Made by a program: the position numbers and the translations under genes
Assembly (NCBI GenBank): GCA_964411255.1
Contig: CAYPKD010000004.1
Location: 13,093-77,092, forward strand
Length of the DNA: 64,000 nucleotides
Direction of reading: 5' to 3'
Origin: an uncultured Gammaproteobacteria bacterium
GTDB lineage: Bacteria; Patescibacteriota; Patescibacteriia; UBA11705; DATKZF01
In this document: positions 1-64,000 of the stretch, piece after piece
Numbering within the stretch: the first letter of the stretch is position 1
Layout of the letters: each line of letters opens with the position of its first letter
Notes under the pieces: generated by a model
Databases searched by the model: none
The model's input: the letters and a program-made list of their open reading frames with translations, nothing else
Told to the model about the DNA's origin: nothing

Positions 1-219
1 GTTTTAGATAAATTCAAAAAGATTTGTGAGCAAAATTTAAGCACTGTAGTTTATTCTGGGATTAAAATGGTCAGCTATCATAATAAAGTGATAAAAATCA
101 GCTGTCAAAATAGCGCCATTGCCCAGGAAGTAAAGCTAAATCAACAAAAATTAATAGATGCATTAAATAAAAAAGAAGGAAGACAAGTAGTAGAGAAATT
201 ATCAATAATATTCACATAA
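1..219 (+). CDS. 3' end of a DUF721/DciA-like protein (partial; continues upstream of window)
   Basis: Frame-1 translation (..KISCQNSAIAQEVKLNQQKLIDALNKKEGRQVVEKLSIIFT*) resembles the C-terminal region of DUF721-type proteins. Stop TAA at 217-219. Partial, so low confidence. Confidence 0.35.
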   Translation, partial: VLDKFKKICEQNLSTVVYSGIKMVSYHNKVIKISCQNSAIAQEVKLNQQKLIDALNKKEGRQVVEKLSIIFT

Positions 220-286
220 AATAAGCAGAAAATTCACTTGCCAAACGTATTTTTTCCTGCTAAAATAATTGCAAATAGCGTGAGTT

Positions 287-670
287 ATGACTTTACGTAA
301 ATATTTAATTTTTTTATTCGTTTGTACAGGCTTTTGCTGGCTGACCTGGTTTTTTGTCATCAGATATACTAATCCTGAAACTACAGGATGGCTGGGCTTT
401 GCATTTTTTTATTTAAGCCTGTTCGTCTCTTTAGTTGGAACATTTTCAATTTTTGGTTTTTTAGTCAGAACGATGTTTAAAAGAGAAGAAGTTATTTATA
501 AAAAAATAGACGTATCAAGCAGGCAGTCAATTATTTTAAGCTTATTAATAATTATCAGCTTAATTCTTCAGTCACAAAGACTGATGACCTGGTGGAATTT
601 TGTGATTTTAGTGGCTGCTATTTCATTAGTTGAAATATTTTTTATTTCTTATCGTAAATTTCGTAATTAA
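287..670 (+). CDS. hypothetical small membrane protein (3-4 predicted TM helices)
   Basis: ORF track. Strongly hydrophobic segments. No recognisable family. Confidence 0.4.
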   Translation: MTLRKYLIFLFVCTGFCWLTWFFVIRYTNPETTGWLGFAFFYLSLFVSLVGTFSIFGFLVRTMFKREEVIYKKIDVSSRQSIILSLLIIISLILQSQRLMTWWNFVILVAAISLVEIFFISYRKFRN

Positions 671-775
671 ATCCGAATCCACGAATGTATCCGGATACCC
701 CAAATGCCCCGAATAAAAAATAAAATTAATATTCGAGGTATTCGGATGGGAAATTCGGGTCATTCGGATTAATCT

Positions 776-2041
776 ATGAGACAAACAAAATACTTTCTCA
801 AAACACTAAAAGAAAAACCAAAAGATGAGCCGTCAGTAAATGCGGAATTTTTAATCCGTGGTGGGTTTGTAGACAAATTAATGTCTGGCGTATATTCTTA
901 TTTGCCAGTCGGTTTTAGAGTTTTAAATAATATAAAAAGAATTGTTCGAGAAGAGATGGATAAACTGGGAACTCATGAATTGTTAATGCCAGCTTTGCAG
1001 CCAAAAGAATTGTGGCAGGAAACCGGACGCTGGGATGAGGGTAAAGAAATTATGTTCCAGTTTACAGGCAGGTCAGGGAAAGGCGTCGGTCTTGGATGGA
1101 CCCATGAAGAAGTGATCACAGATATTGTTCGTACAAGAATCAAGTCATATAAAGATCTTCCAGTTGCTTTATATCAGATTCAGGATAAATTCAGGAATGA
1201 GCCTCGGGCGAAATCAGGGCTTTTGCGTGGGATTGAATTCTCAATGAAAGATCTGTACAGCTTTCATAAAGATAATAATGACTTTGAAGAATTTTATGAA
1301 AAGGTAAAAACTGCGTATTTGGTTATATTCAAACGCTGTGGTTTAGATTCAATAATAACTGAAGCCTCAGGAGGAGATTTTACAGAAAAATTTTCTCATG
1401 AATTTCAGGTTGCATGTCCAACAGGTGAGGATACTGTCATTCACTGCACAGATTGTGATTTTTCCAAAAATAAGGAAATAGTTGATAAAAAGGAGCTAAA
1501 AGATGTTTGTCCAAAATGCGGCTCAAAGCTAAAGGCTGAAAATGCCATAGAGGTTGGTAATATATTTCCTTTAGAAACAAAATACTCTCATCAGATGAAA
1601 GCAGTTTACACAGATGAAAATGGCAAGCAGCAGCCTGTTATTATGGGTTGTTATGGATTGGGACCAAGCCGAGTAATGGGTTCAATCGTAGAAGTTCATC
1701 ATGATGAAAAAGGAATAATTTGGCCGTGGGAAATAGCACCATTTAAGATCCATTTAGTTGGCATTGGGCTGGATGACGCAGTGGTAAAAAAACAGGCTAC
1801 AGCCATATATAATGTGTTAAATAAAAAATATGCTGATAATGTTCTGTTTGATGACAGGGAAAATAAAACAGCCGGCGCAAAATTAGCAGATAGTGACTTG
1901 ATCGGCCTCCCAATTCGGATAGTAGTTAGTCCAAAGACCTTGGAAAAGCAGAGCTTTGAAATAAAAAGGAGAAAAGAGACAGATTCAAAGTTGATGAAAA
2001 TAAAGCGATTGGAGGAGGCAATTGAAGATTATTATGTTTAA
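776..2041 (+). CDS. proS: prolyl-tRNA synthetase, short form lacking the INS editing domain, with a Cys4 zinc-ribbon insertion
   Basis: N-terminus (..GGFVDKLMSGVYSYLPVGFRVLNNIKRIVREEMDKLG..LMPALQPKELWQETGRW) matches bacterial class II ProRS motifs. CTDCD..CPKCG insertion. Anticodon-binding-like C-terminus. 421 aa. Confidence 0.85.
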   Translation: MRQTKYFLKTLKEKPKDEPSVNAEFLIRGGFVDKLMSGVYSYLPVGFRVLNNIKRIVREEMDKLGTHELLMPALQPKELWQETGRWDEGKEIMFQFTGRSGKGVGLGWTHEEVITDIVRTRIKSYKDLPVALYQIQDKFRNEPRAKSGLLRGIEFSMKDLYSFHKDNNDFEEFYEKVKTAYLVIFKRCGLDSIITEASGGDFTEKFSHEFQVACPTGEDTVIHCTDCDFSKNKEIVDKKELKDVCPKCGSKLKAENAIEVGNIFPLETKYSHQMKAVYTDENGKQQPVIMGCYGLGPSRVMGSIVEVHHDEKGIIWPWEIAPFKIHLVGIGLDDAVVKKQATAIYNVLNKKYADNVLFDDRENKTAGAKLADSDLIGLPIRIVVSPKTLEKQSFEIKRRKETDSKLMKIKRLEEAIEDYYV

Positions 2042-3089
2042 ACGATTTTTAAATAAATTTTCAAAAAAAATCGGTATTGATTTAGGTACTTCTAATACAA
2101 CTATATGTATTCAGGAAAAAGGAATTATCATAAATGAGCCGTCAATTGTTGCAATTAATAATCGTTTTGATCAGATAATTGCAGTTGGAGAAGAAGCTCA
2201 AAAGATGCTTGGCAAAACGCCAAGATTTATAACCATTTCAAAACCCCTAGTTAACGGAATTATTTCTGATTTTGAAGTAACTGAAAAGATGCTTAAATAT
2301 TTTATTGATAAAATCCAGCATGAAAGCCTGAATTTGTCTGCCAGGCCAATGGTGGTTATCGGTATTCCTCTTGATGTTACAGAAGTTGAAAAAAAAGCGG
2401 TTGAAGACGCAGCCTTGGGAGCTGGAGCTGGGCAGGTTTATTTGGTAGAAGAAGTTATGGCTGCTGCTATCGGAGCCAGGCTGCCGATCCAGGATCCGTC
2501 CGGAAGTTTGATTATAAATTTAGGCGGCGGCAAAACAGAGATAGCAGTTACCTCATTAAATGGAATAGTTACCTGGCGTTCTTTAGATATTGCTGGGGAA
2601 GAGCTCAACAAAAATATAATTTATTATGCTAGAGACCATTTTAATTTATTGATAGGCGAAAAGATAGCTGAAAATATTAAGACAACAATTGGGTCAGCTC
2701 ATCAGGATGGAGAATCCTCGTCAATTGAAATGCGCGGCCGTGATTTAATAACCGGTCTGCCGAAGGAAATTATAGTAGATGATTATCAAATCAGAGAAGC
2801 AATGAAAGCATCTATTAATTCTATTATTGAAAATATTAAAACGACGCTGGAAAATACTCCGCCGGAATTGGTGGCTGATATTTATGAAAGGGGAGTCGTA
2901 CTGACTGGCGGCGGCGCACTGCTTCGTGGCATTGATAAAGCGATTTCTTCCAGTATAGAAATTCCTGTTCGAGTAGCTGACGACCCGCAGACATGCACTA
3001 TCAGAGGGCTGAATATTTTGCTGGAAGACAGTAAGCTACTAAATGAAGTGGAATTACCTCCGGCGAATGAAGAAAGAGTGGTTAGATAA
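2022..3089 (+). CDS. mreB: rod-shape-determining actin homolog MreB (probable true start at the ATG at 2034, MFKRF..)
   Basis: IGIDLGTSNTTI phosphate-1 motif. Overall actin/MreB fold signature. Followed by mreC, a mreD-like gene and PBP2, the canonical order. Confidence 0.9.
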   Translation: MKIIMFKRFLNKFSKKIGIDLGTSNTTICIQEKGIIINEPSIVAINNRFDQIIAVGEEAQKMLGKTPRFITISKPLVNGIISDFEVTEKMLKYFIDKIQHESLNLSARPMVVIGIPLDVTEVEKKAVEDAALGAGAGQVYLVEEVMAAAIGARLPIQDPSGSLIINLGGGKTEIAVTSLNGIVTWRSLDIAGEELNKNIIYYARDHFNLLIGEKIAENIKTTIGSAHQDGESSSIEMRGRDLITGLPKEIIVDDYQIREAMKASINSIIENIKTTLENTPPELVADIYERGVVLTGGGALLRGIDKAISSSIEIPVRVADDPQTCTIRGLNILLEDSKLLNEVELPPANEERVVR

Positions 3090-3156
3090 AGCAGCCGTTT
3101 CAAGTTCTGTAAATAATGTCCGAAATATTTAGTTTCGGATTTATTTTCCAATATTT

Positions 3157-3975
3157 ATGCAAGTAACAAAAATAACAAAAATAGTGGCAATAGTTTTAAT
3201 CTCCTTGGTATTAATAATAGTTTTGCATTATACTGGGATTTTACGGCCAATAGAAAATGCGCTATCAGCTGTTTTGCGTCCAATCCAAAATAAGGTTTTT
3301 AGCTTGTCAGGAAGAATTAATGATGTTTATTATGATCAAAAATCCAAGCAGGACCTACTATTTGAAAACCAGAAGCTCAAGGACGAATTAATTGCAAAAC
3401 AATATTCAGAAAGCAAAATTAAAGAGCTGGAGCAGCAAAATGAATTTTTGCGTAAACAGGTCAGCTTCTTTTCAGAACGAAATATAAACGGTATAGCAGC
3501 CAATGTCATTGGCCGGAGCCAAGACAATTTTCAGAATTTTTTAATTCTAGATAAAGGGGAAAAACAGGGAATAATAGAAGGCTATGCGGTAACCATTCAG
3601 GACGTAGTGATTGGAAAAATTTATGACGTTTCCAAGTACACCTGTAGGGTTCTGCTGATAAACGATACTTTTTCCAAGTTGGCTGTTTCAGTTCAAAATA
3701 AGGATTATTCAATTGGAATTTTGAGCGGCGAATACGGCCTGGGTTTGAGAATTGACCTAATCCCGCAGAATGAAAAAATTAGCGAAGGGGATTATGTCAT
3801 TACCTCAGGTCTGGAAGAAAATGTTTCCCGCGGATTATATGTCGGTCAGATTGATAGTATTATTTATACAGAAGGAGAATTGTTCCAGACTGCTTTTGTC
3901 AAATCGCCGATTGACTTTAATAAAATAAATTTAGTCAGCATTTTGCAGGTTTCTTATGATAGTGAAAACAATTAA
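3157..3975 (+). CDS. mreC: rod-shape-determining protein MreC
   Basis: N-terminal TM, coiled-coil segment, then a C-terminal beta domain typical of MreC. Position between mreB and the mreD-like gene. Confidence 0.8.
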   Translation: MQVTKITKIVAIVLISLVLIIVLHYTGILRPIENALSAVLRPIQNKVFSLSGRINDVYYDQKSKQDLLFENQKLKDELIAKQYSESKIKELEQQNEFLRKQVSFFSERNINGIAANVIGRSQDNFQNFLILDKGEKQGIIEGYAVTIQDVVIGKIYDVSKYTCRVLLINDTFSKLAVSVQNKDYSIGILSGEYGLGLRIDLIPQNEKISEGDYVITSGLEENVSRGLYVGQIDSIIYTEGELFQTAFVKSPIDFNKINLVSILQVSYDSENN

Positions 3976-4489
3976 AGTAACACTGTTTCTATTCATTGTT
4001 TTTATAATGCAAGTTAGTTTTTTGCCTGGCCTTTTTTATCCATTAAATAAACTAAATATATTTTTACCGGTATTAATATTTTTTCTCGTTTTATATGAAG
4101 AAAAAGTAACCATGATCTATGCAATTGTTTTTTCTGTCTTTTTGGCGATTTCTTCTTCCTTGCCCTTAATTTTAAGTATTTTTGTTTTGCCATTAGCAAT
4201 CGCAATTTTAGTAAAAATTTACAATCGTTTTTTTACAAACAAATCAATATATTCACTTTTGCTTCTCAATTTACTCCTTCTTTTATTTTATCAAATCATA
4301 AATACAGTTTTTTTTCTGATATATTATTTTTATAATTATAAGACATTTTCCGCTGCGATTAATTACAATGCAATCCTAAATAGTTTTATCTGGCAGGCAG
4401 TGCTATCAAGCGTTTTTGTTTTTATCGCATTTTTCTTTGTTAATTATCTTTCAAATAAATTAAAAACAGTATTTATTGACGCAACATAA
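3956..4489 (+). CDS. MreD-like polytopic membrane protein
   Basis: Very hydrophobic 177-aa ORF overlapping the mreC stop, immediately upstream of PBP2. Assignment rests on position and hydropathy only. Confidence 0.5.
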   Translation: MIVKTIKVTLFLFIVFIMQVSFLPGLFYPLNKLNIFLPVLIFFLVLYEEKVTMIYAIVFSVFLAISSSLPLILSIFVLPLAIAILVKIYNRFFTNKSIYSLLLLNLLLLLFYQIINTVFFLIYYFYNYKTFSAAINYNAILNSFIWQAVLSSVFVFIAFFFVNYLSNKLKTVFIDAT

Positions 4490-4495
4490 AATATT

Positions 4496-6505
4496 ATGGC
4501 CAAGCAGGATCAAAACGAACCAGTAGAAAAAAAATTTGATTTTTTTGAATTGACAAAATTGAAGGACAATAAGCTTCATAGAAACAGCCGGCTGAGCTGG
4601 ACAGAAGAAGCTTATATCAATTTTTCTGACAAGGAAATAAATAAATCAAACAAGATTTTTTTTGGACTTTCGATCGGCAATAAAGTTCTTAAGGTTTTTT
4701 TATTTATAATATTTATTAGCCTGGGCATACTACTTGGACGGGCAGTACAGCTTCAGGTCGTTCAGGGTGATGAATATTTACAAACTGCTGAACAAAACCG
4801 TCTTCGGGTTCATTATGTAAAAGCTTCACGCGGGATAATTTATGACCGACAGGGGCGGCCCTTGGTTTCAAATATTCCAAATTTTAATCTTTTTATAACT
4901 CCTTTTGATTTTCCACAAGACGAGCAAAAACAACAGAACATAAAACAGAATTTGGAGCAAATTATTAACGCTGATTTGACAGAGAACATGGAGGATGCTC
5001 TAAAAAAAGACCCAAGGCAAAAGGAATATTTTGAGCCATTGATTTTGTTTGAAAACATTCCTTATCAAAAAGCGCTCCAGCTGGAAATAATGACAGTTAA
5101 TATGCCGGGTATTTCGATCGAATATGATACTAAGAGGCATTATATGTTTGCATTACCAGAAGTGGAGGATCCTTTTTTATACAATAGTTTGTCTCATGTA
5201 ATAGGATATGAAGGAAAATTATCAGAAAATGAATACGATGATTTGCGAGGCATTGGTTACTTATTAAATGACCGTATTGGAAAAACTGGCATTGAATACA
5301 GCTATGAACAAGTATTACGCGGCAATCATGGAAAAAAACAGGTTGAGGTTGATTCTCAGGGTAAGGAAAAAAAGATAATCGCAAAAGAAAAGGCAGAGCG
5401 AGGCAAAGGGGTGATTCTCTCAATTGATCTGGAAGTTCAAAATAAGCTTGAAGAAATCTTAAGAAATTCATTAGTAAAGAATGAAAAGAAAAAAGGAGTG
5501 GCTGTTGCCATGAACCCGCAAAACGGAGAGATATTAGCAATGATCAGCCTGCCAAGCTATGATAATAATGATTTTGCGACTGGAATTGAAGCAGATAAAT
5601 ACAAGCTTTTAATAGAAAATGAAAATAATCCGTTATTTAACCGTACTATAAAAGGCGAATATCCTTCAGGCTCGACTATAAAGCCGGTAATTGCCAGCGC
5701 AGCGCTGGAAGATGGAATTGTTAATGAAAATACAAGTTTTTTAAGCACTGGCGGCATCAGAATTGGTGAATGGTTTTTTCCAGACTGGAAAGCAGGCGGT
5801 CATGGATTAACAGATGTAAAAAAAGCAATATCTGATTCTGTCAATACATATTTTTACACTGTTGGTGGCGGTCATGGAGATTTTGAAGGCCTTGGAGTAA
5901 AAAAAATTAATTATTACGCTGCTTTGTTTGGCCTGGGCCAGCAGACTGGCATTGATTTAGCTGGTGAAAAACCTGGGTTTTTACCAACTCCAGAATGGAA
6001 ATATGAAATAAAAGAGGAGCAATGGTATATTGGCGACACTTATCATTTATCAATTGGACAAGGCGATTTACTGGTAACGCCACTTCAAATTGCTAATTTT
6101 ACGTCTGTTTTTGCAAATAAAGGCAAATTTATAAAGCCGCATTTGGTCAGGCAATTCATTGATCCAGAACAGAAAACAATATTTGAGAGAAAAGTTGAAA
6201 TTGAAAGAGAGGACTTCATTGATCCGTATAACATAGACATTGTCAGGCAGGGTTTAAGACAGGCAGTAACTTTTGGCAGTGCGCGATTATTAAATTCCTT
6301 GCCAGTAACTGCAGGTGCAAAGACTGGAACTGCCCAGTGGGGAAAGGACAGAGATCCTCATGCCTGGTTTACCAGCTTTGCCCCATATGAAAATTCTGAA
6401 ATTGTTGTTACAGTATTAGTAGAAGAAGGTGAAGAGGGCAGTACTGTGGCAGCACCAATTGCCTATGAATTTTTGATGTGGTATTTTAATGAGTATAAGG
6501 GCTGA
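4496..6505 (+). CDS. mrdA: penicillin-binding protein 2 (elongasome transpeptidase)
   Basis: N-terminal TM plus dimerisation domain. Transpeptidase motifs SGSTIKP, SxN-like and KTGTAQ. Downstream of the mreB, mreC and mreD-like genes. Confidence 0.9.
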   Translation: MAKQDQNEPVEKKFDFFELTKLKDNKLHRNSRLSWTEEAYINFSDKEINKSNKIFFGLSIGNKVLKVFLFIIFISLGILLGRAVQLQVVQGDEYLQTAEQNRLRVHYVKASRGIIYDRQGRPLVSNIPNFNLFITPFDFPQDEQKQQNIKQNLEQIINADLTENMEDALKKDPRQKEYFEPLILFENIPYQKALQLEIMTVNMPGISIEYDTKRHYMFALPEVEDPFLYNSLSHVIGYEGKLSENEYDDLRGIGYLLNDRIGKTGIEYSYEQVLRGNHGKKQVEVDSQGKEKKIIAKEKAERGKGVILSIDLEVQNKLEEILRNSLVKNEKKKGVAVAMNPQNGEILAMISLPSYDNNDFATGIEADKYKLLIENENNPLFNRTIKGEYPSGSTIKPVIASAALEDGIVNENTSFLSTGGIRIGEWFFPDWKAGGHGLTDVKKAISDSVNTYFYTVGGGHGDFEGLGVKKINYYAALFGLGQQTGIDLAGEKPGFLPTPEWKYEIKEEQWYIGDTYHLSIGQGDLLVTPLQIANFTSVFANKGKFIKPHLVRQFIDPEQKTIFERKVEIEREDFIDPYNIDIVRQGLRQAVTFGSARLLNSLPVTAGAKTGTAQWGKDRDPHAWFTSFAPYENSEIVVTVLVEEGEEGSTVAAPIAYEFLMWYFNEYKG

Positions 6506-6545
6506 TTTACGAGGATATTGGCCCATTGTTATATAGATTTCCAAT

Positions 6546-6620
6546 CCCGCTGCCCTGAACGTCATTCCCGCGGAAGCGGGAATTTCTTAATAGTTTTGTA
6601 TAACCCAAAGCTGCGGTAAT
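6546..6620 (+). repeat. dispersed GC-rich hairpin repeat element, copy 1 (about 75 bp; GCTGCCCTGAACGTCATTCC-hairpin-GGAATTTCTTAATAGTTTTGTATAACCCAAAGCTGCGG)
   Basis: About 85% identity by eye to copies at 61021-61092 (reverse), 52385-52500 (reverse) and 41804-41868. Partial similarity to 59600-59672. Confidence 0.55.
6564..6590 (+). terminator. GC-rich hairpin (ATTCCCGCGGAAGCGGGAAT) plus T-rich tail downstream of mrdA. It is part of repeat element copy 1.
   Basis: Perfect 8-bp stem with GGAA loop, followed by TTCTT. Lies 60 nt after the mrdA stop. Confidence 0.5.
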
Positions 6621-6634
6621 GTATACATATAAAT

Positions 6635-7309
6635 ATGAAAGAAAAACCAAAACAATCACTTGAAAATCAATTGCAAATGGCCCGCCCCAAGCGTGCTGAA
6701 GTTAAGCGTGTCCCTTTGACTCCAGAAGAAAAGGAATTTTTAGGTGAGATTATGGATAAGGCTGTGGCAGCAGAAAAGGCAGGGAAGCTGCAAGAAGCAT
6801 TAGATTTATATACTGATTATAAAAATGAATTATTAAAAATTAAAGAAGAAAAAGAAAAATTTGATAAAATAAAAGAAGAACCAGGCATTAAAAGCCTGAT
6901 TGCTATGGGTTTAGATAGAAAATTTATTGAAGAAAACTTTGATCTGACAAAGCTACCTGAGATTAAATCAAAAGGTGACCTGTTATTTAGTGGCATGAAA
7001 ATTAAAGAATTTCCTAATATAACGGTTAATGGCAATTTGGATTTGGGAAGCTCAACAATTAATAAATGGGATAGCGGGGGATTAATGATTAATGGAGATT
7101 TTATTTTATCTGCCGTAGATACAAAGTCATTGCCAGATGGTATATTTGTTGTTGGAAATGTATATTTGCAGAATTCAACAATACAGGATTTGCCTGATGA
7201 ATTTCATGTTGACAGAGATATATATGTTAAAAATTGTAATGCTAAAGTAAAACAAAAAGCTCAAGTGTTAAAGGTAACTGGAAGAATTAAAGGAAGTGTA
7301 CATAATTAG
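6635..7309 (+). CDS. expanded paralog family member A1: conserved N-terminal QMARPKR/LTPEEK helical module plus variable C-terminal LPxxLxVxG repeat domain
   Basis: N-terminal 65 aa near-identical to 14 other ORFs in the window. C-terminal repeats (..LPDGIFVVGNVYLQNSTIQDLPDEFHVDRDIYV..) and a ..TGRIKGSV tail. Confidence 0.8.
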   Translation: MKEKPKQSLENQLQMARPKRAEVKRVPLTPEEKEFLGEIMDKAVAAEKAGKLQEALDLYTDYKNELLKIKEEKEKFDKIKEEPGIKSLIAMGLDRKFIEENFDLTKLPEIKSKGDLLFSGMKIKEFPNITVNGNLDLGSSTINKWDSGGLMINGDFILSAVDTKSLPDGIFVVGNVYLQNSTIQDLPDEFHVDRDIYVKNCNAKVKQKAQVLKVTGRIKGSVHN

Positions 7310-7337
7310 AAAATTCAAGCTGAAGATTTAAAAATTT

Positions 7338-8048
7338 ATGCATGAAAAAAGTTCAAAATCTTTCGAATCCCAACTCCAAATGGCCCGCCCCAAGCGTGCT
7401 GAGGTTAAGCGTGTGCCTTTAACTCCAGAAGAGAAAGAATTTTTAAGAAAAATTATGGATAAGGCAGTGGCTGCGGAAAAGGCTGGAGATTTGCAGCAAG
7501 CTTTGAATTTATATACGGATTATAAAAATGAATTATTAAAAATTAAAGAAGAAAAAGAAAAAAAAGAAAAAGAAGAAAAAGAAGAACGAGGGGGAATTAA
7601 ATGGACAAAGGAAAAATTAGAAAACTGGATTGCTAGCATTGGAATTGCTGAAGAAGATTTTGTGGAACAATATTTTGATTTATCCAAGTTGCCAAAATTA
7701 GAATCAAAAGGTTCTTTGGATTTCAGCAACCTTATGATTGATATGTTTCCTGCTGATATGAAAGTTAAAGGAACTCTTACGTTGAGTAAATCAGTATTTA
7801 GAAAGGGGTTTGGTTCCGGATTGATCGTTAAAGGAGATCTAATAATGAATCGTTCAGCTATTAGTCATTTACCTAATAATATAAAAATTGATGGTAAATT
7901 AATTTTACGAAATTCAACAGTACAAGATTTACCTGATGATATATACATTGGTTCAGATATTTGGGTTGGAAATTGTAAAGAAAAAGTAATTGAAAAAGCA
8001 GGAAGACTTAAAGCTGAAGGAAAAATTAAAGGTGATGTTAAATATTAA
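7338..8048 (+). CDS. paralog family member A2 (mosaic with A4)
   Basis: Same N-terminal module. Central ERGGIKWTKEKLENWIASIGIAEEDFVE and C-terminal LPDDIYIGSDIWVGNCKEKVIEKAGRLKAEGKIKGDVKY are identical to A4. Confidence 0.8.
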   Translation: MHEKSSKSFESQLQMARPKRAEVKRVPLTPEEKEFLRKIMDKAVAAEKAGDLQQALNLYTDYKNELLKIKEEKEKKEKEEKEERGGIKWTKEKLENWIASIGIAEEDFVEQYFDLSKLPKLESKGSLDFSNLMIDMFPADMKVKGTLTLSKSVFRKGFGSGLIVKGDLIMNRSAISHLPNNIKIDGKLILRNSTVQDLPDDIYIGSDIWVGNCKEKVIEKAGRLKAEGKIKGDVKY

Positions 8049-8056
8049 TATCAAGT

Positions 8057-8764
8057 ATGAAATCAGAAAAAGCTGCACAATCACTCGAATCCCAACTTCA
8101 AATGGCCCGCCCGCGGCGCCATGAGGTTAAGCGTGTGCCTTTAACACCTGAAGAAAAGGGATTTCTCGGCGATATTATGGATAAGGCAGTGGCTGCGGAA
8201 AAGGCTGGAAAACTAGCTGAGGCAATTGAATTTTATACAGATTATAAAAATGAATTATTAAAAATTAAAAATAGGATTGAGAAAGAAGAAAGAGGGGAAA
8301 TAGAATGGACAAAGGAAAATCTGGTGGAGTGGGCAAAAGATATAGGTAAGGATGAAAAATTTGTAGAAGATAATTTTGACTTAACTAAATTACCTAAACT
8401 TGAAACAAAGAGCGATTTGACCTTAGATTTTGCAGTTATAGATAAATTCCCTGCAGCAATGAAAGTTAATGGAACGCTTATTATGAACAATGCAACCATA
8501 AAAAAATGGATTGGAACCAATTTAAGTATTAGAAGAAATTTATTTTTGTTTGGAGCAAAAACTGATTATCTGCCAGATAATACTATGGTCTTTCAAGGCA
8601 ACCTCGATATAAGCCAAAGTTCAATTAAAGATTTGCCAGATGATATCTTTATTGGAGGTAGTATTTCAATTGAAGGCGCAAAGCATGAAAAAAAATTAGC
8701 CCAAAAAGCAAGAGAATTAAAAGCCAAAGAGCAAATTGAGGGAGAAATTATTACTAATATGTAG
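8057..8764 (+). CDS. paralog family member A3
   Basis: Same N-terminal module (MKSEKAAQSLESQLQMARPRRHEVKRVPLTPEEKGFLGDIMDKAVAAEKAG..). Divergent C-terminal repeat region. Tail ..AKEQIEGEIITNM. Confidence 0.8.
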   Translation: MKSEKAAQSLESQLQMARPRRHEVKRVPLTPEEKGFLGDIMDKAVAAEKAGKLAEAIEFYTDYKNELLKIKNRIEKEERGEIEWTKENLVEWAKDIGKDEKFVEDNFDLTKLPKLETKSDLTLDFAVIDKFPAAMKVNGTLIMNNATIKKWIGTNLSIRRNLFLFGAKTDYLPDNTMVFQGNLDISQSSIKDLPDDIFIGGSISIEGAKHEKKLAQKARELKAKEQIEGEIITNM

Positions 8765-8797
8765 TCTGTCGATGAGTTTATTTAACTAAAAATATTT

Positions 8798-9508
8798 ATG
8801 AAAAAAGAACAACAATCATTCGAATCCCAACTCCAGATGGCCAGACCAAAACGATCTGAGGTTAAGCGTGTCCCATTGACTCCAGAGGAAAAGGAATTTC
8901 TGGGTGAGATTATGGGCAAGGCTGTGGCTGCTGAGAAAGCTGGGGAATTGAAAGAGGCTTTGAATTTATATACGGATTATAAAAATGAATTATTTAAAAT
9001 TAAAGAAGAAAAAGAAAAAAAAGAAAAAGAAAAAGAAAAAGAAGAACGAGGGGGAATTAAATGGACAAAGGAAAAATTAGAAAACTGGATTGCTAGCATT
9101 GGAATTGCTGAAGAAGATTTTGTTGAAAATCATTTCAATTTATTTAAATTACCAAAATTAGAATCAAAAGGTTTTTTAAATTTCAGCAACCTAATGATTG
9201 CCACATTTCCAGCCAATATGGAAGTGAATGGAGATCTTATACTGCAAAATGCTGAGGTAAAAAAATGGATTGGCTCTGGATTGAGAATAACAGGAGGTTG
9301 CAAATGTGTCAGCGCAAAAATAAAAAATTTGCCAGAAAGAACTACGATTCATGGTGATCTGTCAATAATAAATTCAACTATTGAGGATTTACCTGATGAT
9401 ATATACATTGGTTCAGATATTTGGGTTGGAAATTGTAAAGAAAAAGTAATTGAAAAAGCAGGAAGACTTAAAGCTGAAGGAAAAATTAAAGGTGATGTTA
9501 AATATTAA
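8798..9508 (+). CDS. paralog family member A4 (mosaic with A2)
   Basis: Same N-terminal module. A middle block different from A2 is flanked by blocks identical to A2. Confidence 0.8.
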   Translation: MKKEQQSFESQLQMARPKRSEVKRVPLTPEEKEFLGEIMGKAVAAEKAGELKEALNLYTDYKNELFKIKEEKEKKEKEKEKEERGGIKWTKEKLENWIASIGIAEEDFVENHFNLFKLPKLESKGFLNFSNLMIATFPANMEVNGDLILQNAEVKKWIGSGLRITGGCKCVSAKIKNLPERTTIHGDLSIINSTIEDLPDDIYIGSDIWVGNCKEKVIEKAGRLKAEGKIKGDVKY

Positions 9509-9516
9509 TATCAAGT

Positions 9517-18056: not shown

Positions 18057-18463
18057 TAAATAAAATTATAAAAAAAATATTCTATTAAATATTTTGTATA
18101 CCTTTCTACTGACATCTGATTTTTATAATGAAACTCTATTCGTTAAAATGTGCGAAAGTGCTTCTCTCACCTATTCTATTCACATATTGACCATTTTAAT
18201 CAATTTGATAGAATTAATAACGTGATCTAGGCAATGGATGACAGTTCAAATTGAGCGCCAAATCAATGTTTTGGATCACACACGCACCTAATTCACAGAC
18301 TTGGACAGGAGGAAAACATGTGGTGGAGGGACACGTGACGTTGCAAACTCGTGCGATGACGACGGAATGGGCTGAGCCGGATTGCCTGATCTAGGAAACG
18401 CCCGAAATGGCCGTGGGACAATGTTCCACGGCCAAACTATTTTAAAAAACCCTTTAAGGGTTT

Positions 18464-18847
18464 TTATGATTGAAAATATTGATTGAGTAATTTGTCTTTT
18501 TTAAATTTTTCAATATTCTTATTTACTTGTTTATAAAACCTGGGATGATGTTGTCGAAGTATCCATCTGCCTTTGTGTCTTTGACGATATGGGGGCTTTT
18601 GATAATGAGCTATTTCATGCGCCAGTAGCCTCAAAATTGAGTTTACAGACTTTGGCTGTCGTCTTTTAGGTGTGAGGACATCTAATACAACTGTTTTTTC
18701 ACTCAGCTTAATATAAGCCAATGTCATTCCATTCGTTGTATTGATCGGACCTCTTCGTTGCATGATTTGTAACTTAAAGTTTTTTACTTTTAATATTAAG
18801 CAAACATGATCAAAGATTTGGTTTACTTGTTGAATATACTTTTCCAT
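18464..18847 (-). pseudogene. truncated YgjP/DUF45-like metal-dependent hydrolase (HExxH: LAHEIAHY) fragment
   Basis: C-terminal half resembles DUF45 (..LAHEIAHYQKPPYRQRHKGRWILRQHHPRFYKQV..). At 127 aa it is about half the usual length. Next to a MITE-like remnant. Confidence 0.4.
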
Positions 18848-18979
18848 ATATGAATAATAAAACAGACCAATTGATCTGAAAATAATATTATTAGTTTATT
18901 TACGGGTAATGTTTGGGCATTGAAGCTTGAAATTTTTTTAAAAATCAACTATAGGCTTTCAACCTTCAACTATAAACTA

Positions 18980-20251
18980 TTAAAATCCCATTCTTGGCAG
19001 ATAATCTAATGGATTTACTGGAATTCCATTTAGTCTGACCTCAAAATGTAAATGAGGGCCAGTTGATAGATTTCCAGCTCCTAATGTGCCTGGCATACCA
19101 CCTGACTGGCCGATTAGTTGCCCTTTCGCCACATATTGATCTACTTGAACCAATATTTTGCTTACATGGCCATAAACAGTTGAAAGTCCATTAGCATGCA
19201 TTATGGCAATATAGCTATAACCATAACCATTGTCTTTGGCTGTTATAATATAACCATCTCCAGCTGAATATAGGTTTGTACCCTGATATGCTCTGACATC
19301 TATTCCAGGATGTTCAAATAAATATCGAAAGGGATAGGTCGGATCATGAAAATATGCAGATATGCCCCTTGATAAATCTTTAACCGGCCACATAAGAGTA
19401 GCGTCAGTCAGCGGAATGAATTCTTCTTTTTCTTCTTCTGTGTCAGCGTTTTCTTTCGCTTTATTCTCCAGCTCCTCAAGTTTTTTTCTGGCCTGTCTTT
19501 CTAGTGAATAAATATCAGCACCAGCGTTCTGTTGCTCTTGTTTGGTCTGCCAATATAGATTATAAAATTTTTCTTCTGAATTTTTTGTTTCTTCAATCAA
19601 ATATTGTTTTGTTTCCAATTCCTCTTCAAGGCCAACTTTTTGCTGCTCAGCTTTAATCTTTAATGAATTTAATTCTTCCTTTTTTTTATTTAAAGTATCC
19701 TTTTTTTCCTCCAGCTGCTTTTTAAATGATTTTACTGAGATTAAAGAATTTTGTAAATCTGACTGAAGAGACTCTGTATATTTTATTTGATCAAAAAAGT
19801 TTGATAATGAATCATTGACCAATAAAATTTCTAATATTCCTTTTTGGTCTGATTTATGTAAAAGCCGTATTAATTCCTCAAGTTCAGAGTCTTTTTTTTC
19901 AATGTCCACTGCCCTGTTCCCTATTTGAATTTCAACATCTTTTATTTCTAATCCTGTTTTATCAATCTCTGCTTCAGTTGTCAGAATGTCAATCTCAGTT
20001 TTTGCAATTTTATTTTCTAAAATTGACAATTGATTTTGCAGGCTGACGGTTTCCTGTTGTTTTTCGTTGATATTATCCAGATAGTGATTTGATTGTTCTT
20101 TTAGCTCATCAAGCTTTTTTTGCTTTTCTTTGATTTGAATGTTCAGTTCATTAATGTCTGTATTAGCTGAGGCAATATTAAAACCAGCCAATGTAATAAC
20201 AACAGCTAGAATTATAAAAAATCCCAAAACATTTTTTATTTTTCTTTTCAT
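18980..20251 (-). CDS. M23 family metallopeptidase with long N-terminal coiled coil (EnvC-like murein hydrolase or activator)
   Basis: Signal/TM N-terminus, extensive coiled coil, C-terminal LytM motifs (..HPGIDV.., ..GHVS.., ..GPHLHFEV..). Confidence 0.85.
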   Translation of the reverse strand: MKRKIKNVLGFFIILAVVITLAGFNIASANTDINELNIQIKEKQKKLDELKEQSNHYLDNINEKQQETVSLQNQLSILENKIAKTEIDILTTEAEIDKTGLEIKDVEIQIGNRAVDIEKKDSELEELIRLLHKSDQKGILEILLVNDSLSNFFDQIKYTESLQSDLQNSLISVKSFKKQLEEKKDTLNKKKEELNSLKIKAEQQKVGLEEELETKQYLIEETKNSEEKFYNLYWQTKQEQQNAGADIYSLERQARKKLEELENKAKENADTEEEKEEFIPLTDATLMWPVKDLSRGISAYFHDPTYPFRYLFEHPGIDVRAYQGTNLYSAGDGYIITAKDNGYGYSYIAIMHANGLSTVYGHVSKILVQVDQYVAKGQLIGQSGGMPGTLGAGNLSTGPHLHFEVRLNGIPVNPLDYLPRMGF

Positions 20252-20305
20252 TTGTATTTGGAATTATGAGAGATTTAGTTTACTGTTTTTATTATAGCAT
20301 TTTCC

Positions 20306-21823
20306 TTAAAGCAAGGAAATAGCATGTTCCAGCCTTTGGATTGTCTTGTCCTTGCCCAAGGCAGCAGCAATCTCAAACGGGCCTGGAGAGGCTTGTCTGC
20401 CTGATAAGCCAACTCTCATTGGCCATAGAATATCTCCGTTTTCATAGCTGTTGTCCTGAATAAACTTTTTTGTTTCATCTTCCAATTTATCTGCTAAAAA
20501 ATCTTCGTCATCTATTTGAGAAATGAAATTTTTTAATGATTTTAGATGTTTTATTGTTGAGTCCTTTGTATTCTTTTTCCAAAGCAGTATTTTGGGTTCA
20601 ATTACAATATCCTTTTTGAAAAAATATTCAAGTGCTGCAGGCAGGTCTGAAAGTTTTTTTATTCTTGGCTGTTCTAGCTCGACTATTTGTTTTAACTGAG
20701 CAGAGCTGATTTTTTCTTTTGTATCTATAATCTCAAAATCTTTTTTTCTTTGCAAAATCAATTCAGCTGCTTCTAAATACGGTACAGCCATTTCAAAAAA
20801 ATTATCCAGGTTTAGTTGCTTTATATAATAATTGTTGAACCAATCCAGTTTTTCCTTATCAAAAACCGCACTTGCTTTATGAACTCGTTCCAGATCGAAT
20901 TGTTTTATCAATTCGTTCTTAGTGAAAATCTCCTGATCTGACCCAGAGTTCCAGCCTAAGAGGGATATGAAATTTAATAAGGCATCATTTAAATAACCTG
21001 CATTTATGAAATCATGCACAGCAACATCTGATTCTCTTTTGCTTAATTTTTTCTTTTGTTTATTAACTAACTGTGGCAGATGAGCAAATGCTGGCAGATT
21101 CCAGCCGAATGAGTCATACAGAATTACGTGCTTTGGCGTACTGGAAATCCATTCATCCCCTCTCATTACATGGGTTATTTTCATTAAATGATCATCAACC
21201 ACATTAGCAAAGTGATATGTTGGATATTTATCTGATTTAATTAATACATAGTCATCCAAATCCTTTGTGTTTATAGTGATCGCTCCATGAATAATATCAT
21301 TAATAACAACTTCTTTATCGTCTGGCATTTTAAATCTGATCACATATGGCTCTTTATATCGAAGTTTTTCCTCAATTTCCTTTCTGCTTAAATCACGACA
21401 GAATTTGTCATATTTAGGCGGAAGCTTTTTTTTCTTTTGCTCTTCTCGTAGATTGTCCAGTCTTTCTTTTGAACAAAAACAATAATAAGCTTTACCGCTA
21501 TCCAGCAGCTGATTTATGTGTTCATTATATATTTCCAGTCTCTTTGATTGAAAATACGGACCATACTCCCCTATTTCGATTAATTTACTATTTTGCATGA
21601 ATGGTCCTTCGTCATACTCAATCCCTGCCCATTCAAGAACTTTTAACAAATTCTCTACTGCTCCTTTTACATATCTTGAGCGATCAGTATCTTCAATTCT
21701 AACTATAAAAGCGCCTTCATTATGCTTTGCAAATAAGTAATTATATAAGATTGTTCTTAAATTTCCAATGTGGACAAATCCTGTTGGACTGGGCGCTATT
21801 CTAACGCGTACTTTTGAAGTCAT
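20306..21823 (-). CDS. gltX: glutamyl-tRNA synthetase (ORF extends to 21841; likely start MTSKVRVRIAPSPTG)
   Basis: Class I HIGH-type (..APSPTGFVHIGNLRT..) and KMSKS-like (..KLSKR..) motifs. Confidence 0.9.
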   Translation of the reverse strand: MTSKVRVRIAPSPTGFVHIGNLRTILYNYLFAKHNEGAFIVRIEDTDRSRYVKGAVENLLKVLEWAGIEYDEGPFMQNSKLIEIGEYGPYFQSKRLEIYNEHINQLLDSGKAYYCFCSKERLDNLREEQKKKKLPPKYDKFCRDLSRKEIEEKLRYKEPYVIRFKMPDDKEVVINDIIHGAITINTKDLDDYVLIKSDKYPTYHFANVVDDHLMKITHVMRGDEWISSTPKHVILYDSFGWNLPAFAHLPQLVNKQKKKLSKRESDVAVHDFINAGYLNDALLNFISLLGWNSGSDQEIFTKNELIKQFDLERVHKASAVFDKEKLDWFNNYYIKQLNLDNFFEMAVPYLEAAELILQRKKDFEIIDTKEKISSAQLKQIVELEQPRIKKLSDLPAALEYFFKKDIVIEPKILLWKKNTKDSTIKHLKSLKNFISQIDDEDFLADKLEDETKKFIQDNSYENGDILWPMRVGLSGRQASPGPFEIAAALGKDKTIQRLEHAISLL

Positions 21824-22148
21824 ATATTTATATATTTTCAATTACTAATCACAGAATCATAAAAATATTAAAGTTGTAGGTTATTAGGCTTAGTAGCAAG
21901 TGTGGTTATTGGTTTTAGGCTTTGGTTTATTCTAATGACTAATAAACTTACGTATTTGCTGCCTGAAATTTGTTATTTAATAACTTAATAATACCCTACT
22001 GCGTGCAGTGTGTCAATGAACAGGCCTGGTAATTATACTAAAAATTGAGTATAATCACTTTGCTAGCATTTTTGGAATTTTCATCATATATCAAAATTTA
22101 ATCTAGTTCGTTTTTTATCTAATTTTAGATAAATATGTCTATTGTGCC

Positions 22149-22177
22149 TTGACTAGAAATAAAATTTATGATATAAT
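22149..22177 (+). promoter_or_regulatory. consensus sigma70-type promoter TTGACT-N17-TATAAT upstream of the GC-rich gene
   Basis: TTGACT at 22149-22154, a 17-nt spacer, TATAAT at 22172-22177. GGAGG RBS at 22283-22287 precedes the ATG at 22294. Confidence 0.5.
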
Positions 22178-22293
22178 GGAATATTCGAATGGCTAATTTT
22201 AGCAATTCGTTGAACATATACAAGTTAGCTGAAAAGGTATGGCCATAGGGGCACGTTCCTTAACATAATACTCAAAATATTTTGGAGGAAAAA

Positions 22294-23712
22294 ATGAGTG
22301 TTATTACAATTGATGCATTCACTGGTATGTATGGATTTAAGCTGGCAAACAGTAGTGGAGAACCCATTACGTTTGTCAAAAAGGAGGGACATGTTTTTTT
22401 GGACAATAGACCGTCCAAAGCGATTACTGGTATGATCATCGACGGTGAATACAAGCCGTGGAGTGAGATTGGTGTCGGTCATATGTCAGAGGAAGGTACG
22501 GTCCGCTGTATGCGAGGCCAGAGCTCTGACAGGCCGTGCACCAACGTGCGAAGTGCGGCAGACGTTGTCTGTCTCGATATGTATCCCGTTCTGCTTTGCG
22601 TGGATCATGCCAAAGCGGGTTTGTCCCATGCGCGGTCAAAGTATGGGGATCGAATCATGTTCCGACCTCTCCAATCAAGGCTCGCATTTGAGTTGAGGAA
22701 CAATCAGGTTCAGGACCTGATTGCTTCTGGCGAAGGTGGCATGACGAGAGAGCAGCTGATCAAGGCTTTCTCAAGCGTCAAGGCCACGTACAAGCTGGAT
22801 GGCCGCGGAGGAGTCGATTTTGACTCTGCCGATATAGACATGGATCAACTCGAACTGGTGGCCGAGCAGCATTCGGTTGACGGTTCCAAGGCTGACAATG
22901 CCTCTACCAAGGATTCGTTTTTCCTGGTCGGTGACAACAATGAAGAAGACGAAGAACGTTTCTTCGTTTTCTCCGGGCAGAATGCTTTGGCAGCCAGAAG
23001 CGAAGGATGTTCTTCCTTCCCGCTGTCTGAGGCTCTGCTCTATCACCGCAACGGTTTCAAGATGTGGGAAAAGGTAGAGGCGCTGCTATTCGGAGAAGAT
23101 CCCAAGGGATTTCCGATCAAAGAATTGGTCGAAGAAATCTTCGCGGATCTGCTCAGGCCTTGCCCTGGTGATAAGGACTACAGGGCTGAAATCTGGGTGG
23201 AATATCCCAAGGCCTTGGACTTCAAGGTTCTGGTCAGGGCAGCGGTCAAGGCCGGGGTGCTGCAGGATGGCACCGAGCTGAAAGAAGATGAAATCGACAA
23301 TCTCAAGAGCGATCCTCTTTCGCTCATTCGTGGCAACTACGACGGAAAGACCGTCCGTTGGCATGTGATGCGCAAGAGTCTGGCCTTCCTGGCTGCTAGG
23401 ATTCTCAACAAGGCTCGCGAGGGTTCGAGAAGGCAGCAGCCCCATGCGCGACCGTATCCGCTTTGTAGCGGACTGCCCTATCAGCGCGAGAATATCCGGG
23501 CGAAGGCCAAGGAAGCTCGCGCAACCTGGGATGATCTGGATGCTCATGAGCCGACTGCTGAGGAGCAGGCCAAGAATAAGAGGCGCAACAAGCGTTTTGA
23601 CGACAGGGGCAAGGGTGCGCGACGTCGAGCGCGTCCGGTTCCTCGGAAGAAAACCAAAGCAGAAAAGCAGGCTGAATTGCATGCCGAGTTGGATGGCCAC
23701 AATGCTGGCTAA
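22294..23712 (+). CDS. compositionally foreign (GC-rich) hypothetical protein with a basic Arg/Lys-rich C-terminal tail. The track ORF begins at a TTG at 22282.
   Basis: About 50-55% GC by eye versus about 30% in flanks. Long ORF with SD and consensus promoter. Tail KRRNKRFDDRGKGARRRARPVPRKKTKAEKQ. No family recognised. Confidence 0.6.
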   Translation: MSVITIDAFTGMYGFKLANSSGEPITFVKKEGHVFLDNRPSKAITGMIIDGEYKPWSEIGVGHMSEEGTVRCMRGQSSDRPCTNVRSAADVVCLDMYPVLLCVDHAKAGLSHARSKYGDRIMFRPLQSRLAFELRNNQVQDLIASGEGGMTREQLIKAFSSVKATYKLDGRGGVDFDSADIDMDQLELVAEQHSVDGSKADNASTKDSFFLVGDNNEEDEERFFVFSGQNALAARSEGCSSFPLSEALLYHRNGFKMWEKVEALLFGEDPKGFPIKELVEEIFADLLRPCPGDKDYRAEIWVEYPKALDFKVLVRAAVKAGVLQDGTELKEDEIDNLKSDPLSLIRGNYDGKTVRWHVMRKSLAFLAARILNKAREGSRRQQPHARPYPLCSGLPYQRENIRAKAKEARATWDDLDAHEPTAEEQAKNKRRNKRFDDRGKGARRRARPVPRKKTKAEKQAELHAELDGHNAG

Positions 23713-23732
23713 TCCACACAGCTAACCTCAAT

Positions 23733-23766
23733 CCCCTTGTTTCATAGAAACAAGGGGGTTTAATTT
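23733..23766 (+). terminator. rho-independent terminator (CCCCTTGTTTC-ATA-GAAACAAGGGG plus TTTAATTTT)
   Basis: Perfect 11-bp stem immediately after the stop of the GC-rich gene. Confidence 0.65.
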
Positions 23767-23856
23767 TAAATAATATTTGACAAAATAGTTATAAAAATGT
23801 AAATTAATATAAATTAGTCCACCAAGGCATTTGGGAAATTGGAAAGGAGTTAACAG

Positions 23857-24444
23857 TTGGTAGTTTTGCCAGAAAAGGTTGCCTTGGCTCACAAGCGCTT
23901 CTGGAATGCATTTTTTGTGCTTTCCAGGCAGTACTTGGAGACTAAAATGGGCGTCATATATATTTCATGCACTGTATCTCAATATGACCCCAGAAAGCAG
24001 GTTTCGTATGTATTGATCATTTCAGAGTTTTTTAACAGTACAAAATATTCTGTTAATGATCTTTGTGTTCAGGCTGATCTTACGCAGCTGTTTGAAAGCC
24101 AATCAGAAAATTTGGTCCAAAGATACAGGCACCAGGGAAGAAATTATGTAATATTTTCGCAAAAGCTTCGGGATATTGGCATTGAACCGCATTTATATCC
24201 TGAACAGGTAGCTTTATATAAATTCAGCGGTTCAAATAAAGAACATGATGTTGTAGTTCTGATTCCCACAAATAACGAGGATGTTAGTTATTTGTTAACC
24301 AGGATGGAGCTTAGACCAGATCAAGATGTTGATTTTTCTCAAATTGAGGTCTTATCAGTTGATGATGTAATTCCTGAAGAACAGGTCATATTCTGTCTTA
24401 GGGAATTAAACCATCCTTTTCCAGATGAAAATACTAGAACATAA
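23857..24444 (+). CDS. hypothetical protein (TTG start after AGGAG)
   Basis: ORF track. Promoter-like TTGACA at about 23787 upstream. Confidence 0.35.
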   Translation: MVVLPEKVALAHKRFWNAFFVLSRQYLETKMGVIYISCTVSQYDPRKQVSYVLIISEFFNSTKYSVNDLCVQADLTQLFESQSENLVQRYRHQGRNYVIFSQKLRDIGIEPHLYPEQVALYKFSGSNKEHDVVVLIPTNNEDVSYLLTRMELRPDQDVDFSQIEVLSVDDVIPEEQVIFCLRELNHPFPDENTRT

Positions 24445-24482
24445 AAGAACGCTAATAAACGTTCTTTTTTTAATGCCTTGGT

Positions 24483-25691
24483 TTATAAATATTTGTATAT
24501 TTTTTTTATTGATTCATGTCGCACTTTGGCCACCTGCGCTAATAAATTTTCTTTTTTTACCCATTGAACAGCTTTTACTTCATCAGATTTTTTATAATCA
24601 AAATCTTTTTGAGAACCAGTGAATTTCCAAAATACGAATTTTTGTTTTTGACCCTTGAAAGGCATTATCAATTTTGACCATTTAGGCCATTTATAGGTGT
24701 AGTCTACCGGAGGTATTTTAATAAATTGCAGTTTATTTGGCCTGATACCCAATTCTTCATCTATTTCCCGCAGGCTGGCCTGTTGATGATTTTCTTTTTT
24801 TTCTATAGCGCCTTGAGGGAGTGTCCAATAATGAAATCGTGGATTATAAATAATTAGAATTTCTCCTTTATGATTAAATATTATACTTGAAGCGTTTTTT
24901 CTATATCTAAAATTCCATCCATACAGCCATTTAATGCATGTTAAAGGGAAGAGTATTAATGCATTTAATATTCTTTTTATTCTTCTAGGTTCCTGAATAA
25001 ATCTGAATAGCCATTCAAAACCAATTTTCCTCATCCATTTTGGAGCACGTTTAATCTTGCCAGCTATAAAATCTAATGTCCCCCCCACTCCCAGTACTAA
25101 TTTTACAGATTTAATTCTGAATATATTTTCATATATCCAATATTCCTGTTTTGGAGCTCCAAAAGCAACAAATAAAATATCTGGCTTCACTTGATTTATA
25201 AAATTGAGTATATTTTGATTTTGTTTTCGGTCATAGCTTATTTTGCCTTTTTCATATTTGATTTGAATCCCCTCTCCTGCTCCTACAATTTGCAGACCTG
25301 TAAAATCCTTTTTTATATTTTTAGCAGCTTTTTTTGCAGTATCACCTTTTCCTCCCAATAGCATTATTTTTAGCTTTTTATCATTGGCCTGCTTTAACAA
25401 TTTATATGTAAGATCAACACCTGTAATTCTGTGTGGTACTTTTTGTCCTAAAATAGCACCGCCAACTTTTAATCCAAAACCATCTGGTATGTTTATATCA
25501 GCAGAATTTAAGATTTTTTTATATTGTTTGTCCTTTGAGGCTTTAAGGCAAATTTCTGGATTTGGTGTGAAAATTTTATGGGATTTGCTTGAATTTAAAA
25601 ATTTATCTATAAGTTCAAGAGTTTGATTGAGGTTCAGTTTTGATAATTCAACCCCTAATATTACTGATTTATTTTTATTATATCTTTTCAT
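24483..25691 (-). CDS. fusion protein: WecG/TagA-family glycosyltransferase (GT26) N-domain plus C-terminal NUDIX hydrolase domain
   Basis: N-part: ..FTPNPEI.., ..ILFVAFGAPKQEYWI.., ..WLFRFIQEPRR.. (WecB/TagA/CpsF family). C-part Nudix box GAIEKKENHQQASLREIDEELGI. Confidence 0.7.
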   Translation of the reverse strand: MKRYNKNKSVILGVELSKLNLNQTLELIDKFLNSSKSHKIFTPNPEICLKASKDKQYKKILNSADINIPDGFGLKVGGAILGQKVPHRITGVDLTYKLLKQANDKKLKIMLLGGKGDTAKKAAKNIKKDFTGLQIVGAGEGIQIKYEKGKISYDRKQNQNILNFINQVKPDILFVAFGAPKQEYWIYENIFRIKSVKLVLGVGGTLDFIAGKIKRAPKWMRKIGFEWLFRFIQEPRRIKRILNALILFPLTCIKWLYGWNFRYRKNASSIIFNHKGEILIIYNPRFHYWTLPQGAIEKKENHQQASLREIDEELGIRPNKLQFIKIPPVDYTYKWPKWSKLIMPFKGQKQKFVFWKFTGSQKDFDYKKSDEVKAVQWVKKENLLAQVAKVRHESIKKIYKYL

Positions 25692-26227
25692 AAATTAATT
25701 TCAGCTAGTTTAGTGTAAATTGGTCCATTTGAGGTAAGTTCACTGCAAAATAAATAGAATTTTTCAGTTTTAAATTCAGAAATGTTTATTGAATTTATTG
25801 TCTTAAATTTACTGTTCAAATATTTTATACGGCCTAATGTAAGGTGTGCTGAAAAAGGCTTTTTTTCATATTCAATGTCTATTGAATTAAGCTGTTGTCT
25901 GATCATTGAGTTTAGTCTTTTTAGATTTCCATTCTTATCTCTTAAAGAAATTTTTATAACCTTTGGATTAAAAACATTAGGGAAAAAGCTTATCTTATTG
26001 TCAAAACCAATAGTAAAATGATTAGATTCAATATTATTTAAAGCTTTTGATAATTCCCCTGCTCTATTAGTTTCAATGTCACCAATAAATTGCAAAGTTA
26101 AATGCATGTTATTAATATTAACCCATTTTATATCCTGATCTGAATTCGCTTTTTTTAGCTTTGTTAAATATTGATCAATTTCAGATTTTATTTTTTTTGG
26201 AATTTTAATGGCAATAAAGCATCTCAT
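25688..26227 (-). CDS. thpR: RNA 2',3'-cyclic phosphodiesterase (2H family, LigT/ThpR-like)
   Basis: Two H-x-T-x motifs (HLTLQF and HLTLGR) at typical spacing. About 180 aa. Confidence 0.8.
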   Translation of the reverse strand: MRCFIAIKIPKKIKSEIDQYLTKLKKANSDQDIKWVNINNMHLTLQFIGDIETNRAGELSKALNNIESNHFTIGFDNKISFFPNVFNPKVIKISLRDKNGNLKRLNSMIRQQLNSIDIEYEKKPFSAHLTLGRIKYLNSKFKTINSINISEFKTEKFYLFCSELTSNGPIYTKLAEINL

Positions 26228-26300
26228 ATTTCCATTATAGCACTTATTTGCTAAAATATAGTTAACATAAATTATACTTTAGTATAATAAATTTGTAAAT

Positions 26301-26507
26301 ATGCCTAATGGATATAAAAAGCCCATCACTATGTCTATTGAAGAGGTTAAAAGATATTGTCAAAAAATCCTTCCAGATGATTCTAGAGCACAAAAATTAA
26401 TGGAAAAAGCTTTATTAGGCGACATAAATATGGAGGAAAAGGCAAGGCTTGATGAATTGCTAAGGCAACAGGGTTTTGAGTATGAAAAATTAATAGCAAA
26501 TTTATAA
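26301..26507 (+). CDS. small hypothetical protein (68 aa)
   Basis: ORF track. Immediately upstream of the radical SAM gene. Confidence 0.3.
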   Translation: MPNGYKKPITMSIEEVKRYCQKILPDDSRAQKLMEKALLGDINMEEKARLDELLRQQGFEYEKLIANL

Positions 26508-26511
26508 TTAT

Positions 26512-27519
26512 ATGAGAGAAGCAATAAATTGGAAGGAATCAAAAAAGGATCAGATAAAATGTTTTAATTGCCAGCACGGATGTTTGATCAGTCCTGATAA
26601 AATTGGCTTTTGCCAGGTCAGGAAAAATATTGATAATAAACTTTTTAGTTTGAATTATGGTAGAATAATTTCTCAAAACATAGATCCGATTGAAAAAAAA
26701 CCGCTTTTCCACTTTTTGCCAGGCACACTCTCCTACTCTATTGCCAGCGTTGGCTGCAATTTTAGATGCCTTCATTGCCAGAATTATTCAATTTCTCAGC
26801 CAGGTCCGCTTGATGAAATGCCTGGAGAGGAAGTTGCTCCTTGGCAAATTGTAAATTCTGCAAAAAGTATGAATTGCAGAAGTATTGCTTATACCTATAC
26901 TGAGCCGACAATATATATTGAATATGCGCTTGAAGTTATGAAAAAAGCAAAAGAAGAAGGATTGAAAAATATCTGGGTTTCAAATGGCTATTTTACAAAA
27001 GAGACTTTTGAAATAATTGAGCCTTATTTAGATGCCATCAATATTGATCTAAAATTTTTTAATGAAGAAAATTATGAAAAGGTTTGCGGAGCAAAATTAA
27101 AACATGTAAAGGACAGTTTACGGCGGGTAGCTAAATCAGATGTTCATTTGGAAGTAACTACCTTATTGATCCCTGGATTGAATGATTCTGATAAAGAAAT
27201 TTCATTAATGGCAAAATTCATACGGTTTGACTTAGGAAATAAAATACCTTGGCACTTAACTGCTTTTTATCCAACACATAAAATGGATAATATTCCGCCA
27301 ACCTCAGAAAAAACAATATTAACTGCAATTCAAATTGCTAAAGAAAATGATATTCAATACGTATATGCTGGTAATTTAAAAACATCTGAGCATGAAAATA
27401 CGTATTGCGCAGAATGCGGCGCTTTATTAATATCAAGAAAGGGATATGTTATTGAAGAAAATTATAGAAATAATAAGAAATGTCCAAAGTGCGGGGCTGC
27501 CTTACCTTTTACTCTATAG
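26512..27519 (+). CDS. radical SAM enzyme of the AmmeMemoRadiSam type (PflA-like activase family)
   Basis: N-terminal Cys cluster (CFNCQHGCLISPDKIGFCQVR). ..DPIEKKPLFHFLPG.. Radical SAM CxxxCxxC-like motif (VGCNFRCLHCQNY). C-terminal zinc ribbon (CAECG..CPKCG). Confidence 0.75.
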   Translation: MREAINWKESKKDQIKCFNCQHGCLISPDKIGFCQVRKNIDNKLFSLNYGRIISQNIDPIEKKPLFHFLPGTLSYSIASVGCNFRCLHCQNYSISQPGPLDEMPGEEVAPWQIVNSAKSMNCRSIAYTYTEPTIYIEYALEVMKKAKEEGLKNIWVSNGYFTKETFEIIEPYLDAINIDLKFFNEENYEKVCGAKLKHVKDSLRRVAKSDVHLEVTTLLIPGLNDSDKEISLMAKFIRFDLGNKIPWHLTAFYPTHKMDNIPPTSEKTILTAIQIAKENDIQYVYAGNLKTSEHENTYCAECGALLISRKGYVIEENYRNNKKCPKCGAALPFTL

Positions 27520-27612
27520 ATCGATGCAAATATACCCTTCGACTAAGCTCAGGGCAGGCGAATGAATACTGATTATACTAATAAAGCGGGTGTGTTAATA
27601 GAAATAAAAATT

Positions 27613-27849
27613 CAAAATTAATTCATCCTGAGTTATCATATATTTTAACTGGGATTTGTTTTAATGTACATCATGAATTGGGTAGATATTGTAGAGAAAA
27701 ACAATATTGTGATTTGCTTGATCACAAGTTAAATGAAATAAAATTACCATTTAAAAGAGAGTTCAACATCATTGATACGGGGAATATAATTGATTTTTTG
27801 ATAGCTAATAAAATAATAATTGAAGTAAAAGCAAAACAATTTATATAAA
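27613..27849 (+). pseudogene. remnant of a PD-(D/E)xK-type nuclease-like gene (no start codon)
   Basis: Open frame without an ATG. Ends ..IDTGNIIDFLIANKIIIEVKAKQFI*, a D..E-x-K-like core. Adjacent to a degenerate copy of the hairpin repeat at about 27530-27570. Confidence 0.25.
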
Positions 27850-28032
27850 AGCTGATTACTATCAAGTGCAAAGATCTTTATAGGCTTCAAATGAAAATTA
27901 GCTTTGTTTGTGAATTTCAGAAATAGATATTTAAAGCCTATACGTGTTATAAGAATTGACACAGATGCCAAAAATAAATTTATATAGTATTCATTCGTAT
28001 CATTGGCATAATTAGTATATTAGCATCGACAT

Positions 28033-28551
28033 ATGCATTGGAAAAAACAAAATGAAAAATTGGTTTATGACGGTTATCGTAAGATTTTACGAAGAACGTA
28101 TAAACTTCCAGATGACAGATTAGATGACTATGATGTGAATAAAGAATGCCAGGTTGTTTGTATTTTAGCGATGACAGAAAATCAGGAAATTATCTTTGCT
28201 AAGCAATTTAGACCAGGACCGGAAAAAGTATTACTTGAACTGCCCGGTGGTGCAATTGAAGAAAATGAAACGCCTGTTCAAGCAGCTGAGCGTGAGTTAA
28301 AAGAAGAAACAGGCTATTGTGGAGAGCTCAAATTAGTTGGCACGACTGTCGGTGGAGGCTATTCAACAATGATTCGGTTTAATTTTGTGGCAACAAATTG
28401 TAAATGTGTTCAATCCCCCAGTCCTGATAAAAATGAATTCATCCAAATTGAAAAAATGAACATTGAAGATTTCAGAAAACATTTACAGCGAGGGCAGTTA
28501 ACTGATGTGGCCACTGGATATTTAGGATTGGATTATTTAGATTTGTTATAA
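28033..28551 (+). CDS. NUDIX hydrolase (ADP-ribose pyrophosphatase-like)
   Basis: Nudix box LPGGAIEENETPVQAAERELKEETGY. Confidence 0.85.
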   Translation: MHWKKQNEKLVYDGYRKILRRTYKLPDDRLDDYDVNKECQVVCILAMTENQEIIFAKQFRPGPEKVLLELPGGAIEENETPVQAAERELKEETGYCGELKLVGTTVGGGYSTMIRFNFVATNCKCVQSPSPDKNEFIQIEKMNIEDFRKHLQRGQLTDVATGYLGLDYLDLL

Positions 28552-28602
28552 CAATTTGAGCAAAATAAAAATCACTAATATTTATCAGTGATTTTTTATT
28601 AT

Positions 28603-29064
28603 TTATGATGCAATCATCATAACATCACCACGAATTTTATTTTCATCCATTAATCGTTCCATATCGTCAATTAATGAATCAGGAGCTCCGCTATCTATAG
28701 TTATATCGCCGCCGACATAAATATCATTTGGCATATGTTTTATTGACGTGTATTTCATTTCTATATCCCTTTCAACATGCAGGCCTGCTGGTAACCTTTT
28801 TAAATCTTCAGCATAGCTAATAATTAAATCTCTGCGGATATGTAAATTTGGCGGCAGCATTTGTATTTCGGGATTTAATTCCAGGTCGCCATTTACTATA
28901 ATTTTTCCTTCCTGTAAAGTTACTTTATCTAGAAATTTATTAATATCTTTTTCATCAAAAAAACCGTTTGATTCTTGAGCCCATTTTTTTAAGGACTTCA
29001 TATCAGGAATTTTCTTGGGTTCAGCTGATTCGATTTTTCCTGGTTCTTTTTCCATATTATTCAT
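28603..29064 (-). CDS. stand-alone homolog of the paralog family C-terminal repeat domain (lacks the conserved N-terminal module)
   Basis: ..LPPNLHIRRDLIISYAEDLKRLPAGLHVERDIEMKYTSIKHMPNDIYVGGDITI.. and tail ..ENKIRGDVMMIAS, matching the family LP repeats and GKIKGDV cap. Confidence 0.6.
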   Translation of the reverse strand: MNNMEKEPGKIESAEPKKIPDMKSLKKWAQESNGFFDEKDINKFLDKVTLQEGKIIVNGDLELNPEIQMLPPNLHIRRDLIISYAEDLKRLPAGLHVERDIEMKYTSIKHMPNDIYVGGDITIDSGAPDSLIDDMERLMDENKIRGDVMMIAS

Positions 29065-29263
29065 TAATTATGTGTTAAATATTGATATTTTTATTATATA
29101 GCAATGCAAAAAAAAACAACAGTTGACAGATTTTTTTTATTTGGTACAATAAATTAGCAGTCTCGTACTTCGAGTGCTAAAAACAGATCAACGGATCGCA
29201 ACAGATTCAACTGATATTAATTAATTTCCGTTGTATCCGTTGTTGATCTGTGGATCCGTAATT

Positions 29264-31894
29264 ATGAATATAAACAAATTAACTATCAAATCTCAAGAAG
29301 CTTTGCAAAGCGCGCAAAACACCTCTTTTGAGTATAAAAATGCTCAGCTTGACGTGCTGCATTTGCTTTTTGCTTTACTAAAACAAAAAGACAGTATTGT
29401 CCTTACAATTCTAAAAAAACTTGATAAAGACACTGAAAAAATTATTAAGAAAACAGAATCAACATTACGTCAATTGCCTAAGGGAGAAATGCCCCAAGCT
29501 CAGGGACAGCTTTATGTCTCCCCTGCCTTGAATTATGTAATGGCAAATTCAGAACAAGTGGCTGAAAGTTTAGGAGATGAATTTGTCAGTACAGAACATT
29601 TATTCTTAACCCTGATCCAGGTAGAAAGCCAGGCAGCAGATATATTGGCGGAAAATGGTTTAAAATACGAAGATGTATTAAAAATTTTATCAGAAGTTAG
29701 AGGCGCTCAAAAAGTAACTGACCCAGATCCTGAAAGTAAATATCAGGTTTTGGAAAAATATACTATAAATTTAACAGAGGAAGCCAGGCAGGAAAAGCTA
29801 GATCCGGTTATAGGCAGAAATGATGAAATCAGAAGAGTGCTGCAAGTTCTATCTCGCAGAACAAAAAACAATCCTGTTTTAATTGGTGAACCTGGGACAG
29901 GTAAAACCGCTATTGCAGAAGGCTTGGCTCAAAGAATCGTATCTGGAGATGTGCCTGAAAATCTAAAAAATAAAGAAGTCATTTCCTTAGATTTGGGTTC
30001 CTTAATTGCTGGTACAAAGTTTAGGGGTGAATTTGAAGACAGATTAAAAGCGGTTTTAAAAGAAATTCAAAAAAATTCAGATAAATTCATTGTCTTTATT
30101 GATGAGCTTCATACAATTGTCGGCGCTGGTGCCACTGAAGGAGCAATGGATGCTTCTAATTTATTAAAACCAGCCTTGGCCAGGGGTGAACTTCGCTGTG
30201 TTGGCGCAACAACCATTAAAGAATATCGAAAGCATATTGAAAAAGATGCAGCGCTAGAGCGAAGATTTCAGCCTGTGTTAGTTGTGGAGCCTTCAATTGA
30301 AGATACGATCGCAATTTTGCGTGGCATTAAAGAAAAATATGAAGTCCATCATGGAGTAAGGATTACAGATGATGCTATTGTTTCAGCTGCAAATTTATCT
30401 CAAAGGTATATTACTGAAAGATTTTTACCTGATAAGGCGATTGATTTAATTGATGAAGCTACTTCAGCTCTCCGAATTGAATTAAATAGTATGCCAGATG
30501 ATTTGGACCAATTACAAAGAAAGATTAAGACTTTGGAAATTGAAAAACAGGCATTAAGTCAGGAGAAAAATGATGAATCAAAACAAAAGCTAAAAGAATT
30601 GGAAAAACAGCTTGAGGAATTAAAAGAGCAGTCAAACCAGCTTGAAATTCATTGGAAGAAAGAAAAAGAAATCATTTCAAAAATTCAGGGTGCTAATAAA
30701 GATATAGACAAATTAAAGCAGGAAGCTGATATTTTAGAAAGAAAGTCTGAATTTGATAAAGTGGCTGAGATCCGTTATGGGAAAATTCCTGAATTAGAAA
30801 AAGAAATTGAAACGCAAAAGCAACGTTTGGCAAAAGTTCAGACAGGCCCTGGCGGAAAGCAAATATTAAAGGAAGAAGTAACAGCTGAAGATATTGCTTC
30901 AGTTGTTGCTAAATGGACAGGTATTCCTGTAACAAAGATGCTTAAGTCTGAAATCGAAAAATTAGCAGATGCTGAAAAAGAATTGGAAAAGCGGGTTGTT
31001 GGTCAAAAAGAGGCAATAAAAGCTGTCTCAAACGCGTTGAGACGTTCACGGGCAGGTCTATCAGAGGAATCAAGACCGATTGGCTCATTTATATTTATGG
31101 GACCAACAGGTGTTGGTAAAACGGAGCTTGCAAAGGCTTTAGCAGAATTCATGTTTAATGATGAAAATGCTTTAATTAGAGTTGATATGTCGGAATACAT
31201 GGAAAAGCATTCTGTTTCTAAATTTATTGGTTCACCTCCTGGTTATATTGGTCATGATGAAGGCGGTCAATTAACTGAATCTGTTAGAAGACGCCCATAT
31301 TCTGTGGTATTGTTTGATGAAATTGAAAAAGCTCATCCAGATGTGTTTAATTCATTGCTTCAATTGTTAGATGATGGCAGATTGACTGATTCAAAAGGCC
31401 GAGCTGTGAATTTTAAGAATACTATTATCATAATGACCTCAAATATTGGCAGTGATTTGATATTACAAATGTCACAGCAGGGTGAAATAGGTTTTGCTGA
31501 TGAGAAAGAAAAGAAACCGTCAGAAGATAATACAAAAAATAAAATTTTAGAAATGCTTAGAGAAAGGTTTAAACCAGAATTTTTAAATCGAGTGGACGAT
31601 ATTATTATGTTTGAAAGTTTGGCTAAATCTCATTTGGCAAAGATTGTAAATTTACAGCTTAAAGAGATAAAGAAAAGATTAGAAATCAAACAGATAAATC
31701 TTGAGTTTACAGATGCAATAAAAAAACATTTGGCTGATAAAGGATATGACCCAGCTTATGGGGCAAGACCTTTGAAGCGAGTGATTCAAAATGAAATTTT
31801 AGATGAATTAGCAATGAAAATAGTTACTAATGAAATTAGTGAACAAAAAAGTATTACAGTCGATTTTAGTGACAATAAAGTTATATTTGTTTAA
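29264..31894 (+). CDS. clpB: ATP-dependent chaperone ClpB (ORF extends to 29231; likely start [14 protein letters not shown])
   Basis: Clp N-domain. Two AAA+ modules (GEPGTGKT and GPTGVGKT Walker A). Long middle coiled coil. About 875 aa. Confidence 0.95.
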
Positions 31895-32050
31895 TACAAA
31901 TTTAGAAAAATCAGATTAATCCAGGTCTGGTTTTTTATTTCTGTAATACTTTTAGCAAAAAATTGTCATAATATATATATAGTCTGCATTGCAGAAAATG
32001 AATTTTTGTATTATACTTAATAAAGTAATTTATTATAAAAAATAAAAAAT

Positions 32051-33424
32051 ATGTTTAAAAAAGTATTGATTTTTGCAGTAATATTTTCATTAACTCCCCT
32101 ACCCTTTTTGAGCCGGGTTTATGCTGCTGAATTTTCGCCTGGATTTATTATTTCAGATATAGAACTTCGAGACTCTACTTCAATGGATTTGATTGATATA
32201 CAAAGTTTTTTAAATTCAAGGCCTGGCGCATTAAAAAGAATGCATTTTAAAGATGTTGACGGCGTATCCAGATCAGCTGCTGAGATCATATATCGCTCAG
32301 CCATAACATATAAAATTAATCCTAAATACTTATTAGTTACTTTGCAAAAGGAGCAAAGCTTATTGGATGATCCAGCTCCAAGCCAAAAGCAGCTTGACTG
32401 GGCCACTGGTTATGCGGTTTGTGACTCATGCTCTATGGATGATCCAGATATTCAAAAATTTAAGGGTTTTGCCAATCAAGTAGATTATGCAGCTGGAGCA
32501 AATGATTATTATTTTGCCAATGCCAACCAATTCAACTTTAAGCCAGGTGGTACATATAATATAGACGGTGAAACTGTAAATATATTTAATCAGGCAACTG
32601 CTAATTTATATATTTACACTCCTCATATTCATGGTAATTACAATTTTTGGAAATTATGGAACAGATATTTTTCTCAGAAATATCCTGACGGTTCTTTGTT
32701 ACAGGTAGATGGTGAGCCTGGGGTTTGGCTAATCGAATATGGCCAAAAAAGACCTTTTTATTCAAAGGGAGCTCTGATAAGCAGGTATGATATAAATAAT
32801 GTTATATTGGTCGACAAGAATGCGTTAAATGCATATCCTACAGGCAATCCGATTAAATATGCGCAGTATTCTTTGTTAAAAACTCCAGATGGTAAAATAT
32901 ATTTATTAGCAGATGATAAGCTTCGTCATATCATAAACATGGACGTATTTAGAACAATTGGTTTCAATATTGAAGAAGTGATTAGTATGGATGCCGGAGA
33001 GGTTTCTCTATTTAAGCCTGGAGAACCGATTACATTGAATACTGCTTATCCAGCCGGCGCCTTGTTGCAAGATAATGAAACAGGTGGTGTATATTTTGCG
33101 CAAAATGGAGTTAAAAAACCGGTTGTAAATAAATATATTCTTGAAATTAATTTTCCGCAATATAATATAACTCAGGTTTCACCTGAAGAACTGGAAAAAT
33201 TTCCTCGGGGAGAATTAGTGCAATTAAAAGACGGTATACTGATTAAATCATTTGATTCTCCAGACGTGTATGTAACCTCAAATGGAAAAAAGATTAGAAT
33301 AACCTCAGAAAAGTCATTTAATTCAATGGGATATAAATGGACTAACATACACATTATTGATCCTGTAACTTTGTTAAATACTCCGAGCGGAGGTGATCTT
33401 TCAATAGATTATTTAGAAAACTAA
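32051..33424 (+). CDS. secreted hypothetical protein (signal peptide; internal G-x-Y-(L/F)-x-x-G-K-(R/K)-x-(P/I) repeats)
   Basis: N-terminal MFKKVLIFAVIFSLTPLPFLSRVYA signal. Repeats such as GVWLIEYGQKRPF, GKIYLLADDKLRHI, GVYFAQNGVKKPV, VYVTSNGKKIRI. Confidence 0.45.
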   Translation: MFKKVLIFAVIFSLTPLPFLSRVYAAEFSPGFIISDIELRDSTSMDLIDIQSFLNSRPGALKRMHFKDVDGVSRSAAEIIYRSAITYKINPKYLLVTLQKEQSLLDDPAPSQKQLDWATGYAVCDSCSMDDPDIQKFKGFANQVDYAAGANDYYFANANQFNFKPGGTYNIDGETVNIFNQATANLYIYTPHIHGNYNFWKLWNRYFSQKYPDGSLLQVDGEPGVWLIEYGQKRPFYSKGALISRYDINNVILVDKNALNAYPTGNPIKYAQYSLLKTPDGKIYLLADDKLRHIINMDVFRTIGFNIEEVISMDAGEVSLFKPGEPITLNTAYPAGALLQDNETGGVYFAQNGVKKPVVNKYILEINFPQYNITQVSPEELEKFPRGELVQLKDGILIKSFDSPDVYVTSNGKKIRITSEKSFNSMGYKWTNIHIIDPVTLLNTPSGGDLSIDYLEN

Positions 33425-33497
33425 TAAATTTATTCTTGTAACTTGTAATATATATTTTGTATCATAAATTTGATATATGTTACATGATATATGATAC

Positions 33498-34298
33498 ATG
33501 ATCGTTATGTCATTAGAATTCGCAGCCATTGTTCCCCATCCTCCAATTATTATTCCGTCAATTGGCAAAGAAAATATTTCAAAAGTTGAAAAGACCATAA
33601 ATTCATTAAAAAAATTAAATGAGCGTCTTTTGGAAATAAAACCAGAGACGATAATAATAATTTCTCCACATGGAGAATTATATTCTGATGCTTTCAATGT
33701 AAATACAAACGCAATTTATGAGGCAGACTTTGAACAGTTTGGTGAATTTGCCACCAAGCTGACTTTTAAGCCTGATCTGGAGTTTATAAATAGGTTTAAG
33801 GAGCAGGTGGAAACAACGATCCCGGTATTTTTGTCTCAGCACGAAAATTTGGACCACGGCAGTAGTGTGCCGCTTTTTTATTTAACTCAAGGGTTAAAGG
33901 ATGTAAAAATAGTTCCGATTAATTATTGTTTGCTAAATTATCAAAAACACATTGATTTTGGTAAAGAATTAAAGGAGGCAATTTTTGACACAGAAAAAAA
34001 GATTGCTGTACTAGCTTCTGGGGATTTGTCTCACCGCTTGAGCATGACTGCTCCTGCCGGATTTTCCAAGCAGGCCAAGGAATTTGATAAAAAACTGATT
34101 AAGCTTCTGAAAGAAAGAAAAATAGAAAATATATTAAACATGGACCCGGCATTGATTGAAGAGGCTGCAGAATGCGGTTTACGGTCAATTTTAACATTGC
34201 TGGGGATTGTAAAGAATATGAATTATGATTTTGAGGTTTTATCATATGAAGCACCGTTTGGGGTTGGATATTTAGTTGGTGAATATATCTTTAAATAA
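33498..34298 (+). CDS. LigB/Memo-like class III extradiol dioxygenase-fold protein (candidate AmmeMemoRadiSam protein B)
   Basis: ..AAIVPHPPIIIP.. and ..IIIISPHG.. are typical of the LigB/DODA/Memo fold. 266 aa. Confidence 0.55.
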   Translation: MIVMSLEFAAIVPHPPIIIPSIGKENISKVEKTINSLKKLNERLLEIKPETIIIISPHGELYSDAFNVNTNAIYEADFEQFGEFATKLTFKPDLEFINRFKEQVETTIPVFLSQHENLDHGSSVPLFYLTQGLKDVKIVPINYCLLNYQKHIDFGKELKEAIFDTEKKIAVLASGDLSHRLSMTAPAGFSKQAKEFDKKLIKLLKERKIENILNMDPALIEEAAECGLRSILTLLGIVKNMNYDFEVLSYEAPFGVGYLVGEYIFK

Positions 34299-34481
34299 TA
34301 GTTTATAATTACATCCTTATTGACACAAAATATTTGTTATTCTAAATTAAAAGTGGATCGGAAAAAAAATAACCCGGCCAAACCACCGCTTCAGCCGATC
34401 CACCCTTTCTCCCTGCTTTGATATTTCAAAACAGGGTTTTTAATTTTTTTTATCACAGCATATTTATGCTACAATAAAATC

Positions 34482-36353
34482 ATGAAAAAAATTGCCAAAA
34501 TTATTCCCATCCGCAAATTACCTAGAAATTTAGAGGTATTTGATTATTTAATTCCACAAAATTTAGTTGATGAAATAAGGTCAGGAATGATTGTTTCTGT
34601 ATTATTTAAAAATGAACAGCTCTATGGTCTGGTCTATGAAATAGAAATATTAAAAACGCAGCCTAAATATAAGCTGAAAGAAATTATCCAGATAATAGAT
34701 GATAAATTAATAGCCGTTTATCAAATAAAATTAATTAAATGGTTTAGCAATTACTACCACTATTCTCTTGCATCAACAGCCAGACTTTTTGTACCAGAGA
34801 TTCCAAAACGAAAAGAACAAAAGAACAGGAAAACAGAAATCGTCCTTCGCCAAAGCTTCGGACGACGAGAACAGAAAGACATACAGGAACCAAAAGGAAT
34901 TATTGCTAAGCTGATACTGGATATAAACAAATCAAAAGAACATTTTCTGTTAATCAATCAAAATATCGACCTTGTTCATGTGCTCTATTATAATCTTATA
35001 AAATCTCATTTATTAAACGAAGAGCAGATCTTAATATTATTCCCTACTTTAGCTGAATTGAAATACTTTTATGCCAAATTAAATAAGAATATTCAGGATC
35101 AAATTTTAATTCTAGACAGTAAAAGCTATAAAACAAGTAAAAATAAATATCATGAATATTATAAGAAAATTGCCAATAATGAATCAAAAATTTTACTTGG
35201 CACCAGGTCTTCAATATTTTTTAATTTGCAAAATGTAAAAACAATTATCTTAGACCGCGCTGAAGCTGATGATTACAAGCAATGGGATCAAAGCCCGCGT
35301 TATGAAGTAAGTGAAGTCCTATTTGAACAGGCCAAACATTTAAAAGCCAAGTTGATAATTTCAGGTTTTGCTATTCGTCCAGAAACATTTTATTTTGCGC
35401 AAAAAAATAAATTTAAATTAATTACTATTGGGCAGGCTGTGCCAGAAAGGCAAATAAAGCGAGTTGAGTATTCTTCTGGAACTGAAAATTATTATTTAAC
35501 GCCAAGTCTGGATGCATTTATTAAAAAAGGTCTTCAAAAAAAAGAAAAAATTTTATTGATTGTAAATAAAAAAGGTTTTTCCAGTTCATTTAAATGTCAG
35601 GATTGTGGCTATATTGCCATTTGTCCGACCTGCGGCTTGCCATTGACAGTTTATCCGGAAAATAAATTGTTTTGTCAACATTGCTTAAAATATGAGACAA
35701 TGCCAGGACAATGTCCCAAGTGTAAAGGTGTCAGCATGAGATCAATTGGTATTGGCGCACTTGGCTTTGAGCATTTAATCAAAGAAAAATATAAAAGCGA
35801 AAATATTGTTGTTGGTCTTCCATCCGTTTATTCTACGAAATTTGAAAAATTTGATCGTGCGGCCTTTGTGTACTTTGACAGTTTGTTTTATTTGCCAGAT
35901 TTTTCGCATCCGTTTAAGGTTTATTATCTGCTTAGAAAATTTAGTCAAAAACTTTTTACTCAAAATCCAAAAATAAAAATTTTAATTCAAAGTAATTTTT
36001 TAGAAAATCATGCAGTGTCGTGTTTTAATAAACCAATACAGGAATTTTTCAAAAAAGAACTTGAAATCAGAAAACAATTAAAATATCCGCCCTACTCTGT
36101 TTTACTGAAGATAATATTCAGAGATAAAAATGATTTGCACTCAAAGCAAAATGCTGAAAAAATTTATCATAAAATTAAAAATATTGTCAAAGCCGAAGTT
36201 TCGCCACCGTTTCCGGTTTATACAAAAAAAGTCAGAGATTATTATATCTGGCAAATTGTCATAAAACTTTTTGGCATAGAAGCTGAAAATAAAATTGTGG
36301 AAAAATTACCGGGAAATGTCATTATTGACAAAAATCCAATTAATCTGTTATAA
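34482..36353 (+). CDS. priA: PriA-like primosomal protein N' with degenerate helicase motifs (Walker A and DEEH not conserved) but intact Cys-rich zinc-binding region
   Basis: N-terminal 3'-DNA-binding-like region (..LEVFDYLIPQNL..SGMIVSVLFKNEQLYGLVYEI). Where GSGKT is expected the sequence reads NQNIDLV. DEEH is replaced by DRAEAD. CQDCGYIAICPTCG..CQHC..CPKCKG is retained. Confidence 0.6.
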   Translation: MKKIAKIIPIRKLPRNLEVFDYLIPQNLVDEIRSGMIVSVLFKNEQLYGLVYEIEILKTQPKYKLKEIIQIIDDKLIAVYQIKLIKWFSNYYHYSLASTARLFVPEIPKRKEQKNRKTEIVLRQSFGRREQKDIQEPKGIIAKLILDINKSKEHFLLINQNIDLVHVLYYNLIKSHLLNEEQILILFPTLAELKYFYAKLNKNIQDQILILDSKSYKTSKNKYHEYYKKIANNESKILLGTRSSIFFNLQNVKTIILDRAEADDYKQWDQSPRYEVSEVLFEQAKHLKAKLIISGFAIRPETFYFAQKNKFKLITIGQAVPERQIKRVEYSSGTENYYLTPSLDAFIKKGLQKKEKILLIVNKKGFSSSFKCQDCGYIAICPTCGLPLTVYPENKLFCQHCLKYETMPGQCPKCKGVSMRSIGIGALGFEHLIKEKYKSENIVVGLPSVYSTKFEKFDRAAFVYFDSLFYLPDFSHPFKVYYLLRKFSQKLFTQNPKIKILIQSNFLENHAVSCFNKPIQEFFKKELEIRKQLKYPPYSVLLKIIFRDKNDLHSKQNAEKIYHKIKNIVKAEVSPPFPVYTKKVRDYYIWQIVIKLFGIEAENKIVEKLPGNVIIDKNPINLL

Positions 36354-36407
36354 TATTATATTACAAGATTACAAAATCTACCATCTTGTCTATCTCGTAA
36401 CAAAAAT

Positions 36408-36881
36408 ATGATTCTAGATATAATCACACATCCAAATGACATTCTGAGAGCTGAAAATAAGCAGATCAGCTCAGAAATGCTAAAAACTGATGATTTCAAG
36501 CAGCTTATTTTAAATATGGCTGAAACCATGCATAAAAGGGATGGAATTGGATTGGCTGCTCCTCAAATAGGAAAAAATATACAAATTTGCGTTGTAAATA
36601 CAGAAAATGGTGATTTAGTGTTAATTAACCCAAAAATAAAGAAAAAAGGCTTTGGCACAGACATTGAAGAAGAAGGATGCCTTAGTATTCCGGGCGTTTA
36701 CGGCACAGTTAAAAGAGCAAAAAAAATCAGTGTTAACGCTATTGATCCAGATGGAAACAAAATCAATTTTATTGCCAAAGGTCTTTTTGCCAGAGTAATT
36801 CAGCATGAGGTTGACCATTTAAATGGAATTTTATTTATAGACAAAGTATTACAAATTACAAAAGGCGATATTCTGAAATAA
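36408..36881 (+). CDS. def: peptide deformylase
   Basis: Motifs GIGLAAPQIG, EGCLSIPG and QHEVDHLNG. Confidence 0.95.
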   Translation: MILDIITHPNDILRAENKQISSEMLKTDDFKQLILNMAETMHKRDGIGLAAPQIGKNIQICVVNTENGDLVLINPKIKKKGFGTDIEEEGCLSIPGVYGTVKRAKKISVNAIDPDGNKINFIAKGLFARVIQHEVDHLNGILFIDKVLQITKGDILK

Positions 36882-36958
36882 TTATCAATTTACAAATTTT
36901 TAAAAAATTTTCAATATGGTAATTTTCAAGTTGTTGATAATTGAAAATTAAATAAAAT

Positions 36959-37888
36959 ATGAAAAATTCTCGCATTATATTCTTCGGTACGCCAGACTTT
37001 GCCATACCAGCTTTAAGAGAACTGGCAGAAAATTTTTCAATTGAAGCGGTGATTACTCAGCCAGATAAACCAAAAGGAAGAAAAAAAGAGCCAATTGCTC
37101 CGCCAATAAAAAAATACGCCTCAACGCGTGATTTTTTAATCCTTCAACCACAAAAATTAGATAAAAAATTTATTGGTCAGCTTGAAAAACTAAAACCAGA
37201 TTTAGGTGTTGTAGTTGCATATGGAAAAATTTTACCTAAGCAAATTCTTGATTTACCAAAACATGGCTGTCTAAATATTCATGCTTCTCTACTTCCAAAA
37301 TATAGAGGCGCAGCTCCAATTCAGGCTGCTTTGCTCAATGGTGATAAAAAGACCGGTATTACCATTATGAAAATTGATAAAGGTTTAGATACTGGAGATA
37401 TTATATCCTCGCAAAGTATTGAAATTCAAAAACAAGATAATTTACAAACTTTACATGATAAACTAGCAGAGCTTGGGGCGCAGCTTTTGATAAAAACAAT
37501 CCCAGATTATATTGCTGGTAAAATTAAACCTCAAAAGCAAGATGAATCAAAAGCCTCAGTCTTCCCTACTATTTCCAAAGGACAAGGTAGAATTTTATGG
37601 AAAAATTCAGCTGAGCATATTTTTAATCAAATACGAGCTTTTACTCCATGGCCAGGCGCATTTACTTTTTATAATAATAAAAAGCTGGACATTATTGAAG
37701 CAGAGCCGGTTGAATGTGGCGAAAATAGACTTATCGGCCAAATCTTTGGGTTTAATAACAAAGTTTTAGTACAGTGCAAGGAAAATTGTTTAGAAATAAA
37801 AAAAGTAAAACTTGAAGGAAAAAAAGAAATTGATATACAAAGCTTTATAAATGGCCATTCAGATTTTATAGGTTTTGAATTAGAATAA
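36959..37888 (+). CDS. fmt: methionyl-tRNA formyltransferase
   Basis: N-terminal IIFFGTPDFAIPAL. Formyltransferase core (..NIHASLLPKYRGAAPIQ..). C-terminal tRNA-binding domain. Follows def. Confidence 0.95.
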   Translation: MKNSRIIFFGTPDFAIPALRELAENFSIEAVITQPDKPKGRKKEPIAPPIKKYASTRDFLILQPQKLDKKFIGQLEKLKPDLGVVVAYGKILPKQILDLPKHGCLNIHASLLPKYRGAAPIQAALLNGDKKTGITIMKIDKGLDTGDIISSQSIEIQKQDNLQTLHDKLAELGAQLLIKTIPDYIAGKIKPQKQDESKASVFPTISKGQGRILWKNSAEHIFNQIRAFTPWPGAFTFYNNKKLDIIEAEPVECGENRLIGQIFGFNNKVLVQCKENCLEIKKVKLEGKKEIDIQSFINGHSDFIGFELE

Positions 37889-37996
37889 TTACTCGGGGAA
37901 TCGCAGATTCCCCTCGGCACACATCTTGCGACGGGAATGGTTGCAGATTTGTTTTATAAATAAAAGAGCAGAAAGTTTGACTTTCTGCTTTTTGAA

Positions 37997-38464
37997 TTAT
38001 TTTGCAGCAGGAGGTTTTAGTCTCTTCTCCATGCGCATTGCCTTATCCAGCTCATCAGCATCATCATCATCGCAAAGGACTGCTTTGCAAACAAGACCCT
38101 TGCATTCAAGCTTATCATAAGTAGTACCTCTGAGCATGACTTCATCATCAGCGCATGCGCCAGTTAAGGAAAGTTCTTTATCAACCTGAGCTCCATTCAA
38201 ATCAATAGAACCCTTGACTCTTACGCCATTTAGCAAAAGAGCGCCTGAAATTGTCATTCCATTTAACAAAAGATTGCCAGCCACTCGAAGACCGCTAAGG
38301 TCAAGGTCACCATCAATCATTGCACCGCTCAGGTTTAATGCTGAGCTGTATGATTTACCACGAAGGTTTAGTGGATCAACCACATGAAAACCTGAAATAT
38401 CTCGAGTTTTAGCTAACTTTCTAATAGCTTCTTCATCAAGTAATTCATGCCGTTTTAGTACCAT
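37997..38464 (-). CDS. pentapeptide-repeat protein
   Basis: Tandem A(D/N)LxG pentapeptides (..LNLSGAMIDGDLDLSGLRVAGNLLLNGMTISGALLLNGVRVKGSIDLNGAQV..). Confidence 0.75.
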   Translation of the reverse strand: MVLKRHELLDEEAIRKLAKTRDISGFHVVDPLNLRGKSYSSALNLSGAMIDGDLDLSGLRVAGNLLLNGMTISGALLLNGVRVKGSIDLNGAQVDKELSLTGACADDEVMLRGTTYDKLECKGLVCKAVLCDDDDADELDKAMRMEKRLKPPAAK

Positions 38465-38501
38465 TTTTGCCTCCTTAGCAATGGGTTTTCAGGGACATAT
38501 T

Positions 38502-38530
38502 ATGATACATATTTTTATATACTTTGTCAA
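38502..38530 (-). promoter_or_regulatory. TTGACA-N17-TATCAT promoter for 37997..38464
   Basis: Read on the - strand: TTGACA, 17 nt, TATCAT, then AAGGAGG RBS and ATG. Same cassette repeated at about 38890-38918 (perfect TATAAT) and 39560-39590. Confidence 0.5.
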
Positions 38531-38561
38531 GTATTAAAAAAGAGGAATTTTTTATTCCTCT
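38527..38561 (-). terminator. hairpin AGAGGAAT-TTTTT-ATTCCTCT plus T-run; the stop codon of 38552..38869 lies inside the hairpin
   Basis: Perfect 8-bp stem. On the - strand it is followed by TTTTT and then a TTGACA -35. A near-identical hairpin at 38929-38947 terminates 38938..39555. Confidence 0.55.
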
Positions 38562-38869
38562 AGTATCGTTTTATTAAAGTAATAATAATGACTGATGCTG
38601 ATTATCATGCCAAAGTTTTTGGCTTTCAAAGCAACCAGGCCAAAAGTTAGCTGAACAACAATAAAGCTTGCCCACATTGAAATTGAAACTGCCTCTACAT
38701 TCTTTGCTTGAAGCACTGCAATTAGCTGCATTGCTACAACCAACGGATTGAGTAGAGAAATTATTCCTGTTGCTCCATCAAAGTATTTGTGATTCAGAAG
38801 CTTTTCAAATTTCCTATATAACCATTTAGTGAAATTAACACCTATTTTTGCAGCCATTTTATCCTCCAA
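38552..38869 (-). CDS. hypothetical small membrane protein
   Basis: ORF track. Own promoter (TTGACA-N17-TATAAT at 38890-38918, - strand), GGAGG RBS and terminator hairpin. Confidence 0.4.
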   Translation of the reverse strand: MEDKMAAKIGVNFTKWLYRKFEKLLNHKYFDGATGIISLLNPLVVAMQLIAVLQAKNVEAVSISMWASFIVVQLTFGLVALKAKNFGMIISISHYYYFNKTILEE

Positions 38870-38937
38870 TGGTTTGGTTATATCATGTTATTATATACTA
38901 TTATTTTCATTTTGTCAAGATTAAAAAAAGAGGAATT

Positions 38938-39555
38938 TTATTCCTCTGAATGATATACTTCTCCTCTTGTTTCCTGATTCTCAGTTAACTCGGTTTTTTT
39001 TAATATAATCACTTCAGTATCAACCTTTCCTTTCAGACGTTTTGCAATTGATGGCGGGCAAATAATTCTCCTAAAGTCAAGCCCAAGGCAAAAGATATCA
39101 GAGTATCGTCCATTAAACCTAATATCATGTGCATTAAGTCCATTTAGGAAAATAACTCCCTCAACCAGGATCCCCTGCATATACAGATTACCTCTGATAT
39201 TTGCACCAGAAAGATTTAGGTTACCGCGGATTTGAGTGCCAGATAAATCCAGATGTACAGGAATTTTTGCTCCGCGCAAAGTTAGATCACCGTTCACAGT
39301 ACAGCCACTAAAATTTAGTGGGCTATCAAATTGTTCTCCATCCAGATCTACAGAAGATCCCCAATGTTTACCGCAGACATCCCCTAAATTTGTTCTAATA
39401 AATTGATTAGCATCTATTTGTTCCTTTTTAGCTTCATCTTTCGCTATTCTTCTATCAATTTCTTTTCCTGAAACACCGTGATTTTCTTCACTTCTTGAAT
39501 GCAGCTCTTTTTCTCTTTTCCGGTCCATAACGCCTCCTTTAGCCTTTTGGGACAA
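38938..39555 (-). CDS. pentapeptide-repeat protein
   Basis: ..NFSGCTVNGDLTLRGAKIPVHLDLSGTQIRGNLNLSGANIRGNLYMQGILVEG.. pentapeptide tandem. N-terminal basic region. Confidence 0.75.
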   Translation of the reverse strand: MSQKAKGGVMDRKREKELHSRSEENHGVSGKEIDRRIAKDEAKKEQIDANQFIRTNLGDVCGKHWGSSVDLDGEQFDSPLNFSGCTVNGDLTLRGAKIPVHLDLSGTQIRGNLNLSGANIRGNLYMQGILVEGVIFLNGLNAHDIRFNGRYSDIFCLGLDFRRIICPPSIAKRLKGKVDTEVIILKKTELTENQETRGEVYHSEE

Positions 39556-39672
39556 GAAATAAGTTTAACATGATATTAAATTTTTGTCAAGTATAAAAAA
39601 AGCTCACATTTAGCATGAATCCCTGCCTTTATAGGAATAATCATACAGTGAGCTTTTATTGCTTATTATTTG

Positions 39673-41748
39673 TTATCTAAGCCAATCGTCAACCTGATCA
39701 TCTGTCGGGCTTGGCACAGGTGGCAATGGCGGATGATATTTTATTGAGTCTAATTTGTTCAGAATATCCAGCTCTTGATTTAATTCATTATCCCCTATTT
39801 TATCCATTTCATTTTGGAAATATTTTGCAAAATCTTCAAAAATGTCTACATAATGTTCAGAAACAACAAGCTCCAATGACTGTCGCTCCCATTGGCCAAG
39901 CTCATATGGCCATGGCGCAATTAATCCAATTTCCTCAGTTACCCGGAAATCCATTACTTCTGGTTCTGGCATTCTGCCTGATGTCATGCCGCTATAATAT
40001 TCTCTTTCATCAATTATCCAATTTTTTATTAAATCAGCATATCTTGAAAGTAAAATACCTTTTTGAATTCCATTGTTTTGATAATAATCAGATTTTTTAT
40101 TTTCAAAATCAATCTTTTTTTCATCAGAATCTTTTTTTCCAGATCTGTCTTCATACGTTGTCTTTAATACAAGTTTACCATTATCTGATGTTTTTTTAAG
40201 TTTTAATAGTACAATTCCACCTTTGGTCTCTCCTTCCTTTGTTTTTGAAGGAAACAAAGTATTTACTTTCATAATTTCTCCGGTAGCTTCATCTGCTTCA
40301 GGTGATCCATAAACTTTTTCAATATCATAACCGTCAGCTTCTAATATTAAATTTAGATCAAAGACCAGTGGCGTAACCATAAATTCAAATTCATCATCCA
40401 TTCTGGTTTTGAATTCATCTTCTGAATGAACAGAATAATAATTTGCTCCTCTGATTTTGGTTAAAGATTCAACAAGATCAGTATTAAAATCAACTCCAAT
40501 TCCAATAAATGTGGTATAAAGGCTATCTTCTGAATTGTTTTCCAGCTGTGAAAATAACCCGCCTCTGGTTGTATCTCCCAAGTTTGGCATTGCATCAGTT
40601 AAAAATATTATTCTATTCTCATATTCATCAGGATTCAATGCCCCTAGCTCATCAAAAAGCTCTGTGCCCTCTTTCATCCCAGCTTCCATATTTGTGCCGC
40701 CCATTGGTTGAATTTTTAAAATATGATCTTCAATTGCATTCATGTCAGTATTACCAACATAATTGAGCGGCTTGGCAAGATATCCATTATCGTCAAAAAG
40801 CACCATCCCAAACCTGTCTTCATCATTTAAATGGTCAAGCAAGGCAACAACAGATTCATTAGCAATTTCCATTTTAGTTTTGTCTGATTCTTTTAAATTC
40901 TCCCTTTCAAGCTGATTGCCAAACTGATCATAATAATATTTATTGAATTGAGAGCTCATTGATCCTGAAATGTCCAACACAATCACCAGGTTAAGCTTTT
41001 TGCGCTCAAAATCGCTTTCCTTTAGGTTTGAATTTAAACCGACTGCTAGATAGTAATCATCTTTATTTGAAATAGGATCTTTAGAAATTGCATATGAATA
41101 GGACGGGCAAAATAATTTTTCGCATTCTTGAGCTTTGCCAGTATCAAAATAATAGTCATAAAACAGGCCTTCATAAGTTATATCAGTTGGCAATGGCAAA
41201 AAATTATTTTTAATATTTTCTCTAAAATTATTAATATCTTTTGCTCCGCCAACAGCAAAACCAATGCTATCATCACCTGCTCCTCCCATTCCATCAGCAG
41301 GAGCCAGACTGGTTTCCAATGCCATATTTTTCATACTTGGTACGCCAGCTTTTTGAGACAAGCTTCTGAAAAATCCAGCATCTTCTTCTTCCTTAGAATA
41401 ATCAAATGTCCAGTCATCCACTTTTTCAACCTGAACAAATACTGGTGGTTCGCCTTGTATATATGTTTTATAAAAATACGGGCCCCCAAAGGCCAGAAGC
41501 AAGATAATTGCTGTAGCGCCTGAAAATGCAAATATCCAGCGCCGCAATTTTTTTAATTGCGCTTTTTTTTCACTGCCCTTTGCTTTTACTTTTAGTTTCT
41601 TTTGCAAATCATTTACAAATTGCTTTGATATTACAATGTTTGGCTTGTTTTTGAGCATTTCTTTTAGCATTTTATTTAATTTTGCCTCATGTTTTTTCAT
41701 AGTGGGATCGATTTTGTAGATTTCTTTTAGTATTTTGTTGATGTTCAT
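39673..41748 (-). CDS. membrane-anchored von Willebrand factor A (VWA) domain protein; candidate anti-sigma factor partner of the upstream ECF sigma
   Basis: About 75-aa cytoplasmic N-terminus and a single TM (WIFAFSGATAIILLLAFGG). Extracytoplasmic VWA with MIDAS DISGSMSS. Gene immediately downstream of and co-directional with the ECF sigma gene. Confidence 0.65.
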   Translation of the reverse strand: MNINKILKEIYKIDPTMKKHEAKLNKMLKEMLKNKPNIVISKQFVNDLQKKLKVKAKGSEKKAQLKKLRRWIFAFSGATAIILLLAFGGPYFYKTYIQGEPPVFVQVEKVDDWTFDYSKEEEDAGFFRSLSQKAGVPSMKNMALETSLAPADGMGGAGDDSIGFAVGGAKDINNFRENIKNNFLPLPTDITYEGLFYDYYFDTGKAQECEKLFCPSYSYAISKDPISNKDDYYLAVGLNSNLKESDFERKKLNLVIVLDISGSMSSQFNKYYYDQFGNQLERENLKESDKTKMEIANESVVALLDHLNDEDRFGMVLFDDNGYLAKPLNYVGNTDMNAIEDHILKIQPMGGTNMEAGMKEGTELFDELGALNPDEYENRIIFLTDAMPNLGDTTRGGLFSQLENNSEDSLYTTFIGIGVDFNTDLVESLTKIRGANYYSVHSEDEFKTRMDDEFEFMVTPLVFDLNLILEADGYDIEKVYGSPEADEATGEIMKVNTLFPSKTKEGETKGGIVLLKLKKTSDNGKLVLKTTYEDRSGKKDSDEKKIDFENKKSDYYQNNGIQKGILLSRYADLIKNWIIDEREYYSGMTSGRMPEPEVMDFRVTEEIGLIAPWPYELGQWERQSLELVVSEHYVDIFEDFAKYFQNEMDKIGDNELNQELDILNKLDSIKYHPPLPPVPSPTDDQVDDWLR

Positions 41749-41803
41749 ATAATTATTTTTTTTAGAGAAATGCGAAAGGCGATATGCGACGAGTTTATTT
41801 TAT

Positions 41804-41868
41804 GCTGCTGCCTGAACTGTCATTCCTGCGTAGGCAGGAATCCAAGTTTAAAAGTGCAGCAGTATTTT
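41804..41868 (+). repeat. GC-rich hairpin repeat element, copy 2 (GCTGCTGCCTGAACTGTCATTCC-TGCGTAGGCA-GGAAT..GCAGCAGT)
   Basis: Shares CTGAAC(T)GTCATTCC plus palindromic GC hairpin architecture with copy 1. Outer arms GCTGCTGC / GCAGCAG are complementary. Confidence 0.5.
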
Positions 41869-41888
41869 CGCTTCTTGCATTTCATTAT

Positions 41889-42449
41889 TCACTTTATTAG
41901 ATTAATAATTTGGCCAAATATTATTATTAATAAAATATTATCTTTTAATTTTTGTGCAGACCTTGAAAAACTAACTTTACATGCATTTTCTGATTTGCCA
42001 ATTATTGACGCAATTTCTTTATATGACAGCCCTTCCCATACTCGTAGAATTACAATTTCCCTTTGCTCTGGGGTTAATGTTTTTAAATACTTTTTCACTT
42101 CTTCTATTTTTAAATTATTACCAATTGTAGTCTCTAAATGATTTGAATCAGCAATTGACCAGAAATCTTCAATGTTTGAATTTGTTTTTTGAGTCCGATA
42201 ATGATCGATAACTGTGTTTCTGGCAATATTAAATAGCCATGTCTGAAATTTTGATTTTGAATCATCAAATTTTTCTAAATTATCCAAAGCTTTAAAAAAC
42301 ACTGTACTGGTCAAATCTTCAGCACTTTCTTTGTGCATTGTTTTGTAAAATACAAATTTGTATATTTTTTCAATGTATTTTTTGTACAATTTATCAAAAG
42401 CTTTTGAATTCCCGTCTAAATACTTTTGAATATAGAATGAATCATTCAT
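41889..42449 (-). CDS. ECF-type RNA polymerase sigma-70 family factor
   Basis: Region 2 (..FQTWLFNIARNTVIDHYR..) and region 4 HTH (..LSYKEIASIIGKSENACKVSFSRSAQKLK..). 186 aa. Confidence 0.85.
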   Translation of the reverse strand: MNDSFYIQKYLDGNSKAFDKLYKKYIEKIYKFVFYKTMHKESAEDLTSTVFFKALDNLEKFDDSKSKFQTWLFNIARNTVIDHYRTQKTNSNIEDFWSIADSNHLETTIGNNLKIEEVKKYLKTLTPEQREIVILRVWEGLSYKEIASIIGKSENACKVSFSRSAQKLKDNILLIIIFGQIINLIK

Positions 42450-42686
42450 ATTTTTGGAGCTGGTTATTGGTCATTGGTCATAGCTGCCAGTTTTGTTTTA
42501 GGTTGTTGGGCATTGGTTTACCAATAATTAAAGCCTTTCGTTATTTTATACGATATTAAATTCAAAAAGTAACACTTGTATTGTAGCAGAAAATAAAAAA
42601 AGAGGAATTAAATCCTCAGTACACGGTCATTTCTCTATTTAGCTACGCTCCATCGGTTACTTAAAACCTCAAACCACACCCCAATC

Positions 42687-43208
42687 TTACATAAATGGAT
42701 ATTCCAAATCAGTTGGGATTATTCCTACATACCCGTTCGTAAAAACAACCTTCTTTTCAATATCATAATATCGTGCAAATGCTGTTGCCCGATGATTGCC
42801 TTCAATAATAGTCCATGGGCCGGCTATATCTTTACAAATGCATATTAATTCTTTTTTTTCTTCAGGCAATTTTTGAATGTCATTATAAATTTCCTCAAGT
42901 TTGTAATATACAGGTTTTTCTTTTTCAAATCTATATTTTGCTACATCCTTGATATATAAGGAAGGTATGTGATTCCAACCCTCGCAATTGATAGCTTTCA
43001 TTTTATGCAAATCATTTTCCTCAAATTTGACATAATGCCATTTGGCCTTATTATAAACTGGAGAAATTAATGTTTGTCTATATTTTTTTATTGCATCAAT
43101 TTTATCAGGATATTTTTGATACCACTTTTTAAAATCATCAGTTTCTTTTTCAAAATCAGTCCATTTATCTAAAACTTCATGTATATTTGATTCCCTAAGG
43201 ATCTTCAT
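42687..43208 (-). CDS. hypothetical protein
   Basis: ORF track only. Confidence 0.35.
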   Translation of the reverse strand: MKILRESNIHEVLDKWTDFEKETDDFKKWYQKYPDKIDAIKKYRQTLISPVYNKAKWHYVKFEENDLHKMKAINCEGWNHIPSLYIKDVAKYRFEKEKPVYYKLEEIYNDIQKLPEEKKELICICKDIAGPWTIIEGNHRATAFARYYDIEKKVVFTNGYVGIIPTDLEYPFM

Positions 43209-43209
43209 A

Positions 43210-44724
43210 TTATTTAATTTGCGGTTTTAATGAATATATCTCAAAAAATATCCCAATTAAAATTACATACCCTATGCCCAGCGGGTGATTTAAATACGGA
43301 CTAAACATGTGAGTTCCTAAAAGGGCTAAAAAGCCCATAATTAAGCCAAAAATTAAAACTCGATCAAATGGTTTTTCTGAAGATTTTATTTCCTGCCAGC
43401 CTAATTTCCAGATTTTATATAAAAGAAGTATAAAAATTACCATGCCAGCTAAACCAAATTTTAATATTTGATCTAAATAACCCCATTCAAATGCATAAGT
43501 TGTGTATTTACCATCTGGATTTACTTCTAAAACACGTGGATCTTGAGAAATATATGTAACAGTTTGGCCAAAACCAGAACCAATTATTGGATGTTTGGCA
43601 ATGGACTTGCTAAGCTCTGGCAATTGAGCCCATCTTGAAGAAACAGCCGCTTCACCTGTGATCTGAAATCTGGAGCTCAAAGCTAGCAGTTCAACATCAG
43701 CTTTTGGCCATGGGAATTTGACTATTGCGATAATTAATCCAATTGAAATGATAAATAAACCAATTGATGCTCCAATAATTTTGGACATCTTTTTTAGTTT
43801 GTATTGATATTTAAAAATAAATATTGCCAATAAAATTATAAAAGCTGCAACTCCAGCCACCCAGAAACTTCTGGAAAGGCTTAGGGTTAAAGTACTACAA
43901 GTTAATATTAATAAAATCAATAAACCAATCAGGTTTTTACTGCGTTTTTCATATTTAATCAAGAATAATAAAGCATAAATTACAAAAAATCCGATTAAAG
44001 TATAAATTTGTGCCTGAGAAAATACACGATAAAAATTTCCCTGCAGCAATGTTACTTCACCAAAGCCGCTGTCTCTCACCCATTTGTATAAAGGTCTGGT
44101 ATAGCTGACAATATGAGAAAAAGTGAAAAGCAAAAGCATTGACTTTAGGCTAATATATGTAATTGAAGCTAAAAATATTTTTAATAATGCATAAAGTTGA
44201 CTTTTTTTTCTGATTAGTTGATATAAAATTGGCGTTAATCCAAAATATAAATATGCATTGGTATCAAAAAATATATCAGTCAGATTGATTTTTCTAATTA
44301 TTGCCCAAATTATTCCCCAGATTAATACAATGCCAAATAATAAATAATAATTTCTCAATTTAGAATGCCAGAATACAAACTTTTCTTTTTTTATTAGATC
44401 CTGAATGATTTTAATTATACCGATCATAAATATAATTAAGAATAATCCTAATCTGATTGAAATCGCATTTTCATCACTGATTGGGATTGAAAACAAGTGA
44501 CCTTTTGAGCCAATAATCAATTCTGAAAGTAATATAAAAAGGCTGAACTCATATTTTATCCAGCCAATTATTGCGGTTAAAATTAGTATTAAAATAAAGG
44601 TTATAATGTTGAATAATTCAAAATAAAAAGCAAAGAATGATAAAAATTCTACTATGATAAATAGTAGCAATGCTGTATAAAAGACTTTGTCGAATAGTTT
44701 TGGCATAAATTTATAAATCAACAC
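43210..44724 (-). CDS. polytopic membrane protein, O-antigen ligase/polymerase (Wzy_C)-like
   Basis: About 12 predicted TM segments with a larger periplasmic loop. Clustered with GT2 and GT1 genes. Family assignment is tentative. Confidence 0.45.
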   Translation of the reverse strand: MLIYKFMPKLFDKVFYTALLLFIIVEFLSFFAFYFELFNIITFILILILTAIIGWIKYEFSLFILLSELIIGSKGHLFSIPISDENAISIRLGLFLIIFMIGIIKIIQDLIKKEKFVFWHSKLRNYYLLFGIVLIWGIIWAIIRKINLTDIFFDTNAYLYFGLTPILYQLIRKKSQLYALLKIFLASITYISLKSMLLLFTFSHIVSYTRPLYKWVRDSGFGEVTLLQGNFYRVFSQAQIYTLIGFFVIYALLFLIKYEKRSKNLIGLLILLILTCSTLTLSLSRSFWVAGVAAFIILLAIFIFKYQYKLKKMSKIIGASIGLFIISIGLIIAIVKFPWPKADVELLALSSRFQITGEAAVSSRWAQLPELSKSIAKHPIIGSGFGQTVTYISQDPRVLEVNPDGKYTTYAFEWGYLDQILKFGLAGMVIFILLLYKIWKLGWQEIKSSEKPFDRVLIFGLIMGFLALLGTHMFSPYLNHPLGIGYVILIGIFFEIYSLKPQIK

Positions 44725-44766
44725 TACTCCCTAGTCCCCTCCTCATTTTTTATGCAATAAATAGGT

Positions 44767-45657
44767 TTATATTCTCGACTGCGGTTTAGGCTTAACTTTA
44801 AATAATTGTGAAAGCCAGGCCAGAAATAAACTAACCGGTGATAAAACACTCAAAATAATGTAAGATACCAGTCCATGATGCTTTTTGAAATATATTCGCA
44901 TTCCTTTATTAAATCTCTTTTGCTTGTCTAAACTTGGGACTTGTTCAAAAGATTTGCCTTCATAATGAATAATTTGACTTATTGGCGAATACACGATTTT
45001 ATAACCTTGTTTTTTTATTCTTTTGCAAATATCAACATCCTCCCACCAAAGCCAGTAATCCTCATCCCAGCCATTGATTTTTTCTAAAATATTCTTTCTG
45101 GTTAAGATGCATGCACCCATCAGCTGGTCAACTTCCTGAGTTTGAGTATAATCAAAGTTTTTAGCTAAGTATTTTTTTAGACTTTTGGTTTTTATAAAAT
45201 GATGTAGTTTTAATAAAATAAGTATTTGGTCTGAGATTTTTGGAAAATTTTTAACAGTAGGCTGGATCGATTTATCAGGATATAATAAGGTACTGCCCAA
45301 GGCGCCAATATTTTGATCTTGCTTAATATAATTTATCATCTTCCCAATAGAATCATCGATAAATTTCATATCTGGGTTTAAAAACCAAATATATTTTCCT
45401 TTGGCAGCTTTCCAGCCCAGGTTATTTGCTTTGGCAAACCCCAGGTTTTCTTGCTGAGCTAGGATTTTAAGATTGCCATTTTTAATTTCTCTGGCAAATT
45501 CCCATTTTATTTTATCAACAGTCCAGTCTTTTGAAGCATTATCAACTACAATTATTTCAAAATCAATGTCTTTTGTATTATTAAAAATCGACTTAATAAA
45601 ATTAAGCAATAATTCCTCCACATTCCATGAAACAATAACTATTGAAATGTCTTTCAT
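44767..45657 (-). CDS. family 2 glycosyltransferase
   Basis: ..ISIVIVSWNVEELL.., ..IIVVDNASKD.. and a DxD-type region (WWEDVD). Confidence 0.85.
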   Translation of the reverse strand: MKDISIVIVSWNVEELLLNFIKSIFNNTKDIDFEIIVVDNASKDWTVDKIKWEFAREIKNGNLKILAQQENLGFAKANNLGWKAAKGKYIWFLNPDMKFIDDSIGKMINYIKQDQNIGALGSTLLYPDKSIQPTVKNFPKISDQILILLKLHHFIKTKSLKKYLAKNFDYTQTQEVDQLMGACILTRKNILEKINGWDEDYWLWWEDVDICKRIKKQGYKIVYSPISQIIHYEGKSFEQVPSLDKQKRFNKGMRIYFKKHHGLVSYIILSVLSPVSLFLAWLSQLFKVKPKPQSRI

Positions 45658-45667
45658 ATCAGGTGAT

Positions 45668-46918
45668 TTAGTATGGTTTGGTGGTCAGGCCATAAGAAGA
45701 TAATTGAATATTTGCCTGATTATTTTTAATTTTATCTAAAAATTGTATTTTTGAACCCTGATTTTTAATATAAAATGTTTTATTATTAATTTTTATGTCT
45801 GAATCTATTATTACTGGCTTGATATCATATTCAAACTGGCCAAAACTTTCACTGGCCAAAGCCAATTCTGCAATATTGGCAAAGGAATAATCATCATGAT
45901 ATATTTTTTCATCATGTTCAAAAGTTGAATACCAGGCTAAACGGCAAGGATTTTTAGAATCATTAAAGAAACGGTCATTATTTAAATATTGAAGATAAAC
46001 GTTAAAATCATTATATTTAAATCGTTTTGACAGAAGACCGGCCATTAAGTATGTTTGCATATTACTTCCCTGCGGTCTGGCACCAAAAGCTGATTCTAAA
46101 AGTCCGTTTTTAAATGTTAAATACTGAAAATTCTTTGTCATTTCCCTGCCAGTGATAACATGATTTATATTTTTAGTCCAGTCGCCATATATTGATAAAA
46201 GGTAGGCTTCCAAAATATGATAATGCATTGAAAAATCTTTTTGCTTATTTTCTCTGTATAAAAAGTCAATTGAAACTGATTCAATAATACTTTGCTCAAC
46301 TTTTTTATTTATTAAATCATAAATTTCCTGATTTACTTCTAAATCATTTCTTTCTAAATATTTAGCTACATAATACCAATAAACGCCGGAGAGCGCAGCT
46401 CTGTTTTCAGTATCTTGCGCCTGAAGAGCAATAGGCATGTGATATAGCAATTCCATTTGGTACATCCTTTTTTCTGCAGGCAGCAATAAATCAGGCATTT
46501 GTTCTAATAATCTAACAATTAAAAAATTGGTTATTGCGCCGTCAAATGAATGAGCTTTTTGGGCTTTAATTTTTTGTTTGAATACAGCTGATCTGACAGC
46601 ATTACTAATTTTTATTTTTGCTTCCTGGTCTTCGCCTAAAGCCCTGTATTTATAAAAAGTGGCAAAACTAACTAAATATCTGGGGTCAGATGCAAAAGTC
46701 CATTCTGGGAAATCATAGGTTGGCGCTGCAAAAAACCAGGTCTGAAATTCTTCATTGTATTTTGTATCTAAATAATAGCTATATTTATTAAAAATCTGCT
46801 CAATGTTTTGTTCAAAACTAATTGTTTCAAATGTTTGAGCTGCACTGGTTTTGCAGACTGGCAAAATTAACATTGAACATAAGGTAATTACGATTCCAAA
46901 AGTTTTTAACATTTTCAT
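45668..46918 (-). CDS. secreted hypothetical protein (signal peptide MKMLKTFGIVITLCSMLILPVCKTSAA)
   Basis: ORF track. N-terminal signal. Located in the glycan-synthesis cluster. Confidence 0.4.
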   Translation of the reverse strand: MKMLKTFGIVITLCSMLILPVCKTSAAQTFETISFEQNIEQIFNKYSYYLDTKYNEEFQTWFFAAPTYDFPEWTFASDPRYLVSFATFYKYRALGEDQEAKIKISNAVRSAVFKQKIKAQKAHSFDGAITNFLIVRLLEQMPDLLLPAEKRMYQMELLYHMPIALQAQDTENRAALSGVYWYYVAKYLERNDLEVNQEIYDLINKKVEQSIIESVSIDFLYRENKQKDFSMHYHILEAYLLSIYGDWTKNINHVITGREMTKNFQYLTFKNGLLESAFGARPQGSNMQTYLMAGLLSKRFKYNDFNVYLQYLNNDRFFNDSKNPCRLAWYSTFEHDEKIYHDDYSFANIAELALASESFGQFEYDIKPVIIDSDIKINNKTFYIKNQGSKIQFLDKIKNNQANIQLSSYGLTTKPY

Positions 46919-46920
46919 AT

Positions 46921-48138
46921 TTATTTATTAATTATTTTTAGCATTTTGTTTGTTTTATTTATCCAATCATGTTTTTTGGCTGCTTCTTGTCTTTTGAGTT
47001 TTAGGTTTTTATCAGTTTCATTGATTGCATGGTTTATAAAACTATTAAACTCTTGTTTGTCTTTTGCAATATATAATAATTCTTTAAAATTATTCACCCC
47101 AGCACCCTCAGTTGTCACTACTGGCTTACCCAATGCTAAATATTCATACATTTTCATTGGATTCATGGACTGGACAAATTTGGTTAATTTATGTGGAATT
47201 ATGCAAACATCAAATTTGTTAATATATGAAGGCGCATATTCAAATTTAATTCTGCCTAAAAATTTTACATTCTCAAGCAGTTCCAGCTTATTTTTTATTT
47301 CTTTTTTTACATTTTTCCAGATTGGACCTGCCAATACAATCAATTTATCTTCATTTTTTTGAGCAATGAATTTTATCAAGTCAAAATCAATTCTATCCTG
47401 AATTGTTCCAATATAGCCAATGATTTTTCTTTTTTCATCGTCTATTACTGTTTGTTTTTGCAAATTTTCATCATTTGTGTAGTGATGATAATCAACACCA
47501 TTTGGAATCCAGTGCACATTGTCTTCTCTACCGAATTGTTTGTAAAATTCAGTTAATTCATCAGAAACTGTAAATATATAGTCTGCCTTAGCAGCAATTT
47601 TTTTATAATTGTTCATTAGCTTTTTCTTTTTTATTAATTTTAGATACGCTTTATGTTCCGTCCAGTTATCTACTGTATCAAATACAAATTGTTCATAATT
47701 AAGTTTGTTTAAAAAGTCTAAAAACATGGGATTATACGACCAAACGATTAAATTATCAAGATTTAATTTTTTTATTATTTTATTCAGTTCTTTGCTAATA
47801 GTTTTTGGAGACCAGACTGAGTCAACACTTGAATAAACATAAATTTTATCAGTCGCTTTATAGCAGGCGCTGGTCATGTCGCCATAAATGATTTGCTTAT
47901 TTTTTGAATTAAACAATAAATTATGATAATAATATTTTAGTCCGGGTTTCAGACTTATAGGCAAAAAGTCAACTGAAATAATTTTATTAATTGAATCATC
48001 TTTTTCCAAATTTTCTAAAATAAAATAATTGCGATTTACAATCCCGTTTTGCCAATCAGAATTGGCTGACATATTAAATATTAAAATATTACTCTTTTTT
48101 TTGATCATAATCTGATTTTTTTTGAACAGATTGCTCAA
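46921..48138 (-). CDS. family 1 (GT4-like) glycosyltransferase
   Basis: C-terminal ..EYLALGKPVVTTEGAGVNNF.. typical of GT-B group 1 transferases. Confidence 0.7.
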   Translation of the reverse strand: MSNLFKKNQIMIKKKSNILIFNMSANSDWQNGIVNRNYFILENLEKDDSINKIISVDFLPISLKPGLKYYYHNLLFNSKNKQIIYGDMTSACYKATDKIYVYSSVDSVWSPKTISKELNKIIKKLNLDNLIVWSYNPMFLDFLNKLNYEQFVFDTVDNWTEHKAYLKLIKKKKLMNNYKKIAAKADYIFTVSDELTEFYKQFGREDNVHWIPNGVDYHHYTNDENLQKQTVIDDEKRKIIGYIGTIQDRIDFDLIKFIAQKNEDKLIVLAGPIWKNVKKEIKNKLELLENVKFLGRIKFEYAPSYINKFDVCIIPHKLTKFVQSMNPMKMYEYLALGKPVVTTEGAGVNNFKELLYIAKDKQEFNSFINHAINETDKNLKLKRQEAAKKHDWINKTNKMLKIINK

Positions 48139-48577
48139 TTTTATTTTGAAGATCCTTTGTTTTTGATATTACATGAATTAGCTGCCTTTCCTCCTCCTCA
48201 TCCATTTGATTAAATTTTTTTTCATAAACTGTATTTAAGGCATTTAATGTGGTTTGCATTTTTTCCTGCAGGATTTTAAGCATTTCTTCCTTTGAAGGAA
48301 CTTTTTCTTTTAGAATTACCCGAGGACCAGAATGAAATCCCTGCTCATGCATTTGGCTTTCCTCATCTTCTGACCATGGTTCCTGAGTGCTTTCGCTTTC
48401 GATTACTAAAAACTTATCATCTTCCTTAAGCCATGTTATAAGCTGATCAATTTCGCAAATATCATTTTTTTCCTGCATTATCAAATCAAAAAGCTTATTA
48501 ATCGGGATTAAAACTTCCTCTTCTTCCTTTAATAATGTTTCAGCTAAATCTAAGATTTCTTTTTTTTGATCTGTCAT
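48089..48577 (-). CDS. hypothetical acidic protein
   Basis: ORF track. Overlaps neighbours by a few nt (operonic). Confidence 0.35.
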   Translation of the reverse strand: MTDQKKEILDLAETLLKEEEEVLIPINKLFDLIMQEKNDICEIDQLITWLKEDDKFLVIESESTQEPWSEDEESQMHEQGFHSGPRVILKEKVPSKEEMLKILQEKMQTTLNALNTVYEKKFNQMDEEEERQLIHVISKTKDLQNKIEQSVQKKSDYDQKKE

Positions 48578-49560
48578 ATTAATTGAGCTTGGTTATTTTC
48601 ATCATTGTCTTCATGCTTGCCTAAATAAATTTGTGTACCTTCAAGGCCAAACTGCTTGTCTGAAAATTGTTCTGGCGTATTAACGCCTAATTCATAGGCT
48701 TTAGCCGCAATGTTTGTTTTTGATGAAAGTTCATCTAAATAATTTAAAACTACTGCTTCTAAAAGCTGGGGTTTTACTGGACTTCCAAATTCCAGTTTGC
48801 CATGATGGCTTAAAATTAAGTGTAAAACCTTATCTTTTAATTCTTCTGGAAAATCTTTAATTTTATCCATTTCTTTTGCCACCTTGATAGTGCCAATTGG
48901 AATATGACCGACAAATTTGCCTTTTAAGGTCTGGAAAATCCTGGAATTGGTCTCCAGCTCATCAATTTTTCCAATATCATGAAGCAAAATTCCGGTAATC
49001 AGCAAATCTTTATTTATATTTGGATAATCCTTTAGCACAGGCTCAGCATAACCAAGCATTTCACTCACATGCTCCAGCAATCCGCCAACATATGCATGAT
49101 GAATCACTTTTGCGCCTGGAGCCTGCTTGAATTTTTCAGAAAATTCTTCATCTTTATAAAATTGATTAAGCAATGATTTTAAATGTTTATTTTGCATGCC
49201 TGATATATTTTTCTCAATAATTTTAAACATTTTATCAATGTCTTTTGATGTTTGTTGTAAAAAGTCACTGATTTCATAATCCTCAGTGATTTGCATGGAT
49301 TCAATGATTAGCTGTTTTTTGCCTTTATACTCATTAACTGCTCCGGAAATTAAAACAGCATCACCTTCTTTAGCGCTTTCACAGGTGTCCAGCTTATCTT
49401 CCCAGACCTTTGCATCAATTTCACCAGTCTTATCACCCAAGGTCAAACTCCAATATTCCTTATTTGAAGAAGTCTTTAATTTTTTTTGGCTTTTCACTAA
49501 AAATGTTTGGTCAATCAGGTCCTGGCCTGTTTTCAATTCATTTACAAATATTTTTTTCAT
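48574..49560 (-). CDS. YhaM-like OB-fold plus HD-domain 3'-5' exoribonuclease / phosphohydrolase
   Basis: N-terminal OB fold (..VKSQKKLKTSSNKEYWSLTLGDKTGEIDAKVWE..). HD motifs (..HHAYVGGLLEHV.., ..ILLHDIGK..). Confidence 0.75.
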   Translation of the reverse strand: MKKIFVNELKTGQDLIDQTFLVKSQKKLKTSSNKEYWSLTLGDKTGEIDAKVWEDKLDTCESAKEGDAVLISGAVNEYKGKKQLIIESMQITEDYEISDFLQQTSKDIDKMFKIIEKNISGMQNKHLKSLLNQFYKDEEFSEKFKQAPGAKVIHHAYVGGLLEHVSEMLGYAEPVLKDYPNINKDLLITGILLHDIGKIDELETNSRIFQTLKGKFVGHIPIGTIKVAKEMDKIKDFPEELKDKVLHLILSHHGKLEFGSPVKPQLLEAVVLNYLDELSSKTNIAAKAYELGVNTPEQFSDKQFGLEGTQIYLGKHEDNDENNQAQLI

Positions 49561-49563
49561 ATT

Positions 49564-50271
49564 TTATTTTAGATCAATTTCTCCTTTAATTTTACCTTCT
49601 TTTTTACGTTTTACCAGCTCCTTTATCATTTCTGTTTCATGCTCTTTTATATATACTCTTCCCCCAACATATATATCATCTGGTATTTTTTTATTTTTTA
49701 TTGAAGTTCCGGATAAACTTAGAGATCCTTCAACTCTAAGGCTATTGGGTAAACAATCTATATTTGCGTTCACAAAAGTACAAGTTTGTGTAACATGCAA
49801 ATTAGCTGGCATCTTTTCAACAGTTGAATTTACTAATGATAAATTGCCATTAATGCGTAAATTGTTTGGTAAAAACGATAACTTCATACTTCGTAAGTTT
49901 AGATCTGATTTTGTTTTTATTACTGGTAATTCATCTAATATAAAAGCTGCATCAACATAATTTGCCGCATTTTCCTCCCAGGAATAAATCTGAATTGCCC
50001 AGCTAATTAAATGAGCTCTGGCAACTTTAACGTCTTTAATCTCCTTTTCAACTTTTTTTTCTTTTATTTTAAGCAACTCATTTTTATAATCAGTATAAAA
50101 ATTTAATGCTTCCTGCAATTCTCCAGCTTTTTCCGCAGCTACTGCTTTATCCATAATCTCACCCAGAAAGTCCTTTTCTTCTGGAGTTAAAGGTACACGC
50201 TTAACCTCAGCCCGCCGCGGGCGGACCATTTTTAATTGACTTTCTAATGATTGAGGTTCTTCTGTTTTCAT
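49564..50271 (-). CDS. paralog family member C1
   Basis: N-terminal module MKTEEPQSLESQLKMVRPRRAEVKRVPLTPEEKDFLGEIMDKAVAAEKAGELQEALNFYTDYKNELLKIKE. C-terminal LPNNLRINGNLSL / LPNSLRVEGSLSL repeats. Tail ..KKEGKIKGEIDLK. Confidence 0.8.
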   Translation of the reverse strand: MKTEEPQSLESQLKMVRPRRAEVKRVPLTPEEKDFLGEIMDKAVAAEKAGELQEALNFYTDYKNELLKIKEKKVEKEIKDVKVARAHLISWAIQIYSWEENAANYVDAAFILDELPVIKTKSDLNLRSMKLSFLPNNLRINGNLSLVNSTVEKMPANLHVTQTCTFVNANIDCLPNSLRVEGSLSLSGTSIKNKKIPDDIYVGGRVYIKEHETEMIKELVKRKKEGKIKGEIDLK

Positions 50272-50274
50272 ATT

Positions 50275-50988
50275 TTACATTTCAGTTATTACTCTACCTC
50301 TGATATTACCTTCTGATTTTAATTGGTGGGCTTTGTTAATCACTTTTTTATTGCAATTTACAAGAAAAATATCTGCTCCAACATATAATTCATCTGGCAA
50401 ATCCTGAATTGTTGAATTATTCATATCTAGATTTCCATCAACATGCATATTTTCTGGTAAAGATTCAATTTGGGCGTGATCCATAAGAACGTCTCCATTC
50501 ACATCTAAATTTGTGCCAATCCATTCTTTTACTACAGCTCTATCCAGATCCAAACGTCCATAAATTGTTATATTTGCAGGAAATTCATCGATTACCTTAG
50601 CAGCCAATTCTAAATCTCCCACAGTCTCCAGTTTAGGGAGTTTTGGTATATCAAAAATTTTGTGAGCCTTTTCCTCAAAAGTCATTTCTTCTGGTGGTGT
50701 TTTAAAGACATTTTCAACCCACTTTACCAATTTTTCTTTTGTCCAGCCTGTTTCTTCTTTTTTTTCTTTTTCCCTTGTTTCTTTAATCCTTAACAATTCA
50801 TTCTTATAATCCGTGTAAAAATTTAAGGCCGCTTGCAATTCTCCTGCCTTTTCCGCAGCCACAGCCTTATCCATAATCTCACCTAGAAAAGCCTTTTCTT
50901 CTGGAGTTAAAGGTACACGTTTAACCTCATGGCGCCGCGGGCGAGCCATTTTGAGTTGGGATTCGAGTGATTGGGCTTTTTCCTTCAT
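50275..50988 (-). CDS. paralog family member C2
   Basis: Same N-terminal module. C-terminal repeats. Tail ..KSEGNIRGRVITEM. Confidence 0.8.
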   Translation of the reverse strand: MKEKAQSLESQLKMARPRRHEVKRVPLTPEEKAFLGEIMDKAVAAEKAGELQAALNFYTDYKNELLRIKETREKEKKEETGWTKEKLVKWVENVFKTPPEEMTFEEKAHKIFDIPKLPKLETVGDLELAAKVIDEFPANITIYGRLDLDRAVVKEWIGTNLDVNGDVLMDHAQIESLPENMHVDGNLDMNNSTIQDLPDELYVGADIFLVNCNKKVINKAHQLKSEGNIRGRVITEM

Positions 50989-50991
50989 ATT

Positions 50992-51645
50992 TTATAAAAA
51001 TTTTATTTCACCTTTGATCAGACCTTTTTCCTTTAATTTATTAAATTTATCCTTCAACTCATTAAGAGTTTTAATAGTTAATCCTATATCTTCTACATAT
51101 AAATTCCCACCAATAAATATTGAATCAGGGATATGCATATTTTCAATATCATAACCTGGTATTAATAAATTTGCGCCAACATGAAAGTTTTCAGGTAAAC
51201 TTTTTATTCTTGTATTTCTCAGCGTACAGCTACCTGCAACTTTAAAATTATTCGGTAATTCTGTGGCATTTGAATCTTCTAATTTAAAATTATCTTTAGT
51301 CCTAATTTCATTAGAGTCATCATCCATACAGGTAGGATCAAGCCATTGAAATATCCATTCCATTGGATTTCCTTCAATGAATTCATCAGCCCAAGCTTCT
51401 AGATCTGCATAACCCCAGGTTTGCTCTACTTTTTCCTTTATTTTCAACAATTCATCTTTATATTCTTGATAATATTCAATTGCCTTTGCTAATTCTCCAG
51501 CCTTTTCCGCAGCCACAGCCTTATCCATTATCTCACCTAGAAAAGCCTTTTCTTCCGGAGTAAGCGGTACACGTTTAATCTCAGCGCGTTTTGGGCGGGC
51601 CATTTGGAGTTGGGATTCGAGTGATTGTTCTGGAGTATTTTGCAT
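50992..51645 (-). CDS. paralog family member C3
   Basis: Same N-terminal module. Distinct Trp-rich middle (TWGYADLEAWADEFIEGNPMEWIFQWLDP). LPNNFKVAGSCTL / LPENFHVGANLLI repeats. Tail ..KEKGLIKGEIKFL. Confidence 0.8.
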   Translation of the reverse strand: MQNTPEQSLESQLQMARPKRAEIKRVPLTPEEKAFLGEIMDKAVAAEKAGELAKAIEYYQEYKDELLKIKEKVEQTWGYADLEAWADEFIEGNPMEWIFQWLDPTCMDDDSNEIRTKDNFKLEDSNATELPNNFKVAGSCTLRNTRIKSLPENFHVGANLLIPGYDIENMHIPDSIFIGGNLYVEDIGLTIKTLNELKDKFNKLKEKGLIKGEIKFL

Positions 51646-51650
51646 AGTTC

Positions 51651-52352
51651 TTATGTTATTTTAATATCACCCTTGATATCGCCCTGCTTTTTAAATTTCT
51701 CTATTTCTTTTACCATATCTGGGTCTGATTCACTTACATATACTTCTTCTTCAACATGTAAAGATTCAGGTTCTTTTTTATTATTTATTTCAGCTTTTGT
51801 CATATCTAAAAGACCTCCAATAATCATGGTTTTTGGTAATTGATTAATTTTTACAAATCTTAAAATACAATTTTCATTCGTATATAAAGCATTTGGCATT
51901 TTCTTAATAGTACAGTTGGTTGAAACAAAGCTCCCATTAACATGTAAAACGTTTGGCAAATCCTCAAGTATCATATTATTAAAGGTCATATTTCCTTTTG
52001 TTTGAATTATAGGTAATTCATCTAATACAAAATTTGCCTCTACATATCTCTCAGCTCTTTGTGTTGATAATCCTAGATTTCTTATAGCCCAATGAATTAA
52101 ATCTTGCTCAGTCCATTCCTTTTCTTCCTCTTCTTTTCTTTCTTTTATTTTTAGCAATTCATTCTTATAATCAGTATATAAATCCAAAGCTTCCTGCAAT
52201 TCCCCAGCCTTTTCCGCAGCCACAGCCTTATCCATAATTTTTCCTAAAAATTCCTTCTCTTCTGGTGTTAAAGGAACACGCTTAACCTCAGCACGCTTTG
52301 GCCGGGCCATTTTGAGTTGGGATTCTAAGGATTGTGGTTGTTCTTTTGGCAT
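51651..52352 (-). CDS. paralog family member C4
   Basis: Same N-terminal module. Tail ..KKQGDIKGDIKIT. Confidence 0.8.
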   Translation of the reverse strand: MPKEQPQSLESQLKMARPKRAEVKRVPLTPEEKEFLGKIMDKAVAAEKAGELQEALDLYTDYKNELLKIKERKEEEEKEWTEQDLIHWAIRNLGLSTQRAERYVEANFVLDELPIIQTKGNMTFNNMILEDLPNVLHVNGSFVSTNCTIKKMPNALYTNENCILRFVKINQLPKTMIIGGLLDMTKAEINNKKEPESLHVEEEVYVSESDPDMVKEIEKFKKQGDIKGDIKIT

Positions 52353-52380
52353 AAAGTCATTAGATATTTATCATTGTTCA

Positions 52381-52542
52381 TTAGGGTTTAAAATAGGGCC
52401 GCTGCTTTGGATTACGCAAAACTAACAGAAAGATTTCTCCATTCCGTCCGCCCTTGGCGGACTTCAGTCGAAATGACAAGCGAGGGCAGCGAGCCATTTG
52501 GAGTTGGGATTTGGGTAATTGTGGCTTTTCTTTTATGTTCAT
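52381..52542 (-). pseudogene. truncated paralog remnant: first 18 codons of a family gene (MNIKEKPQLPKSQLQMAR) fused to a copy of the hairpin repeat element
   Basis: Reverse-strand translation matches the family N-terminus up to QMAR and then reads into the repeat element (52385-52500, reverse orientation; about 85% identity to copy 1). Confidence 0.6.
52385..52500 (-). repeat. GC-rich hairpin repeat element, copy 3 (inside the truncated paralog)
   Basis: Reverse complement reads CGCTGCCCTCGCTTGTCATTTCGACTGAAGTCCGCCAAGGGCGGACGGAATGGAGAAATCTTTCTGTTAGTTTTGCGTAATCCAAAGCAGCGG. Collinear with copy 1, including the palindromic hairpin and the TAGTTTTG..CCAAAGC(A/T)GCGG tail. Confidence 0.55.
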
Positions 52543-52548
52543 ACGAAT

Positions 52549-53256
52549 TTAATTCTTCCAAATAATTTCTCCAATGATTTTCCCTTCACCTTTTAATTTA
52601 TTTAATAGGTCCATAACATTTCCATGAATTGGTTTATTCAAATACACATTGCCTCCAATGAAAATTGTATCTGATATTTTATTATCAATAAAAACTATGT
52701 CATCTAATATTAAATCTCCACTAATATTTAATAGGGCTGGTATTGTATCAATATTGGCTTTTTGTATTAATAAATTCTTATCAACAGTTAATGTCTGAGG
52801 CATTTTTTTAATGATACCTTGTATGGTCATAGATCCTTTTACATGAATATTTTCAGGTATCGTTTCTATATTGACATGTGAAGATAAATCTAAGTCTTTC
52901 TTGGCAATTATTTTGGGATATTCTTCAAAATCAAAATGCTCATCTACCCAGCTTTCACAATCTCTGGCAATTTCATGTTGTTTTGCCCATTCTATAAGAT
53001 CATTTCTTTGCTGCAGTCGTAAAGATTGCTCTTTTTCTAATCGTTCTTTAATCTTCAATAATTCATTCTTATATTCTGTATACAAATCCAAAGATTTTTG
53101 CAATTCCCCGGCCTTTTCCGCAGCCACAGCCTTATCCATAATGTCGCCTAAAAATTCTTTTTCCTCAGGTGTCAATGGTACACGCTTAACCTCAGCACGC
53201 TTTGGCCGGGCCATTTTAAGTTGATTTTCTAATGATTGCGGCTGTTCTTTCTTCAT
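52549..53256 (-). CDS. paralog family member C5 (track ORF extends to 53319; family-consistent start MKKEQPQSLENQLKMARP at 53256)
   Basis: Same N-terminal module. Start lies 1 nt after the AMMECR1 stop. Tail ..KGEGKIIGEIIWKN. Confidence 0.75.
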   Translation of the reverse strand: MKKEQPQSLENQLKMARPKRAEVKRVPLTPEEKEFLGDIMDKAVAAEKAGELQKSLDLYTEYKNELLKIKERLEKEQSLRLQQRNDLIEWAKQHEIARDCESWVDEHFDFEEYPKIIAKKDLDLSSHVNIETIPENIHVKGSMTIQGIIKKMPQTLTVDKNLLIQKANIDTIPALLNISGDLILDDIVFIDNKISDTIFIGGNVYLNKPIHGNVMDLLNKLKGEGKIIGEIIWKN

Positions 53257-53257
53257 A

Positions 53258-53791
53258 TTATTCTGAAAAAATTTCGGACTGATAAGAATAAATCTCGACT
53301 TTAGGATCTTTCCAAGCATCTTCTGGTAAGCCTGCCTTTAAGCATAAATTACTTAAAAAGTCTTCTTTTGTTTTAAAATGTTTCCAAACTTGAGGCAGGT
53401 ATGTGGCTTTTTCTGCACCATATTTTAATACAATGCCATCAATGCCGATTTTAATATGATCCAGCTTTACTTTTTCCGGAACGGTCAAAACTGATATTTC
53501 AATTTTAATATCTTTTAATTCATCGTTTTGCAAAGGTAAAAACCGAGGATCATCAAAAGCTGCAGCTAATGCATTTTGTTTTACTGCTTCCCAAAGTGAT
53601 GTAATTGCCTCAATATAACCAATACAGCCGCGCAATTCTTCATTCTTATGTAAAGTAACAAACACACCTCTGTGCTCCAGAAACTTTTTATTATCAGTTT
53701 GAGGATTAAAATCAGTACCCTCAAGCTTTGCTTCAATGCTTTTCCTTGCTAATTGCAATAATTCGATTTTTTCATAATCAAAAAAAGGCAT
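53258..53791 (-). CDS. AMMECR1-domain protein (AmmeMemoRadiSam system protein A family)
   Basis: ..GVFVTLHKNEELRGCIGYIEA.. The LRGCIG motif is diagnostic of AMMECR1. Confidence 0.85.
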   Translation of the reverse strand: MPFFDYEKIELLQLARKSIEAKLEGTDFNPQTDNKKFLEHRGVFVTLHKNEELRGCIGYIEAITSLWEAVKQNALAAAFDDPRFLPLQNDELKDIKIEISVLTVPEKVKLDHIKIGIDGIVLKYGAEKATYLPQVWKHFKTKEDFLSNLCLKAGLPEDAWKDPKVEIYSYQSEIFSE

Positions 53792-53846
53792 ATATTTTTC
53801 GCAAATATATATTGATATTATATAAAATATTGCAAAATTTAGCCAA

Positions 53847-54314
53847 TTAACTGTGGAACTTTAAATAGTATGCAAAAACACCCCAGGCAACTGCTACATT
53901 TAATGATTCTTTAATACCTTTCATTGGTAAATGAACTGTTTTATCTACTTTTAATAATAAACTCTTTGATATGCCCTCAACCTCATGTCCAAGAACAACT
54001 GCAATAGGAAATTGCGGCTTGAATTTGCGATAATCAATGCTGCTCTTTGTTTTTTCTAAAGCAATTATCTGATAGCCCTGCTTTTTCAAATCATCGATTA
54101 ATTTCCCTGGCTGTTTATAATATTCCCAGTCAACAGACTTTTCAGCATCAAGAGCTGTTTTTGTAATTTTCTTTTCATCTTTATCTGGTCTTGGCGTATA
54201 ACCAGTAATATATATTTTTTCAATATTGCATGCATCGCTTGTTCGAAAAATAGAACCTACATTATATGCGCTTCTAATATTTGGTAGTATAAGAATTATG
54301 TTTTTCTGTCTCAT
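53847..54314 (-). CDS. SpoU-family RNA 2'-O-methyltransferase, TrmL-like (about 155 aa)
   Basis: ..NVGSIFRTSDA.. SAM-binding knot motifs. Size matches TrmL/YibK. Adjacent to queA. Confidence 0.75.
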   Translation of the reverse strand: MRQKNIILILPNIRSAYNVGSIFRTSDACNIEKIYITGYTPRPDKDEKKITKTALDAEKSVDWEYYKQPGKLIDDLKKQGYQIIALEKTKSSIDYRKFKPQFPIAVVLGHEVEGISKSLLLKVDKTVHLPMKGIKESLNVAVAWGVFAYYLKFHS

Positions 54315-55336
54315 AAAATCAACATAGAATCTCCAAAACTATAAAATCTATACCCTTTCTGAATTGCCTTATTATAAATGCTCAATATTTTTGCTCGGCC
54401 TGTTAATGCGGCGATTAGCATAATTAATGAACTCTTTGGTAAATGAAAATTTGTGATAATTCCGTCAATAGTTTTGAATTTATATGATGGATAAATGAAG
54501 ATATCTACTTTGCCTTTCCATGCCTTTTTTATTTGCTTTTGGCCAATAGCTCCTTCCAAAACTCTGGCTGAGGTTGTGCCCACAGCAATAATTCGTCTGC
54601 CTTGTTTTTTTGCTTTTAATAATTTTTCTAAATTTGTTTTATTAATTTCAATACTTTCAGAATGAAGTTTATGTTTTTCTATATCTTCAGATCGTACAGG
54701 TGCAAAGGTTCCCAATCCTACATGTAAAGTTACAAAAGCAGTTTCAATGCCTTTTTTGTTTAATTTATTTAACACTTTTTTTGTAAAATGAAGACCAGCG
54801 GTAGGGGCGGCTGATGAACCAAATTGTTTCGCATATATTGTTTGATATTGTTTTTTAAGTTTTGCCTGCTTTTCATTTGATTTTATATAAGGCGGAAGCG
54901 GTACTAAACCTATTTTTTCGATAATTTTATAAAAATCTCCTGAATATTTGAACTTAACCTGCCATTCCATATCACTTATTCTATTTACTAACTCTGCCTC
55001 AAGTTTATCAGAAAATATTACTTTCATTCCTTTTTTCTTATTTTTTACTCCAACCAAAGCCTTCCAAGTCTTGTTTTCAATCTGTTCAAGCAGCAGAACC
55101 TCTACTTTGCCCCCTGTGAGCTTTTTACCAATCAATCTGGCTGGATATACTTTTGAATCATTAAAAACCAGCAGATCCCCTTTCTGTAAATATTTATCAA
55201 TATTAAAAAATTTATCATGAATAATCTTGTCTCTTTGTCTATTATAAACAAGCAGCCTCGATTTATCTCGAGGATGCAATGGTTTTTGAGCAATTAGCTC
55301 TTTTGGTAAATTATAATCAAAGTCTGATAGTTTCAT
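54311..55336 (-). CDS. queA: S-adenosylmethionine:tRNA ribosyltransferase-isomerase
   Basis: N-terminus MKLSDFDYNLPKELIAQKPLHPRDKSRLLV is a near-canonical QueA start. 341 aa. Confidence 0.9.
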   Translation of the reverse strand: MKLSDFDYNLPKELIAQKPLHPRDKSRLLVYNRQRDKIIHDKFFNIDKYLQKGDLLVFNDSKVYPARLIGKKLTGGKVEVLLLEQIENKTWKALVGVKNKKKGMKVIFSDKLEAELVNRISDMEWQVKFKYSGDFYKIIEKIGLVPLPPYIKSNEKQAKLKKQYQTIYAKQFGSSAAPTAGLHFTKKVLNKLNKKGIETAFVTLHVGLGTFAPVRSEDIEKHKLHSESIEINKTNLEKLLKAKKQGRRIIAVGTTSARVLEGAIGQKQIKKAWKGKVDIFIYPSYKFKTIDGIITNFHLPKSSLIMLIAALTGRAKILSIYNKAIQKGYRFYSFGDSMLIL

Positions 55337-55337
55337 A

Positions 55338-55997
55338 TTAAAAACGTTCTTTTATACCTAAAACTCGTCCTGCTCTTAAAGCCTCTAGAGCTGATTTGAT
55401 TAAAGCTTTATTATCTGGGCTTACATAAACTTTACCGTTTACAGTATTGAATTGAGGTAATGATTTTATGTTTAAGCCCCGCAAATCTAGATCACCATTC
55501 ACCTCTAAATGTTCAGGTAATTCTATTATGTTTTTAGAATCTTTTAATGAAAGATCTCCAATAATGTATAAATTCTCAGGTAAATATTCCAAATTATCTT
55601 CATTTTCAATGCTCAATGAGCTATTAATAATAATTTTTCCTGGAAAATCCTCATCAAATTCTACTGCTGAATTCACCCAAAATTTTGCAAATGAAATGTT
55701 TGTCAAATTCGTTTTAACCCAGTCAATAAGCCCTTTCCTGGCTTTTTCAATAATTTCTTGTTTTGACATTGTTTGGCTTTCCTTTCTTTCTTTTATTTTC
55801 AGCAATTCATTCTTGTAATCAGTATAAAATCCCAAGGCCTTTTCTAATTCTCCAGCCTTTTCAGCAGCCACTGCCTTATCCATAATCTCGCCCAGAAACT
55901 TCTTTTCTTCTGGAGTCAATGGCACGCGCTTAACCTCAGCGCGCTTTGGACGGGCCATTTTGAGTTGGGATTCTAAAGATTGGGATTTTTCCGGCAT
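55338..55997 (-). CDS. paralog family member D1
   Basis: N-terminal module MPEKSQSLESQLKMARPKRAEVKRVPLTPEEKKFLGEIMDKAVAAEKAGELEKALGFYTDYKNELLKIKE. LPENLYIIGDLSL / LPEHLEVNGDLDL / LPQFNTVNGKVYV repeats. Confidence 0.8.
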   Translation of the reverse strand: MPEKSQSLESQLKMARPKRAEVKRVPLTPEEKKFLGEIMDKAVAAEKAGELEKALGFYTDYKNELLKIKERKESQTMSKQEIIEKARKGLIDWVKTNLTNISFAKFWVNSAVEFDEDFPGKIIINSSLSIENEDNLEYLPENLYIIGDLSLKDSKNIIELPEHLEVNGDLDLRGLNIKSLPQFNTVNGKVYVSPDNKALIKSALEALRAGRVLGIKERF

Positions 55998-55998
55998 A

Positions 55999-56667
55999 TT
56001 ATTTTACTTGAGTAACTTTACCTATTTGTCCTTTTTTTTCCAATTTTTTAGCTTGATCTAGCAGATCTGTATCAGTTTTTTTAATAAATATATTCATTGC
56101 TACTTTTAGATCATCTGGTAACTCTTTGATATTCGCATTTACAAGATGAAGATCTTTATTAACTACTAGGTTTCTAGGCAAATACTTAAAATCATTCCGT
56201 TCAATAATTAAAGTCCCATCAACAATTAAATGATTTGGTAATCTTTTAATATCATAAACAGCAGGATTGATTCGAAGATCACCTTTTATTTTAAGATGTG
56301 GAAGAGGGGCTGATCTGTCAAACTTCTTCTCTATCCAATTTACAGCAGCTTGTCCTGAAAATCCGACTTCATTATGTACCCAGTCTAATACCTCTTCAGG
56401 AAGATTTAAATCAAAACCCTCATCTGACTTTTTTTTCTTTTCTTGTTCTTTTTTATCTTTTATCCTTAATAATTCATTTTTATAATCAGTATACAAATTC
56501 AAAGCTTCTTGCAATTTCCCAGTTTTTTCCGCAGCTACAGCTTGATCCATTATCTTTCCGAGAAAATCCTTTTCTTCAGGAGTTAAAGGCACACGCTTAA
56601 CTTCAGCGCGCTTTGGGCGGGCCATTTTGAGTTGATTTTCTAATGATTGGGGTTGTTCTTTTGGCAT
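55999..56667 (-). CDS. paralog family member D2
   Basis: Same N-terminal module. LPNHLIVDGTLII / LPRNLVVNKDLHL / LPDDLKVAMNIFI repeats. Confidence 0.8.
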   Translation of the reverse strand: MPKEQPQSLENQLKMARPKRAEVKRVPLTPEEKDFLGKIMDQAVAAEKTGKLQEALNLYTDYKNELLRIKDKKEQEKKKKSDEGFDLNLPEEVLDWVHNEVGFSGQAAVNWIEKKFDRSAPLPHLKIKGDLRINPAVYDIKRLPNHLIVDGTLIIERNDFKYLPRNLVVNKDLHLVNANIKELPDDLKVAMNIFIKKTDTDLLDQAKKLEKKGQIGKVTQVK

Positions 56668-56675
56668 AATTAGAG

Positions 56676-58157
56676 CTAAATTTCTATTACTCTTTTTACA
56701 TATGTATTTTCATCTTTAGCAATGATATACGCCTTATTATCATTAATTGGTACAACATGGTAAATTTTATCATAATCCTCACTAACTTTTTCTCTTTTTT
56801 CATTTACCATAAACCATTTATCACCTTTTTTTGCTTTAAAAACTAGCGTTCCTTCAATATCCTCAACAGAACTAATTTTATCATATTCATCACTAATTTT
56901 TTCACCTTTTTCATTAATTAAAAATTGTTTTCCATCGTTTTCTGCATAAAAAATGATCCTACCTCCAATATCTAATGGATGCCTGACAAAATCATAGTCT
57001 TTTCCAATAATTTCACCCTTTTCATTTACAATGTATTTTTTTTTCTTGATTTTAACTTGATAAAACATAATTCCTGCAACATTGAAAATGAACTCGATTC
57101 CATCATAATCTTCACTAAGTTTTTTGCCTTTTTCATCCACGATAAACCATTTATCATCTTTTTTTGCTCCAAACACAAGTTTGCCCCCGATGTTTTTTGG
57201 AGTACCAATTTCCTCATAATCTTGTTCAAGTTCTTCCCCTTTTTCATTGACGATAAACCATTTATTATCTCTGGTTGCCGAGAAAACAATATTCCCCCCA
57301 ATATTATCCAGATATGAAATCCATTCATATCCTTTACTGATTTTTTCTCCTTTTTCATTAAATACAAACCATTCGCTACCCTGTCTGGCATGGAAAAACA
57401 TTTTATCTTCAAAAAATTGAGGAGGATCAATAGCATTATATTCTTGCCCATATTTACCTTCTTTTTCATTCACCAGAAACCATTTACTACTATTTTTTTT
57501 TGTTTCACAGGCATGAAATACACATTCTCCTTTTACATTCATTAGATTTGAAACAGATGAATAATTGCTGCCAATCTTTTCTCCTTTCTCATTTACTACA
57601 AAGTATTCATCGTTTTTCATTCCACTAATAAATAACTGCCCGGCTATATCAGTAATATGATGTATTTCATCAAACGCTGCTCCTATTCTTTCTCCCTGTT
57701 CATTAACTACAAAACTCTTCTTATCCTGTTCAACAGGAAAAAATAACCTGCCTAGGCTATGCATAGGATTATGAGCAAAGTCATAGCCTTTTCCGATCTT
57801 TCTGTCTTGCCCATAAATAACATAAAATTTGCCATCTTTTTTTGCACTAAAAGCAATTTTACCTTCTATATCTGAAGGCTCATAATATTCTTCGTACTCA
57901 TCTAAATTTATTGTATATTCCTGTTCCTTTTCTGAAATAGATTCCTTTATCTTTAACAATTCATTCTTATAGTCTGTATAAAATCCCAAAGCCTTTTCTA
58001 ATTCTCCAGCCTTTTCCGCAACTACAGCTTTTTCCATAATCTCACCTAAGAATTCTTTTTCCTCAGGTGTCAACGGTACACGTTTAACCTCAGCGCGCTT
58101 TGGACGTGCCATCTTCAATTGACTTTCAAGTGATTGTTCAGTTTGTTCTGCTTTCAT
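56676..58157 (-). CDS. paralog family member D3: N-terminal module fused to about ten WG-like (KWF-variant) beta repeats
   Basis: N-terminal module, then about 38-aa repeats DKWFIVNEKGEKISxDYDxI....IGGxLVFxAKKD. 493 aa. Confidence 0.8.
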   Translation of the reverse strand: MKAEQTEQSLESQLKMARPKRAEVKRVPLTPEEKEFLGEIMEKAVVAEKAGELEKALGFYTDYKNELLKIKESISEKEQEYTINLDEYEEYYEPSDIEGKIAFSAKKDGKFYVIYGQDRKIGKGYDFAHNPMHSLGRLFFPVEQDKKSFVVNEQGERIGAAFDEIHHITDIAGQLFISGMKNDEYFVVNEKGEKIGSNYSSVSNLMNVKGECVFHACETKKNSSKWFLVNEKEGKYGQEYNAIDPPQFFEDKMFFHARQGSEWFVFNEKGEKISKGYEWISYLDNIGGNIVFSATRDNKWFIVNEKGEELEQDYEEIGTPKNIGGKLVFGAKKDDKWFIVDEKGKKLSEDYDGIEFIFNVAGIMFYQVKIKKKKYIVNEKGEIIGKDYDFVRHPLDIGGRIIFYAENDGKQFLINEKGEKISDEYDKISSVEDIEGTLVFKAKKGDKWFMVNEKREKVSEDYDKIYHVVPINDNKAYIIAKDENTYVKRVIEI

Positions 58158-58183
58158 ATTGTTATATGATATATGTTACATGA

Positions 58184-58906
58184 TTAAAGTTTTTCAGGCA
58201 TAAATGATGCCTTTTCCGTTTTCATTAATTCTTTAATATACTTTTGTGCTTTTTTATCTTTTTTTATTGACTCTTCAAGATCCTTTTCAATCTCTGGCTT
58301 AATGTCCATCTCAAATCGTTCAAATGATTTTTCTGATAAATTTTCATCATTTAAAATTTCAATAATTTTCAAACTCTCTTCAGGTAAATTAAAAAAATCA
58401 AGCGAATTATCCTTTTCAACATTATATTTGTCAATCAATATTCTTCTAAATTTTCTCAGACCACCTATTTCAGCCATTGAATCTAAAACGAGCTCTTTTT
58501 GATTAACTACAAAATTTATTTCTTCCTGCCAATGCTGCGGGTCATCAGCCTTAGCCTTAGCCTTTGCCATTGTATATCTGCGAATTAAATAATCTAAAAT
58601 CATTTCTCTTTTATATAATGTTTTAATATTATCAATTATCTCTTCATGTTTTTTCTCCTTTATACGATTTATTTCTTTTTTCCTCTCTTCCTGCAATTTA
58701 TCGTTTATTTTCATTAATTCGTTTTTATAATCAGTATACAAATCTAGGGCTTCTTTTAGTTTCCCCGCTTTCTCTGCCGCCACTGCCTTATCCATTATCT
58801 TTCCGATAAATTCCTTTTCTTCTGGCGTTAAGGGCACACGCTTAACCTCACTCCGCCGCGAGCGGGCCATCTTCAATTGACTTTCAAGTGATTGTTCTGC
58901 TTTCAT
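58184..58906 (-). CDS. paralog family member D4: N-terminal module fused to an unrelated charged helical C-terminal region
   Basis: N-terminal module (MKAEQSLESQLKMARSRRSEVKRVPLTPEEKEFIGKIMDKAVAAEKAGKLKEALDLYTDYKNELMKI). C-terminal part lacks LP repeats. Confidence 0.75.
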   Translation of the reverse strand: MKAEQSLESQLKMARSRRSEVKRVPLTPEEKEFIGKIMDKAVAAEKAGKLKEALDLYTDYKNELMKINDKLQEERKKEINRIKEKKHEEIIDNIKTLYKREMILDYLIRRYTMAKAKAKADDPQHWQEEINFVVNQKELVLDSMAEIGGLRKFRRILIDKYNVEKDNSLDFFNLPEESLKIIEILNDENLSEKSFERFEMDIKPEIEKDLEESIKKDKKAQKYIKELMKTEKASFMPEKL

Positions 58907-58921
58907 ATTGGTTTGAGCAAG

Positions 58922-59557
58922 TTACTGTTCTTCCAATCCCTTTACTCTCCCTTCGTTTATGGCTTTTAGTACAGATTCTCTTAATTTAGTTTTTGATGCA
59001 TTACTAATAACTTTGCAATCAACTCTAATATCATCAGGCAATACTACAATATCAGTATCCAACAAATTTAAATTTCCTCTAACATGTAAATTATTGGGTA
59101 AATCGCCTAATGATGTGCCTTTTAATGAGAATTCTCCATCAATCTCTAAATTTTCAGGCATTTCAGTACAATTTTTTTTATGTTCAATTTTAATAGGACT
59201 ATCAACTATAATTTTTGGATATTTACTAAAATCAACATTAGCATCTGTCCATGATTCAATATTTGTATCTTCTATAAAAATTGATGAAAGCCATTCAATA
59301 AATTTTTGCCTGGTATTTTTTATTTTTTCAATTTGTTCCTTTTCTTCCTTTATTTTATTTAATTCATTTTTATAATCTGTATAATACCCCAAAGCCTCAG
59401 CCAATTTTCCTGCCTTTTCCGCAGCTACAGCTTTATCCATAATCTCACCTAAAAAAGCCTTTTCTTCTGGAGTTAATGGCACACGCTTAACCTCACTCCG
59501 CCGCGGGCGGGCCATTTGGAGTTGATTTTCTAATGATTGTTTTGGCTTTTCTTTCAT
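58922..59557 (-). CDS. paralog family member D5 (track ORF extends to 59596; family-consistent start MKEKPKQSLENQLQMARP at 59557)
   Basis: Same N-terminal module. LPNNLHVRGNLNL / LPDDIRVDCKVIS repeats. Confidence 0.75.
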   Translation of the reverse strand: MKEKPKQSLENQLQMARPRRSEVKRVPLTPEEKAFLGEIMDKAVAAEKAGKLAEALGYYTDYKNELNKIKEEKEQIEKIKNTRQKFIEWLSSIFIEDTNIESWTDANVDFSKYPKIIVDSPIKIEHKKNCTEMPENLEIDGEFSLKGTSLGDLPNNLHVRGNLNLLDTDIVVLPDDIRVDCKVISNASKTKLRESVLKAINEGRVKGLEEQ

Positions 59558-59599
59558 AATAAAGGTAATATATTTCCGCTGATTTGGGATATTCAATTC

Positions 59600-59672
59600 T
59601 GTTAAATAGATCTCTCGACTGCGCCCTTCACAAGCTCAGGGCTTCGCTAGAGATGACAGCTGGACAGCGGTA
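59600..59672 (-). repeat. GC-rich hairpin repeat element, degenerate copy 4 (immediately upstream of array D)
   Basis: Reverse complement CCGCTGTCCAGCTGTCATCTC-TAGCGAAGCCCTGAGCTTGTGAAGGGCGCAGTCGAGAGA. Shares the GCTG(T)CC..GTCAT head and a GC hairpin. Shares 10-11-mers with 27538-27560 and 44770-44782. Confidence 0.4.
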
Positions 59673-59678
59673 TTAAAC

Positions 59679-60158
59679 CTACTTGAGTTTATTAACCTGC
59701 TTTACAATTTCATTAATATCTAAATAATCCTCAAAGTTCTTTCCCTTATATGCCCAGACGATTTCATGATCTGGGTTTATTAAAAATAAAGCTGGTAGGC
59801 TCATTTTTTTATTATTTTTTATCTCAGTTTTCACACCAAGCAGCTCTGTTATATTAAATTCTGGATCAGGCAAAATTGGAAATTTTAATAATAAAAATGA
59901 TTTTAGCACAGCAGTGCCCATTTTATTATCATTTGAAATTGCCAAAGGCTTGGCTTTTAATTTATCTAAATTTTCGTTAAGTTTCATTAAATGTTTTCTG
60001 CACAGACCGCACCATTTGCCTCTGATAAAGGTAATCAAAACCCAGTCATCTTTTTGCCAATTATAAAAATTAAAGATACCCCCTTTAGTATCTTCAAGTT
60101 GCCAATTATTAATTTGTATATTCATATACGATTTATTCGTAACTTTAACAACAATCAT
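59679..60158 (-). CDS. thioredoxin-fold redoxin (AhpC/TSA-like; single CxxC)
   Basis: ..WVLITFIRGKWCGLCRKHL.. CxxC in thioredoxin-fold context. Confidence 0.65.
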   Translation of the reverse strand: MIVVKVTNKSYMNIQINNWQLEDTKGGIFNFYNWQKDDWVLITFIRGKWCGLCRKHLMKLNENLDKLKAKPLAISNDNKMGTAVLKSFLLLKFPILPDPEFNITELLGVKTEIKNNKKMSLPALFLINPDHEIVWAYKGKNFEDYLDINEIVKQVNKLK

Positions 60159-60303
60159 CTAAGCTTAATTCATCCAGCTCTTTCATTTGCTTTTCGAACT
60201 TTTGCAAACATTCTTCACTACAAAAATTTTGGTCATGTTTTTCAATGCAATCTTTTTCAATCTTTTTTTCACAAACAATACATTTTTTTTTGAATATTCC
60301 CAT
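60145..60303 (-). CDS. possible small zinc-ribbon protein (52 aa; MGIFKKKCIVCEKKIEKDCIEKHDQNFCSEECLQKF..)
   Basis: Manual translation. CxxC..C..CxxxC pattern. Below the track cutoff. No clear RBS. Confidence 0.25.
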   Translation of the reverse strand: MGIFKKKCIVCEKKIEKDCIEKHDQNFCSEECLQKFEKQMKELDELSLDDCC

Positions 60304-60304
60304 A

Positions 60305-61000
60305 TTAAAAGTGACCGTTTTTATGGTTTTTTTCTATTTCAACTTCTTCTTCAATCTTTTTCTCTGCCACTTTTTTTACTTTATAAAAACCAAGCAAAGA
60401 AAACACCAATACAGCTGACACAATAATTCCAATCAAATTTGCTACAGCTGATTGAAGGGCACCAATTATAATTGCCGGATTTAGCATGCCAATACCAATT
60501 GAAATAGTGGCAAACGGCGGCAACAAAGTGACGGCAATGGCTATTCCAGGCAAAATTACAGATAATTCCTTTCTGGCCCAGGCAAAAGCAGCAGCCACGC
60601 CTGATGCAATAGCAACATAAAAAAATGTTAAATTTACAAAGCTTTTTGAACTAATCTCTTCTGTAATAACTTTTTCCGGAGCAATAATGGTCATTATCAA
60701 AGATACTATTAAAATTATGCCAATTGACTTCACAATAATTTTAATTGACCACCACATTACTTTTTTATCAACTACCACAACACCCAGAGCTAATGTTAAT
60801 AATGGCGATAAAAGCGGTGCAATCAGCATTCCACCTATTATAACCGGAACATTGTCTAAAAGCAGTCCTAAAGATACAATAACAGATGATAAAATTAACA
60901 TCAAATAAAAAGAATAAGTCAATTTACTTGATTCTATAAGTTCAGTTGCACGCTTTTTTTTCTCACGTGTTTTTGGTATTAATGTATCGTTTTTAGTCAT
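60305..61000 (-). CDS. DUF389-like integral membrane protein
   Basis: ..VIIGGMLIAPLLSPLLTLALGVVV.. Hydrophobic repeats resemble DUF389. Confidence 0.5.
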   Translation of the reverse strand: MTKNDTLIPKTREKKKRATELIESSKLTYSFYLMLILSSVIVSLGLLLDNVPVIIGGMLIAPLLSPLLTLALGVVVVDKKVMWWSIKIIVKSIGIILIVSLIMTIIAPEKVITEEISSKSFVNLTFFYVAIASGVAAAFAWARKELSVILPGIAIAVTLLPPFATISIGIGMLNPAIIIGALQSAVANLIGIIVSAVLVFSLLGFYKVKKVAEKKIEEEVEIEKNHKNGHF

Positions 61001-61020
61001 GTGATTTATATCCTGGAATT

Positions 61021-61092
61021 ATAATTACTGCGTTAGGTAATACAAAACTATTAGCAAATTCCCACCTTTGCGGGAATGACGGACAGGACAGC
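61021..61092 (-). repeat. GC-rich hairpin repeat element, copy 5
   Basis: Reverse complement GCTGTCCTGTCCGTCATTCCCGCAAAGGTGGGAATTTGCTAATAGTTTTGTATTACCTAACGCAGTAAT. Collinear with copy 1 over about 70 nt. Confidence 0.55.
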
Positions 61093-61093
61093 T

Positions 61094-62134
61094 TTATTTA
61101 TTAATAAATTCTTTTGCTAAATCAATATAATCAGAATATCCATGCTTTTTCATATAATACCACCATTCTACTCCCCAAATATAATATTTTTCAAAACCAG
61201 CTTCTTTTGCATATTCAGTATTTTCTATAAATAATTCCGGACTGAATTTTTCATATTGCTCGATTATTGGCACACTGGTAAATGGTACATTAAACCATGG
61301 TTCCATTTGAAATTCAGCAACTATTACTTTATCTACCCTTTTTTCTGCCAAATAAGCTCTTTTTGAATACCAGGCTGGGGGGCTGGCCCAGTGAAAGTCT
61401 CCAAGTAAAGGATTAGAAACATCGCGATACATTGTAATACCTAAAATATCAGCATATTTTGTAACATTCAGCCAGGTGCTTAATTCTCCAGAATCAGTAA
61501 GCATTATTTGTCTATCTGGATCAAGAGAATGAACCAAATCAATTTCATTTACAAAAATTTCTTTGTTTGGCTTTGGACATCTGCCAAATGGAAATAGCGC
61601 CTCATTTTCAACCTGCCACATATTAATAACCTTTTTATCTTTATATCTATTTACAACTGTCTCAATCATTTCTAAAAGCTCTTTTTCCTTTGTGTCATAC
61701 ATTAAATCCTGCACCCAGTCTGGTTCATAGCATTCTGGCCAGCGAAGCAATTTTCTGCCAACAGCTAATACAACCTTGCCATCTCTTTTTTCTACTTCAT
61801 TGATCATCCAATCTAATTGTTCAAAATTATATTGATTATTTTCAGGCTCAATTTCATCCCAATAAGCGGAAATCCTGACATCTGTTAATTTCAGTTCATC
61901 AAGCATGTTTATAAAAGTATTTTGCCAGTCTAAATGCAATTCCTGGGCAAATCGTGGGCTAAAAGTAACGCCCCACTCTGGATTATTATTTCTCGGCTTT
62001 TCTGGTAGTAATGAATATAAAAAAAAGAAAATTGCCAAAGCAAGTAATATGATCATTACTATTATAAATACTATAAATCTAATTTTAATTTTTTGTGGTT
62101 TTGGTTTTCTTTTTAGTTTTTTCTTTTTCACCAT
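61094..62134 (-). CDS. membrane-anchored hypothetical protein, possible glycoside-hydrolase-like TIM-barrel domain
   Basis: N-terminal basic segment plus TM. Trp-rich ectodomain (..WGVTFSP.., ..YWDEIEPENNQYNF..). Assignment weak. Confidence 0.35.
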   Translation of the reverse strand: MVKKKKLKRKPKPQKIKIRFIVFIIVMIILLALAIFFFLYSLLPEKPRNNNPEWGVTFSPRFAQELHLDWQNTFINMLDELKLTDVRISAYWDEIEPENNQYNFEQLDWMINEVEKRDGKVVLAVGRKLLRWPECYEPDWVQDLMYDTKEKELLEMIETVVNRYKDKKVINMWQVENEALFPFGRCPKPNKEIFVNEIDLVHSLDPDRQIMLTDSGELSTWLNVTKYADILGITMYRDVSNPLLGDFHWASPPAWYSKRAYLAEKRVDKVIVAEFQMEPWFNVPFTSVPIIEQYEKFSPELFIENTEYAKEAGFEKYYIWGVEWWYYMKKHGYSDYIDLAKEFINK

Positions 62135-62136
62135 AT

Positions 62137-63027
62137 TTAAAATAATAAATATAATCCAAACGCAATTAATAATATTGCAATTGATTTTTGAATGATTACT
62201 TTTTTAGTAATATTTTCTTTTAACTGAGGAAATCTCTTTGCAAATATGAGGGTCAAAATTAATAAAAATGCAAATTGAGTGCCAGCCATAGCATTAACCA
62301 GGCTTACTTTACCAATTGAAATTGCGTAATTTACTAAAACAAAGGCAATGGCTGCGCTTACTTGTGAAATTAAAATCAAGCTTGCTTTTGCCTGAGTTGA
62401 TTTTTTATTTCTGCCTTTAATTTCTTTTAACACCAATTTAAGTGTTTGTGGGTAAATAAATAATATTAAACTGCCCAAAAAACCTCCAACTCTCATAATG
62501 ACAAAACCTGATACAAAATCAGATTCTAAAAATATATATTTGCTTAAAAAGTAAAAACCACCTAAAAGCAAAGCCCCCAATGCTGCCCAGACAAATGTTA
62601 ATTTTGGCTTACCTCTTTTTTTCTTTTTATAGCTAATAACAATTCCGCCAATAATAATTACAAAAAAAGCGATCAATTGCTTGCTTGATAAGCTTTCAAT
62701 TCCTGATATTGAAGCTAAAATTAATACAAATACTGGAATAAAGCCGCCAACAAACGATACTACTCTGCTGGTTTGACCCATTTTTATTGCTTTGTAAAAA
62801 GGAACTAAGCCTAAAGTATAGAGCATGCCAGCAAATAAGCTAACAAAGATTATCCAAATGCTCGGCCAGGAAAATCCAAAAAACACAAACACCAAACCTA
62901 ACAAACCTAAGGTGCCTACAGTTGCAGCATACACTCTTGGTTTATTAACTTTTGATAAAACTAATTTATCGACAAGACCATTTATTGAAAAAAATAAATA
63001 GCCTGAAATGGCAATTAAAATCCACAT
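62137..63027 (-). CDS. EamA/DMT-superfamily transporter (10 TM)
   Basis: Two-fold repeated 5-TM architecture by hydropathy. Typical size of 296 aa. Confidence 0.55.
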   Translation of the reverse strand: MWILIAISGYLFFSINGLVDKLVLSKVNKPRVYAATVGTLGLLGLVFVFFGFSWPSIWIIFVSLFAGMLYTLGLVPFYKAIKMGQTSRVVSFVGGFIPVFVLILASISGIESLSSKQLIAFFVIIIGGIVISYKKKKRGKPKLTFVWAALGALLLGGFYFLSKYIFLESDFVSGFVIMRVGGFLGSLILFIYPQTLKLVLKEIKGRNKKSTQAKASLILISQVSAAIAFVLVNYAISIGKVSLVNAMAGTQFAFLLILTLIFAKRFPQLKENITKKVIIQKSIAILLIAFGLYLLF

Positions 63028-63065
63028 ATATAATCACATATCACATATTATGTGGCATGTAACAA

Positions 63066-63992
63066 TTATAAATATAATGAAATTAAGTATCCAAGGATTG
63101 AAAAGAAAGCAATTGGCGGCAAAGCAGGCATAGGAGAACGTTTCTTTTGTATAGCAAATAAAATATGAATGGTCATCACGCCAATTAATGAGCCTAGAAT
63201 TATTAATGCTGCGCTTATTACATTTGTTGAAATAACAGAAGCGGCAAAAATCATTGGCAAGGCAATATCACCTGTTCCCAAAAACATAAATCCTTCCTTT
63301 GGCTTTACCTTTTTCAAATCAACAAACCAATTATGTGCATGTTCTGGAATGACAATAGAAAAAATAATACCCCTAGACAGCAATCCTTTAAACATTTTTA
63401 CCATTGTCTTTGTTCTATAAACAGCTATATAATCGTAAATTGATAATATTACTAAAATAATAACCACCCCTAAAGGTTTCAGGTCAAGACCGATTGATGC
63501 AGACAATCCTGCTAAACCAAATATTAAAGCAACATTATGAGACCAAATTTGCGGTACAGTCAATCTTAATATTAATATTATTAAAGCAACAGCCAAAGCT
63601 AATTCAAAAGGCATCACAGTCTGAAAAACAGTAAAGGCACCTAATACGATAACAAAGTAAAATATAAGAATAAAAAATCTTCCACCACGTAAAAATCGTA
63701 TTGCCAGAACTATAAATAAAGTTGCAATAATAAATGAAGTTAAAAAATAATACCAAGGAACTGGTTCAGGCGCTACTTCAAATCCCCTTTTAGCAAATAA
63801 AAAGACAGCAGTTATGCCTGCAATTATCTGAGCAACTAAAAAAGTTAAGGAATTTTGCCATAATATTGACCAGCTCATTCTAAAATGAGATTTTTCTTTT
63901 TTCTTTTTTACTATTTTTCTAGGTTTTGTCTTTCGGGTTGTCCTTTTTGTTTTTGTTGCTTTTTTCTTTTTTTGAGTTTTAGTTTTTGGCAT
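63066..63992 (-). CDS. polytopic membrane protein with presenilin/signal-peptide-peptidase-like YD and GxGD motifs (candidate A22 intramembrane aspartyl protease)
   Basis: ..ILSIYDYIAVY.. (YD) and ..FLGTGDIALP.. (GxGD) in successive TM segments. Highly basic cytosolic N-terminus. Confidence 0.45.
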   Translation of the reverse strand: MPKTKTQKKKKATKTKRTTRKTKPRKIVKKKKEKSHFRMSWSILWQNSLTFLVAQIIAGITAVFLFAKRGFEVAPEPVPWYYFLTSFIIATLFIVLAIRFLRGGRFFILIFYFVIVLGAFTVFQTVMPFELALAVALIILILRLTVPQIWSHNVALIFGLAGLSASIGLDLKPLGVVIILVILSIYDYIAVYRTKTMVKMFKGLLSRGIIFSIVIPEHAHNWFVDLKKVKPKEGFMFLGTGDIALPMIFAASVISTNVISAALIILGSLIGVMTIHILFAIQKKRSPMPALPPIAFFSILGYLISLYL

Positions 63993-64000
63993 ATTTTTTA

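Follow-up and report, generated by a model that had tools for sequence, protein, structure and literature searches.

A GC-rich intergenic repeat with a dRS3/NTS/SRM-like hairpin beside variable gene arrays of a Patescibacteria-like bacterium

The 64-kb stretch of DNA analyzed here (the window) comes from an uncultured bacterium and contains five copies of a short GC-rich repeat. The original prediction described them as a dispersed, structured intergenic repeat of the REP kind that might be MITE-like and might act as a terminator. The locus raises the question of what such an element is: a mobile DNA, an RNA signal, a promoter, a by-product of gene duplication, or a hairpin that acts in DNA.

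A repeat family with constant arms and a changing hairpin

When the window was scanned without filters, a covariance model trained on 11 short-form copies recovered the five copies listed in table 1, with E-values of 5e-21, 6e-17, 5e-11, 0.003, and 0.009, and no other credible match (the next has an E-value of 0.22). Given that the unfiltered model recovers exactly those five copies, all at or near the coordinates first assigned to them, the original prediction missed none and invented none. The limits of four copies are slightly refined; copy 5, placed at 59600-59672, is longer than proposed and extends over 59576-59670. The description of GC islands in AT-rich DNA also stands, with a G+C content of 41-50% in the copies versus ~32% for the window. 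The motif ATTCC-N10-GGAAT occurs three times in the window versus 0.18 expected occurrences, the 20-nt head twice versus 0.00, and the tail motif four times versus 0.09, and a search of the window for other GTCAT-hairpin modules returned AT-rich chance matches only.

Approximately 17 further copies were found outside the window, in sequence from this or related populations. The repeat is 65-100 bp in length and every sampled copy is intergenic (5 in 64 kb of the window; 11 in ~135 kb of nonredundant sequence from this or a closely related population). A metagenome scan for the head and tail pattern yielded 38 loci, six of which are real and carry seven element copies; the remaining matches arise by chance in high-GC sequence, and the sole match on a viral contig is also a chance occurrence. 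The named homologs of the DUF389 protein encoded in the window are all from Patescibacteria or CPR, and the taxonomic placement rests on these homologs. Most likely, the repeat family is confined to a small Patescibacteria-like clade known from metagenomes only.

Table 1. Repeat copies, their parts, and the paralog arrays of the window
Feature	Position	Strand	Description
Copy 1 (6546)	6547..6616	+	70 nt; 92 bits, E 5e-21; DNA fold z -4.6; between the mrdA (PBP2) stop (6505) and the first ATG of array A (6635)
Copy 1 outer inverted repeat	6547-6553 / 6610-6616	+	CCGCTGC / GCTGCGG
Copy 1 GTCAT	6561-6565	+	
Copy 1 hairpin	6564-6583	+	ATTCCCGCGGAAGCGGGAAT; next base T, usually C
Copy 1 3' arm		+	TTCTTAATAGTTTTGTATAACCCAAAGC
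Paralog array A	6635..10287	+	Five tandem genes, 224-256 aa (D2); headed by copy 1
Copy 2 (41804)	41802..41865	+	64 nt; short variant, 3' arm truncated; 52.7 bits; whole-element fold -33 kcal/mol, z -7.3; DNA fold z -6.0; antisense to both neighbors, ECF sigma factor (41889-42449, -) and VWA protein (39673-41748, -)
Copy 2 extended outer stem		+	ATGCTGCTGCC / GTGCAGCAGTAT; pair 5-75 is U-A in place of C-G
Copy 2 GTCAT	41819-41823	+	
Copy 2 hairpin	41822-41841	+	ATTCCTGCGTAGGCAGGAAT; followed by CCA
Paralog array B2	49564-53256	-	Copy 3 inside; families D1 and D4 across the B arrays
Copy 3 (52385)	52399..52491	-	93 nt; long-hairpin variant; 22 bits, E 0.003; within array B2, 46 nt upstream of gene 51651-52352
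Copy 3 ends	52491-52485; 52405-52399	-	CGCTGCC; GCAGCGG
Copy 3 GTCAT; ATC	52477-52473; 52434-52432	-	
Copy 3 segment of compound hairpin	52462-52446	-	GTCCGCCAAGGGCGGAC
Truncated paralog 5' end	52492..52542	-	MNIKEKPQLPKSQLQMA, 17 codons; D4 member 52489-52539; abuts copy 3 5' end
Copy 4 (61021)	61025..61092	-	68 nt; 76 bits; DNA fold z -3.2; starts 1 nt past the stop of a glycoside-hydrolase-like gene (61094-62134) and ends 24 nt ahead of the DUF389 gene (60305-61000); 3' end GCAGTAA, degenerate
Copy 4 GCTGTCC; GTCAT	61092-61086; 61080-76	-	
Copy 4 hairpin	61077-61058	-	ATTCCCGCAAAGGTGGGAAT; one G-T pair, then T
Paralog array B1	55338-59557	-	Headed by copy 5
Copy 5 (59600)	59576..59670	-	95 nt; long degenerate hairpin with nested stems, ATCTCT...AGAGAT around GCCCT...AGGGC; 20 bits, E 0.009; nhmmer E 6e-16; between the AhpC/TSA stop (59679) and the first ATG of array B1 (59557)
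Copy 5 5' end; GTCAT; 3' end	59670-59662; 59657-59653; 59581-59576	-	CCGCTGTCC; GTCAT; CAGCGG

The element is composed of a terminal inverted repeat, a conserved 5' arm, a variable hairpin, and a conserved AT-rich 3' arm. The terminal inverted repeat (CCGCTGYC/GCAGCGG, 6-8 bp), overlooked in the original prediction, closes each copy. The hairpin is preceded by GTCAT in 19 of 19 copies and followed by ATC in 17; the exceptions, copies 1 and 4, have ATT, and their counterparts in related loci (L132 882 and L178 2671, respectively) have ATC. Between these fixed flanks, the 19 copies contain at least 10 different stems, among them nested hairpin insertions. The conserved tail that had been described is present in four window copies; the fifth, copy 2, has a different and truncated one.

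Complementarity is kept despite these changes in sequence, as the original prediction held when it ascribed the palindromes to compensatory change. In the 11 short copies 89% of cells are paired, versus 25-53% in slid controls, and four pairs, in both inner and outer stems, have changed on both sides; in the outer stem, T-A is replaced by C-G in the related locus L001 and C-G by T-A in copy 2. Much of the stem variation, however, is module replacement or nested insertion and not point-by-point compensatory substitution: hairpin modules are swapped wholesale or nested, as in L131 5391 compared with L131 4093. Several G-T pairs occur within stems. The palindromes were quoted correctly: three pair without any flaw, and the fourth, CCCGCAAAGGTGGG, includes a single G-T pair. 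Taken as a dispersed, structured intergenic repeat with a hairpin that stays complementary as its sequence changes, the family is confirmed.

Relation to hairpin repeats of other bacteria

In Neisseria, the NTS hairpin is the single-stranded DNA target of the GIY-YIG nuclease SsnA, with the bases just upstream of the palindrome controlling cleavage and the C just after it controlling binding (PMC11893778). The stem sequence is not the same in NTS, NTSvar, and SRM; NTS and SRM are present in many copies per genome, nearly all intergenic; the genome encodes a single-domain GIY-YIG nuclease (cd10448), usually flanked by the motif; and the cognate Ssn binds and cuts its target as single-stranded DNA only (PMC11893778). 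The published criteria are CGTCATTCCCGCGMAVGCGGGAATCYRG with one mismatch for NTS and HGTCWYN(0-2)YYVSBRHN(0-5)WNVSBRGN(0-2)RNCYNB for SRM (PMC11893778). Neither pattern has an exact match in the window and no copy passes, with the one-mismatch tolerance of NTS assessed by hand. The best copy, copy 1, agrees with the NTS consensus at 24 of 28 positions (four mismatches), and CCTGCG-type stems, which are common in other phyla, miss the SRM pattern at one position only. The oriented layout of GTCAT, stem, and ATC is that of NTS and SRM, and copies 1 and 4 have a T where SsnA binding requires a C; in L178, the ortholog of copy 4 pairs perfectly along its stem and carries the canonical C. Copies 1 and 4 fit the dRS3 pattern ATTCCC-N8-GGGAAT exactly; copy 2 reads ATTCCT...AGGAAT instead, and neither long variant fits.

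The same hairpin is found in unrelated phyla and in every context. In a collection with one genome per species, GTCATTCC-N10-GGAAT lies at the same offset from GCTGYC at more than 118 loci among the matches listed; the search pattern itself demanded GCTGYC, so these loci are uninformative on the conservation of the head outside the lineage. They belong to Proteobacteria, Dehalococcoidia, Acidobacteriota, Nitrospirota, Rickettsia, and others, their stems are perfect in nearly all cases, and at least two are located beside GIY-YIG genes. The hairpin in other genomes also yields spurious open reading frames, for example "VIPAKAGIQ." These sequence comparisons indicate that the hairpin of the element is a pan-bacterial dRS3/NTS/SRM module and that the element is a lineage-specific variant, an identity that suggests a structure in single-stranded DNA no less than one in RNA. 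Searches of the window and of ~357 kb (redundant) of lineage DNA turned up no Ssn or GIY-YIG gene, which says little given that only three ssn genes were seen in ~0.9 Mb of loci that carry NTS in other phyla. Since no cognate Ssn gene was found in the DNA examined, we infer the link to such a nuclease by analogy.

The element resembles NTS and SRM in its oriented hairpin, in its multiple intergenic copies beside variable genes, and in the combination of fixed flanks with a free stem, which echoes the reported recognition rules. It differs from them in that its stems are far more diverse within this one family, its hairpin is enclosed by two conserved arms and a terminal inverted repeat that are not described in PMC11893778, and its host is Patescibacteria-like, a group that PMC11893778 does not mention.

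The element shares with Neisseria dRS3/NIME a mosaic, modular, intergenic organization near sequence-variable genes. NIMEs consist of variable RS blocks with dRS3 on both sides, whereas here one variable hairpin lies between constant arms that are not dRS3. REP and BIME elements are likewise short intergenic hairpins that lack a target-site duplication, are proposed to act as single-stranded DNA, and have occasional terminator effects. In REP/RAYT systems, however, REPs have a GTAG-like head and flank the gene of a RAYT transposase (an IS200/IS605-like Y1 enzyme); the present element has GTCAT and ATC flanks in place of a GTAG-type head, and Pfam scans of window ORFs detected no RAYT/TnpA (Y1 transposase) domain. 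Rickettsia palindromic elements and MITEs such as Correia are, like the element, dispersed palindromes of ~100 bp in small AT-rich genomes, sometimes in or beside genes; unlike them, the element has no target-site duplication, and one copy abuts a truncated coding sequence while none is translated in frame.

Variable gene arrays and filled and empty sites

Ten of the 19 copies are located 12-46 nt upstream of genes of one paralog family, in the same orientation, and nine are not adjacent to family genes. Arrays B2 and B1 together contain ten family genes (49564..59557), with queA, spoU, and AMMECR1 between the arrays. The family proteins consist of a conserved helical N-terminal domain (MKEKPKQSLENQLQMARPKR...) and a variable LRR-like solenoid (AF2 model with pLDDT 92; LRR matches are weak), and 55 members were found among 5.8 billion proteins; we regard the family as lineage-specific, with an LRR-like fold as modeled. 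We also considered whether the element is the end of an IS630-type insertion sequence, with the downstream N-terminus "MARPKR..." as its transposase, and rejected this possibility: Pfam and NCBIfam identify no transposase, and AF2 models the protein as a helical domain with an LRR-like solenoid.

The arrays change rapidly. Both B arrays are missing from relatives of 69-75% identity, arrays differ even among 92%-identical relatives, and cassette order in the window is unlike that of L132; from one close relative to another, cassettes appear, disappear, and change order. The element most likely marks the upstream edge of these cassettes. At copy 3, it abuts the remnant of a family gene, and the junction lies within that gene's ATGGC(C/T)CGC, overlapping the CGCTGCC of the element. 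The alignment of this stub to the family has a local score of 44 (0 of 200 shuffles are as good), and the same stub adjoins the orthologous copy at L132 20-111, whose hairpin is identical. A likeness of codons 12-18 noted by eye had suggested such a stub upstream of every copy; alignment supports it for copy 3 and its ortholog only.

Orthologous sites are found both filled and empty. The window and L178 both carry the element between the glycoside hydrolase and DUF389 genes (GH|DUF389); in L180 and L177 the site is empty, with stop-start distances of 2 and 6 nt, respectively. Between AhpC and the next gene, the window contains the element and four extra paralogs, an insertion relative to L178, which has none; L180 and L177 have zero paralogs there. 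Between AMMECR1 and a paralog, L132 has the element and the window does not.

Such filled and empty positions, together with terminal inverted repeats, a fitting size, and dispersed copies, are what would be expected of a classical MITE, that is, an insertion sequence shortened by deletion and mobilized by a DDE transposase acting on the terminal inverted repeats. We nevertheless consider this reading, which the original prediction had raised in calling the family REP/MITE-like, to be very improbable: a search for target-site duplications of 2-8 nt at any offset found them in at most one of 18 copies, the inverted repeats measure just 6-8 bp, Pfam scans revealed no transposase in window ORFs or lineage loci, and at GH|DUF389 the insertion reaches ~25 nt beyond the element. 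The similarity among copies might instead be a passive relic, the shared upstream region of duplicated genes with neither mobility nor function of its own, and two observations fit this: the resemblance of the first gene of array A to that of array B1 continues upstream into the element tail (inverted repeat I1, 6587-6874 versus 59318-59605), and copy 1 and L132 882 have an 18-nt leader in common. This explanation is largely ruled out by the copies without an adjoining paralog, and we judge it quite improbable, given that copies are found in unrelated contexts (GH|DUF389, sigma factor|VWA, DEAD helicase|DciA, downstream of a pilin gene, and ahead of a secreted-protein gene), that similarity among copies ends abruptly at the terminal inverted repeats, and that the GH|DUF389 insertion has no linked paralog.

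RNA and promoter readings and a role in DNA

The copies may also act through RNA, with the transcribed hairpin and closing stem serving as a terminator or insulator or as a stabilizing or regulatory 5' leader of the paralogs. Copy 1 has the features of a terminator right after mrdA (GC-rich stem, T run, co-oriented), as had been proposed for several copies; the other four window copies lack the pattern. The orientation of 14 of 19 copies with their flanking genes, the ten located just ahead of family start codons, and the tolerance of G-U pairs in stems are also in keeping with an RNA, while five of the 19 copies are antisense to both neighbors and the genes at empty orthologous sites manage without the element. 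With a stem that is free in sequence and length between a fixed, unpaired GTCAT and ATC, the element resembles a target of protein recognition more than a simple terminator. The Rfam search advised in the original prediction returned no family at threshold. Its FtrB model (RF02748), of an expressed Francisella sRNA, includes this hairpin together with the beginning of the 3' arm (GUCAUUCCCGCGUAGGCGGGAAUCUCUUUAAU) and matches copy 1 weakly (24.9 bits versus a gathering threshold of 66, E 0.025); given this score and a likeness confined to the hairpin region, the element is not a member of FtrB. With the same hairpin present across unrelated phyla in all contexts, an RNA role appears possible but unlikely. 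A promoter or operator of the paralog family is improbable. Under this reading the 3' arm, and the GCGGAC repeats of relatives, would be regulatory and travel with the genes, and the other copies would be orphaned promoters; it would account for the usual position of the element at array heads, the short and fairly constant distance to the ATG, the sigma-70-like TTGAAT-18-TATATT overlapping the 3' arm of copy 5, and the GCGGAC-N-GYGGAC direct repeats upstream of three copies in relatives. Against it, nothing promoter-like is found at copies 1 or 2, the matches at copy 3 are on the opposite strand only, the putative hexamers vary within the 3' arm, the window lacks GCGGAC repeats, nearly half of the copies (9 of 19) have no adjoining family gene, and the hairpin and terminal inverted repeat are left unexplained.

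We favor, with a probability of about 0.55, a nonautonomous hairpin repeat of the NTS/REP type that acts at the level of DNA and bounds recombining gene cassettes. By analogy with Neisseria, it would act as single-stranded DNA, which becomes exposed when DNA is taken up or on the template of the lagging strand; a small hairpin-specific nuclease of the GIY-YIG Ssn type, acting in trans, would bind and nick the hairpin with its two fixed flanks. Nicking would shorten recombination tracts at the element and might also spread or renew hairpins, and the element would thereby form the upstream border of LRR-like cassettes that close relatives gain, lose, and reshuffle. As DNA, the ATTCC-type hairpins have predicted fold z values of -3.2 to -6.0; the ATCTC-type hairpins are predicted to be no stabler than shuffled sequence, which counts against the single-stranded reading. 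The co-orientation of copies with genes and the conserved 3' arm are equally predicted by an RNA or promoter role, the G-T pairs in stems suit RNA better than DNA, and the link between element and gene family could in part reflect joint duplication and not function. A more elaborate version, programmed cassette exchange with the element as its boundary signal, is a long shot: single strands entering the cell or undergoing replication would be cut by the nuclease at elements, cassettes of element and LRR-like gene would be inserted, swapped, and deleted at array heads, a host-interaction or surface family would be diversified in the manner of Neisseria pilin and opa, and the hairpins would serve as addresses for nuclease paralogs, in a DNA-scavenging Patescibacteria host.

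These observations tie a GC-rich repeat of an uncultured bacterium with a tiny genome to a class of hairpins whose biochemistry was resolved only in 2025 with the Ssn nucleases, and they suggest that the Ssn-type hairpin system extends into Patescibacteria, which are absent from PMC11893778. The combination of fixed GTCAT and ATC with a changing stem is a natural mutational series that could help define how the nuclease recognizes its target. Given that contigs stop inside arrays, the elements and arrays appear to break assemblies. The position of the element at the edges of arrays that vary between 92%-identical relatives makes testable the idea of hairpin-delimited recombination in bacteria presumed to rely on DNA uptake.

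Composite architecture of the element

The original prediction described five dispersed copies of a GC-rich repeat with a common head, a palindrome and a conserved tail. We read all five copies in the window and recovered them with a covariance model trained on 11 short-form copies; with filters off, a scan of the whole window returned exactly these five (E-values of 5e-21 to 0.009) and no further copy, all other matches being no better than E 0.2. Head and palindrome are present at all five places, and the conserved tail at four of them. The motif ATTCC-N10-GGAAT occurs three times in the window versus 0.18 expected, the 20-nt head twice versus 0.00 and the tail motif four times versus 0.09. 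All five copies are intergenic, and three sit ahead of genes of the lineage-specific paralog family.

Refined limits of the element copies and limits of the tandem paralog arrays (handles are the start coordinates first assigned to the copies)
Feature	Handle	Position in window	Strand
Element copy 1	6546	6547-6616	+
Element copy 2	41804	41802-41865	+
Element copy 3	52385	52399-52491	-
Element copy 4	61021	61025-61092	-
Element copy 5	59600	59576-59670	-
Paralog array A		6635-10287	+
Paralog array B2		49564-53256	-
Paralog array B1		55338-59557	-

A metagenome scan with only the head and 3' end fixed gave 38 loci, among them seven true copies on six low-GC contigs from related samples; later copies came from a profile and the covariance model applied to the surroundings of family members and window genes. 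In all, 19 copies were analyzed, and three more were found later in the related loci L177 and L178; L177 holds two diverged tandem copies away from the GH/DUF389 and AhpC sites. The density is 11 copies per ~135 kb of non-redundant DNA of the same or a closely related population.

The original prediction overlooked a short terminal inverted repeat (5' CCGCTGYC, 3' GCAGCGG) at the ends of every copy; it pairs around the inner hairpin in predicted folds, and similarity among copies aligned with their flanks begins and ends at it. The conserved 5' arm reads CCGCTGYCC-N4-6-GTCAT and the 3' arm ATCTCTTAATnGTTTTGnATAAYCCAAAGCAGCGG, with GTCAT kept in all 19 copies and ATC in 17. The segment from GTCAT to ATC takes at least 10 forms, including the stems TCCCGCG/CGCGGGA, TCCTGCG/CGCAGGA, TCCCAA/TTGGGA and CTCGAG.../...CTCGAGAG and long compound stems; the sole difference between two adjacent copies in locus L131 is a nested 20-nt hairpin, CCTGCCTGCCATCAGGCAGC. 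Complementarity persists despite these changes, as had been proposed: 89% of cells are paired in the 11 short copies, with four two-sided pair changes (two in the outer stem, two in the inner), versus only 25-53% in a control with partners moved by one to three columns. One L177 copy with CCGCC.../...GGCGG ends adds a further two-sided change in the outer stem. In DNA folding, 8-bp hairpins of the ATTCC type clearly exceed shuffled sequences in stability (z of -3.2 to -6.0); those of the ATCTC type do not. Fixed flanks around a free stem are the pattern expected from a protein that reads the flanks plus the shape.

Host chromosome, paralog arrays and turnover

Gene content marks the window as ordinary chromosome (mreBCD-mrdA, aminoacyl-tRNA synthetases, clpB, priA, fmt, def and cell-envelope glycosyltransferases) with no tRNA or rRNA genes and no Rfam match at threshold, the element included. 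Several metagenome assemblies from JGI, ENA and Logan contain the same DNA (one sample is JGI 3300018080). We treat the host as Patescibacteria-like, on homologues and neighboring genes and not on phylogeny, because the DUF389 protein has named homologues only in Patescibacteria/CPR (38-51% identity; Magasanikbacteria, Uhrbacteria, Buchananbacteria, WWE3 and Jorgensenbacteria) and neighboring loci encode a T4SS pilin (PF18895), PilM and a VirB4/TrwB-like ATPase. Cumulative GC skew peaks at ~37000-38500 and genes converge there, mostly on the plus strand to the left and on the minus strand to the right; this region is probably the replication terminus. Separately, a 1.3-kb island (22400-23700) has 52-58% G+C versus 32% for the genome. 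Its ORF (22282-23712, plus strand, TTG start) encodes 476 aa with a Lys/Arg-rich C-terminus, shows coding-like codon-position bias (GC1 0.59, GC2 0.41, GC3 0.58 versus 0.49/0.32/0.31 for mrdA) and has no match in Pfam, none above threshold in Rfam and one below threshold in NCBIfam. Horizontal transfer is the probable origin of this gene, whose function is unassigned.

The three arrays total fifteen tandem genes for proteins of ~230 aa. A collection of 5.8 billion proteins includes only 55 members of the family, all of the same clade, with no Pfam or NCBIfam domain and no evident signal peptide. An AlphaFold2 model (pLDDT 92) predicts a helical N-domain, nearly invariant across the family, followed by a variable beta-solenoid with weak resemblance to LRR domains. 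In one array B1 gene (56676-58157, minus strand; 493 aa), which has no significant domain match, a 111-nt (37-aa) unit is repeated in tandem at least seven times at 56763-57650. The arrays are unstable in assembly or polymorphic in the population, because independent assemblies repeatedly break inside them (the ends of L001, at 13574, and L162, and the starts of L168-L170) and a second assembly of array A (L172) has two genes in shorter versions.

Relatives were compared along the conserved gene order SPP-EamA-GH-DUF389-AhpC-queA-spoU-AMMECR1-HD. The GH/DUF389 site holds the element plus ~25 nt in the window and in L178 (a 92% relative) and is empty in L180 (75%) and L177 (69%), with stop-to-start gaps of 2 and 6 nt. 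On the 3' side of AhpC, the element in the window is followed by four paralogs and a further one of 219 aa; L178 has the 219-aa paralog alone, 2 nt past the stop codon, and L180 and L177 have queA directly; on the 3' side of AMMECR1, L132 has GCGGAC direct repeats and the element, and the window lacks the element. A family gene in the same orientation starts 12-46 nt downstream of ten of the 19 copies, and genes internal to arrays have no element. A 17-codon family-gene stub adjoins copy 52385 and its orthologue, a 7-codon stub follows the copy at L173 9859, the window and L132 have their element/gene cassettes in different orders, and the arrays, missing in the 69-75% relatives, vary among assemblies of one population. 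Taken together, these observations show rapid gain, loss and rearrangement of element and arrays, which does not in itself identify the responsible process, and a tendency of the element to lie at cassette boundaries. GCGGAC-N-GYGGAC direct repeats (L131 5468-5503, L132 969-1004, L173 9831-9846), not found in the window, directly precede three copies in relatives and may represent a further repeat module or a site bound by a protein.

Relation to a widespread hairpin class

The Neisseria Transformation Sequence (NTS), described in 2025 together with the Ssn nucleases, is defined as CGTCATTCCCGCGMAVGCGGGAATCYRG and contains the older repeat dRS3, ATTCCC-N8-GGGAAT; a looser Ssn-related motif is common in many bacteria (PMC11893778). 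SsnA, a 94-aa GIY-YIG protein, binds and cuts the hairpin as single-stranded DNA only and lowers integration of transforming DNA with the motif; the bases immediately 5' of the palindrome govern cleavage, and the C immediately 3' of it has the largest effect on binding (PMC11893778). Copy 6546 agrees with NTS at 24 of 28 positions, and copies 6546 and 61021 match dRS3 exactly; however, no element copy passes the published search patterns, and both of these carry T at the critical C. Given that their counterparts (L132 882 and L178 2671) keep the C and that L178 2671 has a perfect stem, where copy 61021 has a G-T pair, both window copies look, by sequence comparison, like decaying sites. No Ssn-like gene was found in the window or the lineage DNA fetched, an absence that carries little weight because NTS-bearing loci of other phyla have only three ssn genes in ~0.9 Mb.

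A genome-collection scan with GCTGYC-N6-GTCATTCC-N10-GGAAT gave more than 118 loci among the matches listed, in Proteobacteria, Dehalococcoidia, Acidobacteriota, Nitrospirota, Planctomycetota, Rickettsia and others. In nearly all of those listed, a perfect stem (CCCGCG, CCGGCG or CCTGCG type) precedes ATCCAG, and small GIY-YIG genes adjoin two of the loci. Upstream of small Ssn-like GIY-YIG genes, frames at L102 1469-1843 and L077 295-678 (both minus strand) read the hairpin as 'VIPAKAGIQ', an example of how such repeats give rise to falsely annotated ORFs and N-terminal extensions. Many Dehalococcoidia MAGs (L009, L017, L021, L033, L039, L048, L051, L053, L055, L057, L060, L065 and others) contain a highly conserved ~100-nt composite repeat around the same hairpin, ACCGGATTGGGCAGCGCTGCCAACACCGTCATTCCGGCGAACGCCGGAATCCAGGGAACAGTGCAGAATGTACTTTCCTGGACACCGGCTTACGCCGGTG; therefore, the window is not alone in having an NTS-like hairpin flanked by lineage-specific arms. 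The Rfam model RF02748 (Francisella sRNA FtrB), compared with window 6534-6650, holds an NTS-like hairpin, GUCAUUCCCGCGUAGGCGGGAAUC, and so this published sRNA may be a transcribed copy of the same class.

Candidate roles of the element

We favor, at a probability of roughly 0.55, a non-autonomous hairpin repeat of NTS/REP type that acts at the DNA level. In single-stranded DNA the element would form a closed stem with an inner hairpin, and GTCAT, stem and ATC would be recognized by a hairpin-specific nuclease supplied in trans. Its nicks would cut recombination tracts short and may start the insertion or exchange of hairpins and of the cassettes next to them. Anatomy, hairpin class, turnover and array association are established by the data above; the single-stranded form, the nuclease and the effect on recombination are inferred by analogy with Neisseria. 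Judged from the GC-skew switch near 37-38 kb, GTCAT is on the expected lagging-strand template in four of the five window copies. This would suit action on that template but is a hint only, as five copies are too few for evidence and gene orientation confounds them.

An RNA role, as terminator or leader, would suit the orientation of most copies with genes and the Francisella sRNA model, and copy 6546 resembles the terminator originally suggested; however, the other four window copies fail the terminator pattern, five of the 19 copies are antisense and orthologous sites still function without the element, and we regard this role as unlikely. A promoter or operator, to which the position at array heads and the GCGGAC repeats in relatives would point, is very unlikely given the lack of a consistent promoter match, and it leaves the hairpin unexplained. 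A passive relic of duplication is contradicted by copies in unrelated contexts and is less probable again. The proposed classical MITE fares worst: target-site duplications are lacking and no transposase was found in the window, making this reading highly improbable.

For the DNA-level hairpin repeat, the class, its wide distribution and its nuclease have already been described. New are the Patescibacteria-like host, the composite architecture, in which constant arms and a terminal inverted repeat surround an exchangeable hairpin, a diversity of stems that is unusually wide within one family, and the location at the heads of arrays of variable LRR-like genes, where nuclease-guided cassette exchange might, as a rather doubtful extension, diversify the paralog family.

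What the first reader, a model, noticed from the sequence alone, without database searches (positions are those of the whole stretch)
49564..53256. Array C: five more paralogs plus one remnant, transcriptionally sandwiched between AMMECR1 and a YhaM-like nuclease
C5 to C1 are co-directional on the - strand with 3-5 nt spacers. The C5 start is 1 nt after the AMMECR1 stop at 53258. The C1 stop is 3 nt before the YhaM-like gene start at 49560. So the array is embedded in a housekeeping operon-like run, not in an obvious island. C3 carries a distinct Trp-rich insert (TWGYADLEAWADEFIEGNPMEWIFQWLDP) before its LP repeats. This shows further modularity.
Basis: seen in the sequence. Interest (0 to 1): 0.8.

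Follow-up and report, generated by a model that had tools for sequence, protein, structure and literature searches.

The report
Inserted array of repeat-protein paralogs
A tiny-genome (Patescibacteria) bacterium keeps at least 15 old copies of an undescribed protein, each a near-invariant 70-residue head joined to a variable leucine-rich-repeat binding module; five copies were inserted between two housekeeping genes that are direct neighbours in related genomes.

Summary
Five intact paralogs (C1-C5) and a 5' remnant lie at 49564-53256 on the minus strand, 1 nt after AMMECR1 and 3 nt before an HD/OB (YhaM-like) gene. Three independent assemblies agree.

The window holds 15 such genes in three arrays, plus one LRR-only relative. 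Each has a ~72-aa N-terminal helical head, an E/K-rich helix, 4-5 twenty-residue LRR units and a conserved tail. The head is ~80-90% identical across paralogs with dN/dS ~0.08, so it is kept by selection, not gene conversion.

The family is very rare: 58 clusters among 5.8 billion, with no Pfam, NCBIfam or PADLOC family. Relatives with 62-64% identical AMMECR1 keep AhpC-QueA-SpoU-AMMECR1-HD/OB-GT1 with no paralogs, so arrays B and C are insertions. A sister species has C1 at the same site.

Two corrections. The C5-C4 gap is 196 nt, and the "remnant" is 17 codons fused to a structured ~75-100-nt repeat that precedes all three array heads. The C3 Trp-rich stretch is a divergent homologous region, not an insert.

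I infer a shared docking head presenting diversified binding modules, possibly for host interaction. This function is unproven.

The parts
49564..50271 (-). C1, 235 aa. N-domain is aa 1-72 (nt 50056-50271), E/K-rich helix plus W-x8-W cap aa 73-115, four to five 20-aa LRR units aa 116-210, conserved tail aa 211-235.
50275..50988 (-). C2, 237 aa. Its C-terminal half is closest to array A paralogs (41-44% identity).
50992..51645 (-). C3, 217 aa. Divergent Trp-rich mid-region, one LRR unit fewer than the others.
51651..52352 (-). C4, 233 aa. Head of the C4-C1 sub-array.
   Evidence: Its orthologue P0015 is 73% identical in the C-terminal half.
52396..52493 (-). Structured intergenic repeat ('R1 element'). 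Outer stem CGCTGCC/GCAGCGG, conserved GTCAT, inner GC-rich hairpin with an apical insertion, then TTTTGCGTAATCCAAAGCAGCGG. It ends 43 nt before the C4 ATG.
   Evidence: Covariance model hit 37.3 bits, E 2e-7. Covariation counts.
52489..52542 (-). Remnant: the first ~17 codons of a paralog (MNIKEKPQLPKSQLQMAR), fused at ATGGCTCGC|TGCCC to the 5' end of the R1 element. The rest of the 53-aa ORF (to 52381) reads through the element and is not paralog-derived.
52549..53256 (-). C5, 235 aa. Starts 1 nt after the AMMECR1 stop and has no R1 element of its own.
   Evidence: The JGI gene call agrees.
53258..53791 (-). Upstream flank: AMMECR1 (AmmeMemoRadiSam system protein A).
   Evidence: Pfam 1.8e-54. 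Named homologues.
48574..49560 (-). Downstream flank: HD domain plus OB-fold protein (YhaM-like architecture).
   Evidence: Pfam HD 3.7e-14, tRNA_anti-codon OB 3.5e-10.
55338..59557 (-). Array B: five family genes (B1-B5) between AhpC and QueA. B3 carries ~40-aa beta repeats and B4 an all-helical C-terminus.
   Evidence: Absent from this junction in L006 and L008.
59573..59671 (-). R1 element at the head of array B.
   Evidence: 35.3 bits, E 7e-7.
6635..10287 (+). Array A: five family genes (A1-A5) between PBP2 and GreA.
6546..6619 (+). R1 element at the head of array A.
   Evidence: 96.1 bits.
28603..29064 (-). LRR-only relative, 153 aa. It has the same mid-region, LRR units and tail but no N-domain.
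   Evidence: C-terminal profile E 3.3e-18. Translation.

Best explanation
Array C is part of an old, lineage-restricted multigene family of a Patescibacteria (CPR) bacterium.

Each protein has four parts:
- A ~72-aa N-terminal head. It begins with a conserved basic peptide, MARP(K/R)RxEVKRVPLTPEEK, followed by a TPR/MIT-like helical hairpin with the signature KAVAAEKAGxLxxAxxxY.
- A long E/K-rich helix.
- A short bacterial-type LRR solenoid, with a 20-residue unit LPxxLxVxGxLxLxxxxIxx.
- A conserved tail.

Proposed mechanism (inferred, not shown): the invariant head docks every paralog to one common partner, such as an export, anchoring or assembly machine. The helix acts as a spacer. The diversified LRR surfaces each bind a different target, most plausibly on or in the host cell of this presumably host-dependent organism.

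What is shown:
- The arrays arose by old duplications and were inserted into conserved housekeeping gene runs.
- Each array head is preceded by a structured ~75-100-nt repeat element. The element could punctuate transcription or mark the unit that was moved; neither role is tested.
- Genes within an array are packed 3-5 nt apart.

The confidence of 0.45 applies to the docking-head plus variable-binder model as a whole. The anatomy, selection and insertion parts are near certain. The host-interaction or export reading alone is about 0.3.

For: Selection.
- The N-domain across 105 paralog pairs has pS 0.62 and pN 0.10, giving dN/dS about 0.08.
- For the C1 orthologue pair, dN/dS is 0.09 in the N-domain and 0.26 in the LRR, against 0.05-0.10 for the neighbouring genes.
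- One-to-one orthologues (64-76% identity in the C-terminal half) exist in a sister species, while paralogs are only 25-47% identical there.
- The copies are therefore old and individually retained.

The head is a separable module. The same head is fused to other C-terminal modules. The LRR module also occurs without it, in the window at 28603-29064 and in Salinivibrio behind a Sec signal peptide.

Insertion. The backbone is conserved without paralogs in L006 and L008. The C1 orthologue abuts the HD/OB gene in L010. A different insertion site, CysRS|Dus, is used in another genome.

Leader element. All three array heads carry it (P = 0.0025). Of its 15 base pairs, 10 show compensatory changes and 94.5% of cells are paired, against 31-52% when the structure is slid.
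Against: No partner of the head was identified, and no conserved neighbour gene accompanies the arrays. No signal peptide or transmembrane segment is present, and no secretion genes occur in the window. Export is therefore an assumption.

Mean dN/dS of the LRR is below 1, so diversifying selection is not demonstrated. No LRR Pfam model hits the proteins at E <= 1. The MIT resemblance is below threshold.

The leader element also occurs away from the family, at 61022-61095 before a DUF389 gene and at 41804-41865 in antisense orientation. It may be a general dispersed repeat. Its thermodynamic z-scores are weak, -1.0 to -2.3. No expression data exist.
Confidence: 0.45

Rival explanations
1. Intracellular adaptor family, with an F-box-like logic. 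The head recruits a common cytoplasmic machine, for example an AAA+ unfoldase or protease, or an ESCRT-III/PspA-type polymer bound through the MIT-like hairpin. The LRR, beta-repeat or other modules select different cellular substrates.
For: No export signal is present. The layout of a small N-terminal helical domain plus LRR, beta-repeat or other C-termini parallels F-box proteins. MIT is the recurrent best Pfam and PDB single-domain match.
Confidence: 0.2
2. Defence or sensor repertoire. The LRR modules recognise phage or foreign proteins, as in NLR/Avs-type sensors, and the head triggers or oligomerises an effector.
For: LRRs are classic recognition modules. The paralog repertoire is diversified, and some family members carry a possible enzymatic ~290-aa domain.
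Against: No PADLOC hit for any member tested. There is no NTPase or effector domain. One-to-one orthologues are retained across species rather than turning over rapidly. The arrays lie among housekeeping genes, not in defence islands.
Confidence: 0.08
3. Variation system. The conserved 5' ends serve as recombination substrates, so that C-terminal cassettes are shuffled for antigenic or phase variation, with the R1 element acting as a recombination site.
For: The genes have a conserved 5' end and a variable 3' part in tandem arrays. A remnant is fused to the element. Two sister-species contigs show the order element-gene-element (L011, L015). An alternative assembly of array A has 111- and 71-nt deletions.
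Against: Synonymous sites of the 5' region are near saturation (pS 0.62), so there has been no recent homogenisation. Array C is identical in three assemblies. Orthologues are stable across species. No recombinase is nearby.
Confidence: 0.07
4. Decaying or selfish duplicates with no function of their own, or an assembly artefact.
For: One remnant exists. The family is tiny and confined to a few metagenomes.
Against: All 15 copies have intact ORFs. dN/dS is 0.08-0.26. Orthologues are retained across dS of about 1. Independent assemblies are identical.
Confidence: 0.03

Closest known systems
Bacterial short-unit LRR proteins (IpaH/SspH/YopM-type effector LRRs, Leptospira LRR proteins, LRR protein of PDB entry 8z5u)
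   Different: No Pfam LRR model matches. There is no NEL or other effector domain and no type III secretion context. Only 4-5 units are present. A novel N-terminal head and a conserved C-terminal tail are attached.
Signal-peptide LRR proteins of Salinivibrio and Photobacterium (e.g. WP_269598796.1, annotated hypothetical)
   Same: The LRR unit and terminal repeat are homologous (LPDDIYVGGNVYI). tblastn identity is 38-42% over about 75-85 aa for the four Salinivibrio records and 33-39% over 87-93 aa for the two Photobacterium records. The family C-terminal profile scores E 1e-25 against the Salinivibrio proteolyticus protein.
   Different: The one such protein translated here (Salinivibrio proteolyticus, WP_269598796.1) has a Sec signal peptide where the CPR proteins have the 72-aa head. 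It lies alone at its locus, which was the only one inspected. Its function is also unknown.
MIT domain (PF04212; Vps4, spastin, katanin N-termini) and single TPR-like hairpins
   Same: The signature KAxxAEKAGxLxxAxxLY resembles MIT helices 1-2. A diverse N-domain profile matches Vps4/SKD1 MIT structures at E 0.006-0.016. MIT is the recurrent best Pfam hit.
F-box/LRR and F-box/WD40 substrate receptors; LXG-type polymorphic toxins
   Same: The design principle is shared: one small conserved N-terminal helical module joined to interchangeable C-terminal modules (LRR, beta-repeat, others) in a multigene family.
   Different: There is no sequence or profile match to F-box or LXG. No toxin domains or immunity genes are present. 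No ubiquitin or type VII secretion system context is known. This is an analogy only.
Tandem arrays of divergent VirB2 pilin paralogs in Patescibacteria (PMC12102498)
   Same: Both are tandem arrays (2-11 genes for the pilins) of strongly diverged paralogs in small CPR genomes, thought to serve host interaction.
   Different: These proteins are not pilins. They have no signal peptide or hydrophobic segment and a different fold, and the arrays are not next to type IV secretion genes in the window.

Membership tests
Leucine-rich repeat superfamily | Tandem units of 20-29 residues with a conserved hydrophobic/Asn-type framework | tested here: met
   The unit is 20 residues, LPxxLxVxGxLxLxxxxIxx, with 4-5 copies per paralog. 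Framework positions are conserved and the x positions vary. Gly occupies the position usually held by Asn/Cys.
Leucine-rich repeat superfamily | Curved solenoid fold with a parallel beta-sheet | tested here: met
Leucine-rich repeat superfamily | Match to a curated LRR profile (Pfam LRR clan) | tested here: not met
   No LRR family is reported at E <= 1 for nine paralogs. NCBIfam gives nothing either.
MIT domain (PF04212) | Score at or above Pfam's gathering threshold (30 bits) | tested here: not met
   15.1-18.5 bits for the seven of nine window paralogs tested that matched MIT at all; C5 and B3 gave no MIT hit at E <= 1. The best family member, P0046, scores 25.9 bits.
MIT domain (PF04212) | Asymmetric three-helix bundle of about 70-80 residues | tested here: inconclusive
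MIT domain (PF04212) | Binds MIM helices of ESCRT-III proteins | not testable with these tools
   No ESCRT-III/PspA gene is in the window. A binding assay is needed.
Polymorphic toxin / LXG-like systems | Conserved N-terminal trafficking domain with variable C-terminal toxin domains | tested here: not met
   The conserved N and variable C layout is present. The C-termini are repeat or binding modules with no toxin family hit.
Polymorphic toxin / LXG-like systems | A cognate immunity gene immediately downstream of each toxin | tested here: not met
   Genes are 3-5 nt apart, with no small intervening ORFs.
Integron-like gene cassettes | Integrase plus a recombination site (attC) at every cassette boundary | tested here: not met
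   No integrase is in the window. The R1 element occurs only at array heads here. It flanks single genes in two short sister-species contigs.
Patescibacterial VirB2 pilin arrays | Pilin features: signal peptide and hydrophobic helices | tested here: not met
   The maximum 19-aa hydropathy is at most 1.56, and the first 35 residues are hydrophilic in all paralogs.
Known RNA families (Rfam 15) for the R1 element | Score at or above a family's gathering threshold | tested here: not met
   No hit in the window at gathering thresholds. The best sub-threshold hit on the A1 copy is 24.9 bits against 66.

The most novel reading that the evidence does not exclude
The 72-aa head is a previously undescribed targeting module of CPR bacteria. 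It would load a repertoire of binding and enzymatic modules (LRR, beta-repeat, the ~290-aa domain) onto one lineage-specific delivery or display machine aimed at the host cell, in place of a Sec signal. The arrays, together with the structured R1 element, would form a cassette-like system by which new modules are added next to housekeeping operons.
Probability: 0.15. Interest if true: 0.8.

Novelty: new variant of a known kind. Interest (0 to 1): 0.55.

Why it matters
CPR/Patescibacteria have very small genomes and are thought to live on other cells, yet almost nothing is known about the proteins that mediate this.

A genome that spends about 11 kb of a 64-kb window on one undescribed family is pointing at something central to its lifestyle. 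Each copy has been kept under purifying selection across species. The near-invariant head gives a concrete experimental handle, because finding its partner would reveal the machine that all these proteins serve.

The synteny result also shows how such families grow in streamlined genomes: by insertion directly into housekeeping gene runs rather than into islands. The structured repeat at the array heads is a candidate new cis-element of this lineage.

Tried and rejected
- Both genome-contig scans returned no confirmed relative. The family alignment gave nothing, and the QueA query was turned into poorly conserved peptide patterns. The organism is therefore placed only through named AMMECR1 homologues.
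- Viral contigs and the phage collection hold no relative.
- Two exact-sequence look-ups (P0037, P0055) were not on record.
- The afdb50 fold library was unavailable.
- I tested whether the conserved tail (G-x-I-K-G-E/D) encodes the ribosome-binding site of the next gene. The AAAGGAGA-like strings lie about 20-25 nt upstream of the start, which is too far, so I dropped the idea.
- Consensus promoter and terminator scans over 48000-60500 are at shuffle level.
- RNAalifold on the MAFFT alignment of the R1 element recovered only the outer stem, because the variable hairpins were misaligned. A covariance model built from the five short copies solved this.
- PADLOC and NCBIfam gave nothing.
- Literature searches found no description of this family.
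- I looked for hammerhead-like motifs in the R1 element by eye and found no consistent core.
Full report
**What is in the sequence.** The region 49564-53256 holds five intact minus-strand genes: C1 49564-50271, C2 50275-50988, C3 50992-51645, C4 51651-52352 and C5 52549-53256. A 53-codon remnant ORF lies at 52381-52542.
- C5 starts 1 nt after the stop of an AMMECR1 gene (Pfam 1.8e-54).
- C1 stops 3 nt before the start of an HD + OB-fold (YhaM-like) gene.
- The spacers are 5, 3 and 3 nt for C4/C3/C2/C1, but C5 and C4 are 196 nt apart.
- The same arrangement is found at 99.99-100% identity in three independent assemblies.
- A motif scan and an HMM search of the six-frame translation find exactly 15 genes with the same N-terminal domain in the window: array A (6635-10287, plus strand, between PBP2 and GreA), array B (55338-59557, between AhpC and QueA) and array C.
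- A sixteenth gene (28603-29064) has the LRR part and tail but no N-domain.

**The proteins.** All members share a ~72-residue head. It has a conserved basic peptide, (S)LE(S)QL(K/Q)MARP(K/R)RxEVKRVPLTPEEK, followed by a helical hairpin carrying KAVAAEKAGxLxxAxxxYxxYKxELLKIKE. Thirteen of the 15 continue in the same way:
- an E/K-rich helix and a W-x8-W segment;
- four or five 20-residue units, LPxxLxVxGxLxLxxxxIxx;
- a tail, KAxxLKxxGxIKGxI.

Mean column entropy is 0.46 bits in the head and 2.1-2.3 bits elsewhere. Within the repeats only the framework positions are conserved. AlphaFold2 with a 36-sequence alignment gives pLDDT 89.2 and pTM 0.71. The model has helices 9-16, 30-48, 52-96 and 99-109, then a short-strand solenoid and a C-terminal helix.

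The C3 'Trp-rich insert' aligns with the W-x8-W mid-region of the other paralogs, and C3 is the shortest LRR copy in array C. It is a divergent version of a homologous segment, not an insertion.

**The head.** Its only recurrent similarity is to the first two helices of MIT domains.
- Pfam MIT scores 15-19 bits for the window paralogs and at best 25.9 bits in the family, against a gathering score of 30.
- A profile of 25 diverse heads matches Vps4/SKD1 MIT structures at E 0.006-0.016. Designed TPR and PPR repeats also match through the KAGxLxxAxxLY turn.

I therefore call it a TPR/MIT-like helical head, not a MIT domain.

**Rarity and modularity.**
- A profile of the LRR paralogs finds 58 clusters among 5.8 billion.
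- An exhaustive HMMER search of 1.84 billion representatives with the head alone finds 53 proteins at E <= 1e-3, 20 of them at E <= 1e-30.
- Close members come from a few contigs of the same sample series, JGI Ga01804xx/Ga03xxxx and ENA ERZ272567xx.
- Within the family the same head is joined to LRRs, to ~40-residue beta repeats (B3, P0187, P0191, P0206), to all-helical regions (B4, P0046, P0056) and to a ~290-residue domain (P0035-P0058 class, P0210).
- Conversely, the LRR module occurs without the head. One case is in the window (28603-29064). Others are in Salinivibrio and Photobacterium; the Salinivibrio proteolyticus protein, the one examined, carries the module behind a Sec signal peptide.

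**Selection and age.**
- Across 105 paralog pairs, the 64 core codons of the head differ at a mean of 21 synonymous and 10 non-synonymous codons. This gives pS 0.62, pN 0.10 and dN/dS about 0.08. The head is kept by purifying selection on the protein, not by recent gene conversion.
- A sister-species contig (L010) carries a C1 orthologue directly upstream of the HD/OB, GT1 and next genes.
- For that pair, dN/dS is 0.09 in the head and 0.26 in the LRR, against 0.10, 0.05 and 0.09 for the three neighbours, at dS about 1.
- C1, C2, C4, A3 and B1 each have an orthologue 64-76% identical in the C-terminal half. Paralogs within the window are only 25-47% identical there, except A2/A4 at 71%.

The copies are old and individually retained.

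**Insertion into a conserved backbone.** The organism is a member of Patescibacteria; the best named AMMECR1 homologues are 'Patescibacteria group bacterium' and 'Candidatus Parcubacteria bacterium'.
- Two related loci have AMMECR1 62% and 64% identical: L006 (GCA_049319825.1) and L008.
- Both carry AhpC-QueA-SpoU-AMMECR1-HD/OB-GT1-hyp-GT2-Wzy, with AMMECR1 and HD/OB 199 nt and 14 nt apart.
- Neither locus has a match to either family profile.
- Arrays B and C are thus insertions at two junctions of one conserved gene run.
- The C insertion predates the split from the sister species.
- In another genome of the clade, a four-gene array sits between CysRS and Dus, and single members sit at other housekeeping junctions.
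- The window has no integrase, transposase, tRNA, phage or secretion genes.
- The family is absent from viral contigs and phage records.

**The 'remnant' and a structured repeat.** The 196-nt C5-C4 gap begins with 17 codons of a paralog. The string AAATCCCAACTCCAAATGGCTCGC matches the same stretch of A2 and C3 almost base for base. At ATGGCTCGC|TGCCC it runs into a 98-nt element (52396-52493). The element's parts, in order:
- an outer stem, CCGCTGC...GCAGCGG;
- a conserved (C/T)GTCAT;
- an inner GC-rich hairpin of variable length;
- TTG.ATAAYCCAAAGCAGCGG, ending 12-45 nt before a start codon.

The same element precedes A1 (6546-6619) and B5 (59573-59671). A covariance model built from five short copies finds 22 matches at E <= 0.01 in 195 kb (24 at E <= 1). 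Two further window copies are among them: 61022-61095, upstream of a DUF389 gene, and a truncated antisense copy at 41804-41865.

On the model-fitted alignment, 94.5% of cells are paired, against 31-52% for slid structures. Ten of 15 pairs show compensatory changes, and U-G wobbles fall on the sense strand. The fit to the model biases these counts, but the slide control does not share that bias.

Minimum-free-energy z-scores are modest, -1.0 to -2.3. Rfam has no matching family. All three array heads carry the element, with P = 0.0025 for five copies placed among 30 gaps of at least 60 nt. In two short sister-species contigs, single family genes are flanked by it on both sides.

The element contains a TATAAT-like box preceded by TG. 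Its role could be terminator/promoter, RNA processing site or the boundary of a mobilised unit; this remains open. Either way, array C is better described as C5 plus a separately headed C4-C1 block.

**Interpretation.**
- Shown: the anatomy, the rarity, purifying selection on the head, faster evolution of the LRR, the age of the copies, the insertion, and the element at the array heads.
- Inferred: the head docks all members to one partner, the E/K-rich helix spaces the binding module from it, and the LRRs bind different targets.

I favour a role in host interaction for two reasons. CPR bacteria are host-dependent and are known to keep arrays of divergent surface paralogs, such as VirB2 pilins (PMC12102498). 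The homologous LRR module is also exported in other bacteria. Against this, no export signal or machine was found, so an intracellular adaptor role remains a serious rival. Defence, recombinational variation and decay are less likely.

**Verdict.** This is a new, lineage-restricted protein family built on a known theme: LRR expansions in host-dependent microbes, and tandem arrays of divergent paralogs in Patescibacteria. The head domain is undescribed, and a candidate new cis-element is associated with the arrays. Interest is moderate to fairly high for CPR biology, but the mechanism is unproven.

Noticed in passing
window 61022-61095 (-) and 41804-41865 (+): Two further copies of the R1 structured repeat lie outside the arrays. 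One is 22 nt upstream of a DUF389 gene. The other is a truncated copy, antisense, between a VWA-domain gene and an ECF sigma factor gene. The element is therefore a dispersed repeat of this lineage and not exclusive to the family.
   Followed up: partly
L022 6772-7281: In a related genome, a 95-aa GIY-YIG gene (6919-7206) is flanked by R1 copies in inverted orientation (6852-6914 on the plus strand, 7207-7281 on the minus strand), with another copy at 6772-6846. This may hint at how the element spreads.
   Followed up: no
window 28603-29064 (-): A 153-aa gene has the family's mid-region, three LRR units and tail but no N-terminal head. It stands alone, divergent from ClpB.
   Followed up: partly
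window 22282-23712 (+), region 22000-24000: A GC-rich island (44-50% GC against about 32% elsewhere) holds a 476-codon ORF with a very basic C-terminal tail. It has no Pfam, NCBIfam or PADLOC family and no Rfam match. It may be horizontally acquired.
   Followed up: partly
window 48089-48577 (-): A 162-aa acidic ORF lies between the HD/OB gene and GT1. It is absent from the sister species (L010) and from the more distant syntenic loci (L006, L008), so it is a second small insertion in the same backbone. It matches no family.
   Followed up: partly
window 7836-7946 and 9335-9405 (array A): An alternative assembly of the same genome (L025, otherwise 100% identical) lacks 111 nt in A2 and 71 nt in A4, which truncates both genes. 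A2 and A4 have identical 3' ends, and the regions upstream of A3 and A5 are identical. This is either real population heterogeneity or an assembly collapse in a recent A2-A3/A4-A5 duplication.
   Followed up: partly
window 56676-58157 (B3) and 58184-58906 (B4): Two array B members carry the same head on different C-termini. B3 has about ten ~40-residue repeats (KWF[IV]VNEKGEKI...), probably a beta-propeller-like module. B4 has an all-helical region. Neither C-terminus matches a curated family.
   Followed up: partly
window 53258-53791, 33498-34298, 26512-27519: The three components of an AmmeMemoRadiSam system are all in the window but dispersed rather than adjacent: AMMECR1, a Memo/LigB-like protein and a radical SAM protein.
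   Followed up: no
L028 3743-4321 (Salinivibrio proteolyticus NZ_CP114585.1): A 192-aa hypothetical protein has a Sec signal peptide and LRR units homologous to the family (C-terminal profile E 1e-25). It shares the terminal LPDDIYVGGNVYI repeat.
   Followed up: partly
L011, L019 upstream of the R1 copies: Some sister-species R1 copies are preceded by direct repeats of GCGGAC(T/C)G(A/G)CG spaced about 20 nt apart. These could be binding sites for a regulator. They are not seen upstream of the window copies.
   Followed up: no

Follow-up and report, generated by a model that had tools for sequence, protein, structure and literature searches.

A truncated paralog joined to a dispersed hairpin repeat in the gene arrays of an uncultured member of the Patescibacteriia

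Introduction

How does an array of intact paralogs come to contain a gene that begins like all of its neighbours and, after its eighteenth codon, continues as a copy of a dispersed hairpin repeat? Such a locus lies in the DNA of an uncultured Gammaproteobacteria bacterium (GTDB lineage Bacteria; Patescibacteriota; Patescibacteriia; UBA11705; DATKZF01), and it raises the question of whether the scar was left by a single deletion in this genome or has a longer history.

The window, i.e. the whole stretch of DNA analysed here, comprises 64,000 nt (assembly GCA_964411255.1, contig CAYPKD010000004.1, positions 13,093-77,092 of the forward strand) and is AT-rich, with a GC content of approximately 32%. 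A search for tRNA and tmRNA genes found none in it. A GC-rich island at 22-24 kb matched no Pfam or PHROG family, its sole NCBIfam match being a sub-threshold one to rad14 (E=0.002, 17.9 bits versus a cutoff of 113).

Three runs of genes in the window belong to one paralog family, encoding proteins of approximately 210-256 aa: an array of five genes on the + strand (6635-10287), the B array of five genes on the - strand (55338-59557) and the C array, also of five genes on the - strand (C5 at 52549-53256, C4-C1 at 49564-52352). All family genes have a common protein start, M..QSLESQL(K/Q)MARP(K/R)R, and approximately 250 nt of their 5' sequence are highly similar (repeat families D1, D2 and D4). 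The family is lineage-restricted, with 57 clusters among 5.8 billion proteins, and has no Pfam match above threshold, only sub-threshold matches to MIT. Its members combine a conserved helical N-terminus with a variable beta-solenoid C-terminus; in the predicted fold (pLDDT 88), a helical domain at the N-terminus precedes a short beta-solenoid, and the PDB contains no significant neighbour.

Results

The truncated gene

The ORF in question (52381..52542, - strand) is 53 codons long, starts with ATG and has the translation MNIKEKPQLPKSQLQMARCPRLSFRLKSAKGGRNGEIFLLVLRNPKQRPYFKP. As the ORF listing confirms, it lies where the earlier note on this DNA had placed it, between the intact family genes C5 (52549..53256, - strand) and C4 (51651..52352, - strand), and it reads through an element copy to a TAA in the leader of C4. 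The note's statement that it starts like every family member was equally borne out. Indeed, the first 54 nt (52542-52489, - strand), i.e. the first 18 codons (MNIKEKPQLPKSQLQMAR), are homologous to family 5' ends, with 80-83% identity over 51-54 nt: 80% with the start of C2 (50941-50991, repeat family D4) and 45 identical positions out of 54 with the 5' end of the gene at 8057. The best local score was 49, whereas 300 shuffles reached 31 at most. The ATG of this stub stands 6 nt past the C5 stop, which is the usual spacing within the arrays.

Similarity to the family ends after ATGGCTCGC, at codon 18, where the sequence continues as TGCCCTCGCTTGTCATTTCG.., and the remainder of the truncated gene is absent. 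Moreover, the stub reads QLPKS where the family has QSLES, so that S8 and E10, both invariant across 29 aligned family members, are replaced, as would be expected of a decaying pseudogene. Judged from these features, the stub is the remnant of a truncated paralog, now apparently in decay. The window sequence recurs in assemblies of other samples (L003 and L004, and six further places); the gene callers did not call the fused ORF in L003 or L004, and the 53-aa fused peptide has no homologue in the protein database and is itself absent from it.

A dispersed hairpin element at the array heads

From 52491 downward on the - strand, the sequence is that of an element copy, CGCTGCCCT..GTCAT..hairpin..CCAAAGCAGCGG. 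This copy C (52397..52493, - strand; 97 nt) belongs to a long-hairpin subtype and consists of a closing stem (CGCTGC/GCAGCG), a GTCAT box, an extended hairpin with the inner stem TCCGCC-AAG-GGCGGA and a conserved 3' segment, TTTTGCGTAATCCAAAGCAGCGG. It was recognized by fold, by alignment, by nhmmer (2e-16) and by a covariance model (R1; 36 bits, E=7.3e-7). The model was built from seven short-hairpin copies only, copy C being left out, and it thus confirms the earlier note's claim that the ORF contains a third copy of the element. The plain local alignment by which the note had proposed to verify this (52381-52548 with 6546-6700) did not serve the purpose: it pairs the stub with the first gene of the + array and not element with element, because the hairpin of copy C is approximately 25 nt longer and breaks the alignment. 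The homology of copy C to the element becomes visible only with a profile or covariance model.

Copies A, B and C had been spotted by eye, and model R1 added two more, which brings the window to five copies, about one per 13 kb. Copy A (6546..6618, + strand; covariance model 90.5 bits) separates a PBP gene from the start of the + array, copy B (59577..59669, - strand; covariance model E=6e-4, nhmmer 6e-14) separates an AhpC gene from the start of the B array, and copy C heads C4. No element precedes C5, whose ATG stands 1 nt past the stop of the AMMECR1 gene. The two added copies are not at family genes: one, found with the covariance model, lies between a glycosyl hydrolase (GH) gene and a DUF389 gene (61023..61095, - strand), and a short one (41804..41867, + strand; E=4.5e-13) lies between ECF sigma and VWA genes, antisense to both. 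Overall, the comparison covers only about a dozen distinct copies, all from one set of related metagenomes. They are 65-100 nt long and all solitary. Both orientations occur in related loci, and 4 of the approximately 12 distinct copies are antisense to neighbouring genes, three of these being in related loci, where the copy at L135 16411-16502 stands immediately upstream of a family gene.

Copies A, B and C have in common an inverted repeat, CCGCTGC...GCAGCGG, the GTCAT box, a hairpin of variable length and a conserved 3' segment, TTGnATAAYCCAAAGCAGCGG. The terminal inverted repeats form a closing stem of 6-8 bp in which 90% of the alignment cells are paired, with compensatory changes at two pairs (C-G to U-A and U-A to C-G); a further compensatory change, from C-G to U-A, is found in the hairpin. 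The base of the long hairpins varies among ATTCC/GGAAT, ATTTC/GAAAT and ATCTCT/AGAGAT. In the seven-copy alignment, 95% of the cells are paired; sliding the partner columns by 1-3 positions lowers this share to 24-54%.

The element fills all three of the window's family-head gaps of at least 60 nt, versus 2 of the 27 other gaps (p approx. 0.0025, hypergeometric); elsewhere, it stands at the head of arrays that follow PBP, AMMECR1 and CysRS genes. It can be described as a dispersed, structured intergenic repeat of a MITE/REP-like kind, the label MITE-like being drawn from its architecture alone. The structured repeat at the array heads is previously uncatalogued.

The junction

The junction alignment comprised the three junctions found, 15 intact gene starts and 10 clean element copies. 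In the window, gene and element overlap by CGC (52489-52491, within the junction feature at 52489..52493, - strand), where the gene motif ATGGCxCGC meets the element end CGCTG; the junction, ATGGCT-CGC|TGCCC, falls inside the family motif ATGGCCCGCCC. Intact family genes read ..CAAATGGCCCGC|CC(A/C/G).. at this patch, clean element copies have unrelated left flanks and start (C)CCGC|TG(C/T)CC, and the fused copies read ..CAAATGGC(C/T)CGC|TGCCC. The overlap amounts to 3 nt (CGC) in the window and to 4-5 nt (CCGC/CCCGC) in the less-mutated copies of a sister species, the window carrying a T at 52492 that shortens it; its size is approximate, being measured against the consensus 5' end of the element. 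An overlap of this kind would arise by chance in approximately 5% (3 nt), 1.6% (4 nt) or 0.5% (5 nt) of cases. The microhomology join that the earlier note had proposed at a GC-rich motif stands as far as the position of the breakpoint, in ATGGCCCGC, and the overlap of 3-5 nt with (C)CCGCTG are concerned; taken alone, a microhomology of this length is only suggestive.

The junction motif belongs to a patch of 18 nt present in 14 window genes. Its GC content is 72-94% in 13 of these, the exception being the gene at 58157, with 67%. The patch is conserved at the nucleotide level in a genome of 32% GC and uses codons of low frequency in the rest of the window (CGC makes up 7% of Arg codons and GCC 18% of Ala codons). 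As read from the sequence, the patch of several paralogs can form a GC hairpin, GCCCGCC-CGC-GGCGGGC. Given this hairpin on one side and the element stem on the other, both breakpoints would lie beside stable stems, a setting that favours slippage-type deletions. On its left, the junction is preceded by 19 nt, AATCCCAACTCCAAATGGC, that many intact paralogs have in identical form.

Downstream of the element, the sequence does not take up the broken gene at codon 18 but carries the usual array-head leader and a complete gene. This long leader (52353..52396, - strand), which extends from the element to the ATG of C4 with CTAATGA repeats and stops in several frames, has homologous leaders in both L124 and L138, of which the L138 one is not accompanied by an element. 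A leader followed by a complete gene argues for fusion or deletion, and the alternative that the element had inserted into a gene was rejected since the gene does not resume past the element. The reading of the ORF as a truncated paralog fused to an element copy is supported. As to the parental arrangement, the searchable data yielded neither an intact version of the broken gene nor a long-hairpin element free of a stub. The intact form of the locus that the earlier note had suggested seeking in relatives was likewise not encountered: identical copies apart, there is no C5 ortholog, and no intact intervening gene was found.

The same junction in a sister species

Was the fusion private to this genome? 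A sister species, at approximately 80-85% nucleotide identity, carries the same junction and the same long-hairpin subtype at another position of the array, 98.2% identical over 112 nt, between flanks that are 77-88% identical. There, this module of stub and element is present in at least two copies and is attached to the 5' end of another paralog; in the window, L001 (junction R1) and L125 (junction R2), gene and element meet at one and the same nucleotide. The gene order in the sister species, as read in L001, L123 and L141, is AMMECR1, a clean element, the C4 ortholog, stub and element, one or two further 5' stubs and a C1-like gene; in a variant (L125), a C2-like gene is flanked by the module. 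The sister stubs at R1 and R2 (MKNISEQSLESQLQMAR, MKNIPEQSLESQLQMAR) sit after the C4 ortholog and, at 86-88% identity, resemble the 5' end of the window's intact C3, which means that the same module truncates a different paralog there. The extra 5' stubs (ATGAAAGAACAGCCACAATCAT) follow the element once or twice. Among the available loci, every long-hairpin copy came with a stub. A scan of a metagenome collection with a tighter pattern returned three contigs, all of the sister lineage, and a pattern scan of viral contigs gave no match.

The scar is thus an inherited, spreading module and not a private deletion, and the deletion or recombination that the earlier note had regarded as the simplest explanation is not supported as a one-off event in this genome.

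The window copy is, in addition, a mosaic. The body of its element is of the sister subtype, its 3' flank matches a different sister head (L124 670-941 corresponds to window 52414-52140, covering the long leader and the 5' region of C4, at 82%), and the switch falls in the conserved 3' segment of the element, CCAAAGCAGCG. At other orthologous sites, the element copies are approximately 77% (after PBP) and approximately 89% (GH/DUF389) identical, the whole 123-column alignment with the sister ortholog at the latter site being 95% identical, which makes the 98% of the long-hairpin subtype an outlier. This degree of identity could reflect strong functional constraint instead of recent exchange. 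The mosaicism of the window copy is consistent with homologous exchange.

The two lineages also differ markedly in the content of their arrays. The sister lineage lacks the 3.7 kb with element B and genes B1-B4, and its AhpC gene lies directly next to the B5 ortholog; the CysRS gene is followed by the element and four genes in one genome, and by a single gene with a long leader and no element in another. These presence/absence differences (L126 versus L138; window versus L139) concern whole gene blocks and not the element alone. The link between element and array turnover that the earlier note had drawn from the microhomology join holds, with the qualification that its clearest evidence is mosaicism fitting homologous exchange and not the microhomology event.

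Discussion

Origin and spread of the module

We consider it somewhat probable that a family gene was fused once, in an illegitimate event of the microhomology type, to the element at an array head, and that homologous exchange later spread and reshuffled the product. A family gene would have been broken after codon 17/18, in the GC-rich ATGGCCCGC patch, and joined to the (C)CCGCTG 5' terminus of the element heading the next family run, most likely by a RecA-independent deletion or a template switch between direct repeats of 3-5 nt that both adjoin stable GC-rich stems. The resulting module of stub and long-hairpin element would then have had family 5' sequence on its left, including the 19-nt stretch, and on its right the conserved 3' segment of the element, a leader and the start of another family gene. 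Through these flanks, homologous recombination, by unequal crossing-over or gene conversion, may have moved or copied the module within arrays and between co-occurring lineages. Such a spread would account for the same junction being met at different array positions and after different stubs. The window stub would now be decaying, and the element at the array heads would offer portable homology for reshuffling.

Taken by itself, the event is of a known kind, a routine product of illegitimate recombination in a tandem gene family. Like the gene remnants that short-homology recombination leaves in tandem arrays, the stub has an intact 5' end, sits at the usual position and loses homology abruptly, with 3-5 nt in common at the breakpoint, GC-rich hairpins beside both partners and conserved residues that have decayed. 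Unlike the remnants of one genome, this scar is also present in a sister species, at another array position and in several copies.

A second reading, homology-facilitated illegitimate recombination, which we regard as unlikely, involves no loss of a whole gene. An array-head fragment made up of element, leader and the 5' part of a gene, maybe from another strain, would have integrated into an internal family gene, at one end by homologous recombination in the conserved N-terminal coding region and at the other at the CCCGC microhomology, so that the stub would be the old 5' end of the downstream gene. The module does have family 5' sequence on both sides, and an element that is 98% identical between lineages otherwise 80-88% identical suggests recent transfer; likewise, the 5' region of C4 and the long leader resemble the head at another sister locus (L124, 82%), and the GGCTCG variant of the window stub is also found in the sister C4 ortholog P0002. 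In the sister species, however, the stub is C3-like and the bodies that follow are C1-like or C2-like, so that gene bodies are missing there, and the window stub is not clearly nearest to any C4-type 5' end, its best matches being the genes at 8057 and 50988.

Less probable is a site-specific process, in which the element, or a cassette headed by it, would recombine specifically with the invariant ATGGCCCGC patch by means of a dedicated recombinase or structure-specific enzyme, and identical junctions in different paralogs would be independent programmed events, as in a shufflon or in the recombination proposed for Neisseria dRS3. The junction nucleotide is the same in three contexts with different stubs, the patch is the conserved island of rare, GC-rich codons described above, the element is enriched at array heads, and the block that is near-identical between lineages stops sharply at the 3' terminus of the element. 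Against this, neither the window nor the loci contain the reciprocal product, a 5'-truncated gene from codon 18, and the left flanks of the clean copies are unrelated. No recombinase or transposase Pfam match was obtained among the approximately 25 window products scanned, and the only integrase seen (L136) is not linked to the element. The long-hairpin subtype was found only with a stub and the 19 nt to the left are common to many paralogs, so that one origin followed by homologous exchange needs fewer assumptions. The most explicit version of a site-specific process, in which the invariant, rare-codon GC patch that all family genes have at codon 15-20 (ATGGCCCGCC..) would be the partner site of the (C)CCGCTG terminus in a dedicated array-shuffling recombination that repeatedly fuses, caps or re-heads paralogs, is slightly less probable still. 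If true, it would mean programmed shuffling of a lineage-specific beta-solenoid family in an uncultured small-genome bacterium, shufflon- or dRS3-like in logic.

We hold it to be improbable to a similar degree that stub and element are a functional unit, in which either the stub would be an upstream ORF, translated on through the hairpin to tune the genes behind it, or the element would serve the family operons as a promoter, terminator or cis-regulatory RNA. All three stubs have an ATG at the usual spacing and a frame that stays open through the element, but the window stub is without the family-invariant residues and the peptide past the junction varies with the leader. Similarly, the element is better conserved than its surroundings, and most copies are in sense orientation upstream of family genes with a TATAAT-like box (TTGnATAAT) and a hairpin; the antisense copies counted above, among them the one directly upstream of a family gene, do not fit such a role. 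Simple consensus scans returned a terminator for copy A, a promoter for copy B and neither for copy C on its own strand, and a general terminator or promoter role was set aside for this inconsistency between copies. The motif TTGNATAAT is not enriched in the window. A riboswitch or other 5'-UTR regulatory RNA of the family operons was rejected given the antisense copies and the copies away from the family, a hammerhead-like three-way junction given that the CUGANGA and GAAA cores are absent, and a larger RNA structure across stub, element and leader given that the whole region folds no better than shuffled sequence (z=+0.5). At gathering thresholds, no part of the window matched a family in Rfam 15, riboswitches and ribozymes included; copies A and C, scanned against Rfam by E-value, gave only sub-threshold matches at chance level.

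It is very improbable that the junction is an assembly artefact, produced when a repeat led to a chimeric join in this metagenome-assembled genome: the sister contigs L123 and L125 do end inside the module (L125 with the same 123 nt at both ends), and contig breaks at exactly this place mark the module as a repeat that confuses assemblers, but the junction and both of its flanks are identical in independent assemblies that differ in sample and pipeline (JGI 3300029258, JGI 3300018080 and six further places), which makes misassembly unlikely, and L001, L002 and L141 read through the sister module into unique sequence on both sides.

Relation to known repeats

The dispersed bacterial repeats with which the element was compared include Correia/CREE, REP/BIME, ERIC, RUP, BOX and MITEs. 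In the manner of MITEs, it occurs as dispersed intergenic copies in both orientations, with terminal inverted repeats (CCGCTGC/GCAGCGG), an internal hairpin, subfamilies and a position upstream of genes. It differs from them in that the flanks of the 10 clean copies contain no consistent direct repeat, i.e. no target-site duplication; no transposase family that might act as an autonomous partner was detected among the window products scanned against Pfam, and no clean pair of filled and empty orthologous sites was found for the element alone. REP/BIME elements are palindromes of 20-40 nt with a GTAG box, an associated RAYT gene and a high copy number. The element differs in its box (GTCAT, not GTAG), in its length of 65-100 nt and in its low copy number, and no RAYT/Y1 transposase was found among the scanned window products. 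Copy A also has a weak match (24.9 bits, E=0.02) to the Rfam family FtrB (Francisella sRNA B, RF02748), via the hairpin GUCAUUCCCGCG-loop-CGGGAAU; this match lies far under the gathering score of 66 bits and concerns the hairpin only, and copy C is without it.

The closest functional analogy, though not membership, may be sought in the NIME of Neisseria, small intergenic GC-rich inverted repeats near hypervariable loci that are proposed to promote the exchange of adjacent genes (PMC1797815). Their dRS3 is ATTCCCNNNNNNNNGGGAAT, a 20-bp repeat of the form ATTCCCN8GGGAAT (PMC1797815). The short hairpins of copy A and of the copy at 61023-61095 (ATTCCCGCGGAAGCGGGAAT, ATTCCCGCAAAGGTGGGAAT) fit the dRS3 consensus letter for letter. 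The fit is exact in two of the five window copies; other copies deviate from it (ATTCCT..AGGAAT, ATTTC..GAAAT, ATCTCT..AGAGAT), and the resemblance in sequence may be coincidence. In contrast to NIME, the element is solitary, 65-100 nt long and enclosed by an outer closing stem, forms no dRS3-RS-dRS3 arrays and resides in an unrelated, AT-rich, uncultured host in which no dRS3-targeting recombinase was seen.

Significance

On its own, the stub is a routine pseudogene scar, and its worth lies in its use as a marker of array turnover. What it marks is a very fast turnover of the arrays of a lineage-restricted family, together with a small structured repeat located at array heads and at recombination breakpoints. 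The interest of the locus is modest, and it resides mainly in this array-head repeat and in the speed of array turnover, less in the stub itself. Finally, the parallel with Neisseria contingency loci suggests, by analogy, a general route by which small-genome uncultured bacteria may diversify a probable surface or interaction protein family, an idea that is open to population genomics on existing metagenomes.

Array differences and further gene remnants

The arrays of family paralogs are not constant between related lineages. In the sister lineage, only 2 nt separate the AhpC gene from the B5 ortholog next to it (L139 4040-4170, compared with window 56019-59688). That lineage lacks element B together with B1-B4, a stretch of 3.7 kb, indicating a large indel between the two versions of this array. 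Another assembly of the same region as the window's plus-strand array (L134) carries two plus-strand array genes that are called truncated (8653-9192 and 10001-10579; 179 and 192 aa), whose products are identical over their own length to the intact 236-aa genes at window 7338-8048 and 8798-9508. These truncated calls reflect either strain-level pseudogenization or a difference of assembly or frameshift.

Additional scars are found in the sister lineage 3' of the long-hairpin element, where a gene stub of 7 codons, together with its leader (TTAATTTATATATACTTATGAAAGAACAGCCACAATCAT), occurs in one or two tandem copies (L001 1516-1630; L141 91-165; L125 950-880, minus strand). These scars vary from sample to sample.

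Leaders and hairpin element

Leaders with repeated CTAATGA or TCTAATG motifs precede the head genes of arrays, both in the window (52353-52396) and in related assemblies (L124 686-732; L126 7804-7852; L138 6255-6295), the repeats providing stop codons in several frames right before the head-gene ATG. Downstream of CysRS, one genome holds the element and four family genes (L126 7684-7836), whereas another (L138 6198-6295) holds a single family gene with the long CTAATGA-repeat leader and no element; the latter also carries a different small GC hairpin. As the long leader exists here without the element, leader and element are separable modules.

The short element hairpins ATTCCCGCGGAAGCGGGAAT (6564-6583) and ATTCCCGCAAAGGTGGGAAT (61057-61076) fit exactly the Neisseria dRS3 consensus ATTCCCN8GGGAAT, and this same hairpin is weakly matched by the Francisella sRNA FtrB. 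Such likeness may be a coincidence or may denote a widespread hairpin type.

Composition of the window

Cumulative GC skew reaches its maximum at approximately 37000-38500, where gene orientation changes from plus to minus, so that genes converge. With its skew peak and convergent genes, the region resembles a replication terminus. Of the window's five element copies, four have the same sense as the local leading strand. A GC-rich island (22000-24000; 44-50% GC against a background of approximately 32%) is possibly foreign DNA. It contains a 476-aa ORF (22282-23712, plus strand) for which no family was found in Pfam or PHROG, the only NCBIfam match being rad14, below threshold (E = 0.002).

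Family genes and proteins

Family genes share an 18-nt patch, ATGGCCCGCCCGCGGCGG or ..CCAAAGCG.., at codons approximately 15-22 (e.g. 6677-6700, 9562-9585 and 50205-50228). Its GC content is 72-94% in 13 of the 14 motif-bearing genes of the window and 67% in the gene at 58157. The patch is made up of GCC-CGC codons, which are scarce in the rest of the window (CGC represents 7% of Arg codons), and in some paralogs a 7-bp GC hairpin is possible within it. This patch suggests conservation at the nucleotide level.

The family, encoded in the window at 49564-59557 and 6635-10287, comprised only 57 clusters among 5.8 billion proteins searched (proteins P0001-P0057). Pfam returned nothing above threshold for it, with a weak MIT-like match in the N-terminus. 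The AlphaFold model (pLDDT 88) displays an N-terminal helical bundle followed by a short beta-solenoid, with no significant neighbour in the PDB. In a 493-aa member (56676-58157, minus strand), approximately seven tandem 111-nt (37-aa) repeats in the C-terminal part replace the usual beta-solenoid region; the sole domain match of this member was a weak HTH_45. The family may consist of variable proteins, specific to the lineage, with a role at the surface or in interactions.

What the first reader, a model, noticed from the sequence alone, without database searches (positions are those of the whole stretch)
55338..59557. Array D: five paralogs immediately upstream of queA and a TrmL-like gene, preceded by a repeat-element copy
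D5 to D1 are co-directional on the - strand with 1-26 nt spacers. The D1 stop is 1 nt before the queA start at 55336. Two paralog arrays flank a tRNA-modification pair (queA, SpoU/TrmL-like). This positional association could be coincidental. It could also hint at shared regulation or function.
Basis: seen in the sequence. Interest (0 to 1): 0.8.

Follow-up and report, generated by a model that had tools for sequence, protein, structure and literature searches.

The report
Variable-tail paralog array beside queA
The five tandem genes upstream of queA belong to a very rare protein family of an uncultivated small-genome bacterium, with a constant head and interchangeable binding tails, and their position next to tRNA-modification genes appears incidental.

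Summary
Five co-directional paralogs (D5 to D1, 55338-59557, minus strand) have spacers of 15, 26, 8 and 1 nt. The D1 stop lies 1 nt before the queA start. They are 5 of 15 paralogs in the window, which together cover 17.6% of it.

All share a 72-aa N-terminal three-helix domain under strong purifying selection (omega 0.09, dS about 1.1). The C-termini are swapped or fast-diverging: short LRR solenoids (D1, D2, D5), 37-aa repeats (D3) and a helical domain (D4).

The family is tiny: 58 representatives among 1.84 billion proteins, all from metagenomes and probably Patescibacteria.

The link to queA is not functional. Family members sit at 10 or more unrelated loci. An 85%-identical relative has one copy, not five, at the AhpC/queA site. 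Another locus has 4 copies versus 1.

In two other genomes the arrays are interleaved with an orthologous vWA protein and a 150-aa protein, in one of them also with an AAA_5 ATPase. In one distant genome, C-lectin-type paralogs are hypermutated by a diversity-generating retroelement (21 of 22 template/variable mismatches at adenines).

Best reading: a germline repertoire of variable binding proteins docked through a common N-terminal adaptor, co-transcribed with queA by accident of position.

The parts
58922..59557 (-). D5, head gene of array D: N-terminal domain plus a short LRR solenoid (211 aa)
   Evidence: The 5' end plus leader is 79% identical to the head of array A (6587-6874 against 59318-59605).
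58184..58906 (-). D4: N-terminal domain plus a helical, charged C-terminal domain (240 aa)
   Evidence: 41% identical over its full length to P0055, which lies two genes upstream of an AAA_5 ATPase gene in locus L012, with the D4-like P0056 between them. No PDB or Pfam match for the C-terminus.
56676..58157 (-). D3: N-terminal domain plus about ten 37-residue beta-rich repeats (493 aa)
   Evidence: Six 99-nt copies at spacings that are multiples of 111 nt. Relatives with the same architecture are P0036, P0068 and P0085. No Pfam or PDB sequence match.
55999..56667 (-). D2: N-terminal domain plus LRR (222 aa)
55338..55997 (-). D1: N-terminal domain plus LRR (219 aa). Its stop is 1 nt before the queA start.
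59558..59678 (-). Leader between AhpC and D5: 6-bp terminal inverted repeats (CCGCTG...CAGCGG), a GC-rich hairpin (59608-59657), and a conserved box with a promoter-like TTGAAT-18-TATATT (59596-59567)
   Evidence: Related copies lie at 6540-6634, 52353-52480 and 61001-61093.
54311..55336 (-). queA (S-adenosylmethionine:tRNA ribosyltransferase-isomerase). A downstream neighbour, not part of the family.
   Evidence: PF02547, 426 bits
53847..54314 (-). SpoU-family 2'-O-methyltransferase (155 aa), overlapping queA by 4 nt. Its subfamily is unassigned.
   Evidence: PF00588. NCBIfam gives RlmB 83, TrmH 80 and TrmL 38 bits, all below cut-off.
53258..53791 (-). AMMECR1 / AmmeMemoRadiSam system protein A
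   Evidence: PF01871. TIGR04335 scores 201 bits, above its cut-off of 99.
49564..53256 (-). Second array of five LRR-type paralogs: C5 52549-53256, C4 51651-52352, C3 50992-51645, C2 50275-50988, C1 49564-50271. The gap 52353-52548 holds a truncated 18-codon N-terminal fragment (about 52488-52541) and a copy of the leader element.
6635..10287 (+). Third array of five LRR-type paralogs between PBP2 and GreA. The A2-A3 and A4-A5 pairs are a two-gene segmental duplication (1460-nt period, 80-89% identity).

Best explanation
Array D is one cluster of a lineage-specific multigene family, with 15 copies in this window and at least 4 more on other contigs of the same genome. The host is an uncultivated low-GC bacterium, probably of the Patescibacteria.

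Each protein has a constant 72-residue N-terminal three-helix domain joined to an interchangeable C-terminal module of a kind that usually binds ligands. The modules are 3-4 leucine-rich repeats, 37-residue beta repeats or a helical domain. In relatives they also include HEAT-like repeats and a C-type-lectin-fold domain.

Shown:
- The N-terminal domain is under strong purifying selection although the copies are old.
- The C-termini diverge fast or are swapped.
- Copy number at a given chromosomal site differs between close relatives.
- The family sits at many unrelated sites.
- In other genomes the arrays are interleaved with a vWA protein and a 150-aa protein, in one of them also with an AAA_5 ATPase.
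- In one distant genome the lectin-type members are hypermutated by a diversity-generating retroelement.

Inferred:
- The family is a repertoire of variable recognition proteins.
- The N-terminal domain is the common adaptor that docks every variant to one partner. The partner is most likely the vWA/AAA+ pair, which would capture or remodel it.
- In this genome, diversity comes from gene duplication and divergence rather than retroelement mutagenesis.
- Array D is read from a promoter in the leader upstream of D5, and transcription runs on into queA and the SpoU gene only because the array lies inside that operon. The function has nothing to do with tRNA modification.
For: Family and anatomy:
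- 15 motif matches against 0 expected. 34 invariant columns, all in the N-terminal domain.

Selection:
- N-terminal core: dN 0.10, dS 1.13, omega 0.09, with third-position identity 59% against 94% at second positions. This is protein-level constraint, not recent gene conversion.
- LRR part: dN 0.81, dS 1.32, 27% amino-acid identity.
- Orthologue comparison: neighbouring genes have omega 0.04-0.10. D1 has 0.22 (C-terminal part 0.33), and C1 has 0.22.

Structure:
- The AlphaFold2 model (pLDDT 88) shows a helical head plus a beta-solenoid.

Rarity and modularity:
- 60 clusters among 5.8 billion and 58 representatives among 1.84 billion.
- Remote members keep the head and carry other tails.

Copy-number turnover:
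- AhpC/queA site: 5 copies against 1.
- CysRS/Dus site: 4 against 1.
- A two-gene segmental duplication lies within array A.

Scattered contexts.

vWA/AAA+ link:
- L012 has AAA_5, a vWA protein (CobT_C) and a 149-aa protein inside an array. L018 has the vWA and 149-aa proteins.
- The distant L033/L034 loci carry orthologues inside an array of at least 9 paralogs: vWA 52.5% identical, 150-aa protein 42% identical.

Retroelement link:
- In L033 a template repeat differs from two variable regions at 22 positions each, 21 of them at template adenines. A reverse transcriptase gene lies downstream.

Literature precedent:
- MoxR-vWA systems in which the vWA domain captures a peptide, and adaptor domains that couple variable modules (PMC7159879).
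- Retroelement-diversified lectin sensors associated with MoxR and vWA genes.
- Patescibacterial retroelement targets lack recognisable N-terminal domains (PMC8144416).
Against: - The AAA_5, vWA and 150-aa genes are not in this window (tblastn).
- No homologue of that vWA protein was seen on a contig attributable to this genome, although the contig index is incomplete. The proposed partner may therefore be absent here.
- The N-terminal profile does not hit the AAA_5, vWA or 150-aa proteins, so there is no homotypic pairing as in classical adaptor domains.
- No reverse transcriptase or template repeat occurs in the window or in any locus of this clade.
- The vWA family is much wider (152 or more clusters across Patescibacteria) than the N-terminal family, so their adjacency could reflect a shared variable region of the genome rather than a shared function.
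- There is no signal peptide or transmembrane segment and no experimental data. What the tails bind is unknown.
- Promoter-like sites in the region are no more frequent than in shuffled sequence (38 against 36).
Confidence: 0.6

Rival explanations
1. The family consists of secreted or translocated host-interaction effectors of an episymbiont. The constant N-terminal domain would be a secretion or chaperone-binding signal, for example for a type IV system. The LRR and repeat tails would bind host proteins.
Against: Type IV substrates normally carry C-terminal signals (general knowledge). No secretion gene is adjacent to arrays A, C or D in the window. No tail has a recognisable toxin or enzyme domain. 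The closest conserved neighbours are vWA and AAA+ genes, not secretion genes.
Confidence: 0.2
2. One reading: the paralogs act with queA, the SpoU methylase and AMMECR1 in tRNA or rRNA modification, for example as specificity or scaffolding factors.
For: Two arrays flank the three genes with 1-nt junctions. D1-queA adjacency is kept in L005. Another array lies between CysRS and Dus.
Against: Only one of about ten family loci contains queA, and the relative that keeps it is simply syntenic at 85% identity. Other neighbours include PBP2, GreA, AckA, glycosyltransferases, Mur ligase and a racemase. Copy number at the queA site varies from 1 to 5. No RNA-binding domain is detected. Translation genes are abundant in such small genomes, so some adjacency is expected (inference).
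Confidence: 0.03
3. The arrays are selfish or decaying DNA: cassettes spread by the MITE-like leader element, or pseudogene remnants with no organismal function.
For: A leader element with terminal inverted repeats heads three arrays. One copy interrupts a truncated paralog (52353-52548). Copy number is unstable.
Against: All 15 reading frames are intact, with omega 0.09 in the head and below 1 in the tails. Paralogs are old (dS about 1.1) yet maintained. The element also precedes a non-family gene (DUF389) and looks like a terminator/promoter module.
Confidence: 0.05
4. The N-terminal domain is a true MIT domain. It would tether the variable tails to an ESCRT-III/PspA-like or Vps4-like membrane-remodelling machinery.
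For: Repeated sub-threshold PF04212 hits cover the helix 2-3 hairpin in many members (14.6-25.9 bits). Two database members carry a precomputed MIT call. The model is a three-helix bundle.
Confidence: 0.07

Closest known systems
MoxR-vWA-centred ternary conflict systems and their effector-associated adaptor domains (EADs) (Kaur, Burroughs, Iyer and Aravind 2020, PMC7159879)
   Same: Both have a small non-enzymatic helical domain at the N-terminus of many proteins with different C-terminal modules, lineage-specific and multi-copy. In both, genes are interleaved with an AAA+ ATPase of the MoxR class and a vWA protein plus a third small protein (L012, L018, L033).
   Different: No copy of the domain is fused to a core component, and the profile does not hit the AAA_5, vWA or 150-aa proteins. 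The tails are binding repeats rather than enzymes. The host is a tiny-genome bacterium rather than a multicellular one. The copies are dispersed inside housekeeping operons. The window itself lacks the ATPase/vWA pair.
C-type-lectin-fold variable proteins diversified by diversity-generating retroelements, including the MoxR/vWA-linked 'putative antigen sensors' (Dore et al., PNAS 2024, PMC10907252) and Patescibacterial clade-2 retroelement targets (Roux et al. 2021, PMC8144416)
   Same: In L033, paralogs with the same N-terminal domain carry a lectin-fold tail whose last 40 codons are adenine-mutagenised from a template repeat next to a reverse transcriptase. They sit next to a vWA gene.
   Different: Array D and the other 10 paralogs in the window have LRR, repeat or helical tails. 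They have no template repeat and no reverse transcriptase. Diversity here is encoded in the germline by duplication. The shared N-terminal domain has not been described for these targets, as far as the literature searched shows.
FlrP, the periplasmic LRR protein bound to the rod of the Vibrio polar flagellar motor (PDB 8z5u; bioRxiv 10.64898/2025.12.04.692373)
   Same: Both have the same LRR subtype of about 21 residues (LPxxLxVxGxLxLxxTxIxxLP), a short solenoid, and a significant profile and fold match.
   Different: FlrP has a Sec signal peptide and no N-terminal helical domain. The organism here shows no flagellar context. The similarity is in the repeat scaffold only.
MIT domain (PF04212)
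   Same: Both are three-helix bundles, and the signature A-x-x-A-E-K-A-G-x-L-x-E-A-L-x-x-Y aligns with MIT helices 1-2.
   Different: Scores are below the Pfam threshold. An extra conserved N-terminal segment (QSLESQLKMARPKRAEVKRVPLTPEEK) has no MIT counterpart. The structure search does not single out MIT domains.
Polymorphic effector/toxin families with a constant N-terminal trafficking domain (LXG, MIX, Rhs and similar; recalled from general knowledge, not tested)
   Same: Both have a constant head, swapped tails, tandem arrays and rapid turnover.
   Different: No toxin or immunity pair was detected, no cognate secretion system was identified, and the tails are binding repeats.

Membership tests
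Leucine-rich repeat superfamily (C-termini of D1, D2, D5) | Tandem 20-29-residue repeats with the LxxLxLxxN/G-type hydrophobic pattern | tested here: met
   Three to four repeats of LPxxLxVxGxLxLxxxxIxx per protein, with conserved P and G columns.
Leucine-rich repeat superfamily (C-termini of D1, D2, D5) | Significant sequence or fold match to solved LRR proteins | tested here: met
MIT domain (PF04212) | Score at or above the Pfam gathering threshold (30 bits) | tested here: not met
   D1, D2, D4 and D5 score 14.6-18.6 bits. The best family member scores 25.9 bits.
MIT domain (PF04212) | Three-helix bundle that binds ESCRT-III MIM motifs | tested here: inconclusive
Effector-associated adaptor domains (EADs) of MoxR-vWA systems (PMC7159879) | Small, non-enzymatic, mostly helical domain fused to diverse modules in several proteins of one genome | tested here: met
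   A 72-aa helical head on at least 5 tail types.
Effector-associated adaptor domains (EADs) of MoxR-vWA systems (PMC7159879) | [quoted passage not shown] | tested here: not met
   The N-terminal HMM gives E of 0.2 or worse on the AAA_5, vWA and 149/151-aa proteins of L012 and L033. No Pfam adaptor-domain family was hit at E of 0.1 or below.
Effector-associated adaptor domains (EADs) of MoxR-vWA systems (PMC7159879) | Gene-neighbourhood link to a MoxR-class ATPase and a vWA protein | tested here: inconclusive
   Present in L012 (AAA_5 plus vWA), L018 and L033/L034 (vWA plus 150-aa protein). Absent from the window.
Diversity-generating retroelement target | Variable region matching a template repeat with mismatches at template adenines, plus a nearby reverse transcriptase | tested here: not met
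   Not met for array D and the whole window: no template repeat and no reverse transcriptase. Met only for lectin-type paralogs in the distant locus L033 (21 of 22 mismatches at A for each of two variable regions; RVT_1 downstream).
queA / tRNA-modification functional module | Linkage to queA, SpoU or AMMECR1 conserved beyond simple synteny | tested here: not met
   One of about ten family loci contains queA. The only other instance is an 85%-identical syntenic relative with a single copy. Scans of species-representative genomes with the family and with queA found no relative.
TrmL (for the neighbouring SpoU gene) | NCBIfam equivalog TIGR00185 at or above its cut-off | tested here: not met
   38 bits against a cut-off of 191. 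RlmB and TrmH models score higher (83 and 80 bits) but are also below cut-off.
Known anti-phage defence proteins (PADLOC) | Match to a PADLOC model | tested here: not met
   No hit for D1, D3, D4 or the lectin-type members. Only marginal hits for the AAA_5 and vWA proteins.

The most novel reading that the evidence does not exclude
The 72-residue head is a previously undescribed adaptor domain of Patescibacteria. It would plug interchangeable sensor modules into one vWA/AAA+ machine. The modules are germline LRR and beta-repeat variants as in array D, or retroelement-hypermutated lectin domains as in L033. That would make it an antigen-receptor-like recognition repertoire in an ultra-small, probably episymbiotic bacterium. 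It would also assign a function to the so far featureless N-termini of Patescibacterial retroelement targets.
Probability: 0.3. Interest if true: 0.75.

Novelty: new variant of a known kind. Interest (0 to 1): 0.6.

Why it matters
The family takes up 17.6% of this 64-kb stretch of a very small genome, which is a large investment for an organism of this size. It is nevertheless invisible to Pfam, NCBIfam and PADLOC.

The same head domain is found on germline-diversified LRR proteins and on retroelement-hypermutated lectin proteins. This ties two ways of making binding diversity to one presumed downstream partner. It also gives a handle on what retroelement targets do in Patescibacteria, whose N-terminal parts were reported to have no recognisable domain (PMC8144416).

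For genome annotation, the practical lesson is that the tight junction with queA is positional, not functional.

Tried and rejected
- Rfam and tRNA scans of the window found nothing.
- Two scans of species-representative genomes, one with the family profile and one with queA, found no confirmed relative. The taxonomic hint comes only from names attached to vWA homologues (Patescibacteria, Magasanikbacteria).
- Foldseek against PDB gave no match at E of 0.001 or below.
- Sequence searches of PDB with the D3 repeats, the D4 tail and the lectin-type tail found nothing.
- PADLOC gave no hit, and NCBIfam gave no hit for family members.
- A search for template repeats of the lectin-type tails in the window's clade found only ordinary divergence without adenine bias. 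There is no reverse transcriptase in the window or the other loci.
- Recent gene conversion as the cause of N-terminal conservation was rejected: dS is about 1.1 and third-position identity is 59%.
- The idea that the leader element is specific to the arrays was rejected, because a copy precedes the DUF389 gene.
- The look-up of P0058 was not on record.
- The direction of the 5-versus-1 copy change at the queA site is unresolved. The 3' end of AhpC in L005 resembles the D2/D1 junction, which hints at a deletion in the relative.

Full report
**Observation.** The ORF list shows five minus-strand genes at 55338-59557.
- D1 is 55338-55997, D2 55999-56667, D3 56676-58157, D4 58184-58906 and D5 58922-59557.
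- Spacers are 1, 8, 26 and 15 nt.
- queA starts at 55336, 1 nt after the D1 stop.
- queA (PF02547), a SpoU methylase (PF00588, overlapping queA by 4 nt) and AMMECR1 (PF01871) follow.
- One nucleotide after AMMECR1 a second array of five paralogs begins (49564-53256).
- A third array of five lies on the plus strand at 6635-10287, between PBP2 and GreA.
- A degenerate 32-nt motif for VKRVPLTPEEK matches 15 times, against 0 expected.
- The 15 genes cover 11.2 kb, 17.6% of the window.
- The SpoU gene resembles RlmB/TrmH more than TrmL. AMMECR1 is AmmeMemoRadiSam protein A.

**The proteins.** All 15 share a nearly invariant 72-residue N-terminus (QSLESQLKMARPKRAEVKRVPLTPEEKEFLGEIMDKAVAAEKAGELQEALNLYTDYKNELLKIKE). 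All 34 invariant columns lie there. After a Lys/Glu-rich linker the sequences diverge.
- D1, D2 and D5, and all members of the other two arrays, carry 3-4 repeats of LPxxLxVxGxLxLxxxxIxx followed by a short helix.
- D3 carries about ten 37-residue repeats (six 99-nt copies at 111-nt multiples).
- D4 carries a charged helical domain.
- An AlphaFold2 model of D1 (pLDDT 88) shows a helical head and a beta-solenoid.
- The head gives only sub-threshold MIT hits (14.6-25.9 bits against a cut-off of 30). Its structure matches are generic three-helix bundles.
- No signal peptide or membrane segment is apparent in the sequences.

**Selection.**
- In the 64-codon head core, paralog pairs have dN 0.10 and dS 1.13 (omega 0.09). 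Codon-position identities are 86%, 94% and 59%. Pairs within an array are no closer than pairs between arrays. The copies are therefore old, and the head is held by protein-level constraint, not by gene conversion.
- LRR tails have dN 0.81, dS 1.32 and 27% identity.
- Against an 85%-identical relative, flanking genes have omega 0.04-0.10. D1 has 0.22 (tail 0.33). A second orthologous pair has 0.22.

**Distribution.**
- A profile of the 15 proteins finds only 60 clusters among 5.8 billion, all from metagenomes.
- A profile of the head alone finds 58 representatives among 1.84 billion.
- No relative was found in 185,579 species-representative genomes.
- Remote members keep the head at the N-terminus and carry other tails: a 290-residue alpha/beta domain, 37-residue repeats, WD-like repeats, HEAT-like LAGLDSxxAWExR repeats, and LRRs.

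**Test of the queA link.** The source contig and its duplicates show the same arrangement.
- A relative with 85% nucleotide identity has AhpC, a single D1 orthologue (78% identical) and queA, with 2-nt and 1-nt junctions. The 3.67 kb holding the leader and D5-D2 are missing. Junction similarity hints at a deletion in that relative.
- Elsewhere the family lies between CysRS and Dus, with 4 copies in L007 and 1 in L015.
- It lies between PTAC and AckA (L012, L018, L019, L025) and between DUF2304 and a glycosyltransferase (L023, L036).
- It follows a glutamate racemase (L027, L035). It also sits next to an epimerase, a Mur ligase and a D-Ala-D-Ala carboxypeptidase.
- Only one of about ten sites contains queA. 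The adjacency is synteny, not a conserved functional link.
- Co-transcription with queA remains likely from the spacing but is untested.

**The leader.** The 121 nt between AhpC and D5 hold three features. There are 6-bp terminal inverted repeats and a GC-rich hairpin. There is also a conserved box with TTGAAT-18-TATATT ending 10 nt before the D5 start codon.
- Degenerate copies head array A (6540-6634) and genes C4-C1 (52353-52480). In the second case the copy abuts a truncated 18-codon paralog fragment.
- A further copy precedes the unrelated DUF389 gene (61001-61093).
- The heads of arrays A and D share leader plus 5' coding sequence at 79% identity.
- This looks like a terminator/promoter module, possibly mobile. 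Promoter-like hits are not enriched overall.

**Leads to mechanism from other genomes.**
- In L012, the order is two D4-like paralogs, an AAA_5 ATPase, a vWA protein (CobT_C, with an HExxH motif in its N-terminal half), a 149-aa protein, a D3-like paralog and three LRR paralogs. This is the same D4, D3, LRR, LRR order as in array D, but the three extra genes are absent from the window.
- L018 repeats the vWA/149-aa/D3-like/LRR order.
- In the distant L033/L034, heads are only 30-45% identical to the window's. An array of at least nine paralogs is interleaved with orthologues of the vWA protein (52.5% identity) and the 150-aa protein (42%).
- In that same locus, a 120-nt template repeat differs from the 3' ends of two paralogs at 22 positions each, 21 of them at template adenines. 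A reverse transcriptase, split into two frames in both assemblies, follows.
- So some members of this family are targets of a diversity-generating retroelement.
- The window's clade shows no template repeat or reverse transcriptase.
- The vWA family is widespread in Patescibacteria. That supplies the only taxonomic hint for this organism.

**Interpretation.** The layout is a constant small helical head, interchangeable ligand-binding tails, vWA/AAA+ neighbours and retroelement mutagenesis in some members. This parallels the MoxR-vWA conflict systems and their adaptor domains (PMC7159879). It also parallels the retroelement-diversified 'antigen sensors' linked to MoxR and vWA genes. It differs in four ways:
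- No head copy is fused to a core component.
- The tails are binding repeats rather than enzymes.
- The copies are scattered through housekeeping operons of a tiny genome.
- In this genome the partner genes were not found.

I therefore read array D as part of a germline-encoded repertoire of variable recognition proteins that share a docking head. The family description has high confidence, and the vWA/AAA+ docking step moderate to low confidence. The secreted-effector reading is the main rival. The tRNA-modification reading is not supported.

Noticed in passing
L033:7730-7849, 10988-11106 (variable regions), 11412-11531 (template repeat), 11860-12860 (reverse transcriptase): A diversity-generating retroelement targets two lectin-fold paralogs of the same family in a distant metagenomic genome. 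21 of 22 mismatches lie at template adenines for each variable region. The reverse transcriptase reading frame is split in two in both independent assemblies (L033 and L034).
   Followed up: yes
L012:10708-14700; L018:33-2352; L033:4228-4683 and 7960-9975: An AAA_5 ATPase, a 660-aa vWA (CobT_C) protein with an HExxH motif and a 150-aa protein of unknown function are embedded in the family's arrays in other genomes. The vWA and 150-aa proteins are orthologous across distant genomes. None of the three is in the window.
   Followed up: partly
window 6540-6634 (+), 52353-52480 (-), 59558-59678 (-), 61001-61093 (-): There are four degenerate copies of an element of about 90 nt. Each has a GC-rich hairpin and a conserved box holding a promoter-like -35/-10 pair. 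Short terminal inverted repeats (CCGCTG...CAGCGG) are seen in three of the four copies. Three copies head paralog arrays and one precedes the DUF389 gene. The element is possibly MITE-like.
   Followed up: partly
window 52481-52548 (-): A truncated 18-codon remnant of a paralog N-terminus (MNIKEKPQLPKSQLQMAR) runs directly into a copy of the leader element, between C5 and C4. This suggests insertion or recombination at the GC-rich MARP codons.
   Followed up: partly
window 7546-8186 and 9006-9646 (+): A two-gene segmental duplication lies within array A (A2-A3 against A4-A5). It has a 1460-nt period and 80-89% nucleotide identity. A2 and A4 tails are 72% identical, the youngest pair in the window.
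   Followed up: partly
window 22300-23700 (+), ORF 22282-23712: A 1.4-kb island of 50-58% GC sits in a 32% GC genome. It holds a 476-aa reading frame with no Pfam match and no Rfam match, and is probably foreign DNA.
   Followed up: partly
window 28603-29064 (-): A 153-aa ORF has weak similarity (29-34% identity) to the LRR tails only and lacks the N-terminal head. It lies next to ClpB (29231-31894).
   Followed up: no
window 39673-41748 (-): A 691-aa vWA-domain protein (VWA_2/VWA) is unrelated by tblastn to the array-associated vWA protein of L012.
   Followed up: no
L036:10001-12006 and 17752-20703 (same genome, beyond the window end): A further two-gene array lies between DUF2304 and a glycosyltransferase: a 460-aa repeat-type paralog and a 193-aa LRR-type paralog. 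A 983-aa protein with a major-vault-protein shoulder domain lies 6 kb away.
   Followed up: no
L035:8950-11191 (same genome, another contig): Two lectin-fold-type paralogs (365 and 396 aa) lie between a glutamate racemase and an M50 peptidase. Their C-terminal 40 residues are hypervariable among close homologues, but no template repeat was found in the 20 kb held.
   Followed up: partly
window 53847-54314 (-): The minimal 155-aa SpoU methyltransferase scores higher with RlmB and TrmH models than with TrmL. Its substrate cannot be assigned.
   Followed up: yes
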